Notes: generated by a model from the letters alone, not told the origin. A stretch of 64,000 bases of DNA from Psilocybe cubensis (GCA_017499595.2 CM039007.1:1302001-1366000), one strand, 5' to 3'; counted from the first letter of the stretch, positions 1 to 64,000 are shown. Made by a program: numbers and translations.

Positions 1-876
1 ACAAGCCGGTCAAGCTCCTTAACAGACTTTAAGACTGATCCCGAGTAGAACCAATTGAAAAGACGGAATACTGTAGCATTCAAGAAGGGAGCAAATATTC
101 CACCAGGATGTTTTTGGATGTCCTCGGTATTTTTGATGCCAAATGATTTCCACCAGCATCGATGCTGAGGATCTGAAGAAGTGGCAAGCCCAGGTGAGTC
201 ACAAAGATTGTCTATATCCTCATGTTCATCCACTTGCTTCGTTGGAATAATGGGATAAACTCGGAAAAGTCCAAAGTCATTGGGCTCAGTTTTCCGATAT
301 GAAATTGGGGTGTTTGACTCAGACTCTCGTTCGGTAGAAGGGAGAGCAGTAGTAGCAGCATGACGTGCTGGTGGACGAGGTGGACGTTTTGGCATATGGG
401 GTAGCTGTGTTGTTGAATTAGGAAGCATGTCTGCAAATTGCCGTGGAAATTGTCGGACACGGCCTGATCGTGTTGGAGGTGGAATAAATGCTGGGGCAGG
501 TAGATCGGGGGAATCAGGGCGGCATATGTCCATTGTCACATCCTCTGAATGCTCTGACTCGAGAACTTGTGGAGGGGGGGAGGGTTTTTTTGTGGCCTTA
601 CTTCTCTGGCCACCCATTTCACTAGATTCTGCCTGATTTAACAAGTTAGGAATGCAACTTGTAAGCACAATAACACTATCGTACCTCCATCGGACTCGCT
701 GGCCTAGCCGCTGACTTGTTGATGGAATGCTGCAAGTTGGATTTCATTTTAAAAGCCTTTGCCGCATTTCGAATAATATGATTGGATGATATCTTTGTTG
801 CGGCGCACTGTTTTCGATGTGCGGTAAGTCCTTGGAAGCCCTTGAAACTCTTGCTGCATCCATCGCAGACGACCAT
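1..876 (-). CDS. Plavaka-type (CACTA-related) transposase, 5' part; runs off the window start
   Basis: Exon 1 (876-685) MVVCDGCSKSFKGFQGLTAHRKQC is a C2HC zinc-finger-like start. GT-AG intron 684-633. Exon 2 is in frame to the window edge: TRSGRVRQFP...TEPNDFGLFRVYP...FAPFLNATVFRLFNWFYSGSVLKSVKELDRLV, motifs I recognise from agaric Plavaka transposases. Confidence 0.75.
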
Positions 877-1232
877 CACAATCAGGATAAGAACGATGAC
901 AAAAATTGTTTTCATTAAGTCGACTCGGAGTAAGGGACAATATGTTGCCCAAGGTGTTGCCTAGGTGGGGTACAGAAGGAACTAACTGCCCTAGCTAAAA
1001 GCCTGGGCAGAAGAAGAAAGCCACACGAGAAGTCTAGTGAGTGAATATATGAAAGCAGCACTGTAAACCGTGGTGAATCCAGTCAATAAGCACTAGCGCA
1101 GAAATCGTGCATCTTGATATTAAATCGGAGATTGAATGCTTGTTGACAGTGGCTGCGGTGCATGATGGCGCATCTTTCATCACACTTTTTCTATCCTCAT
1201 CCCCCGCTGTAGATAGTGTCTATTACGCACGC

Positions 1233-1425
1233 GACACCTTTGTGAACCCAACATCGCCACCAAACGTCACCAGCTCACTGCACATTGGGCACGCGTCGAA
1301 CGTTGCAATCCAGGAAGAGGACGTGCGCTAGAACTGAATGCGCAATTGCAGGATTCTTTTCGCGCCGGGCTTCCACCGTGCGGGCGTCTTGATGTAGATA
1401 GACGCAACACGACACATATGGCCGA
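1233..1425 (+). pseudogene. Valyl-tRNA synthetase fragment (HIGH-motif region), decayed
   Basis: DTFVNPTSPPNVTSSLHIGHASNVAIQE (HIGH at 1281-1292) matches ValRS PPPNVTGSLHIGHAL..AIQD. Downstream ILFAPGFHRAGV matches LFAPGFDHAGI. In-frame stops are present and the rest of the gene is absent. Confidence 0.8.
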
Positions 1426-1914
1426 GGTAAGAGTTCCTTCCTCTAAGAACAAGGTCACTGACAATGTTTTGTCAGCAACAAGGATGGCTGGGGTGCGCTA
1501 AAGAGCGTTGAGAGGGGTGAGCAACACTGAACCAGGTGTTGAATTGAAAGCTGACGTACCTTTACAGTCTCTCTCCTCTGAGATTACATGCTCCTATCGA
1601 TCCACAACAGGCACTGCCAGCAACACAGCAGGAGCTGCACAAGACATTGCAGCACAACCCACCACAAGCCGGACAGAACAGGCATTGCAGAGCGGCTGGA
1701 GAGGTTGACTGCTTGTGAGGCGTGGTTTCCTATCAACATGCGCGCCATCCTTGTAGAACTAGTAGGCAGGATCTGATTCTGTGATTCATATTCTGCAGAC
1801 AGCCAAGTATTTTTTACTGCTGTGGCACTGGCAGATCTCTATGTGTGAAACTGACCATCGTTTCTTTTCAGGTTTGCTGCTCTCACCACTCTAATTCAAC
1901 CCAACAACCGCCTC

Positions 1915-2804
1915 ATGGGCCTCAAGAAGCGCGTCAACAAGTGTATTTCCCACCTGCCAAGGTGGCCCCCACAACAATGTTTGTAGGCTTTTCCTTTGTT
2001 ATTATCGTGTATTGAATGTGCTTTCTTAGACTATTGCTGCCATCGCCACCGCCCTCCTCCACGTGTCGAAGCCCAAGTAGAAACTCTACCCAAAGCATGT
2101 CATCGCCAACGCCCGTACACTTGCCGCTGCTCTGGTGTTCCACAGCTACAGACTGCAGACTGGCGGTACTGACAACCACCTCATCCTCTGGGATCTTTGC
2201 CCCATTGATCTTACCGGCAGCAAAGTCAAGAAGGTCTGCGATCTCATGGGTATCACAATCAACAGTACATCTCTATCCGTTCTTTTCACTTGTCTACAGC
2301 ATAATCTCTAATATTTCTATCTTTGCAGTAAACACTGTTTCCGGTGACGTGTCAGCGCCTCAGTGACCTCATCCAACTACCCGTTCAACAGAGCGTGATT
2401 TTGCAAGACTGCCGCTCATTCGGTAATACCAAGGATCACCCCTGGGCTAGGGTTACCGTGTGAGCGGCAGTCAATCAAACACACTGCCAGGTACTTTGAC
2501 TGCCCAAGTTTCCGGTGGATTCCGTCTCGGCACATCCGCGCTCACCTCGTGCAACATGAAAGAGGAGTATATCAAGGTCTTTGCCAAGTTTCTGCACTGC
2601 CCCGTGCAGCTCTTGCTCTTGCTCCAGAAGGAGGCCGGCTCGAAGCAGGACTGTGTCTGCGTTGCAACTGTGCCCCAGGACAGCCTCAAGAGATACAAGC
2701 AGGTGACGCAGCTCAGGGAGGAGGTCATCATGTTTGCCAGCAAATGGCTGCTCCCCGGCATCGATGTTGTGACGCTCACTAGGCATGAGCGTCTGCATGA
2801 GTAA
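1915..2804 (+). pseudogene. Serine hydroxymethyltransferase C-terminal fragment, decayed, introns retained
   Basis: VFPTCQGGPHNN / TIAAIATAL / VIANARTLAAAL...YRLQTGGTDNHLILWDL / LTGSKVKKVCDLMGITIN / NTVSGD / AQVSGGFRLGTSALTS / LQKEAGSK / FASKWLLPG. Contains a stop, frameshifts and a ~140-bp insertion; the N-terminal half is missing. Confidence 0.9.
2407..2472. repeat. Inverted repeat (hairpin) inside the insertion in the SHMT fragment
   Basis: gactgccgctca (2407-2418) is the perfect reverse complement of tgagcggcagtc (2461-2472). An inner cggtaa/ttaccg pair extends the stem. Confidence 0.85.
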
Positions 2805-3267
2805 ATGCACAATGGGTGCTATCTCAGAATACCTATTGTCCATTTCGCTCTCGGCCCCTCTCTTGTCATCTTATTGGTCCTGGTTCTGGTTTTTTTTTTC
2901 TCAAAAGAAGATTTAACGATCAAACTCTTCACTGACTGACATGTAGATTTTCCAATGTTTGTTTTTTAAGATTAGAAGATACACGCCTGTTTTTAGATGG
3001 ACTTCAACATTGTCTGGCCCCCACCCTTTGCAGCTTGCTTGCTTATATCTTTTTTATGTATTGCTAGTTGGGTTACGCCTTGAATCGTGTTTAACAATGA
3101 CAACATACCGGAGCCAAATCAAGAATTGGCTGTTCAATGACATCATTTCACCGGCAGTGGTTCGTCCAAAATAGGAAGTAATGTCAACCGGAATATCCCG
3201 TGAGTAAATGCATCCGTGTTACTCCTAGTAATTTGGACTCACCGGATTCTCTCTTCTTACCCGCATA

Positions 3268-5726
3268 ATGCCTCCACCCCCTCCAACTGCTCCTTCCCGC
3301 TCTGCTCACAGCGACAACGACGACAACTCTGAAGATCAAGAAGACCAGATTCTGCTTGACCCCAAGCGTACAAAGGAACTCAACAAGGCACTGGATGGCC
3401 ATGGAAAGGTGAAGCAGACTTCGTTAGTCCTCTTTGTTACTGTCTCAGGTGCTGCTAAGTTTTCTTTTGAATAGGAAAATTCTTCGTCCCTACACATCTT
3501 TTGCACGCTTCTACACCCGCAGTGAAGATTTATTTGTCAATTGGTATAGCGTGATCGATAAAGGCTTTGCCGACATGGGTGGAACTTATGGAGAAAATAT
3601 TACAGAAGAAATGGACGTATATGCATATATTTTTTTACTTTGTCTTTACTTACCACAATGTCTCTAGATTCAAGGTCAAATATGCAGGCGAACTGTCTAC
3701 CTTTCAACGTATGAAGGACGACATCAAGTGTTTCAATATGGACATGCAGTATTTCCTCAAATATACTGATCGAAAGGATGATCTGGCGAAGGCGGTATAG
3801 TTTCTCAGCTTTGTTTTAGCATATATGGCGCATATACTTACTAAATCATATCTTCAGATGTTTGCAGCTTCTGGTGCAGCAAGATCCGAAGACATATCAA
3901 GCCTTACGGACAAAATCATTATCTATATCAATGAAGGCGACCCCGATCATAAAGTCCTCCCCGAAATTTCAGCAAAACTGAAGAAAAGTGAAACTCGAGG
4001 CTTCAACCACCTCGTTTTAGGCCGCATTTTGTGTCCCGCTCGCCTAGTACACCAGTTTGATGCAGACCCGGCAGCGTATGTGCCCTTCTTGTAATTTAGT
4101 GCATACATTCACACTGTCTTAGCTTCTTGCTCAAGCTTGCCGACGGAACAATCAACATTCTTCCTACCGATATGCCTAATCTCTTGTGGCCCTGTGATCA
4201 ATATGATCCAGACCACACTGACTTCAAGATGTTCCAGAGTGAAATTCTCGTTATGGTAAGTTGCCTAGTTGTCTTTTTTCTATACTAAACATTTTGCAGG
4301 TTTGGAAACACATATTCACCTCTCCAACGTCAGCCTTAAAGGATGAGCCAGGTCAGACCAAAACTCGGAGTTCTCAAGCAAAAATGCACCACATGGAGTC
4401 GGTAACGATAGGCTCTATTGCTTACGCAGCTTCCATGGTTAGTGATCTTTCTTATTTTGCTATACATTTTCACTTTCTTTTAGTATCGCTATGTAATCTC
4501 TTCAATTGAAGACTGGCGGATCGAAGAAAAGCTTTTCAAGCGAGACAAATTCTTCCAACACATGGTTAAGATGTTTGATAATGATCCTATAGACGGCGAT
4601 CCGGAGTGGGTGCAGGACACGTTAGAGTGGTGGAATAGGTATGTGGTGGTTCTTATTTATCTTTTAATACTTATTTGCTCCGTTGCCTACATGGCCGTCC
4701 AACAGTCAAGTCTTTGGGACTCCCCCGCACTGGGTTGACCAGCCTGAAAATCTCTCGGCCCCATCAACTTTGTCGGTTGTCAAGGAACAGCGTCGAGCCC
4801 GTCAAGCCGCTAAGGCTCAAGCAGCTCAAGTCGCTGCTAAGGCCAAAGCAGTTGAAGCAGAGAAGGCAAAGGCTCTCCAAGTAGTAAGTTATGCTTTTAT
4901 TATTGACGCCCTTATTTCTCATCTGTATAACTACATGCAGCGTGGCAATAACAATCGTAGTAAACCCCCACCCCCTCCCAATCTCCGTCGACGCAATTCT
5001 CGCTCAGTTTCTCCGCAACGGAATCGCCAACGTCATGGCCTAACATCTCCCCAACATACTCGACGGCGCAATTCCCGCTCAATGTCTCCTCCACGTGGCC
5101 GCCAACGCCAGGGCCTGATGTCTCCTCAACATACTCATCGTAATCGCGACTACGCACCTCGCCAGGACCGTGATCACGGCCAAGCATCTTCTCCTACCCA
5201 ACATGATTTCTCTCCTCAACAGAGCTCTACTCGATCATATATGTCAGCTCGAGATCAAACTCAGAAAAATAATGCGGTGTCCGGTGACCATTGGGCCTTT
5301 TTAATGGAAGATAGGGACTCGGATGAGCACGAGGGAGTGGAAGACATGGACATGGATGGAGAAGAGAACACGGACAGGGTTGAGGTGGATGAGCTGGCCA
5401 ACGAGAGTGATAATAGCATGTACGTCCCCAAACACGCTCGACACCCATCGTCCCAAACTATGCGTGGCTCTGGATCTGCATCGCCAGAGCCTACTAATAA
5501 GGCACCCCTGACTCGACATCAACAACCTGGCCGAAAATCAGTGGTCAAGCCTGTATCGTTGAACCGTGGCCCAAATAAGGAATACCATCAATCTCCCTCT
5601 GCACGCTCGACAACTCAAGCTTCTTCAAGATCGAAGAAAACCCTGTCATCGCCTTTTAGGCAAACACCCGTCTTCACTGAAACTCGCCACAATGCTCGTC
5701 GAGCTGCCTCTGAGGCCCGATCCTGA
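3268..5726 (+). CDS. Multi-exon transposon-associated protein, DUF6698-like, with a low-complexity R/S/P/Q tail
   Basis: Spliced frame contains RGFNHLVLGRILCP, VWKHIFTSPTSA, VTIGSIAYAA and WVQDTLEWWNSQVFG, recognised as the basidiomycete DUF6698-like family (name from memory). The GT-AG junctions I checked keep the frame. Confidence 0.65.
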
Positions 5727-6250
5727 TACTACTTTAGTATACTTTTTTGTGATTCGATTGCGGACACTGTCTTTAGCTTACTACCTTGTGAACTTTCTGA
5801 CCGATAATGAAAATAAAAGAGTTTTCTGCATTAATTTGTGTGGTATACTAGAAGTGTAACCCAATCAATATTCAACCGGACAGAAAACCTCACAAGCTTT
5901 CATCGCAAAGTACTCAAATCCATTTTCAGGTAAGATGGGAGATAGATACATTACCATGCATGATTATACAATTTTGAGAGGCCTTGGATTCCGGTGGATG
6001 GAAGTGCATTCCTAGAAATAGATCGTAGATACATACATTACTATGCAATGTCCTACATTTTTGAGTCATCTTGGATTGCGATGGATGGCCATGAATTCTA
6101 CACAAGAATTGTACCGGGTCGGGAATATTGTATGACATTCCACGAAACTTCGTGTGAACATAATGCCATTCAGTTTAGTGGAATATAGACAAAATTATTT
6201 TACATCATGTGCGTCATGTAGACCTTCTATGGCTCATGCATTCCTATGTA

Positions 6251-9200
6251 TAGTTGAGGACAATCAAAGACATCAATTTTTGTATCTCAGGAACGCGAAT
6301 TTTCTGGCAAAAACTAACGACGGATTCGAACTCGGACGGTCAAATAGCGTCTAAAAACACACTTTTCGTAAAATTCCCACGAGGTTTTGACCACCGCCAA
6401 ATTTTTGGCCAAAAAAAATCAAAAGTTTAGTCATGTTACTTGGTGCCGGGCAGCTCGGCGACCGCAAATTCTTATCACGATGGGTTGAGTAATGACTCAA
6501 TCGACATCATTACTCGCTGCGAAATCTGCCGGTGCTGCTTCTGCTTTCTCACTGCCCATGCCGCTGCACTCCCTGTCAAACCAACTCGATAAGCACTCAT
6601 AAAGCGCCAGGAACGATTGATGAAACGACGGATAACATCGGTGGGACATTCTTCAAGGTATTTCTTTGCCGCATTCTTTGCATCTTGAAATGTCTTCTTT
6701 TCGACTTCTCGATAGCGGTATTTGCACCACCCCCAGTACTATGAAAATAGTTTATAAGTAGCTGCTACTACGAAGTATAATAACTCACCATTTCAATAGG
6801 ATTCAATTCACAATGAAATTTTGGTAGAAAAATACATTCGTGCCCTCGAGATCTGATGTAAGTTTCAAGCATCGATGGCTGATTCTTGAAATCGTCTTGC
6901 TGGCTCAGAAGACGTGCAAGGCAGCAGCCTTGATTTTCAATTGGACAAATAGGAGAGCATTTGGCACGAAGACCCTGCACATTAAATCCACGTTCTTCGA
7001 GAACAGTTTGTAATCCTTTTGGTTGGCCATTGGGAAGGGTCATTTTCTGGTGTCGTCCACGGAGTTCAACAACAGGATTTGTATCAGGAATAATTGTATC
7101 ATGCTGGACTCGCTGCTTTCCTCCATCGGATTTGTTCATATCAAAAGCTCTAAGAGCATCTGGTGGTAATGACGCATGTGCTGAGGACTGATCAAATATA
7201 AACAAACTCTGCTTTCCGGGATGTGCAGCTTCAAAGATATCGACAGTGCTCTCCATCTGTTTCAAAAGTTGTGCGCAGTCCCACCAGTCATCACCCCCAG
7301 GACCGCCACCTGGATAGATAATAACCGTTGAATCACGGATAACATTTCCATGTGCATCAACCAGAATAAGACGCCCCGTTTCTGGATTAATGAACGCTGA
7401 AACATGAATAATACGCCCACGTCCCTTTCTGCGCAAAGGAAATTCTCCTTTTTTCAACCAAAGACTGCGTGAGGCATCATTCCCATGAAAAGAAGTTTCA
7501 TCGTGAAAATTTGGTATAATTTCACGTTCACCAGGCTTGAGTATTGGCTCCACACGGCGCAGTTCTGGGCCTTCATAATGAGCCATGCGTGCTTCAAACT
7601 TTTCCATTAAAGGAAGAAAAACTTCTTGTCGATATTTGACAACATCCGGTCGTTCATGGCCATCCATGTATACACCTTTTTTGACTTGCGAATATCTCCA
7701 TCCAAGTTTGATAAGCCAGCGTTGAGCGGTGCGAGTGCTAATAGGTTTTTTTGGTACAATTCCAAGATCGGGGAGAATAATTGTATTGATTGTTATTTGA
7801 AGATTTCTGGGTGTCACTTCTCCTGTCCGTAGGCTTTGAAGATAATCAAGTATACGCTTCTTTATGAGCTCGTCTTTTAGCAAGGATCTGGAGGACCTCA
7901 AACCTCCACGTCGCTCTGCTGGGAGTTGTTCAAAAATTTGGTAGTGTCGAGCAAGTGCACGGATTTTGCGCGAAAACCAAATGCCGTCTCGCTCATGCCA
8001 TTGTTCTGCAATTTCCGTGCTTGCCTGCATTTTTGTTCGTCCTTTCAGGCGAAGTGTGGCAAAGTTGCAAAGAATCAATAGCTTGTTGATATCCGATAGT
8101 GATCGAGACTTTCCCTGATTCTTTAAATCGGTTTTGATTTGATTTCGCAGAGTTTCCCAATCTTTAATTTCGGTCGGGTGGTTGCCAATGCTGTCGTCTA
8201 GGTCGTCTTCCCAGTCCTCCTCAGTTACCATATCGCTAGTTATTACTGAGTTTAACTGTTCCAAGTCGACAGATATTTGAGCGGAAATTTCTTCATCTAA
8301 TTCCACATTTCCAGACTCGACCTCAACATTATCGGAATCCACCGTCTCGCGATCACACATATCTGACCCGTCAATAGAAGGATTTGTATATTGATGTGGT
8401 GTCGAATCAGATTCTGGAATGGATGGGACTGCTGATGCCTCACGAGCATGATTGGAATCCAATTCATCAAAATTTTGTGAGTCCGCCGTCAGATCAATGA
8501 TTTCAACAGAGTTTCCTGTTTCCACAGATGATATACTGCGATCAGAAACACGACGTTTCCGTGAAGTATTGTTTGACGATGAGGCTGGAGGATCAACAAG
8601 GATAAACGAGTCTAATCGAGTCTGATTTGTGTATTTGCCTATGTGCCGCTCGTATGACCGTTTTGATTTGCTCAATAGATCTGGCCCTTTTACATAGGTA
8701 GTTGGGCGTGTTCCTACAGTATGCACAAAATGAGATACTTTAACATACAACTATCATATCAGTCAAATTTGATAACCATACCTTTCTTTTTCCTTCGCAA
8801 CTTAGGAGGAATCCAGTCCTTATCCGTCTTATCATCTTCATCAATCTCATACGATAGTGCTGCAAGCCTTTTACCCAGCTCGGTGCTTGTGAGTCCTTTC
8901 CATGAATGCTCAACAATCTCATCAAGATCTGACTCAAATTCAGAACTTGAATCATTGTCCTCCTGCTCGCTATCAGCTTGATCCTTTAGATCTCGGGCAT
9001 CATCTTGGTTTTTCGTGTTATTGCTATCCGCCAAGTCCAAGTTTTCATTTGGGGATTCGGTAATTGGGATTTGTGGAGGAGATGGTTGAACATTCTGATT
9101 TTTCAGGCCAGAAATGTTCCTTTTTTTCTTGGCTGGTCTGCCTTTAGGAGGCATCTTGTCGAATTTTTTTAGGAGGAACGGCTCGATAAAAATTTTTGAT

Positions 9201-9454
9201 ATTTGAGGCGCGAACACAGATTATCAAAAGCTATCTAAAAATGAATTTTCCGAGAATTTAGCGAATTGTTTTGACCACCGCCAAATTTTTTGACATTTTT
9301 TTCCCAAAAATGTTGATTCTGGAAATTCGGCTCGTGCAAATCGTTGAATTGGACCTAATACTACCTATTTAAACTGTTTCCGGACACTTTACATGTTTGT
9401 GGTAGTCTACATAATTCGCCGAAAAAAATTGATGTCTTTGATTGTCCTCAACTG
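6251..9454 (-). mobile_element. Complete Tc1/mariner-IS630 superfamily DNA transposon (3204 bp)
   Basis: 31-bp TIRs at 6251-6281 (tagttgaggacaatcaaagacatcaattttt) and 9424-9454, with one mismatch at the terminal base. Flanked by TA at 6249-6250 and 9455-9456. Encloses a DDE transposase. Confidence 0.93.
6475..9154 (-). CDS. DDE transposase (Tc1/IS630-like), 3 exons: 9154-8782, 8713-6789, 6738-6475
   Basis: Starts with NLS-like MPPKGRPAKKKR. Motifs [62 protein letters not shown]. Both GT-AG introns join in frame and there are no stops. Confidence 0.9.
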
Positions 9455-10444
9455 TAACTTAGATCTGGTTTTGCTGATGATTATATCACCTTAACCACAC
9501 TCCTGGACCCGAGCAATGAGGTGTCGTTATCATTCATTCTGTAGCGACGGAGAAGAATTAAGGTTTGAATGTTTACTCACGAAACTGTTGAATTGCTTTG
9601 TTGTTTTAATTGCCCGAGGTCAGCACGAGCAACCGTGTATTCTTACTCTTGAACATCGGCAGACTTTTGCTGTTTCTGTAAGGCTACGAAAGCTTGAACA
9701 GTAATGCATTGATTATAGGCTAACTCCCAGCTTGTAAACCAGCCATTCTGGCCTAGCTATTACTTAGTCAACTCCTTCACTGACGGCAACTGACCTTAAC
9801 GGGCTAGAAGTACATTGAGATAATCACGCTTGGACTAGTTTGGCTGATGGGACCTTGTAGTTACGACTCGGGCATTTGGCAAACTCGTTACTTACCTCAG
9901 AAACAAATCTAATCGAACTTGTATTTTCACATCGTTGTTGACTGGCGGTTATTCGGTTAAGGTTTACGGTGAAAAGGATAATTGATAGTGTGCGTGATGA
10001 ACTTTTTTTTCGGATATAGCCTCTGACTCCTGAGGGGTGTCCCCTGAGCTTGGTACTACTGAGGTACTTATCTACACTCCCCTGTGGCGTCGCGACTTTC
10101 ATCGACCTATCCATGCGCTACGGAACAATGGCTGAGTTGAACTAGTGATTAGTATGTATAACCTGAGAGCAAAAAGCAAGACATTGGTCGATGTAAGTCC
10201 AGAATTTCTACTCAATGTATTGGCAGGACTAATATTGACCATTTTAGGCTCTGCGTCCTATAATTTTTGTGGAATAATCACCGTGGAATGATCTGGACTG
10301 CTATCGAGCGTGTTTATCCAATCTTCTACTTCAAACAAACATAATTATATCATTCATAAAGTACGGAATCCCCAAAATCGTAAACTAGTAAATTGATCGT
10401 GCATGGAAGGGAAGTAGTAGTTCTAAAGCACCAAGCGTGTACCT

Positions 10445-11506
10445 CTATTCATCCTGGTGGTATATTTCCCTGAATAATCTTGGCAAACGATGTTCTGGAT
10501 GGCATTTCCTGAAGTGAGAGATAATATTTCCATGTCTAACAGATCTCTCGTCACACATTGTGCAGTAGATCCACACATTTGTATGGTACTCAATAATGTG
10601 GCGGAGCATTCCTCCTCCCCTCATCACATTTTTGCACCCCTTCACCAAACACTCCTTGCCATCGTCGGATTTGTCTCGTCGGTGGGACATTCTATGATAT
10701 ACCCTCAGATGGAGTTCAAATATATCTCTGCCACGGCACACCTCAGTGCATTTCCCAATCACACAGGGAATAAGGGGCAGATCATGGATTGTGACCTCTA
10801 CCGGTTTGTGGAGTTGATGTTGGCTTGCAGCACCACTGGCGACGCCGTCCACAGAAGGAACAAGCTTTCTGCGTGAGTTCTTCACTCGCATTCCATCGAC
10901 GTGCCATGTAGTTGGGGAATGTATTGTTTGGACTTTGAACGCAAGAGATAACCACTCGCTGCTGGTGAGCGTCGTCGTAGCACTCTTGTTTTGTACGGTT
11001 TCCGCGACTGGTTCAGTGACTTCGAATGATTCATCCTCGGAGGAAGTGATATCCGCTAATTCAACAGAATGAGTGCTTTGAAATAAGGTATTTTGTGGAG
11101 ATGTGGTTGGATGTCGGGAAACCTCATTCGTTTCGATATGGCGCAAAGTACCATTAGATATATTTTTCCCTTGAAGAAGATTTGGATGTATAGATTTGGA
11201 TAGCTCTGCAGGGAAGGGCTGGTCTGCCATTTCTAATAAAGCTTCAATCGCAATACGTTCTTTCACCCATCGATCATAACCGTCTCGCCGTCTCTGACCT
11301 GGAGCAGAAGGATTGTGACCATATTCCTCTCGAGTTGGCAAAGGCGCAGAAGAGTGCCACTGCGACTGTGAGTTAAGACCGTTGTACTCTTCTCCTCGCT
11401 GCTCTCTGTATCGAGTCTGGAAAGTTTCTGTGTAAGGGTTCATTTGTTGATCATGAGCCTGCGAAGGAGTGCACATGCATGGAGTGTCAAAACGGTTGAA
11501 GCACAT
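10445..11506 (-). CDS. C2H2 zinc-finger protein (single exon; start codon uncertain)
   Basis: 353-aa ORF with three C-terminal fingers: CVIGKC..HLRVYH, CLVKGC..HIIEYH, CTMC..HFRKCH. Confidence 0.75.
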   Translation of the reverse strand: MCFNRFDTPCMCTPSQAHDQQMNPYTETFQTRYREQRGEEYNGLNSQSQWHSSAPLPTREEYGHNPSAPGQRRRDGYDRWVKERIAIEALLEMADQPFPAELSKSIHPNLLQGKNISNGTLRHIETNEVSRHPTTSPQNTLFQSTHSVELADITSSEDESFEVTEPVAETVQNKSATTTLTSSEWLSLAFKVQTIHSPTTWHVDGMRVKNSRRKLVPSVDGVASGAASQHQLHKPVEVTIHDLPLIPCVIGKCTEVCRGRDIFELHLRVYHRMSHRRDKSDDGKECLVKGCKNVMRGGGMLRHIIEYHTNVWIYCTMCDERSVRHGNIISHFRKCHPEHRLPRLFREIYHQDE

Positions 11507-11905
11507 GGTTGTAGTTGTGAGCTGAACGAGATCTTGTAATAGAATGAGAGGGGAATACTTAAACGATAGATTTTATGTGCAACACATTCAAAATTTGGGC
11601 TGTGCTTTATACTCGAGGGTTTGGGGACACCAACGCATTGTACAATGTACCTTTGCCCTAAAAGGGAAGTTGGATCGACAATGCTAGCCTCAGTGAAAAT
11701 GAGATTTGGCGCTTTGGCCTTCCCGTTTCGGGTCCCAAATATCCGCTTTCCGTCATTCAATGGCCCGACGTTTGATTTGCTGACCCTACCTGGTTAACAA
11801 AATGCGCTTCTAGTACGCCGTTCTATATCCAACGTGGGCTCGGATTTCGATGAGGAAACTTTTTATTCAGCGAAATCCAGAAGTGATGTGTTGAGCTGTA
11901 CTCTT

Positions 11906-24916: not shown

Positions 24917-25320
24917 AATGGGAATCAAAAAAATTTGCTTTTAAATTGCTCTCTCCACTCATACTCCTATGTACATTGTATCACTACTATTCACTTTCAT
25001 TTGGGGCTGCGAAGTTTAAATTCAAAGGGGTCCCTGTATTACAATCTGATTTTAAGAGCCTGAACGAGGCTGGCATTCTTCATCAGTAGAGGCAAATGAA
25101 ACCCCTAGGATGAAAACCATTGGCATGATCTCATGGTGTACCAGAAAGGCTCATCAGTGGAAAGATTCATCACCGACCACGTTGCGAAGCCTACACCGTC
25201 ATTTCGAGCACGCACATTTGTTTTGTCTTTTGACGATATATATGGCTCAAAATTACTGAGAATTGACACGAGACTTGATATTTTGTGGCCATATAGGGTA
25301 TCATCCGATGTTTCGGTAAC

Positions 25321-26591
25321 CTAATCGCTCGATGCTGCAAGATAGCTCTAAAAGTGATACAGGATGAATCAGATCAAAATATTAACACCAAGATCACCTA
25401 AGAACGCACCTCTCTTTCCTCCAGAAACTCTAGATACGTAAGGGCAACCGCAATCCAAAAGCTCGTGTCGACACCAAGATATTGTGCTTCGCTCTTATCC
25501 AATTCGATGACGCCCGTAAGCGATCGGACGGTCAACACTGGGGTGTGATCATGGAAAACGAGCAATGGCGCGTGCAGATGTGGATGTTGTTGCTGGAGGA
25601 TCGCTGCAGACGACTGCGACGCGTAAGGGGGTGGTGTAGTTCCCGAGGGCTCGACGACGCGAGACAGGGTGAAAGAGCTCGAGTGCGACGGCCGGTGCGT
25701 CTTCAGCAGCGAAAGGGCCCGCGACAGGAAAGATGCGTTCGCGTCAGGGTGCTGGAGAGGCGGGATGGAGGAAGGGGCAAGTAGGAACTGAGTGATCTGT
25801 GACCTTGCAGGGGGTCTAGGACGGCGTAGACTTTTCTTTGGAGTTTTGTCGGTGTCGACGAGGGTACTTGATGAGCTTTCACGTGTGGGAGAGGGTGGAT
25901 GGACATTGATGATGGCTGTGGTTGATGCGGTTGGTGTTGGTGGGTAGGAATGTAGACTCGAAGAACTGGACGTGATGTCTTCATCTTGCAACGTAAATTG
26001 GGAGCTGGAACTCGGCAATTCTGACCGTGAAGGAAAAGATGAAGGAGGTGTTATATTAGTTCGTGAATTAAAAGACAGAGCAGCATCCGTGTGGAGAGGT
26101 GATGACGAGGGCACGGGTGTCAAAGGGATGAAAACCCCTGGAGGAAATGTCGGGGAGCGTATGCGGATGTACCAACCACGCAGAGGTCGGTGGATCGTCC
26201 ACTGGATAGTGCTCGTGGGGTTGTGCTATTGAAAAGTAGATCAAACTAGGCCAGGTAATAGGGCATTACTTTTTGTGCGCACCACTATATTCTCGACAAT
26301 CTCGTTGTCGCTAAGGAACCTTTCCTTCGAATCAATGTGAATGCCAAAGAACAAAGATCGAATGCAAGTGGGTCGGGTTCACCTTGAACCAGATAACATT
26401 ATCGGATCCTTCCTCGGAAACGTTTACTCTCATATCCTGTAGCACGTCAGTCCTTTTGAAAAGAAATTGTCAGACGGTTTAGCCGGCTCAACGACTGCTT
26501 AAAATGGCTCATCAACTTACGTCTGAACGCGATACCTCGAAGCTTCCGAATTTGAAGGACCTGCTTTCTGGCCATTCGAATGTGAAGTCAT
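25321..26591 (-). CDS. Hypothetical protein, apparently conserved
   Basis: Spliced MTSHSNG...RYRVQT-TDVLQDMRVNV..VIWFK-ERFL..WTIHRPLRGWYIRIRSPTFPPG...GVDTSFWIAVALTYLEFLEERE-SYLAASSD*. Confidence 0.75.
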
Positions 26592-26969
26592 GTTATTCCT
26601 CGATGAAAGAATTTGGTATAGAGAAGTTTAATGAGTACGAGTACTGAGTGATGATCAGAATGAAAGCCAGGAACGGTCGCAGGGACTCGGCGTAGCAATT
26701 GTGACTGTCACATTGTTAGGAAACTTTTAACCATGGAGTGCGTGAACGGGAAAGATATTTTACAAGCTTCAGAAGAGGCATGGTCATTAAGTGATGCGTA
26801 TTACATAGAATGCGGAGATATGCAAACGTGTAGTATCTATACATGATCAATCTCCATTTTGGTTACGCGCAAACCTCTCCAAAACATGGTTATGGTATGA
26901 GTGGTTGGGGCATAGGACTCGTATAAATAAGCAATATCAGTAGGTCGTCTCGATATTAAGGTATAATGA

Positions 26970-27880
26970 TCAGTAGTCACGAGCCCTCGGCTGGTATCCA
27001 CGGTTGGTGTAAGGGGTCTGGTTGTCCTGCCTCCCCATACGTCTAGCTTCACGCCTTGGGGGACGAGAGTATGAAAGGGAGAGGAAGGTATTGTCACCCG
27101 TGGGGGTCTTGTTAAGCTTGTCCAACGCTTCTGTAGCAACTTCAGTGCTGGTGAACTCAATGAACCCTGCATTAGTCTTCTCTCCGGTGTTTCCATCACG
27201 GACTGAAGGAAGGCAGTGTAAGGATCGCGACAAAGAGAAAGATAAAGCAAAACTTACTGAAGTAGATTGAGGTGATCTGGTCCTTGAACTCTGAAAAGAG
27301 CTGTCGGAGAGAATCTTCATCCTCGTAGTACTGAGGGAAATAGAGCTTCTTGTTGGGCGCAAGGGGGGGCAAACTCCTGTTTTGACGAGCGTAATCGAGG
27401 AAGAGGTCACGGCCAGCAACATGGAAAGGCTCCGCAGCTGAAGAGTTCATAGCAGCGGTAGCCGCCTCTTGGGTAGAAAAGGTAATGTGGGCAAATCCAC
27501 GAGGACGACCGTCTGCATGTGTCTCTGTTATACGAACATGATTCAGAACTGAAAGGTGAAAAAGTGCATTGGGACATACGGATGCGGACGTTGACGACTT
27601 GACCAAACTGCGAGAAAAGTTCAAGAAGGTCCTCCTTGGTCATATCCCAAGGCATGTTCCCAACATAGAGAGACTCCGAAGGAGGGGAAGGTGTGTTGTC
27701 GCGCTCGCCTTCGCGTTCGTATGCCCACACTTTTGCAGACGAGAACGCCCGAGTGGCCAGTGCGGGCGCAACAACGGCCTGTCGGAGAGTCAGCGAGCTC
27801 AGCGTCCTTGAAGCAGGAACAGCAGCGCGAGAGGCAATGCGCAGGCTGAGCCTGGCTTGTTGACGGAGAGCGGAGAACAT
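26970..27880 (-). CDS. Two-RRM RNA-binding protein, probably mitochondrial
   Basis: Arg/Ala/Ser-rich presequence MFSALRQQARLSLR. RNP2 LYVGNM and RNP1 RGFAHITF; second RRM KLYF..AGFIEF. Confidence 0.85.
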
Positions 27881-28098
27881 TATTATTGGAGGAGGTGGTT
27901 AGAGGAGAAGGAAGTGACGAGACAGCAAGCTACTTTTATTTTCCTTCAAAAAAGTTTTCGATCTTGTGACTTTCATCACGTGGTGTTATGTTCTGTTTTA
28001 CGTGGCTGTGCAAGTTCACTTTCTTCCATTCATTGACTATATAACGCAAACAGCCACATAATCCTATCATTTGTATACCGGGATCCTCGATGGTAGCA

Positions 28099-28812
28099 TC
28101 ATACCTTTACCCCCTCCAAAATATAAGCGAATGGGTCCGGATCTGCAGGATTGGGTTTATATTCAGATATCTCCTGCGCCATGATTCCGACCTCCTTTGC
28201 AAAATGAACCCTGGCAAACTCGGCAGCGAGGTCCAAACCAGCGGTAATCCCAGCAGAACTCCACAACTTTCCGTCGACCGTGAACCTCTTATCCGTAACC
28301 CATTTGACCTTTTTGAAGTGCTCGTTAGACTCCAATAACCCCGCAGCGGCTAAATCTCGCAGGGCAAGTTTATTGCTCGCTACGGCCCGTCCTTCTAGAA
28401 TGCCTGTCGATGCGACGAGGAACGACGCTGTGCAGATCATGAGCAGTGCAATAAGTTTAGGGTCTTCGAGACGCGCTTTGATGAACTCAGTGAATCCCTT
28501 GGGCGTGCTGAGGAGGTCTGTAGGGCCTGGGATGAATATGCAGTCTAGAGGGGGGCAATCTGCGTATGTGCATGAGGGCAGCTGGAGCGGCCCTGATGTG
28601 GCTTGGATGGGCGTCATATCAGAGGAGATATAGTGCCATTTCATGATCGGCGCCTTGTCGTATGTCGATCTGGGCAGTGTCGAGAGGAGACTGGCTAATG
28701 CGTGAGAGTGGTTATTGAGGTAGTCGACGGGACCTGCACCGTCGAGCCATTGATAGCCAGGGATTAGGACAAGTCCTAGGTTAAGCACTCGAGGAGGCTC
28801 TTGAGAAGACAT
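28099..28812 (-). CDS. DJ-1/PfpI family protein (isonitrile hydratase-like), copy A
   Basis: Intronless 237 aa; YQWLDGAGP, LDCIFIPGP, ICTAS nucleophile elbow, DGKLWSSAGITAGLD. Confidence 0.9.
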   Translation of the reverse strand: MSSQEPPRVLNLGLVLIPGYQWLDGAGPVDYLNNHSHALASLLSTLPRSTYDKAPIMKWHYISSDMTPIQATSGPLQLPSCTYADCPPLDCIFIPGPTDLLSTPKGFTEFIKARLEDPKLIALLMICTASFLVASTGILEGRAVASNKLALRDLAAAGLLESNEHFKKVKWVTDKRFTVDGKLWSSAGITAGLDLAAEFARVHFAKEVGIMAQEISEYKPNPADPDPFAYILEGVKV

Positions 28813-29636
28813 AGTCTGTGACGCAAAATAATTTTCTTCAATAATAAAAGAAGTGAGTTGATTTAAATCCCAACCTTCTTCTATCTCAATTTATATCATG
28901 AGTAGCTCGCATTTAACGTCATGCTGCGCCTTCGCTTCAAGCAGGCTCGAGGAACATCTCATCTATAATAATTTCGGGGATAGATGATTTGCAATCATAA
29001 TTTTCCTTCGCCGAGTCTAATTCAGGTTGCTAACCTCGTCAATAGGTTGAATAACGAAGTAGAAAAAATGATAACCGCCTTGTAAACGTATATTCGGTAA
29101 GCAACGTCCCACACCATGAAAATTTTGCAACCTCTCAACATACTTACTGAATTAGATTGATAATCCGCTGATGGAGTATGACAGAGCATATTCTAAGCAA
29201 AAATGCTTAATGCTAAAGAGAATACCAAGCCGCAGTTCTCCAACGCAAGGTTTGATAGCTGCGCCCGGGGATCTCGGCCTTTTAGGAAAGGTTGAGACGT
29301 CCGTCAACTATAAAATGCATAATTTTAGGATACTTGTGAGTGTGGTTTACTGCTTGTTGGTATTGTCATGATGATTGCATTGAGAAGAAAATACATCCAA
29401 TCAGTTATGTGCTTAATTAGGAATCGGTTGCTGTTATGTGATTATGTACTTATAAATTTTCGGCGCTAAATCCCAAAAACAAGCCTCCCGAATTTCCCAT
29501 GTTCAAAAGCAGCTCAATGCGGAATCGACGGCGAACCATGAAGTTAAAAGCACTAAAAAACGAACATCCAAGACCTATGTAACAGTAGAACACTTGGTCG
29601 AAGCTCTTCCCTTCAAATCATCACCACACCTCCCAA

Positions 29637-30338
29637 TCAGAGCTTTACTCCGTCTAGCATATAAGCAAAGGGATCCGGCTGTGCTGGGTTGGGTCTATAT
29701 TCCGACATCTCCTGGGCCATATCGACAAGTTCTTTCGCTACATAGACTCGTGCAAACTCTGCCGCAAGATCCAACCCGGCCGTAATCCCGGCCGAACTCC
29801 ACACCTTGCCATCTACTGTAAAGCGCTTATCCCCAACCCACTTCACCTTTTTAAAATATCCCTTCTCCAGTGTGCCTTCGGCGGCAAGGTCGCGCAATAC
29901 GAACTTGTTACTCGCCACCTCTTTTCCGTCAAGGATGCCGGTTGCTGCGACACAGAGGGATGCGGTGCAAACTAAGAGGAGGGCGAAGAGCTTAGGGTCC
30001 TCCAGGCGTGCTTTGAGAAACTCTGCGAAGCCATTGGGAAGCGTAAAAATATCCCTTGGTCCTGGGACAAATATGCAATCTAGAGGGGGGCAGTCTGCAA
30101 ATGTGCATGAAGGGAGCTGGAGTGGTCCGGATGTGGACTGTATCGGTGTGAGGTCGGAGGCGATGTAGTGCCAGTTTATTACAGGGGCTTTTTCTTTCAT
30201 GGATTCAGGGAGGAAGGAGATTCCATTTACAATTGCACTGGAGTGGTTGTTTAAGTAGTCGACTGGTCCCGCGGCATCGAGCCATTGGTATCCAGGAAGA
30301 AGAACAAGACCGATGTCGAGTTTTTTGGGGTAAGTCAT
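29637..30338 (-). CDS. DJ-1/PfpI family protein (isonitrile hydratase-like), copy B
   Basis: Intronless 233 aa; YQWLDAAGP, VCTAS, DGKVWSSAGITAGLD; close paralogue of copy A. Confidence 0.9.
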   Translation of the reverse strand: MTYPKKLDIGLVLLPGYQWLDAAGPVDYLNNHSSAIVNGISFLPESMKEKAPVINWHYIASDLTPIQSTSGPLQLPSCTFADCPPLDCIFVPGPRDIFTLPNGFAEFLKARLEDPKLFALLLVCTASLCVAATGILDGKEVASNKFVLRDLAAEGTLEKGYFKKVKWVGDKRFTVDGKVWSSAGITAGLDLAAEFARVYVAKELVDMAQEMSEYRPNPAQPDPFAYMLDGVKL

Positions 30339-31127
30339 ATTGCGGTCAAGGTAAGTTGAGCTGAATTAATGGGTCGTTGGGTATGCTCTAGTTTATAAGA
30401 TTGAGCAGGTGATATAAGACCACCTCTCCTAGGAACGACTAACCTTTATACCATTTCCAATACGTTACGTGGGGCATGCCTTGGTAGAAGGTTTACTCAG
30501 CTATAGAGAAGCTTACCAGTATAACTGCCTAAGCTGTCGGATGGCATGGAACAAGAAATGCACAAATGTGAAGCTTTGAAACTCTGGATGAGTATCAAAT
30601 TCTCAAATCCCGGAAACATAGGCCATTTCAATACGTCTATAGCGGAGCGTAGAGCTAAAATGTGCGTCTTTTTGATGCTTGATGACTATCCACGTTGAAG
30701 CTTACTTGAAGCGTTCTCGATGAAAATAACTGTCGTCTACTAATAACATGTCCGACCACACGGATGAGCGAGACTCCTTTGTATGCAATAAGTCAGGGCC
30801 ATGTCACAAGAAAGCTTTAAACTTACTGCCTTGGTATATCTACTCTCTCACTGAAAGCATAGACCATGTAAGTTTCATCAAGTCATGCAGTATGTCGGCA
30901 TTATGATTTCTTGTAACGCGCTCATCAACACATTCCAAAAAGGAGTGAGATTGGGGTGAGAAAATAGGGGCTACTTGTTATGATCAGGGAACTCCGGTAA
31001 ATAAAAGCTGTCATAGTTGGCACAGCCACCTATACCTTCCGAGGTTAACCAAACCTCAACTCCGAAAACTTGAAAATCGGGCGAGTGGCTTACGGACGAG
31101 TCCTATCGCTCAGGGAGCGTACTTGTG

Positions 31128-33526
31128 ATGCCTCCAGGCCCTGCTTACAACTGGCTATGCGTCCTTGCTTCGACCGCTGAGATTTTATCGAATGCGGCGC
31201 GGTACAGAGCCGCTCAGGTTGCTCCGAATTACCTTGCCACTTCGTATGCCAACCCGAGAAAACGGAGAAGGACTGAAGACACAGAATGGCAGCAGACGGT
31301 AGAGCATGTGAATGATGGTCCCCAGTCTTCCTCAGGCAGCGCCCTTGCTTCCCAGTACGCGGCTCGGGAAGCACTCGTCGAGGACATCCGACCCACCGTC
31401 GCCGCCGCACCGGTAGTCGAACGTATCATTGTAGAGGAGATTCAGATCCCAGAAGCAGACGTTCGAAAGCTCTCAGAACAATCTGAGCCTGCCTCTGACG
31501 CGTCCCCTGTGGTTGACACTTCTCTCAAACCGGAGGACCCAAATGTTGAAGAGCTTGCCGCCCAAAAACCAGTACATCATTCTACCTATCGAGGTCAAAT
31601 GCAAACATTTAATTATCTCAGCGCAGGCTGCTTCTTTAGCTGCTGGATTGGAATCATACCCACCTCAGATGTCACGCAATTTGCAGTCTTCAAAGGTACC
31701 TTCCTCTAGAATAGGGAGGCTATTCCATTACGGAGGTACGAACAATCCAACTTCGTTTCTGGTTTGATCCAAATTCTTGTGACAGGGTTGGCAGCCTCTT
31801 TGACCTATGGGGCAGCGTCTGAAGTATTGCGAAGGACAGGCTCGGGGACGTCTGGCGAATCTTCCGTGATGATGACAGAGGCCAACATTAGACGGCTAGT
31901 TTCTAAACTTTCACAAATGAGGGGGGCGGCGTTGAAGCTGGGACAGTTTATGAGTATACAAGGTGCGGTCACTGCGTCGGGGATGATCTTTGTCGTGTTA
32001 ATTGGTACATCTAACCAGATACCCATATCCTCCCACCCGAAATCGACAAAATATTCCGTAGGGTCCAAGATAGCGCGCATTATATGCCCGACTGGCAAAT
32101 GGAGGTACATACATGTCTTTTTTCCCTCTCTGTTTCCTCTTCAGTTTCGGTTAAAGCACAACTCGACTGTTTTTGCTAGCAAGTCATGACTCAATCACTC
32201 GGCCCGTCATGGTTAGACAATTTTGTCAGTTTTGATAGAATACCTTTTGCTGCAGCCTCGATTGGCCAGGTCCATACCGCCGTGCTTGCAGCGTCTGTAT
32301 CTCCAACTGGGAAAGAGGAACGCGTCGCTGTGAAAATTCAATTCCCCAACATCGTCAATTCGATAGAGAGTGACCTTGGATATATCAAAATGCTGTTGAC
32401 TGCTGGAAAGCTGCTTCCAAAAGGGCTCTTTTTGGACAAGACAATATCGGTATGACGGCTAATCTAAAATCTTGACATTTAATAACATTGTCGCTCCATG
32501 TCGATAGGTCATGAAAGGCGAATTGGCGGATGAATGTGACTACGTCCGCGAAGCCTCTTTCCTTAAAACATTCGGGTCCCCTGATTGTTTAGGCAATGAC
32601 CCCCGATTCAAGGTCCCATGGGTTTGGGATGGTAGCACCGCTACGGTCTTGGTCATGGAACGAGTAGATGGTGTTAACGTCGGAGAAGCGAACGCGCAGA
32701 ATCTCACACAACAGGACCGAAACGATGTATGCGCCTATTGTCATCCGTCCACGGCATGGAAAAATTTAGCTGACCAGTTTGCTTTGCGCTTAGATATCGG
32801 CATGGATCATAGAACTCTGTCTCAAAGAGCTTTTTGAATTCAGAGCAATGCAGACCGATCCCAACTGGACCAATTTCCTGTGGAACTCGAAGACTAGACA
32901 AGTATACCACATTCATCGACCATATCTTCGTCTTCAATGACTGAACATGTGTCGTTTGCAGGTCGAATTAGTTGACTTTGGAGCAACTCGAACATACTCA
33001 AAGGAATTTATGGACAGTTGGTTGGCACTTCTACAAGCCGCAGCCGTTGGCGACCGCGACACATGTATCGACTGGAGTCGGAAAGTTGGCTACCTGACAG
33101 GCGAAGAAAATGAAGTCCGCACTTGACTTTTCTTCACTTTACGGTGATTCTAACGACACGAACGACAGGTTATGCTGAACGCACATGTCAACTCGATGAC
33201 GCTCCTCGCCACTCCATTCAAAGCCGAGACGCGCCAGCCTTTCTCGTTTGGGCCAGGGTCGCAATGGGCGGATATCACAGCTGAGATTCGCGCACAGATT
33301 CCGGTCATGTTGGCCCATCGCCTTACTCCGCCGCCAAAAGAAACGTACAGTTTGAACCGGTTAGTGCTAATTACACACGCTTGGTGTGTATACATGATTG
33401 ACACCCTCCTTATGTTTACTGTGCAGAAAATTGAGTGGTTCATTCTTGCTTGCGTCGCGCCTCGGAGCTGAAGTAGACACAAAAGTTATCTGGGACAAGG
33501 TCGTCGGAAAATATAGATTTGGGTGA
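31128..33526 (+). CDS. COQ8: ABC1/COQ8 atypical kinase, mitochondrial
   Basis: [24 protein letters not shown] (KxGQ), [60 protein letters not shown]. Confidence 0.93.
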
Positions 33527-33928
33527 TGGTTGGCCCAGCTGTTTCCACTTCACATGGCCCAGAATCCTCTTGAATTATCTTTATGTTATTTTCGCATATA
33601 CGCACTTGCAGTAGCATTTCTCCGCATATACATCCACTACTCGATTTACTGACTGATACCACACAAAATAGGTTTTGTGGGTTTGGCGTTGAAGCCAAGA
33701 TGACTCGTCGATTATTTTCACAAAGATACAACATCTAAAGTCGTGGGGTAATATTCTAATAACTGATGAAGTTGCAGGGGTGATAAATGTGGTATGGTCA
33801 TAACAATGTCGTTAGATGTGGTGGGTTAGTGGATAGAGGGTAAAGACTGGTATGTTTTGGTAACAGTGAACCGCTGTCAGTGCTTGCGATTTGGAGAAGT
33901 GCTATCCGAGTGGATGCCATTAATTTAG

Positions 33929-34986
33929 TTAGAGGGCCTTGGCCTTGGCCTTTTCAGCGCGTCTGCTGTAGATCATGTCTGTGAAGGGACTGGAAAAGCA
34001 ACAACGGATAAATATGAGCAATGATTCAAATGCTTGTCGTTGAAAATCTTACCCTTCGAAGCGGAGCGCGATTACGTAGAGGATGTAGACATAAAGGGTA
34101 ATGAACAGTCCAGCGGGCCTTTCGTACCTATTAGAACAAAAGAGAACCCCAACGAATCAAAGCATCAGCAAATTTATAAAAAAAACACGTGTCGCCACAA
34201 CAGCGCTAAGCGAACAAAGTGCGAAGAGCCATACTCACCAAAGAGCAGTAGCAGCGAAGCACATGGTACTGCCAACATACATCGGGTCTCTGAGGACGTT
34301 GAAAGGGAATCTGTATCCAGAATAAAATGATAACAAGAGTTTAAGACTGTTCTGAAAAAAGACGATAGGACAAACAGGTAAAACGCACCCCTCAACTCTC
34401 TGGTCCATCAAGATTCCAAAGTAGTCCCCGAGGAAAGTTCCAGTGATTCCCAAGGCCCATGTTGAGGTCACGACAAAAATCTGGCCAATAACGAAGAGAA
34501 CAACGGGGACAATGGTTGCGTATTCCTTGGGAAGAATGGCCTGTTGGGGTTGTTCTAGCAGAGCCTGACGGTAGCTAGCACGGACCAAATGAATGCTCTT
34601 AGATATGCGATCGACGGAAGATTCATATCAGTACTTACAGACTATCTCTGAGCATCCCGAACGAAAATATGGAAAGAGCCAGGAAATAGCATCCATATCG
34701 TGCATTTCCTCCAAAAATACGCGTAATGGTCTTGTTCTTATACTCTGTAAGAATTTTCAATGAGTATTGTTTCCAGGGTATGCAACAGTGCCAGAAAATG
34801 ATGTCCTCCGTCAAAATCTCCACAGGGCTAAAAACAAAACATCGAATATCATGCCAACGCACCATTTCGAGCTACGATGTTCCATGCAGTTGGGTTGAAC
34901 GCAATGGACAGCAATGAAATGTACAGAGACGTCTTGTTAACGTCAACCAGTGATTGGAATTGAGTGACCAGGCTTTTCGAATCCAT
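33929..34986 (-). CDS. OPI3: Phospholipid N-methyltransferase
   Basis: IAFNPTAWNIVARNEY, LGITGTFLGDYFGILM, FPFNVLRDPMYVGST, FE-PFTDMIY. Confidence 0.92.
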
Positions 34987-35321
34987 TGTATGCAGCGGTG
35001 AAGATGTGAATGGCAGAGACAGAGAAGACGCGTAACCGTGAACTCCGGGCTCAGGTGGGCAAGTTGATTATGTAACACCGGGGTGAAAGGCACCCACCCC
35101 TAAAGTAAGCAGTTGTACCATCATTGGGATAACAGAATGGTTGGGTTCGGAAAATAATCCAGAAGAGGCGATACAGGCATGAAAACCGTATATTGTTGTG
35201 AATAATATGTTTACAAACTAGGTAGCTAGTATCGAAAGCGCGACGAGTAGTGAAGAAGTCAATACAACCAATCCAGTGTCCAAAGCCCATCCTCCAAAGC
35301 GATGTATCACAAAATCCCAGT

Positions 35322-36424
35322 CTACAATCTCTTCAGTGCCTTCTTCCTCTTTTCTGCCCCTGTTGTGGCTGAGTTAGTGGCAGCTCTCTTGACAGCCTTG
35401 GTGCCTGTGATACCAGCCATTCCAGCTGTAGACGCCATGCCCATGCCTACACCCATTCCAGGCTTTCCGCCCACATTCGCATCCGCAGTTCCTAAAGGCG
35501 AAGGTGATGGATGACGCTCTTTCAAATCTTTATGCGGTCCTGCACCCAACCCGCCTTCTTTTTCGGATGACAAAGAAGCTTTCAAAGATATCTGAGGGGC
35601 CGGCGAAGCGCCTTTGCGAGTGATAACTGGAACAGAGAAAGTTGTCGAGGGAGTGGTAGACTGGGCCTTGGTTGGTGAGACAGAGACAGAGACAGAGACA
35701 GAAATGGAGGGTGTTGTGGTAGTTTTGGAAGTCGAAGCCACAGAAGGTGTAGTAGAACTTGATCCATCTTTTGCGGATGATGCGGAGGGAGTTTCATCCT
35801 CGGTGGCCGAAGGTTTGTTGAATTCAGCAGGCTTGACGCGGGGTGTGGCATGGACACTGGTGATGAGTTTGGCTCTGCTGCAGTAACTATCGTAATCTTC
35901 CAATAGAAGCTTGCCGGCTTCCTCGTCTAAAGCGGACTCGGGATTGGGATAAATGAGAAGGCATTTGACGGTAACCAGAATATGCCCAATGCCATAGGTT
36001 GACTTCCAGTCTTTCTTCAGAGTATTTACGCAAATTTCGCCAGTTGGACCCACGTTGGGGTGAAAAATCTTTGTGGCGAACCAACCTGAACAAGGACTCA
36101 GTATCTTGTACACCTGTTAGCTGCAAAATGAGATCACGAACATTTTGGCGGAGCGGCTGGAAATTCTTCCGTAAACTTGAACTTGACCCTGAAATAACCT
36201 CCCGCGTACGGTGTGCCCTCTAATTGCAATTAGAGACGCGACGTGAGCCCCAGAATGTCGTTGGCATTGTCAGAATACGCACCTGGTCCTTCGATGATTC
36301 CTGTAACGTCCAACATATCCTCCTCATTTTCCTGAATCCGAATGCCTTCCGGTGGGCTGTTTTCGAGCTCACTCAACTCGCGCATGACGCGGCGAACAAC
36401 AGCTGGTGAAATAGACTGAGACAT
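35322..36424 (-). CDS. UBE2S: Ubiquitin-conjugating enzyme E2 S-like
   Basis: [60 protein letters not shown]-terminal KKALKRL typical of UBE2S. Confidence 0.9.
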
Positions 36425-37082
36425 CGAAATTAGCGGTGATTTTTGGAGTGCATGGAGAATTTTAGGACTCACCATGATACAAATTAATATATGGTACACA
36501 AAGTTGAGAAAGGAGTCAAGGGTTTGAGTGCTGCACGCAACGCTTTTGGTCCAAGCAAAGGTTCAACTATTGAGTGAGAGACGTGAATCTTTCGGAGTTT
36601 GAATATGAATCGCGATCAACTTGAACAGAGATCTCGTGATTACATGCACGTGTCCGGCTTCTCTGCCAGTGGCAAACAATGACAAGCATGGGCTCCTGTT
36701 GGAGAGAAACCGCCTTTTAAGTTTTAGCATTGTTTCTCTTCCCCTTACAGCCTCCTCTCAAGTTTCTCCACCCCTCCTGAATTTCTCAGACTATGTGTTT
36801 TGCATTAAGATCTGTGGATGTCTACTATCAACAGATTACTATGCACACATATGGCGTCAAGAACTGAATGCCGAGCTGTTTGATTACTAGGTTTCACCAC
36901 TCGCTGGTTGGGCGACTCAATGCGTCCTCAAACTGTTGCTGACTGACGTCAAAATATCGTCAACTACCATTACTCTCTGAATTAAACCTCAAAAACGATA
37001 GTATTTTGCAATGTCATAAATGTCTCGCAAGGCAGCTGGTTGTACAAGTGCATACCCCTCTAGAAGCATCTTTGTGCAGGTC

Positions 37083-38389
37083 TCACAGTGTAACTCGCTT
37101 TCCCTCCTTCGCACTCAATGCTATGGCATCGATCAGGCGATGATGCTTGACCGCGTCGTCAATTGTCGCATATGTGCCTGCCTTACTCTTGTCTGCAAAT
37201 TGAGTCCAAGCTGCCCCAATGGCCACTATTGCACCAAATCCCTTCGTCTCCGATTCCACCTTCTCGCCGTTAAGGAAAAGTTCGGGCTCGAAGATGCTGG
37301 GATATGCACCCAGCAAGAAATCTGATTGCAGCTTGATACTGCCCTCTTCGCCATCGATCTCCCAAACAAACTGGTGACGGCCTTCTTTCAACGCATATCC
37401 TGTGCGCCAGAAAACATTAGCAAAAACTCCCGTTTTGAGGAATCCGGTGATAGAGAAGTGGTCTTCGCATTGTGCTTCGAAGGTCTTTCCCGTCGGTTTA
37501 CCGTCGTCTGTGACAATCGTTATAGTTGGATAAAATTTGGCCTCTGTTGCTGTCAGGCTGGCAAACTCGCCAAGGACGTGCTGGAGAGTATCGAGCTGAT
37601 GTGCGATGGCAATTGTTAAGATGTTTACCCCTGCATGAGAATCCTCAGCGACTTTCTGGTTCAGAGGCCAGAAATATATAAACCCACCATTTTTCTTCTC
37701 CAAAATGTAAGTGTTACTCTCTTTACTGTTTGGGGCATGGACGTTGGCGTCTCTCGGAATATGAGCAAGCTACAAAATGGGGTTAACATTAATCAGACGT
37801 TTCTAAACCCCATTTATTTTGTGGACTTACAACACTCGTCGACCTGACATTCCCAATGACGCCTGAGGCGAGTATCTCCTTTACCTTAACCAAAGGAGTG
37901 TCAGTCAAGCCAATGCGATAGAATCGTATCTGATATGCTGACCCTGTCGATAACTGCAGAGTGTCGTCCTTGTAGGCCAACAAGGGAGCGCACACCTTGT
38001 TGACGGGCGGCCTCTGCAATCTCTTCTGTCTCCTTTGTCGAAGTACCAGCCGGCCACTCAATAAAGAAGTCCTTCTTGGCCTCAATGGCCTTTAACGCAA
38101 TCTCCTTATGATAGGGTGCTTTCACCGTAATCGCAACCAAATCTACATCAGGATCGGATGCGATTTGCGACGCATCACCGTAATACGTCTTGAGAGAATG
38201 GCCAACTGATTTGGAGTATTTTTCGGCAGACGCTTTTGCTGTTGCTTCCGATGTTGTAGACACGGCAACGATGTCGTATTTCTCACGGACGGAGGGGGCC
38301 AAGAGCGAGGGGGCCACGGCATCAGATGCCCATCCTGCAACGGAAGATAACCCAACAAAACCGACTTTGACTTTAGGAGAAGACGACAT
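37083..38389 (-). CDS. Gfo/Idh/MocA oxidoreductase (Gal80-like), copy 2
   Basis: VKVGFVGLS..GWA, DPDVDLVAITVKAPYH, KDFFIEWPAGTSTKETEEI, ATIDDAVKHHRLIDAI; same three intron positions as copy 1. Confidence 0.9.
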
Positions 38390-39824
38390 TGTCGTGAAAA
38401 GCAGCAAGGTAGCAGGAGCGAATAAGGGTTCGAAATTGATACTGAGAAGGTGAAATCGTGATGCTTCTGTGCCATTTCTCTGCGCGCTTTTATACGCTTG
38501 GCCGGCCCCTCTGTCTGTTATTGTGAACATCGTTGTGTCACGATTTGGGACCAATTGCTGCCTGGGGATGATTAATTACTTGACTTTCTAATCATGTATC
38601 AATCTTTACGGTGTCAAGATCGTCAATCTAGCCTGTGCGTACCGCCAAGGATGACTAATCTGCCTTTAATCCAAGTTCTTTCGACGAAAACACTTCTCCG
38701 TTTTAACAAGTGATTCAGTAACCCTATGCCCAATAAGAATCTCACTACATTCGAGTTCATATGGCGTCAACATACATTCTCATTAACCCGGCTTTTCCCG
38801 AACTTTCGATAGAAGTTAGTCAACAAACAGAGCAAATGTAGGCTTGATATTTACTTGATATAGGTCTTTTTTTGACACAAATTTTTGAATCATAAGCCTA
38901 TAGGTACGGATTTTCGCTTTTGGTTTCTTTTCCCGGTCCCTCTTACGACACGGATTCCATTAGCATTGTTAGTTACTTCTACCTTTGGCATACTTGGTGT
39001 ATTTATGGACATGCGTCGGTAAAGGAAGATCATCATACTATTTTTATAGCAATTTTTCTGCAGCCTGAGGCGCCCAGAAAACACAGTTTGCGTGAGCGAG
39101 GAATCCGTATGTCAGGATTTTAGACAAGTGATAAATTGTTAAAGGTGTTTATAATATGGAATTGCGAATCTTTCGCTTGGGAGTGGAACATGTTGATTTT
39201 TGAACTAATTCCAGGAGCTTCTTGACGCGATTGACATCAAAATTCAATGCTGTCAACTTACCGACTTCAATGAGATCAGTAGTAAATAAACAAAATGAGA
39301 AAAGATGGGCTAGCAAGACAACCTGTACGACGAAGATACTTGGCTGAACTTGAGTTCAGTCCATGCTCTGGCGTTTTAGCGGTCAAATACGGCTCTGAAA
39401 GGTCAAAGATTAAATGGTCTCACAGCTTATGACACTTTCTAAGCTTTGAATCCCCGCAGCACCCATTGATCTTCTGATTTCTCCACAGCACATGAGGACC
39501 TCTCTTGGTATTTGATGGATTGACCGGCGGTGCACAGCACTTTATGATATGATAGGTTATCCTGAACAAAACTCTGAACCGTCTACTGCGCGAATATGTA
39601 AAGCGCAGTCAAATCATCGCCGCCTTTCAGGAAGTAGATTGGCTCGTAAGCAATGCATAAAGCAATATATAAGCTAAAATACTCCCAACATCTGTCGGCC
39701 CAGGTATTTGTCCACACTCATTTGCGCTCTATTACTTGGCAAACCGTCAACGGTTAACGTTGACCGCAAAACATAAAAACGGCGTACATCGTCAATCACA
39801 CTTTACTATACTTTTCCAATCTTC

Positions 39825-41029
39825 ATGGCCAGCGCTCCGGCACCCATTGGTGGAACTGTATATCCAGGAGACTTCGGCCCATCTGTCTTATTTATGGTTC
39901 TCTATGCTGCCCTAGTTCCACTTATGCTATACCGGATGTTCGACCGTAGGTCTCGCACCATACTTCTGATAGGAACTGTAATGTTTTCAGCTGAGAGGTA
40001 TGTTTGATTCCCGTCAGAGTCATTCACTCGACATCACTCGACTCATTGGGGTTGTAGGGTCGCTATTTTTGCTCTAAGAACAATCCAGTCCCGCAGTGAG
40101 ACTCAGAGATTCGCATCTGGAATTGTAAGGTATATGCAAGTCAGCTTTGGTATGGGGTATCTAGGAATCGCAAATGATCTGGTTAGCCTCCTTCGGTGTA
40201 TGCTCGTGAATCCAACGTACGGCTCCGAAATGTACTTCCAATCTCCAGCGGCGGCTACAAAAGGAGGGACCTACTCTCCTCCCCCACCTGGAACACCCGA
40301 TGTACCAAGGCTGCGAGCAAGGCTTCGGAGATTGATGGCTTTCATGTCTTTGACCTTTTTTGCGGCCATCGTTCCTGGAATCATATCTAACTCCGGTTAC
40401 AGCCAGAATTTTCATAATCAAGATGCTGCAAACAGGAAATCGACCCTTCGGTCCGTATTACTACCAATGTAAGATCATGAACACTAACAACCTGCCAAAG
40501 GTTTGCGAGTGCTGCTATCAACTTGGCGCTATGCTTGACTATGGTACTTACAACTGTATGGAGCTTGAAGTGGTTTCCAAGTAACAGTAAACGCGAAACC
40601 GGAATCGTATTTACGGTAGCCAGTCTAATGGTAAATCCTTTATATCTGACTCTGCAAAATGTCGTTCATGTTGCATCTTAGGCTGTAATATCCATCTATC
40701 GGCTCTCCGTGAATCATTTTAAAGTTACATCGCTGGCTGGTCCAAGCCCATTGAATTCCAGTGGTGCTAAAGCAGCGTTTTATATTTTCCATGTTTTCCC
40801 AGAATGGGTGGCTAATACCATCCTACTCTTTCCCAATATTCGGAAGCTCTTTGGTACAGGCGCATGGGGCGACTTTAGGTTTAAAGATATGACCCCAGAC
40901 CAAGTGAGAAAATGGAATATTCAACAGGAGAAAAAGGAAAGAAAGAGAAAGGCGAGGTTGGAGATGCCAGGAGATGCTATCCCGTTGCAAGAGAAGGCCG
41001 AATGGGGATCAAATCAATCTCATGACTGA
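39825..41029 (+). CDS. Multi-pass membrane protein, RTA1-like
   Basis: Several hydrophobic helices; PSVLFMVLY, IYRL, KAAFYIFHVFPEW motifs; multi-exon. Confidence 0.6.
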
Positions 41030-41195
41030 GGTGAGCCACATTGTTTCCTACTCTTTAATCCGTTACTTATTGTACCGTATTCCTTTGCCATTACTGTCGC
41101 TAGTTTTATCTAGGTCTATATTTCTACGAATATTGCATAGATTAATTGATACGAGATGGAAAATGGTTATAATATAACTCGACGTTTTGGTCATA

Positions 41196-42991
41196 CTACA
41201 CGTTGGCTGTAGCAATATTGGCCTCGATATTCTGCAGGACATCATGGCAACCGGCCTCTAGTAGCTTTGATGCTGCACGGCTCTTCGAATAGACACTCAG
41301 CAGTACTTCGGCAAAATTCGAGGGTAGCGGGGAAGAAGAGTAATGTGTTTGATCCAACTTCAACCAGACTAAAGGTTTAAAGACATTATGAACGATGTGA
41401 CATAGTTAAAATGGGTGAATAACCTCACCGTTGTTATTCTCGGCAGAGTAAAAGGCCACAAACTTCATTGGATTGTCTTCTTTCATTCCGTGGTGCACCA
41501 GAGAGAAATCGACAATAACATCACTTCCTTTAAGGAACTCAAGTTCCCTGGAATCGGCAGGAGCCAGTCTACGAGAAGCTTCCAGTATGCGTTGTCCTGT
41601 AACATATTTCGCAAAAATCTTCCATTGCCCCAAATCGACAACCTCATTTAATATGCATTCGTAATGCTGGTTCTTATCATGAATGCGCCGGAGAATAGCG
41701 CGAGATTCGCTCAGCCGCTGTGTCCATAAATCAGCACCTAAAGCAAGGCAATAAACAAGAAAGCAAACCGGATCCGTAGTAGCTTCAATCTGAGGCATAA
41801 TATCGTCTGTAAGAGTCAGATATTCCTCGGCGTTGAAAACCCGCTGAGCTATATTCATTACACGATCTGCTTTTGAAAGACCATCGATAATCATGTAGTT
41901 AACGGCCTTGGCTGTGAGAGTGCGTCAGCACTTTTAAGGCTCATCAGTTACTAAAGAGAAATTGACCTACATATCACATTATTGTACACTTCCTTGTGCA
42001 ATCTAAAACGGGATATTGCGAGATTATAAATATAACTTGCTATATCGGCGTTGTAGCATATCTGGCTATCGATAACTCGGGAGGATTCAATGAGGCTGTA
42101 GATGGTGATGACATTATGATTAACACGGTCAACAATCCAATAATCATACCTTAATAATGAAAGCGATGTAGTATGCGAGCCTATCAAATGGTTATCTCGG
42201 CGAATATAATCATATCTGAGCTTTCAGTACTGTGGCATGCATTGTAGTTTTTTTACTGGCTCACTTATCGACATCAAACCCGTTTCTCCTATTCGCAACA
42301 ATGTCGAAGAAAAATCCTTTCTCACGAGGACTGGAGTCTTGTTCTTGATCAGTGACGTATGGGAAAGATGGCAGTCAGACCCACGTTCTCGAAGGATCGC
42401 CTGAAATCAAGGCCTTGATAAATTGCTGATCCTCCTTGGGCAAAGGAATGCGTTCCTCTTCAATGATGGCATCGAACATCATTTCGGAGCCTTCCTCATG
42501 GCTCCATCTGCTGCCTTTCCTGGTATGTTGTACGTTTAGAAGAATAAAAAACTGATCAATGATAAAAAGACGACATACAAAACAGATGGCATAAACAGAC
42601 CATCCCAGAGGTGGCTCCAAGGCCCATGACCGAGGTCATGGCAAAGTCCAGCGATTTCCACACAATTAACATCGCGGTCCGTTATGGATAATTCAGGTTG
42701 TGTTCTCTTCAGGTGCGAAGCCATTTTTCGTGCAAGACGAGAAACACCTGCGAAAATACTGATTAATAGCGAAAAATCAAGAGGAAATTTAGCCCACCTA
42801 ACGAATGATCGAATCTACTGTATGAGGTTTGCGGCCAACCGGCATAGTCTGTTGCCCCAAGCTGCTTGATATATTGCAACCGCCGAAACTGTCTCCTATG
42901 CATTAAATGTTAAATGTTATATGAGATCGAGAAACCTAGGAAGAGATATTTGAATAAAGTAAACTCACGAGTCAACAAACCTCTTGATCAT
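41196..42991 (-). CDS. HD-domain phosphohydrolase, SAMHD1/dNTP triphosphohydrolase-like (5' end uncertain)
   Basis: [88 protein letters not shown]. Confidence 0.85.
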
Positions 42992-43691
42992 GGTAGTATA
43001 AGAAAGCAATGACGACTTGCGAACAACGGCCACCTTCAATTTGCCGATTCGCAAGGTTCTGCGGAGAATAGAGCGGAGACGTAAAATGAATATCAACGAA
43101 TTGACAATTATAATATTTATGGATCAACAGGTTGCATAATAAGCGTTTTCATTGGACAAATAAGAAAAATGGCTATGACGTTCCCTGAAATATAGACGAG
43201 TTTTAGTGGTAGGCCCCCTCTCGATTTGAGAGGCAGGTTTTAGGAGAGCCTGGCAGATGGCGTGATGGCCGATACTTCACGTGCGTCGGAGTCTCGGAGA
43301 AAGTTAAAGTGTTGGTCAATTTAGTGACGTGCTTCAAGGCCTCAACGTCAACGTAAACTTCAACTTGCCCTTCTACCGTGACCGAGCTATATCTACCATT
43401 ACGAGGAAGTCTGGGAGGAACCTACAGCCACTCTCAGCCATATCTAGAGCTGTCAAACTTCAATCGAATTGCTGGTCCTTGGCATTGATCCTGATTCGTC
43501 CTTCCCACGAGTCCACGACCAATGCGTCACGTGTGAGAAAATAGACGACGGTTTCACGGACTCGCAACTTAAGCGTCGAGAGATTCAAATATTTAAACAT
43601 CGATCTTCTCACTCGACCCCATTTTCCTCTTTCTCATTGACCACCTTATATTCAAGACTCAATACTACTTAACCTTACTTGCATTGTTACC

Positions 43692-44903
43692 ATGGACCTA
43701 GGGCTTGAAGGTGTTCATGTACTAATCACCGGTTGGCCTCTATTTTTAAGACAATACCGTTTCTTTGTCACTGAATTGACATTTTAGGGGCTAGCGGAGG
43801 TATAGGCTTAGAGACTGCGGAATTGTTCTACGGTATCTACGAATTACATTCTCGTGATACAAATACACCAACTCACAGATAATCCTAGAACAAGGAGCCA
43901 TCGTCACGGCTCACTATAACAGCAATTTCAAGCCCCTCGAGTCATTTGTCGACTCACGGAGTCAAGCTATTAAGGCTGACCTAACAAAGGAAGAAGAGGT
44001 TATCGAGCTCTTCAAGTCTGCGACATATACCTACGGCCCTATTCAAATCCTAGTCATCAATCATGCTATCAGTGTCGTTGAGGATGCCGATGTGTGGGAG
44101 ATGTCCTATGACCGATGGAAGCACACCATCGACACCAACTTGAATTCATCTTTCCTTGTTGCGAGGGAATACATGAGACAGCTCAAAACTATGGCTCCTG
44201 ATCTGAAGGAGGAGGCGTGCATCATCTTAATTGGTAGTACAGCTGGGAAATATGGTTAGCAATACGTTTTTACTGCCCAATTTTTCCAAGTTTAATTACA
44301 TTTTAACTCACTTTGGTTTTGAATAGGCGAAGCTGGGCACGCTGATTACGCTGCTTCCAAAAGCGGTAATAATTGCATCCTTCAAAACGCGTTAAACGTA
44401 TTCACGAATGTGCAGCAATGATGTATGGTCTAACAATGTCGCTGAAAAATGAGATTGTCAAAATCGCGCCCAAAGGGCGAGTCAACTGCATAGGACCTGG
44501 CTGGGTCAGGACGGTAAGTTCGTGCTTTTTCAATGCATCATCTTTACAAACCGACTATTCTATGCAGGCCATGGCGACTGACTCATTAAAAAATCCTCAT
44601 GTCGCATATGCCGCACTTGCTACGTGAGTGCTTCACATCTTATGTCTGACTTCAACTTTTTTGATGCGTCGTGCACCAGAACACCTTTAAAAAAGATCGC
44701 TGAACCAAACGACATCGCAAATCAAATTCTGATATTGTCATCGAACAAAATCTCAGGGCACGTAACTGGTCAAGTCCTCATGATTGAAGGTGGTATGGAA
44801 GGTAATTAAGATTTTTTTTCTTATTCTGTGGAGAAGCCAAATTGATTTTTTTTTGCAAGGTCGGCTTCTCAACAAACCAGAAGATGTCGGTATCACTTTT
44901 TAG
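43692..44903 (+). CDS. Short-chain dehydrogenase/reductase
   Basis: MDLGLEGVHVLIT-GASGGIG, IGSTAG, DYAASKS (YxxxK), RVNCIGPGWVRT, VTGQVLMIEGG. Confidence 0.9.
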
Positions 44904-45203
44904 CAAATCAAAACAGGCACTGTAGCTAAGTACTGTTAAGCGTATCTGATTGCTCTGCCCGCCTGATTGACAAGATTTTCATCCTGTCCACAATAATGTA
45001 TTTAATGGGTATCAACAAGCTACGAATTTGGCTAACGTGAGTAGGACAAATCGATGGTATGTATCCGCAAAAAAAAAGCAAAACGAAAACAAAAAAGCCA
45101 AAGGCGGGCAACGAACAAAATATCTGATATACACGCCGCTTCTGCAGCTCAAAAATCAAAAAAAAAAAGTGACCTGTGATTTTCCGAATGTTGACTTCCT
45201 CGT

Positions 45204-48200
45204 TCAAATTGGCACTGTGCCTCTCAGTCTGATATCTCGGCTGCTAGCGCCAATGGAAACGCCGATCTTGCCTGCAGGTTTCGCCCATCCCTGGCGCTCA
45301 ACGTCCCATATTGATAGGTCGTATCGTGAGAGTGTAATGGTAACGGTGGTCTTCTGCCCAGGGGAAACTTCAACGTTCGTGAACCCTCTCAAGACAGAAG
45401 GCGGCTCTCCTGACGATGAAGGGAAGTTAATGTATAACTGAGGAATCTATTCAATAAAAATCGTCAGTACATTGAAGCAATGTTATCTCATAAACAGGGA
45501 CGAACATCTCCACCGAAGACAGATCCCGTGTTCTTGACTTGGAATTTAGCCTGGTATGCTGGTCGATGTAACCTGTGAACAGTTCAGTCTAGTACCAACC
45601 GAAAATTAAGTGAACCATAGCTTACCATAGAGCCCTTGAAGAACCTTCACCGATCAGTGTGGCATTGCCGTTCTCCCAGGCTTTGATCAAAGGCTGGTCT
45701 GCTGGAGTCGCTTCGGCTGCAATTTTGGATACGCTAAGACCACTATAAGCGAATGTCGTATAACTCAATCCAAATCCGAATTCGAATCGAGGAGTAATGT
45801 TGAACTACAGAAAAGGTGCTTAGCATTGATTTTTTAATCTGTAAAATTAGGCTCACCGAATCAAAGTGTCGGTAATCAATGTTCAACCTGCATCGCAAAA
45901 TTAAATAAATATTATACTAGAAAAGCGGGTCTCGCAATGGAAAAAACTTACCCTTCTGTGTATGGGATTGCGAGAACATCACGATTATTGCCACCAAGAT
46001 TAACCTGGGCAGGATAGTCGGAGACGCTCTTGGCAATAGTGTAAGGCAACCTTCCAGACGGATTCCAAGCACCGTAGAGCACGTCTACGAGGGCGTTGCC
46101 GACTTCAGTTCCTGGAAGTCCTGCCCATACCACAGCAGTCACGTTAGGGTGCTCAATCCATGGCTCGAGGATGAGAGGCCCAACGCTGTTCACGATGACG
46201 ATGGTGTTGTTGTTCTGAGCGGCTACTGCCTGAACCAAGGCATCACCTCCGTGCCAAGCTGTCAGGTTTTTACTACCATGGGGTCAATTTTCGACATCGT
46301 CTTGGGAAGATCTGAAGATACTGACCGGTCACCTTCATTTCCGTCAACAGTGATGTAGTCTTCTCCACTGTCAGAAACGAGGAAAACAAGAGCAGTCGTT
46401 CTCTTCTTCGCCATATTTCCAGCGCGAGGGAGGTTGAAGTCATCGAAGAACCAAGAAATACTGGAGTGGAACTCCCGGGCTTTCGATTGGATTGCATCGA
46501 GAGGCTAATAATAATGGGGTAAGAATTTCAAGTACATAAATGTAAAAAAGGCGACGTACGGTAACAAGGTACGTGAAATTGGCAGTTCCTGAACCCCAGC
46601 CCATGGCAAGGACACCATCAGAACCTCCCTTTACAATACAAAATCAGCATAATTGTTCTCGCTAAAGTATAAACATTCGCATACCTGATCAGAAAATTCA
46701 TTCGGACCTGCCTTTCCAGGGCCAGCACCGCTGCCAACCAGCACGATGCTTCTGTCCTTCTTACCAAGAGGTAGCGCGCCTCTCTCATTCTTGAGCAACA
46801 CTGCGCTGGCAGCGCCAATCTCTCTGACAATTTTATCGTGGTCATCCTGAACATCAATGCGTTCATTGGTTGCATCGTCGTCTGGGTTGAATGCGTTAAA
46901 GTTTGTCGCTGGGTATGATGGCTGGTCTTGTTTGAGGAGGTACCAGGACGCGAGGATACGCGTGGCCATATCGTCGACGCGGCTTTCAGGGATGGTTCCG
47001 TTGTTGACATAGTCCGTCAGATTGGGACCGAAGTACGAGGTCTCAGAGTTGAATGTGATATCTCCCGGCATTGTCATCTTTTGTTACGTTAGTTTGATAC
47101 TGGAAGTAAAGTGATAAGTTGGGGAGATTGAAACTCACATCCAGACCAGTTATGGCGGATATCGTGGTGTGTTGACTAGAATGAATAGAGTTATAGTTTA
47201 GCATTGCATTTTAATACATGTAGAGAAGCCACAATCAGTACTTACGCAGACCAATCGGACATAACAACTATACAAAACTGTTAGAAGCGGCATTCTTTAT
47301 CGTGAAAAGAAACAGGATCCTTACATCCTTGAAATCCGAACTCCCGTTTCAGTATGTCGTTCAGGACCTTATCGTTCTCGCAAGCATAGGTACCGTTGAG
47401 AAGATCTAAAACCAGGCAAATTCAGCACGAAATAGCAGGAAATAAGCGGAAAATTACACACTGTAGCTGCACATCACACTGCTAACACCAGCCATCACAC
47501 TTCTTAAGAATGGATGAGCATAAATTTCATGCATTGTCCTATCGTCAATATCAGAGCTCGATATGGTCCTGAAATGTTCCTGTTCGCTGTACAAGAAGAC
47601 CGTTTAGCAATTCTTATCTTTCTAAAAACAGTGCCATGGCAGGCCTCCGACCAAAAAAAAAGAGGTAATACTTACTTTCCAATGAAGTGTTTCGCGCACG
47701 CCTGAACACCTCCCTGTTGCATACCCAAAATGGTTTCGAATGCCGCTTCACCAGTCAGGAACGGGTCTGCTCCAAACCCTTCCCAATTTCGGCCTCCTTC
47801 GGCTAAACGTCCCATGTTCATCATGGGCCCTAATGCGATGTTGACTCCCTTTCCCTTGTGTTCCTGGCCCATGGCCAACCCACGCGCGCGAATTATCCGG
47901 CGATTGAAGCTACAAATTTTTACATTTTTAGAATTCTAATTTTCCTGTCCAAATATGAGGGGAAAGTTTAACGTACGTAGCTGCAGCATTGATACCAGCG
48001 GGGAACGCAGTAACAAAATCTCCGAAACGCACCCCGAGTGGTGAATCCTAACCGTACATTACTTAGCGACTAGAAACAATCTGCATAGAGAAATAACTAA
48101 CCTCCAAGCATAAACCTGGCCACCCACGACCTCGAGCGGGTTCTATGGCAGCAATGTTACCCTATTCGGATATGAAAGCAGAAGACAAGGTTTGCGCCAT

Positions 48201-49358
48201 TGATGAATGTAATAGAAATGATAGACCACGTACGACACAACGCCCACCCTGCCAGCCTACACCAGTGGTGACATTAACTTTTTCTTCTAATGTAAATCCA
48301 GCGACCTAACATCAATGAAAAGAGTTAGCTTCCGTAGATGACAAGGGTACCTCATTGAGGTCAAATGATGCGGAAGCGGAGCATATGTCGATAAATGGAC
48401 GGAGAACCATGTGTTGAAAATGAAGCATTTAGTCACACATTCGACGCCAATGACCCAGTACTCAAGGGAGTCATGTCTTGTCTCGCGGATATCTTCCAAA
48501 TGAGAGATACAGACATCCTAGGACCCAAGAGGGTTAAAAATTCCCTCGAGGATATCTCCCATATCGAGGTATACAGACATCGTCGCATCATCCACGCATG
48601 AAATAGTCAACCGGGACGTGTAGGAAAAAGGAAGCTGATGGCCAGACGACAGATTGTGGGTGAATGAATGGAGGGAGCTTATGAAGCTGCGATTACAATG
48701 ACAAGGATATTGATGGCCAAACGGGTGGACCACGAGAAGAAAAGCAAATCAACTCACTTTTGCCTTCGCCTTTGCATAAGCCGCCTTCCACGCAGGACCG
48801 AAGTCAGGTATAACGGTCAGACTGTCCTCCACCTATAATTTGTTTCCAACGTTCCCAAGGGTCGTCAGCAAGGTAAAAATAACAATTCGGCAGATTAATC
48901 AATGATGTCAGAAAAAAATTGGAAAGAGGGAGCGTGCTACTCACGTCGGGTGGGTTGCTGGGATCGACGGATGGGTATACGGGGGGCAAAGGAACATCAG
49001 AAGGTACGGGGAAAGGTGAGAATGTGTAGGATGTAATAGGGGGTATACTACGAGGCTCGGTGACTTGAGGTGTTGCAGCTGCTGAAGATGCAGAGATTGC
49101 TGAGCTGATCGATGACGGAGGCACAAGCTCCGACGTAACTGGCAATGACGCGGATGAAAAGAAGGAAGAGATAGATGCAGAAATATCTGGTGTGGTCGAA
49201 CTCAGAGGTGCCGTGGAAAGGGCAGAGCTGACTGTAGGGATGAGTACAGAAATGCTACTGAGTGCAACACTGGCGGAGCTGGGGTGCGCAGAATCCTGGG
49301 CCCAAACGTAGGGCAGCAGGAGAGCGCAACGCCAAAAGGCGGTGGACGTAGCGCGCAT
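45204..49358 (-). CDS. Secreted GH3 beta-glucosidase with Ser/Pro-rich N-terminal extension
   Basis: Signal peptide; [77 protein letters not shown], Fn3-like LRGF. Confidence 0.95.
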
Positions 49359-50983
49359 GGTTGAAGGAGGAGTTTATTGAAAGAGGACTAGCCTCGTTCG
49401 AGTTTAAAGCTCCTCAAGGCTTTCGTATGCCGTGTTATTTTAGGACGAGTAAACGTTATTTGCGACGTTACCTAATACGAGTGTCATTTTGGCCTCGAGC
49501 CCCATATATGTTGCCCATAACCACATGTTCTCCATCCCAACCTACGCGACTCCATGCCTCGGCACATCCATGCTGACCACTTTGTCTCGTGTTCATCCGA
49601 CGCGCATGGAGCTCTCGTCTTTTCGTTCACACCATTGTTGACACTTGTGACCGTCTGGTTGGATGATAACCGTCGAAGAAACACGAAAGACTACTTACAA
49701 GTAATGCCTCTGAAAGCAGTTTTCTTTCCGGATTTGTCAAGAAACGGTCCCAGAACACCGTGTACTTGATCTAAATGATCCACGGTACATTTTCCTCGTT
49801 TCTACGGCGGTATATGCCCTTGTTCTTAGACGCTGAAAATATCTCATCTGAGCGATAAAAAGGGATTCGCCATTGACAATGTTCCCCACCTTCTTTCTTC
49901 GGACCATCACCGACTATATCCGCTACCGCCCCGCAGTCTTGTCCTCATCCTCATCTCGCGTTGGGAAAACATTCGTTATGCGACAAACGGTTTCCACGGA
50001 ATATTGTACTCCTTCTTGCTCGGATGCGGACCGCACTTGCTCTTCTAGAAAACCAGATTTGCCAAAAATCTTCATGACACCACATTGCTCGACAGCATTT
50101 CATTCACTCCGGGAGAGAATCGCTAGCACCGTTCGAGTTATATCGAGCCAAATGTTAATAGAACGGCGTTGTCGTGGTCATAGGGTCTATCGTTTGCACA
50201 GATGTCGATGTCGATGCTTTCCCGCCATAGCCGTCCATACGAGAGTCCGAATTACTGTCCGTTTGTTGTCCGTCGTGTCGACCAGCAGATTGATTGTGTC
50301 GGACCGAGTCGGACGGATCGGAATGGAAGGATGACAAATATGCATGTCGCGTGACGTCATTATCGCAATCAACGGCCTATAGTCACCTTGTCCTTTCGAG
50401 TCGTCCCTAGGGATTGCTGGAAGGCACAAACGGTCAGTGTATGTGAAAGAGCATAATTATTTCTATGCTACACTGCAAAGTTTACGACGTTGATGCTGTT
50501 GTGCTATAATTGCTAATGTCAATTATGTGCCAATTCGAACTCGTTCAAGTCACCGGCCGGGAAGTTACAGTGACAACGTCATGGATTTCTACGACAGTGG
50601 CTCATTTACGAACTAAACAAGTTGCGTGGCTATCTCAGTCTACTTATTCTATGAACTGTGGAGAGGAAATTCATCTACGTGGTGCGGATACGGCGCTAAA
50701 GCGTCTGTGACACTAATGGCGATAGATGAATACAGTTATAAATTTATCTAAAGCACGAGAACACAGGTTGGTCGACATGGATGTTCTCTCTATGTTATTG
50801 AATTTGACCTAAGGATGTAAAAAACGACCCCGCAGAGCTTTAACAACACTAGAGGACCTTGGTGAAAGCCTAGATGGACTGACTATTTGAATGTTGTGCT
50901 AGCAATCACCGCCATGGCATCTACTAAAATCCAAGCTAAAACAAAAGCCGAATCTAATGTTCTCCCACTCTGACCATTGACTG

Positions 50984-50990
50984 TATAAAA
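50984..50990 (+). promoter_or_regulatory. TATA box of the small secreted protein gene
   Basis: TATAAAA about 70 bp upstream of ATG 51054. Confidence 0.5.
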
Positions 50991-51053
50991 TGCAAACATT
51001 TCTATCATATTCTATATTCTTCCGGAAGCCAACGTCTACTCTCCACATACACA

Positions 51054-51388
51054 ATGTTCAGACTGACCATCATTCTCACCTGCCTGGCAGCTCTCCTCCA
51101 AACCTCCATGGTGGCCTCTGCTCCCATTCCTGGTAACAATCTTATCTGTAAAACATACAACCGCTTTCCCTTTCACTGATGCTCCTCTGATATGACGTAG
51201 ATGAGTCAACGGGGGAGACAGACGCCATCCTTCCAGGATACGGTGACCATTTCTACGGCGATTTCGGTGGCCGAATTCGATATCCCCAGCTTAAGGGAGG
51301 AATTGAGCACACTGGCCTAGCCAACCTTGCAGATAATGTTGGAGATGCCCTGGCTTCTGTGGGTGCTGGCCTTGGAGGTCTGCTGTAA
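51054..51388 (+). CDS. Small secreted Gly-rich protein, 88 aa (not in the ORF track)
   Basis: Exons 51054-51132 and 51201-51388 joined by a GT-AG intron: MFRLTIILTCLAALLQTSMVASAPIP-DESTGETDAILPGYGDHFYGDFGGRIRYPQLKGGIEHTGLANLADNVGDALASVGAGLGGLL*. Confidence 0.8.
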
Positions 51389-51746
51389 AATTTCAGCGTA
51401 ATTGGCATCCTTGTACTATCAGTAACATCGTGAGCCCTTTTATTCTGAGGATTTCTGATGTAACTTAACGGATGGCTGGTTAAAAATCTTGGGCTTTATA
51501 TAGTAATCGCCATATCTGTATGCACTATTCAATCGCAATGTAATGCATATAGCTGTTGGTGTTAGACATAACTTGACTATTAGAGCGGCCAATGATGAAA
51601 GGCCAATGAGGGATAAGAGTGAATGGATCCTGATAATCTTGAACATATATTAAATGATGATATCAAGTTAATTGTGGCAATACTGTATGATAATACACCC
51701 GCCAGCTCGTAAAAGTCACAGACATCACGATTTGAGCACTCCATAC

Positions 51747-54639
51747 TCAACAGGTGTCTATCAACCTATTTTTTGGCCACGGCTCTTGCACATCTGCCCA
51801 GTCAGTAAGGTTGGCGTTTGTATACGCTCGTTGGAAGCTATGCAAAAGCAGATTTAGGTACTGAGGAGCGATTGTAGTTCTACCATAAACCACTCACGTT
51901 TCAATGTACTTCGCTGTGGGGAAGTCTTTGGGGTCACATCCGACGTTCAATGAATCGGCTGGCTGGTACACTCTGATATAATCGATACTCATGGTGGCAG
52001 GGAATATCAGGTTATCAAAGTCGACTGTCCCAAACCCAAGGGAGAGACCAAGATTGGCAATGATGTACTAGTTTTGTAAGAACAAGATAAATATCCTCCG
52101 ACAAACGATCACAGTGATGATGACAAACCATTGGCTCTGAAGAGATCGGACGTTGGCTGATCTCGCTCTCCGTGTTTGCACCCATCGCAGGTCCTTTGAG
52201 CGTCCAGGATAGCTGTCCAGAACTGACCCAAGTGATGTACCCGTCGTCAAACCTGCAGCAGGATGATTTAAAAAAACAAACCTATTTATAATCATGTGTT
52301 CCAGAAAGACGCACCCAGGTTTGTACTCGAAACCATACACTGATGAACATTGAGACCCAAGTTCGTAACATTCTTGGCTTGTCGTTGCTAATCCACTTGT
52401 AGTTTGCTGGAAAGCTCCTGCGGTACAAACGGATTGAACATGAAAACATAGGTTCAAATGGTATCGCTTGACAAACCTCCGATGAAGGTATTCTTGATGG
52501 TGTCGACGTTCTGAATAATTATGTTGTCTGTGGAATTGCTCACGATATATCCAGCCTAAAACAGACACGGAATGTACGATTTGGGATATTGAAATAAAAT
52601 TCTGGTCAATTCCGCTCACGTCAAATGGAGCCCATTGTGCAGACAAAGATGCCTGAAAGAATTTCTGCTCAACACCAGACTAGAGTAAAGCTTCTGATAC
52701 ACGCGCACCTGACCGACACCATTATTGACTATAGCTTCCAGTACATCGATTTCGGGAGAGGAGCGACCAACAAAAGTGCCGTCTGGCCGAATGGGTCCAG
52801 GGTGAGCCTCTCCAGGACACGTACAAGCAGCTTTCGAGCACATGTAAGATATTGTACTTAGATAGAGTGTATGAAATGCTCCTACAGAGTTTTTGTCCAG
52901 GTAGCAAAGACTAATTAAACGATTATTCCCTATCTCGTGAAATGATAGTATACCAAGTACACACCAATTGTCCGTTGTAGTTTGGATCTCCGCCAATAAT
53001 AGCTGCAGCTGGTGTTGTTATGTCAGGTGAGGAGGAAAGAGATGGTGGGTACGTCTGATTTGCAAGAGTGCCGACATCGCAGGAGTCGTAAGTGTAAGGC
53101 CACTGAAAATTAAAAACCCATTTTAGACAAGAGAATGTGCGAGTATTTGGCCCGAAACCTACTACTCCGTCTAAACTGCCTCCGAACCCTGCCCGGCCTA
53201 CAGTTAGGGGTTAGAACTGAATGTTTCCGGTATAGCACGGGAGGTCGGATACCTAGATTTCCCATAGTCCATCTGCTCACGTCAAAAAAGTGAATATGAA
53301 GCACGTCAAATTACTTACAGTGCAGGCCAAAGACCGCTAGACAGCCGACAGCTTAGCTTGTGAAATAGAATGCAAGGAAAATCAAAAGAGTTACCTGACA
53401 TTGTTTGATCCAGGAAGAATAATTCCAGCTTGTAGCTTAATAAGTAAACCTGTGTGAGTGAAAATAATTAATAGAAATACCTTCAATAATGCCTCCAGTG
53501 AAACAGAACTTATTCCTAAATCACGCTGTCAGACGCCAACTCACCATGACATAGACAAGAGCACCACGCACCATGATTGGATCTTTTAGTTCCATAGTAT
53601 GAGTATACATGAATGAAAGAATGCTATAGCGCGTACCATGCCCGACCGATATTGTAGGTTGTGATTGTCAGCGATGTCGTCGACTTTATCGATTCTCAGT
53701 CGAAGGTACCCATCGGATGTTGTGGCTGATGAGATATCAGCCAAAATGAGTAAATGCAGTATATTGGACTGACCTTGCATAGGATCATACCATTCAAGGT
53801 CGACCTAAGGCTGACGTCAACAAGAAATAGAACATATTAGAGAAAGAGGACTCACAGTTCCCCAATAATGAAGGTCAACTGCTTCCCAATAGGGGTCGTC
53901 GCCTGGGTAAAAGGTTCGTCCATCGGTATTGAACTCGTCAGAAAACACCAAAACCATGTCTTGTGTGGGGTCCTGGTATGAAGGCCTCGTATACGCTTCT
54001 CTAGGGGTGTCTTTGTCGATGAGACCCCCGTTACTAGAGATCTCAGGGACCTGCCCTGATGCGTTGATCCCTCCAAGGTTGAAACCACCCTGGAAAGATT
54101 GACTCTGGCGTAAATAATGCGAAACTACTGGATAAGCAACACTGGGTGTTCAAAAAGTTGGTTTTATAAGCAAAAAATTATAATTATATATCAAAATATA
54201 CGCACAAAAGAGCGAAGCATCCGATCAAAAGAAGCATGAGACAGCCAATGTTAACGAGAGCCCTCATGGTCAGAATCTTCGAAGGCTCCAACTGGGCTCT
54301 CGGGTCGTGTAGATCATCGTCGGCTTCTCTAGAGTAAAGGGAGATCCCCCACTCCTCAGGAGACGGTCCTAGTGAGTACTGAACGAACTGTTAACCTCCT
54401 GGCTTGGTTGATCTAATATATGCCGCCTTTTTACCTTCTCTGCCATGGTGCCCTGATATAAAAATGAGGACTTGCGCCAATAAAGAAGACTTAAAACTTA
54501 CGTGCAAACTTCCATGCAGGGAACTTCTCTTCGACTTCATTGATGGGCCTCTTCCTAGCCCTTGCTCGACTGGTGAGATTAGATTTGACCTGGAAGCCGT
54601 TGACGATGCTGTAAGTCTGCGCCCGTTGTACAAAGACAT
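51747..54639 (-). CDS. GH16 beta-1,6-glucan synthesis-associated protein (KRE6/SKN1 family)
   Basis: EADDDLHDP, LVFSDEFNTDGRTFYPGDDPYWEAVD, WTMGNLG-RAG, GRSSPEIDVLEA, MYIIANLG, GCDPKDFPTAKYI, WPKNRLIDTC*. Confidence 0.93.
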
Positions 54640-57434
54640 ATTGAAGAAACAAAAAAATGAATGTGGATAAAATACAGGTTAAAACGAAGAAAAGCAAGAA
54701 AATGACGACGTCCAGCGAAACAGTCAGACAAGGGAGGCGACAAGAGCAGGTGAAGGAAGGAACAGCAGTGAGATGATCGAGGCTAAAATTAACTACATTC
54801 CCATGGTGCTAATTGGAGACGTAGATCATGATATCAATCATTTCTGTTGTTACGCCTGTTCAACTGGGTATAGCAATGAACACCACTGCAAGGAAGACCT
54901 CAGAAATGCTGGCAAAAGAGACTGCAGCTACTATACCTCACACTCGATTCCCGCGAAACTTCATGCACTAGTGACTAGAACATGTAATAATCTCTCCATG
55001 TTTTAATTGAATATCTAAAAGTACCATCGATCTATATTTACCGGACGTTTACCTGACTCTGACAATCAATCAAATTGACTACACAACTATCAAAGGACTA
55101 TCCAAAATACCTTGAATGTCTCCTGATGAATATACGTGTGTAATTGGATTGAACCTTTAGTTCGAGCTTGTACTTTTTATTGACTTGGTCAAACCTCAAC
55201 ACAGTTGGTTAGTCTGCCACTTGATACCCTATTCAAGTTACTTACCTACGTTGCATCATTGGAGTGGTCGTGTTCTAAGAGCTCCCAGTGATACTCCACC
55301 TAGATTCAATTAAGGCTGGCAGTGGCGACCGGAAATGTTGCAGAAGCCAGAGATAACAACTTGAATTGTGCCGTGGCCTTGCCATTAAGAGGGCCTAAGC
55401 GCTAGCTTTAGATGCTGGAGCACGCAGAAGAACTGAAATATAATAGAGTCAAAATCGGAGAGTCGGAAGTCAATTACTTAGTAGTCGAGTGGAGTATCAT
55501 AATACTACTACGAATGTGCGTGCATTACTCATCTGGTTTCATGAACATGGCCTACTGATGCGGCTTATAGATTCCTTTTGGCGGTATTGTAAGTAAGTAG
55601 CATTCATAAAGATGGCCATACATGTTCAAGCCTCAGGACTCCCCATCGGTCACAAGCACAGCTATTAAATATGAAATATGACAATACAATTTTTATTTTG
55701 CGACTTTTTTGATGCCCATGCTACTGCAGCCGCATGATCCCACTCAATGCCCACAGTGGGTAAGTGGGCAGGTCTTGTCAGTGAACTTGAAAATAACAGG
55801 CTTCCGGTCGGCGAAGTTAACATAGGTCCGAAAGACATGCCAAGGAAGCATGATATGCCACCCTCGGTCGCTAGAATGCTACTATAAATAAATACAACTC
55901 ACCAAGAAACGGATCTATATTAAGCAAATTGCTGAGGCGCAAAAGAGTAGAAAAAGAGATCCATTTTGTCCTGAGGCTGACTTGGCGAGTTGGCACCTGA
56001 TACACGTGATTGTTAACCGTGTTTACTTGTGGGAATTCTCGTGGCTCCGTCTTTCTTTCAACAACCACATCCTCCAACAGTCGTTGCTCGATTCCCCTTC
56101 AACCTCGTCAATTAAATGGCTCCCATTCACCTGGTGCTATCTTCAAATGATTGACTGATCACGGTCCAAAGAAGGAGACCCTTGCGCCCTTGGACAGGAA
56201 CACGTTTTCGAAAGCCGTAGACACACCCACATACCCGGTGACCGGTTCTCATCCAAACTTTTGAAATGGCTGAGAAAAATCGGTAATTTGGAGGGTAGAA
56301 ACACCCAATTCCGGCAGTAGAACTTGCCTAACGTTTCAACTGATCAGTGGTGTGTGTCTCTTTCAACGCATAAAATGCTCCATTTTATCGGTATCCGCCC
56401 ACGCTCAGACCCAATATCACGGTTTCTATTGCTTTCGTGCGAGCATCTTTTCTTATATGGTCCCGTAATTAATTTTTTTTCTCTCCTGCCAGGACCCGGT
56501 TCTGAGCTTATGTGCTTTGTTGATAGCCTTCACGCGTGGCAGGCGTCTCTTTTGCTGCGCTTCGCTTCGCCTCCGAAGTCAGTTATAGCTCAAAGCTCGA
56601 TATCTGCGAGAAGGTACTAGAATTGCTCATCGATTGGCTCTACTTTCTTCTCTTTCCCTCATGTGGAAGCTCCCGGACCCAGCGTTCTCGAATTTGAGGA
56701 TAGGATTTCCGACGCGTTATAAAGACTCTGTTATTACTTCAAGCCTCGATGGTGACCAAGATGGATATAACATTACCTATTTAATGGCGCCTTGGACGTC
56801 GTTCTTTGTCTATTTTTATCTCTTTCGACGCTTGGCGCTGTAACACTTAAAATAAATGCGCCGGGCGGAATAAGGCCATGGGAATCACTTTGTCATGTCT
56901 CCTACAAAGGTCAATCTTTCCAAACCGCAGCCTCCGCAGTTCACTTGGAATTTCTTAGCCTGTCATTTTCTACTGGCGACATTTGGTGGATTTGTTGCGA
57001 TCTCCTATCCTCTTGATCGCGTGGAATGGTGCCAAGGCACAAGTTTGCAGACAACTTTCTGTGTCGTTTCTGGGTGTTTATACTTCTCAGAAACCTCCTG
57101 TCCCGTCCGATGCATTCACATTGTCGACTCTTGTGTACCTTCAGATTACAAAACTTCCTAGGCTGTCATACTCGGACCATGGTTATCTATTATATGAAAT
57201 TGCACACTGCGGATGACTCTTGGAATACGGGGTTTTCCTCTTATTCACAGTGTTTCCTCGTCTTTGTCGCCTTGGCGAGCTATTTACAACTTTTCTTTTT
57301 CAAAGCTGTGGGCGCAACATGGAGTAGGCACCCCTGATGCCAAGATCAATCGTTCTTTCCTCAACATTCGGTGAGCAGTCAAATGGAGCGCTCTGAAAAT
57401 ACCTCAGAGTATCTCACCGCATTCAACAATGAGG

Positions 57435-57440
57435 TATAAA
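57435..57440 (+). promoter_or_regulatory. TATA box of the repeat-peptide precursor gene
   Basis: TATAAA about 100 bp upstream of ATG 57533, followed by a pyrimidine-rich stretch. Confidence 0.55.
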
Positions 57441-57532
57441 GAGCCTCGTTTTTTCTCCATGATTTCTTCAGCCTCATACACTTGAACTCGAAGCTTTACA
57501 AACCGCGCTAACAACTCAAAGCCTATTCCAAC

Positions 57533-59484
57533 ATGCACTTCAACAAGAGCTTTGTTGCTTTCATTTTTGCCGCTATCTTGTCGGCTCATGCCATTCCGGT
57601 GCGGATAGTTGTCTTTTCCTTTGCAAATAAACCCTTACTGATTGGTAAACCTTTGTAAATCAGGTTGTACCAGCTGGTGCAGAGTTGGTTTCCCGCAATG
57701 CAGTCGTAGCGAGCAAGCCAATTCAATTTGAGGCTCGCCGCCATGGTGATTCGCATGAACGCGGACGTACCCCAAACAGTCGTGGCCTGGAGGCACGCCG
57801 CCACGGCGATTCTCGTCATAGCACACCTAACAGCCGTGGCTTAGAGGCCCGCCGCCACGGTGATTCTCGCCACAGCACTCCCAACAGCCGTGGTCTCGAG
57901 GCCCGCCGCCACGGTGACTCTCGTCAGCGCACCCCTAACAGCCGTGGCCTTGAGGCTCGCCGCCACGGTGACTCGCACGAACGCGGCCGCACTCCCAATA
58001 GCCGCGGTCTTGAGGCCCGCCGTCACGGAGATTCTCGTCAACGAACCCCCAACAGCCGCGGCCTTGAGGCTCGCCGCCACGGTGACTCGCACGAGCGTGG
58101 TCGCACCCCTAACAGCCGTGGCTTAGAGGCCCGCCGCCACGGCGACTCTCGTCAGCGCACTCCCAACAGCCGTGGTCTTGAGGCCCGCCGCCACGGCGAT
58201 TCTCGTCAACGCACTCCCAACAGCCGTGGTCTTGAGGCTCGCCGCCACGGTGACTCGCACGAGCGTGGTCGCACCCCCAACAGCCGTGGTCTCGAGGCCC
58301 GCCGCCACGGTGACTCTCGTCAGCGCACCCCTAACAGCCGTGGCCTTGAGGCTCGCCGCCACGGTGACTCGCACGAACGCGGCCGCACTCCCAATAGCCG
58401 CGGTCTTGAGGCCCGCCGTCACGGAGATTCTCGTCAACGAACCCCCAACAGCCGTGGCCTTGAGGCTCGCCGCCACGGTGACTCGCACGAACGCGGCCGC
58501 ACCCCCAACAGCCGTGGTCTCGAGGCCCGCCGCCACGGCGATTCTCGTCAGCGAACCCCCAACAGTCGTGGCTTGGAAGCTCGCCGCCACGGAGACTCTC
58601 GTCAGCGCACTCCCAACAGCCGTGGTCTTGAGGCCCGCCGCCACGGCGATTCTCGTCAACGCACTCCCAACAGCCGTGGTCTTGAGGCTCGCCGCCACGG
58701 TGACTCGCACGAGCGTGGTCGCACCCCCAACAGCCGTGGTCTCGAGGCCCGCCGCCACGGCGATTCTCGTCAGCGAACCCCCAACAGTCGTGGCTTGGAA
58801 GCTCGCCGCCACGGAGACTCTCGTCAACGCACTCCCAACAGCCGTGGTCTTGAGGCCCGCCGCCACGGAGACTCTCGTCAACGCACTCCCAACAGCCGTG
58901 GTCTTGAGGCCCGCCGCCACGGCGATTCTCGTCAGCGAACCCCCAACAGTCGTGGCTTAGAAGCTCGCCGCCACGGTGACTCGCACGAACGTGGACGTAC
59001 CCCAAACAGCCGACGTGGCTTGGAAGCCCGCCGCCACGGTGATTCTCGTCAACGCACCCCCAACAGCCGACGTGGTCTCGAGGCTCGCCGCCACGGTGAC
59101 TCTCATGAGCGTGGACGTACCCCCAACAGCCGACGTGGTCTCGAGGCTCGCCGCCACGGTGACTCTCATGAGCGTGGACGTACCCCAAACAGCCGACGTG
59201 GTCTCGAGGCTCGCCGCCACGGTGACTCGCATGAGCGTGGTCGCACCCCAAACAGCCGTGGTCTTGAGGCCCGCCGCCACGGAGACTCTCGTCAACGCAC
59301 CCCAAACAGCCGTGGACTCGAAGCCCGCCGCCACGGTGACTCTCATGAGCGTGGACGCACCCCAAACAGCCGACGTGGCTTGGAAGCTCGCCGCCACGGT
59401 GATTCTCGTCAACGCACTCCCAACAGCCGTGGCTTGGAGGCTCGTCGACACAACTCTGGCTCTCGTCACAGGCGATCCATCTAA
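57533..59484 (+). CDS. Secreted KEX2-processed repeat protein (KEP)-type peptide precursor, 628 aa
   Basis: Exon 1 (57533-57598) MHFNKSFVAFIFAAILSAHAIP is a signal peptide. Phase-0 GT-AG intron 57599-57663. Exon 2 VVPAGAELVSR... is in frame with the 599-aa ORF holding 30 LEARR-delimited repeats. Confidence 0.9.
57742..59448 (+). repeat. Coding tandem array of 30 units of 54-63 bp
   Basis: 12x HGDSHERGRTPNS, 16x HGDSRQRTPNS, 2x HGDSRHSTPNS, each followed by R(R)GLEARR. Unit lengths plus flanks sum to the 599-aa ORF. Confidence 0.97.
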
Positions 59485-59945
59485 TTTTACCGGACACCGC
59501 ATCTTCATCGGCCATCTCGTCTCCCCAGGTTTCTTGTTTTCTGTCTTCTCATCTCTCCTCGTCTTTTTAAAATTTGATATGAACGCTCTTCATGAACTCA
59601 CAATCGTCCAATAAATCGCTACTTTCTCAAGTAGTTGTGCCTCTGGTTTCGTAAAATTGTCGTACAAAATGTATTGTCGGATATTATCTGAAACGAATTG
59701 ATGTGTTGTTCTGCTGCCTATTACTCTGTATTCCATCCTTGTTTAAACGGTCTTGGAGCGAACGACCTGAGGGGTTGTCGTGGACTCAGTGACCTAGCCA
59801 CATATGAAACTAAGTCAAGTTATCGTTTTCATATCATAACCTAGAGATTTCGATATTCCATTACAAAGCCACATTCGTTCGCTATTTAGGACAAAACCCT
59901 GTTCCGCGACGATTCAAGAATACTTTAAACTATTCGTTTCCCGCC

Positions 59946-62725
59946 TTAAGTATACTTTCGATAAAATTTGCTAGCTATTCGAGGAGATTTACCTTTCAGG
60001 TCGCCGTCCTTGATTAGTGCCGCCCCTAAAACAAATTAACATGATGTCAATTACAACTGAAGGTCAGATTTTAACGGGTGTTCTCACCTTTTTCTCCGAC
60101 GAAGTATGCGGTAGCTTTTATAAGGATGTATAAGCACGTAACCTCAAAACTTGAAAATTGATGATCCTCACCTTGAGTGTGCGCTGCAATCTGAAGAGGA
60201 AGCACGGATAGATCAACTACACGTAGGTTTTTGGTCCCATACACCTAAATATAACTGTTTAGAACTAGCACTATAAACGAGATAAATTGTATGCACCTTG
60301 AGGTTGTAATCTACCACGCCTTCTTTCTCTCGAGGAAGCATCGAGCAACTCCCGGTTGTGTCTGTAAGTTGTTAGACGCAACTGAAGAGATTCAGGGGAA
60401 AGCACAAGCGGGAACTCACGCCAGATGGTCGCGATGCAGTTTTTCACATATTCTAGAAAGAATTTTGATATCAGGAGGCCAAGTACCAGTGTATTCCCAA
60501 GTCAAGTTTTTACCTTTGATTTCATTGTCTGTCTTGAGGTGTTCACCGGGGTCGGTCTCACGAATAATGCCTGATTTCCATGGCTCTGTATCAGCAAGGC
60601 TCTTGATAAACTTCACATGCTGTGCAAGAACTTCCAGATCTTAAATACAAGATTGATACGTCAGCTTTCAACCAAATTATACCCCAGTCTTACCGGTTTC
60701 GCTTTCAAGGTAGTGTGGGTCAATCGTTGGGTTGAGGAGAGGGTCACTGCTTTGGATATGCTGCGTTGTTTATTCATTACGATAAATCATTTACTAAAGA
60801 CATTGAAAAGAACGCACGATAGTCCCTCTAGACATTGGGTGGTTCAAAATTCCTACCAAGGTAGTGTATAGCTTTCCCGGTTCAGGAGCAACTTCGAAAT
60901 ATTCAGTGCCGCAAGCCAACTTTGCCACAGTAAAAGCACCTACCAGCCCTGGAAGCAAAAAAGGGCATAACGACAATTTCGCAATCTGGAACTTTCTCAT
61001 CTTTGAGGATATCTAACTGAATGTCCAGTTGCTCTTTGATGCCAGGCCTAAGCGTTCCGCTCTTTTCGAGAGCTTTGACTTCCTCTTCAGCTTGTGAGAT
61101 AATTCTCAAGGCTTCGGAGCGATCAATCGCCGTCAATGGGAAGTACGCAAACGAGGTCAGTCCTTTGCGGAATGCGCCTTTCCCTAAAGCACTGTAAAAT
61201 GAATTCTCGAAGGTCAGGCAACATTTTTGATATGAAATTAAGTAGACATTTAACTGGAGTTCAATTTGCTTGGCTGCGTACTCTGGGTCTCTGAGGAAGT
61301 CCAACGTTTCGTGGGGTATCTTTGGATCGAGTTCGAAGGTAACAGGACAGCCGTAATGTTCCTGAACATTCTCACCGACACCGGGGAGGCTAATCTCTAC
61401 CTTAATTCCCAACGGTTCCAATATATCTGGATTTCCGATGCCAGACAGCTCTAGGATCTGTGGAGACTTGATGGATCTATTCAAAAGTAAGCATAATATT
61501 AACATTCTTGAAAACCTACTAAACGTTACCCGGCGCTTAGGATCACCTCTTTGTCGACCATAACTTTGTGTTTAGTTCCATCATGTATGAACTCTACTCC
61601 ATTAACAATACGATCATCATTTCCTTCACTCTCATTGAGAAGCACTTTAGAGACATAAGCTCCTGTCAATACCTAAAAGGAAATATGAGTGTGACTCGCT
61701 CTGTAGTTTTAATGATTACCAAAAATTGCCTACGCTGAGGTTCTCCCTCTTCAAATTGGGAACGAGATACGTATTGGCAGAGTATGAACGGGTCCAAGTT
61801 CTTGGATCGATACTAGAGGATGCAATCCAGGTCCCGGTCATCTTGGTTGATCTATATAAATGTCTGGATTTGAAAGAAAGATTATTCAAGCTTACATCGC
61901 CATCGTAAGGATCGTCAACCTCTTTTAGCCCTTTATTCACCATTGTCTCCTGGAAAAGCTCATCCAAAGTGTGCACACTATGAGATATAGCTACTTGAAT
62001 TGGACCGGTTGTGCCTCGATGCTCGACAATGAATTTGTGTGGATACAAATCAGTCTGCTCCTTAGTCGGCGGATGGAAGCTGGAAGTTGCCATCTAAACG
62101 AAAGACGAGGTTGAAACCTGATGTAGTGATAACTCACGTCTCGGATCTCTTAGAGTATTTCTCGTATTCAGCCCAGTTCCATCCTCGATTTCCTAGCTTC
62201 TCGTATGCATTAATATCCTCCGCGGGTGGTTTTATCCATGCAAAAAAGTTCATGCCAGAACTGCCACCTGTGTTTCAAATTTTCAGTCGGAGATTTAATC
62301 ACAGGTCTTGTCACACCGTTTACTTACCTAAACCTTTTCCTCTTTGCCACATGTGCTCAATATTATTGGCGTGCTTCTGCTTTACTACAGGAAATGCCCA
62401 GTCATACTGTATCGGAATTCGTGAGTGCCTTCTAAAAAGGTCGTCCTAGTTAACAGCACTTACCTTAGGATTTCCGAAGGTCCTCAAAAATTGGGCTGGA
62501 ACTTCAATCAAGGGATCATTGAGATTTTCCTCTCCCGCTTCTAGTACGAGGACCTTTACGGAGGGATCTTCTGAGAGACGAGCTGCAACAGTGAGTCCGG
62601 CAGTCTATGTTGAAGGTGTGAGTAATTTGCCGCCCATAAGTTAAACGAGGTAAACGTACTCCTCCTCCTATCACGACGTAATCAAAAGGACTCTTGACTG
62701 TCTCTTCGACGTTGACGATTGGCAT
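59946..62725 (-). CDS. GMC oxidoreductase (CAZy AA3), no signal peptide
   Basis: FDYVVIGGG-TAGL, VLVLEAG, RGKG-LGGSSGMNF, RSYSA, SPQILELSGIG, LPGVGENVQEH, TIWH-TTGSCSMLP, VYGTKNLRVVDLS..AAHTQ. Confidence 0.93.
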
Positions 62726-64000
62726 TATGGACTTCAAGCACAAGTTTCTAGCTGCACAGCTAAAGAAAAGTTCTGGTTTGATGCATCGTCTATCCTATCC
62801 TTGAACGTATATATATTGAAAAGATGCGCTCGAGGTCGTATTATAAAAGGGCTCTCCGGTTACTTCGGTTGAATGATGATCAATGCCCACAAGGTTGTCT
62901 TTCTTTGGATCATTAAGATCCAACGATCCTTATCGACATCTTCGAGACTCTGAACACCTTTGGTTAAGCTGCTTTTATCGCCTGGGGAAACCTAAGCAAC
63001 TGTTCGTGAGTGAATTGACTGTCTGTTCTCTGTGGTGACAGCGATGACAATTTGCTCACTGTGAATGAAACAATCAATCTATGTTTAGTTACTATAGTGT
63101 ATAATTCTCGTTCAGGGATGTGGCTGTATACACGAGTGGTTTGATGACAGTCGAGGCATAGTTTTGCGTTTTCTTTCGACATAAACCAAGGGCAGTATCG
63201 TGGCAAAGCAGTGTCGTCGTCCGATCATGTAGTTGGCGGCGGCTGCGCTAAGACATCACTGGAAGTAGCAGTAGATTCGTAGACACGGTAGGTATGCCAT
63301 TGTGGAAAGAGTGACTCTCCAGAGGGTCAACACGGATCGAAAGGTGCCGACGGAGGCGTGTGATTTTATTGCTCTAAAAGTAGAAAACAATCTAATCACC
63401 ACGGTCGGTATCATTTGTAGGTGATGACACTCAAAGCCAAGCAAGCGAAAAGTAGGCGCTGGCGCTGATTTCTGCAGTGGTTTATTGTGCGGAGGTTGAA
63501 TGAGATATGCACATGCTCTGAAGCTCCCCCAGTCACCACAGAGCTACTGTCCAGGGAATTGACACTTCCACACACTTACCTGAGTTGAACTTTTCTTATC
63601 GTTTGATTCGTTTTGGAACTAACCTGTGTGATTCACCATCATCTGATGCATCAAGCCGAGTATCTGTGTTGTATCAGCATCTCCAGGCTAGTTCCCTTCT
63701 TCGCACCTATGTATTCTTAGTCGATTCCCGATATAGCCGCCAGCTGACTTCGGAGTGAAGAACGTTTCTTCACATGGCATACAAAACATGCGGATATGCA
63801 TCAGTCAAAATCTGACAGGAGTATTTTTGGAGGTTTGATACGGCAGTAAATACCTAACGGTCTAGCCTAAGGGTGATATCTTCTCATGCTCACCAAAAAT
63901 GGCTGGTCGCAATGTTATCCTGCGCTGCGTAAGTGAAGGACAAGCAACCGCTGCATACAACTGATGTATCATTTCTTGTTTCCTGTTTTAAACGTATGTA

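What the first reader, a model, noticed from the sequence alone, without database searches (positions are those of the whole stretch)
57533..59484. Secreted 30-copy peptide precursor (KEP architecture) predicted to release His/Arg-rich HGDS...TPNS peptides
Seen: the ORF track starts at a TTG, but an upstream exon supplies a real ATG and signal peptide. A short pro-region is followed by 30 near-identical units, each preceded by LEARR (FEARR before unit 1). Known: signal peptide plus dibasic-delimited repeats is the alpha-factor/candidalysin/ustiloxin-precursor (KEP) architecture, processed by Kex2 and trimmed by Kex1. Inference: one translation yields about 30 peptides of three types, HGDSHERGRTPNS (12), HGDSRQRTPNS (16) and HGDSRHSTPNS (2), some possibly retaining RGLEA. 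I do not recognise these cores as any described fungal peptide. The N-terminal His-Gly-Asp-Ser(-His) could bind metal, and the Arg-rich part suggests signalling, defence or polyanion binding.
Basis: partly seen in the sequence, partly recalled or inferred. Interest (0 to 1): 0.85.

Follow-up and report, generated by a model that had tools for sequence, protein, structure and literature searches.

The report
Thirty-copy secreted peptide precursor gene
A mushroom-type fungus carries a real two-exon gene for a secreted protein built of 30 near-identical short units separated by protease cutting sites, the largest known member of an unnamed family found across mushroom-forming fungi that probably releases many copies of small histidine-started peptides of unknown role.

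Summary
Exon 1 (57533-57598) encodes a signal-peptide-like start. A 65-nt GT-AG intron follows. Exon 2 (57664-59484) encodes a short pro-region, 30 units of HGDS..TPNSR(R)GLEARR and a short tail. The 30 units have 24 different DNA sequences but only 5 protein sequences. All 24 variants in the 15 shared codons are synonymous, so this frame is translated and under strong selection.

The gene is not an orphan. I found 17 gene models in 15 Agaricomycete species of five orders, all named 'hypothetical protein'. They share the signal peptide and units of the form dibasic site, HG(D/SG)S core, dibasic site, acidic spacer, dibasic site. A Psilocybe cyanescens model has the same spliced N-terminus.

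It meets every sequence criterion of a Kex2-processed repeat protein (KEP). It lacks the marks of ustiloxin-type RiPPs and of alpha-factor-type pheromones.

Canonical cutting therefore gives mostly 16- and 18-mers ending in RGLEA.

No RNA evidence could be obtained, and processing and function are untested. Verdict: a new member of a known kind, of moderate interest.

The parts
57435..57441 (+). TATAAAG, a TATA-box-like motif 92 nt upstream of the ATG
   Evidence: Read directly. This is a consensus match only, not tested.
57533..57598 (+). Exon 1: 22 codons, MHFNKSFVAFIFAAILSAHAIP, with the start in CAACATG context
   Evidence: 21 of the 22 residues are identical to the N-terminus of the P. 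cyanescens model P0008 (V8 is I there).
57533..57592 (+). Predicted signal peptide of 20 residues, with cleavage after AHA
   Evidence: Lys5 in the n-region; the 12-residue h-region SFVAFIFAAILS has mean Kyte-Doolittle hydropathy 2.43; Ala at -3 and -1. This is heuristic; SignalP was not available.
57599..57663 (+). Intron, 65 nt, GTGCGG...CTGAT...CAG
   Evidence: If unspliced, exon 1 reads on to a stop at 57656-57658. The splice restores the frame into the array. No RNA evidence was found.
57664..59484 (+). Exon 2, 606 codons plus stop, with no Met codon
57593..57741 (+). Pro-region (interrupted by the intron): IP + VVPAGAELVSRNAVVASKPIQFEARR, ending in the first RR site
   Evidence: It aligns with the pro-region of P0008.
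57742..59448 (+). Array of 30 units of 18-21 residues, HGDS-(RQR|HERGR|RHS)-TPNS-R(R)-GLEA-RR
   Evidence: Exact internal duplications of 179 nt (offset 396), 167 nt (offset 450) and 107 nt (offset 222) show recent multi-unit expansion.
58972..59217 (+). Units 23-26, which keep the inner dibasic site (TPNSRR|GLEARR)
59332..59394 (+). Unit 29, which also has the inner RR
59449..59484 (+). Tail HNSGSRHRRSI plus stop, a degenerate unit of the HGSGSRHRR type seen in Gymnopilus junonius
59610..59615 (+). AATAAA, 126 nt after the stop codon
   Evidence: Read directly. This is a consensus match only.

Best explanation
This is a real, spliced, protein-coding gene of an Agaricomycete. The organism is probably a Psilocybe or a close relative; that is inferred from the near-identical N-terminus of a P. 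cyanescens model. The gene encodes a Kex2-processed repeat protein (KEP).

Proposed mechanism, with every step after the sequence itself inferred:
1. The 20-residue signal peptide takes the 628-residue precursor into the ER and is removed after AHA.
2. In the late Golgi a Kex2-type convertase cuts after each RR. There are 31 FEARR/LEARR sites, 5 inner TPNSRR sites and one RR in the tail.
3. A Kex1-type carboxypeptidase trims the C-terminal Arg residues.
4. One translation then yields 15 copies of HGDSRQRTPNSRGLEA, 8 of HGDSHERGRTPNSRGLEA, 2 of HGDSRHSTPNSRGLEA, 4 of HGDSHERGRTPNS, 1 of HGDSRQRTPNS and 5 of GLEA. If the single Arg after TPNS is also cut, as seen for other KEPs, all 30 units give the short form.

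The peptides are linear, very hydrophilic and nearly neutral, and they start with an invariant His-Gly-Asp-Ser. This N-terminus is the part conserved across the whole family, so it is probably the functional end, either as a ligand for a receptor or for a metal ion outside the cell. Which of these applies is not known.
For: - The frame is translated and under selection. There are 24 DNA variants of 30 units but 5 protein types. pS is 0.48 against zero amino-acid differences in the 15 shared codons; the computed pN of 0.0116 comes only from averaging paths between Leu codons.
- The gene model holds together. There is no ATG in exon 2. The splice gives the same N-terminus as the annotated P. cyanescens protein PPQ93499.1.
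- All sequence criteria for a KEP, as stated in PMC6339444 and PMC7329392 (passages read), are met.
- The family is conserved. 17 models from 15 species in Agaricales, Polyporales, Geastrales, Gomphales and Phallales carry [KR]R|HG(D/SG)S-core-RR|acidic spacer-[KR]R units. Most of the models that begin at the true N-terminus share the signal peptide M[QH]F[KN]K[NS]F..AIPxP. That both dibasic sites and the residues just after the cut are conserved is what is expected if cutting matters.
- RR sites of a basidiomycete KEP were shown to be cut, and cuts after single Arg were also seen, in PMC9769878 (sections 5 and 6 read).
- The protein is not a folded domain. It is 26% Arg, GRAVY is -2.03, and the AlphaFold2 single-sequence model has pLDDT 33 with no secondary structure.
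Against: - There is no direct evidence of transcription, splicing, secretion or cleavage for this gene or for any family member.
- SignalP could not be run.
- 25 of 30 units have lost the inner dibasic site that all other family members keep, so the product set differs from the family norm and is uncertain.
- The intron's 5' site, GTGCGG, is not the commonest fungal form (my own knowledge).
- Strong selection acts on every residue, including the GLEA 'spacer'. This would also fit a function of the intact chain.
- Some family counts rest on automatic gene models. Several of these run out of frame or are fused.
Confidence: 0.75

Rival explanations
1. The protein is a secreted or wall-bound polycationic, disordered repeat protein that acts as an intact chain, for example by binding polyanions such as wall glucans, DNA or polyphosphate. 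On this view the RR pairs are part of the charge pattern and are not cutting sites.
For: The mature chain has pI 12.0, a net charge of +86 and 46 His. It is predicted to be unstructured. Selection covers every residue of the unit, spacer included. 25 of 30 units have lost one of the two dibasic sites.
Against: A protein with 37 dibasic sites that passes through the Golgi is unlikely to escape Kex2-type cutting. RR sites in a basidiomycete KEP were cut (PMC9769878). In the other 17 models each unit carries two dibasic sites flanking an acidic spacer, the layout of a precursor rather than of a polycation. The residues most conserved across species are those right after the cut, HG(D/SG)S.
Confidence: 0.15
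2. The gene is the precursor of a modified, cyclised RiPP of the ustiloxin/dikaritin type. The cores would be cross-linked by neighbouring tailoring enzymes after Kex2 cutting.
For: The precursor layout is the same as for dikaritins (PMC9769878 introduction). A fragment of a GMC oxidoreductase gene lies about 1.4 kb downstream.
Against: No unit contains Tyr, Trp or Phe. None of the 40 ORF fragments scanned across the 64-kb window matched DUF3328/UstYa, tyrosinase, P450 or a methyltransferase. Only 6.1% of basidiomycete KEP genes have a DUF3328 neighbour (PMC7329392).
Confidence: 0.04
3. The region is not a gene. It would be a GC-rich minisatellite whose open frames are a by-product of the repeat.
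For: All six frames are open over long stretches of the array. No RNA holder was found.
Against: Variation is confined to synonymous sites of one frame (P about 8.5e-15). Homologous proteins with the same N-terminus and the same unit logic exist in five orders.
Confidence: 0.01

Closest known systems
Kex2-processed repeat proteins (KEPs) of Agaricomycetes, e.g. Coprinopsis cinerea KEP 490115 (Vogt et al. 2022, PMC9769878)
   Same: Both have a signal peptide, a short pro-region and tandem short cores bounded by RR. Both give linear products. Neither has a tailoring cluster.
   Different: There is no sequence likeness to the peptides named in that paper's main text; the strings HGD, EARR and TPNS each occur 0 times. 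There is no XA/XP Ste13 motif after the cut, no N-terminal Gln and no C-terminal Trp. The array has 30 units, in a protein far longer than the under-300-residue limit of that paper's second screening method.
Yeast alpha-factor precursor MFalpha1
   Same: One secreted precursor carries many copies of one peptide, released by Kex2 and trimmed by Kex1.
   Different: Alpha-factor spacers (EA/DA dipeptides) stay on the peptide's N-terminus and are removed by Ste13 (PMC6339444). Here the acidic spacer lies between two dibasic sites, or stays on the C-terminus, and the peptide starts directly with His. Basidiomycete mating pheromones are of the lipopeptide a-type (PMC9769878).
Ustilago maydis Rep1 repellent precursor
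   Same: It is a basidiomycete KEP cut by Kex2 into about ten or more peptides.
   Different: Rep1 peptides are 37 residues long and shape the hyphal wall (PMC6339444) as amyloid-like fibrils (PMC9769878). The peptides here are 11-18 residues long and extremely hydrophilic (GRAVY -2.03).
Ustiloxin/phomopsin (dikaritin) precursors
   Same: Signal peptide plus many dibasic-bounded short cores.
   Different: Those cores hold Tyr and Ile for cyclisation, and their genes sit beside DUF3328 genes (PMC7329392). Neither is the case here.
Uncharacterised homologues: PPQ93499.1 (Psilocybe cyanescens), KIP01253.1 (Phlebiopsis gigantea), TCD60952.1 (Steccherinum ochraceum), KAF8586281.1 (Ramaria rubella), Clacol_007457 (Clathrus columnatus) and others
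   Same: True family members. They share the signal peptide, the RR|HG(D/SG)S unit starts and the acidic xLxA spacers.
   Different: They have 1-17 recognisable unit starts against 30 here. Where a full core-spacer unit can be read, the inner RR is kept; the exception is the first unit of the P. cyanescens model, which has the same single-Arg SRGLEA form as the window. Their cores are different (HGDSHG, HGDSRERSQD, HGDSKGRGDSHD, HGSGSRGRGDSRG). The RTPNS core is seen only in the window and in the first unit of P. cyanescens.

Membership tests
KEP (Kex2-processed repeat protein; Le Marquer 2019, Umemura 2020) | N-terminal ER signal peptide | tested here: met
   Heuristic test only: Lys5, a 12-residue hydrophobic core with mean hydropathy 2.43, and Ala at -3 and -1. 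Most family models that begin at the true N-terminus have a homologous start. SignalP was not available.
KEP (Kex2-processed repeat protein; Le Marquer 2019, Umemura 2020) | At least three near-identical repeated motifs | tested here: met
   30 units of 5 protein types. The threshold of three is from PMC6339444.
KEP (Kex2-processed repeat protein; Le Marquer 2019, Umemura 2020) | Repeats separated by KR, RR or KK sites | tested here: met
   RR precedes all 30 units, and 5 units have a second RR.
KEP (Kex2-processed repeat protein; Le Marquer 2019, Umemura 2020) | Repeats fill at least 15% of the protein, and there is no membrane span | tested here: met
   The units cover residues 49-617 of 628. 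After the signal peptide there are no hydrophobic stretches: V 0.8%, I 0.5%, F 0.2%. The 15% rule is from PMC6339444.
KEP (Kex2-processed repeat protein; Le Marquer 2019, Umemura 2020) | [quoted passage not shown] | not testable with these tools
   This needs peptidomics and kex mutants.
KEP (Kex2-processed repeat protein; Le Marquer 2019, Umemura 2020) | The gene is expressed and spliced as modelled | tested here: inconclusive
   No RNA holder was listed. Two runs guessed to be RNA laid nothing on 57150-57760. Support is comparative only.
Dikaritin / ustiloxin-type RiPP precursor | A DUF3328 (UstYa) gene within about 15 genes | tested here: not met
   0 of 40 ORF fragments across the window matched it. 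Only 4.5 kb lies downstream of the gene, and short exons may have been missed.
Dikaritin / ustiloxin-type RiPP precursor | An aromatic residue (Tyr) in the core for cross-linking | tested here: not met
   There is no Y or W anywhere, and the single F is in the pro-region.
Alpha-factor-like pheromone precursors (Ste13 signature) | XA/XP dipeptides directly after the Kex2 site | tested here: not met
   Every cut is followed by H-G-D-S. The motif definition is from PMC6339444.
Suprabasin GxHH repeat (PF21009) | A score above Pfam's gathering threshold | tested here: not met
   26.7 bits against a cut-off of 31. This is a compositional match of a repeat.

The most novel reading that the evidence does not exclude
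The HG(D/SG)S peptides would be a conserved, Agaricomycete-wide class of secreted small ligands whose invariant N-terminal His-Gly-Asp-Ser is the active end. They could be hormone-like signals between hyphae or tissues. Alternatively they could be small metal-binding peptides that use the free N-terminal His, with Asp3 and His5, to hold Cu, Ni or Zn outside the cell. The window's gene would then be a lineage-specific 30-fold amplification that also changed the product by dropping the inner cut.
Probability: 0.2. Interest if true: 0.7.

Novelty: new member of a known kind. Interest (0 to 1): 0.42.

Why it matters
KEPs are catalogued by the thousand, but very few have known products or roles. 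For basidiomycetes, the main text of the 2019 survey names only one conserved repeated motif, XSDW.

A second family would be a good candidate for a peptide with a general role in mushroom-forming fungi. This one is conserved from Phallales to Agaricales, has an invariant peptide N-terminus, and in this genome has 30 copies under strong purifying selection.

The predicted products are few, abundant per transcript and of defined mass. The question can therefore be tested directly by the published peptidomics protocol.

Tried and rejected
- **RNA evidence.** No RNA holder was listed. Four runs were laid on 57150-57760. The two runs guessed to be RNA laid nothing. Two DNA-type contig sets hold the stretch with 2 changes (57389 C>T, 57608 G>A) and no joint. 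This says nothing about expression.
- **Own genome.** None is held, so paralogues and kex genes of this organism could not be searched.
- **Pfam on the protein.** The only hit was a sub-threshold Suprabasin repeat match, which I rejected as compositional.
- **Representative search.** It gave 36 hits at E up to 0.001. I fetched 11: 4 are family members, and 7 (P0012, P0022, P0023, P0026, P0031, P0032, P0036) are unrelated repeat proteins. The other 25, among them the top-scoring P0004 (6209 residues, E 5.4e-74, 27% identity), were not examined; nearly all are proteins of several hundred residues or more matching at about 18-33% identity.
- **Profile search.** It gave 24 hits. 5 were the query rows and 12 were fetched. 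7 unnamed short fragments (P0050-52, P0054-57) were not examined.
- **ESM Atlas.** The best score was 0.86, all hits were repeat proteins of animals or bacteria, and none was usable.
- **Synteny with the Clathrus model.** The C2-domain part of P0003 finds nothing in the window. The fusion in that model is probably an annotation artefact.
- **Earlier findings of this scan.** There was nothing for this place or sequence. The word search returned only bacterial, archaeal and amoebal cases, which I did not use.
- **Literature.** 0 papers hold RRHGDS, the two long cores, HGDSHG, HGDSRER or PPQ93499. 0 papers hold six locus tags of homologues. The main texts of PMC6339444, PMC7329392 and PMC9769878 hold no HGD or EARR string. 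Their supplementary KEP tables, which may well list some homologues, are closed.
- **Chance resemblances considered and dropped.** The RGDS motif occurs in the cores of Clathrus, Ramaria and Lentinus but is absent from the window. The cores also loosely resemble animal secretin-family N-termini (recalled from memory); there is no Phe6 and no helix.

Full report
**Observation**

- The mechanical ORF begins at TTG 57685 and ends at 59484.
- Upstream, ATG 57533 opens 22 codons, MHFNKSFVAFIFAAILSAHAIP.
- A 65-nt GT..AG intron (57599-57663) with a CTGAT branch-like site joins these in frame to 57664.
- Exon 2 has no Met codon at all. The 611-codon open frame therefore has no ATG start unless exon 1 is spliced on.
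- If unspliced, exon 1 runs into a stop at 57656-57658.
- A TATAAAG lies 92 nt upstream of the ATG and an AATAAA lies 126 nt after the stop. These are consensus matches only.

**Anatomy of the protein**

The spliced protein has 628 residues. After a 20-residue signal-peptide-like start and the pro-region IPVVPAGAELVSRNAVVASKPIQFEARR come exactly 30 units:

| Copies | Unit |
|---|---|
| 15 (the last is followed by the tail) | HGDSRQRTPNSRGLEARR |
| 8 | HGDSHERGRTPNSRGLEARR |
| 4 | HGDSHERGRTPNSRRGLEARR |
| 2 | HGDSRHSTPNSRGLEARR |
| 1 | HGDSRQRTPNSRRGLEARR |

The tail after the last unit is HNSGSRHRRSI.

Tandem Repeats Finder reports the array with periods 54, 114 and 168. Exact internal duplications of 179, 167 and 107 nt, at offsets of 396, 450 and 222 nt, show that the array grew by copying blocks of several units.

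**Is it a gene?**

Yes.
- The 30 units have 24 different DNA sequences but 5 protein sequences.
- In the 15 codons common to all units, 16 of 45 nucleotide sites vary. Fifteen are third positions and one is the first position of the Leu codon.
- All 24 distinct variants at these sites are synonymous. Only 35 of 135 possible single changes would be, which gives about 8.5e-15 for all 24 being silent by chance.
- Pairwise pS is 0.48. The computed pN of 0.0116 arises only from averaging paths between CTN and TTR Leu codons; there is no amino-acid difference in these columns.
- Within each core type the variable segment also differs only synonymously.
- This rules out a non-coding minisatellite and rules out the other five frames, which are open only because of the repeat.

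**Relatives**

The gene is not an orphan.
- A word-indexed search found one protein of similar length, a Clathrus columnatus model fused to a C2-domain protein.
- The exhaustive HMMER search (36 hits, 11 fetched) and the 'shorter' search added Psilocybe cyanescens, Steccherinum ochraceum, Phlebiopsis gigantea, Ramaria rubella and Lentinus brumalis.
- A profile of five of these found 24 hits. 12 were fetched and 7 unnamed fragments were left unexamined. The new species are Cubamyces menziesii and C. lactineus, Trametes sanguinea and T. punicea, Mycena venus, Gymnopilus junonius, Paramarasmius palmivorus, Grifola frondosa and three models of Sphaerobolus stellatus.
- In all this makes 17 models in 15 species, every one named 'hypothetical protein'.
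- Taxonomy look-ups place five of the species in five orders: Agaricales, Polyporales, Geastrales, Gomphales and Phallales. The orders of the other ten species are from my own knowledge.

**What the family shares**
- A homologous signal peptide, M[QH]F[KN]K[NS]F...AIPxP, in most of the models that begin at the true N-terminus.
- Units that begin with a dibasic site followed by HG(D/SG)S.
- A hydrophilic core of 6-14 residues, such as HGDSHG, HGDSRERSQD, HGDSKGRGDSHD or HGSGSRGRGDSRG.
- A second dibasic site, then an acidic spacer (DLEA, ELDA, ELAA, DEIEA), then the next dibasic site.

The P. cyanescens model starts MHFNKSFIAFIFAAILSAHAIPVVPAGAEL. This is the junction predicted for the window, and its first unit is HGDSRGRTPNSRGLEARR. 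It is independent, though only predictive, support for the splice. It also suggests that the window comes from a Psilocybe or a near relative (inference).

The window's tail HNSGSRHRR matches the HGSGSRHRR unit type of Gymnopilus. No second copy of the hallmark lies elsewhere in the window: all 30 of 30 matches are inside the gene.

**Mechanism**

The gene meets every sequence criterion used to define KEPs. These are a signal peptide, at least three repeats, KR/RR/KK between them, and repeats filling at least 15% of a non-membrane protein (criteria from passages of PMC6339444 and PMC7329392; tests).

The likely route is:
1. Signal peptidase cuts after AHA.
2. A Kex2-type enzyme cuts after each RR.
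3. A Kex1-type enzyme trims the Arg residues.

In Coprinopsis cinerea KEPs expressed in Pichia, RR sites were cut and several products ended after a single Arg (PMC9769878, section 6).

Canonical cutting here predicts 25 peptides of 16 or 18 residues ending in RGLEA, 5 peptides of 11 or 13 residues ending in TPNS, 5 copies of GLEA, a 26-residue pro-peptide and small tail pieces.

Every other core-spacer unit read in the family keeps RR at that place. The exception is the first unit of P. cyanescens, which already has the single Arg. The Psilocybe-type unit therefore looks like a derived form in which core and spacer have mostly fused.

**What the peptides might do**

After trimming they are nearly neutral (net 0 to +1), contain no hydrophobic residue except Leu and Ala, and are predicted to be unstructured. 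This does not fit membrane-active antimicrobial peptides or Rep1-like wall peptides.

The part conserved across five orders is the free N-terminus, His-Gly-Asp/Ser-Ser. That points to a ligand whose N-terminus matters, either for a receptor or for a metal. Neither is tested.

**Rivals**
- An intact polycationic protein (pI 12.0, net +86) remains possible. It is disfavoured by 37 dibasic sites in a secretory protein and by the family's two-site unit layout.
- A dikaritin-type RiPP is unlikely. There is no Tyr or Trp. No DUF3328 or other tailoring enzyme was found among the 40 ORF fragments scanned across the window. The genes recognised within about 12 kb are a GH3 glycosidase and SKN1/KRE6 upstream and a GMC oxidoreductase downstream, with ordinary genes further upstream.
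- An alpha-factor-like pheromone is excluded by the missing XA/XP signature.

**Novelty**

The kind is known: 7878 KEPs in 838 types plus 2560 singletons were catalogued in PMC7329392 (abstract). Thirty repeats is high but not a record. The 2019 survey found 3 to 129 repeats, with 38 as the second largest.

I found no paper whose full text holds the motifs or the locus tags of homologues. The main texts of the three KEP papers do not mention them. Their closed supplementary tables may list some members.

I therefore file the gene as a new member of a known kind, belonging to a conserved but unnamed family.

**Limits**
- No RNA run holding the gene was found.
- No genome of the organism is held.
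- SignalP was not available.
- Family counts rest on automatic gene models. Several of these are fused or drift out of frame.

Noticed in passing
proteins P0011, P0041, P0042, P0049, P0058, P0059, P0021 (public gene models of homologues): Several annotated homologues leave the HG(D)S frame part-way and continue as Ala/Val/Thr-rich text that looks like an out-of-frame reading of the same repeat. The tails of P0042 and P0049 and the head of P0021 match the window's +2 frame translation (E 1e-6, 7e-7 and 3e-3 in a tiny database with composition correction off). The other four models tested (P0011, P0041, P0058, P0059) gave no match. The annotated unit counts in some other species are thus probably too low.
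   Followed up: partly
protein P0003 (Clathrus columnatus Clacol_007457): The 897-residue model joins about 17 HGDS units to a C2-domain protein. The C2 part has no match in the window, so the fusion is probably a gene-model artefact.
   Followed up: partly
window 21552-22960 (+) and 37086-38575 (-): Two copies of a GFO/IDH/MocA oxidoreductase with a Gal80p-like C-terminal domain lie in opposite orientation about 14 kb apart.
   Followed up: no
window 28102-28890 (-) and 29640-30365 (-): A tandem pair of DJ-1/PfpI family genes.
   Followed up: no
window 11909-13579 (-): A long ORF with a HET (heterokaryon incompatibility) domain, E 4.7e-13.
   Followed up: no
window 6771-8750 (-): A 660-codon uninterrupted ORF with only a weak, sub-threshold DDE_3 endonuclease match (E 2.9e-4, 21.1 bits against a cut-off of 28.6). 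It may be a transposase remnant.
   Followed up: no
window 19472-20254 (-): A family 2 (heme-thiolate type) peroxidase fragment, E 1.6e-17.
   Followed up: no
window 52071-54149 (-), 46634-47083 (-), 60906-61571 (-): Genes recognised around the KEP gene: an SKN1/KRE6 beta-glucan synthesis protein (three exon fragments), a GH3 glycosidase fragment and a GMC oxidoreductase fragment. Nothing suggests a functional link.
   Followed up: partly
window 57389 and 57608: Two DNA contig sets of coded runs carry C>T at 57389 (promoter) and G>A at 57608 (intron) and are otherwise identical over 57150-57760. These are strain-level variants outside the coding sequence.
   Followed up: no
window 57459-57485: A short upstream ATG (ATG ATT TCT TCA GCC TCA TAC ACT TGA) lies between the TATA-like motif and the main ATG. 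Whether it lies within the transcript is unknown.
   Followed up: no
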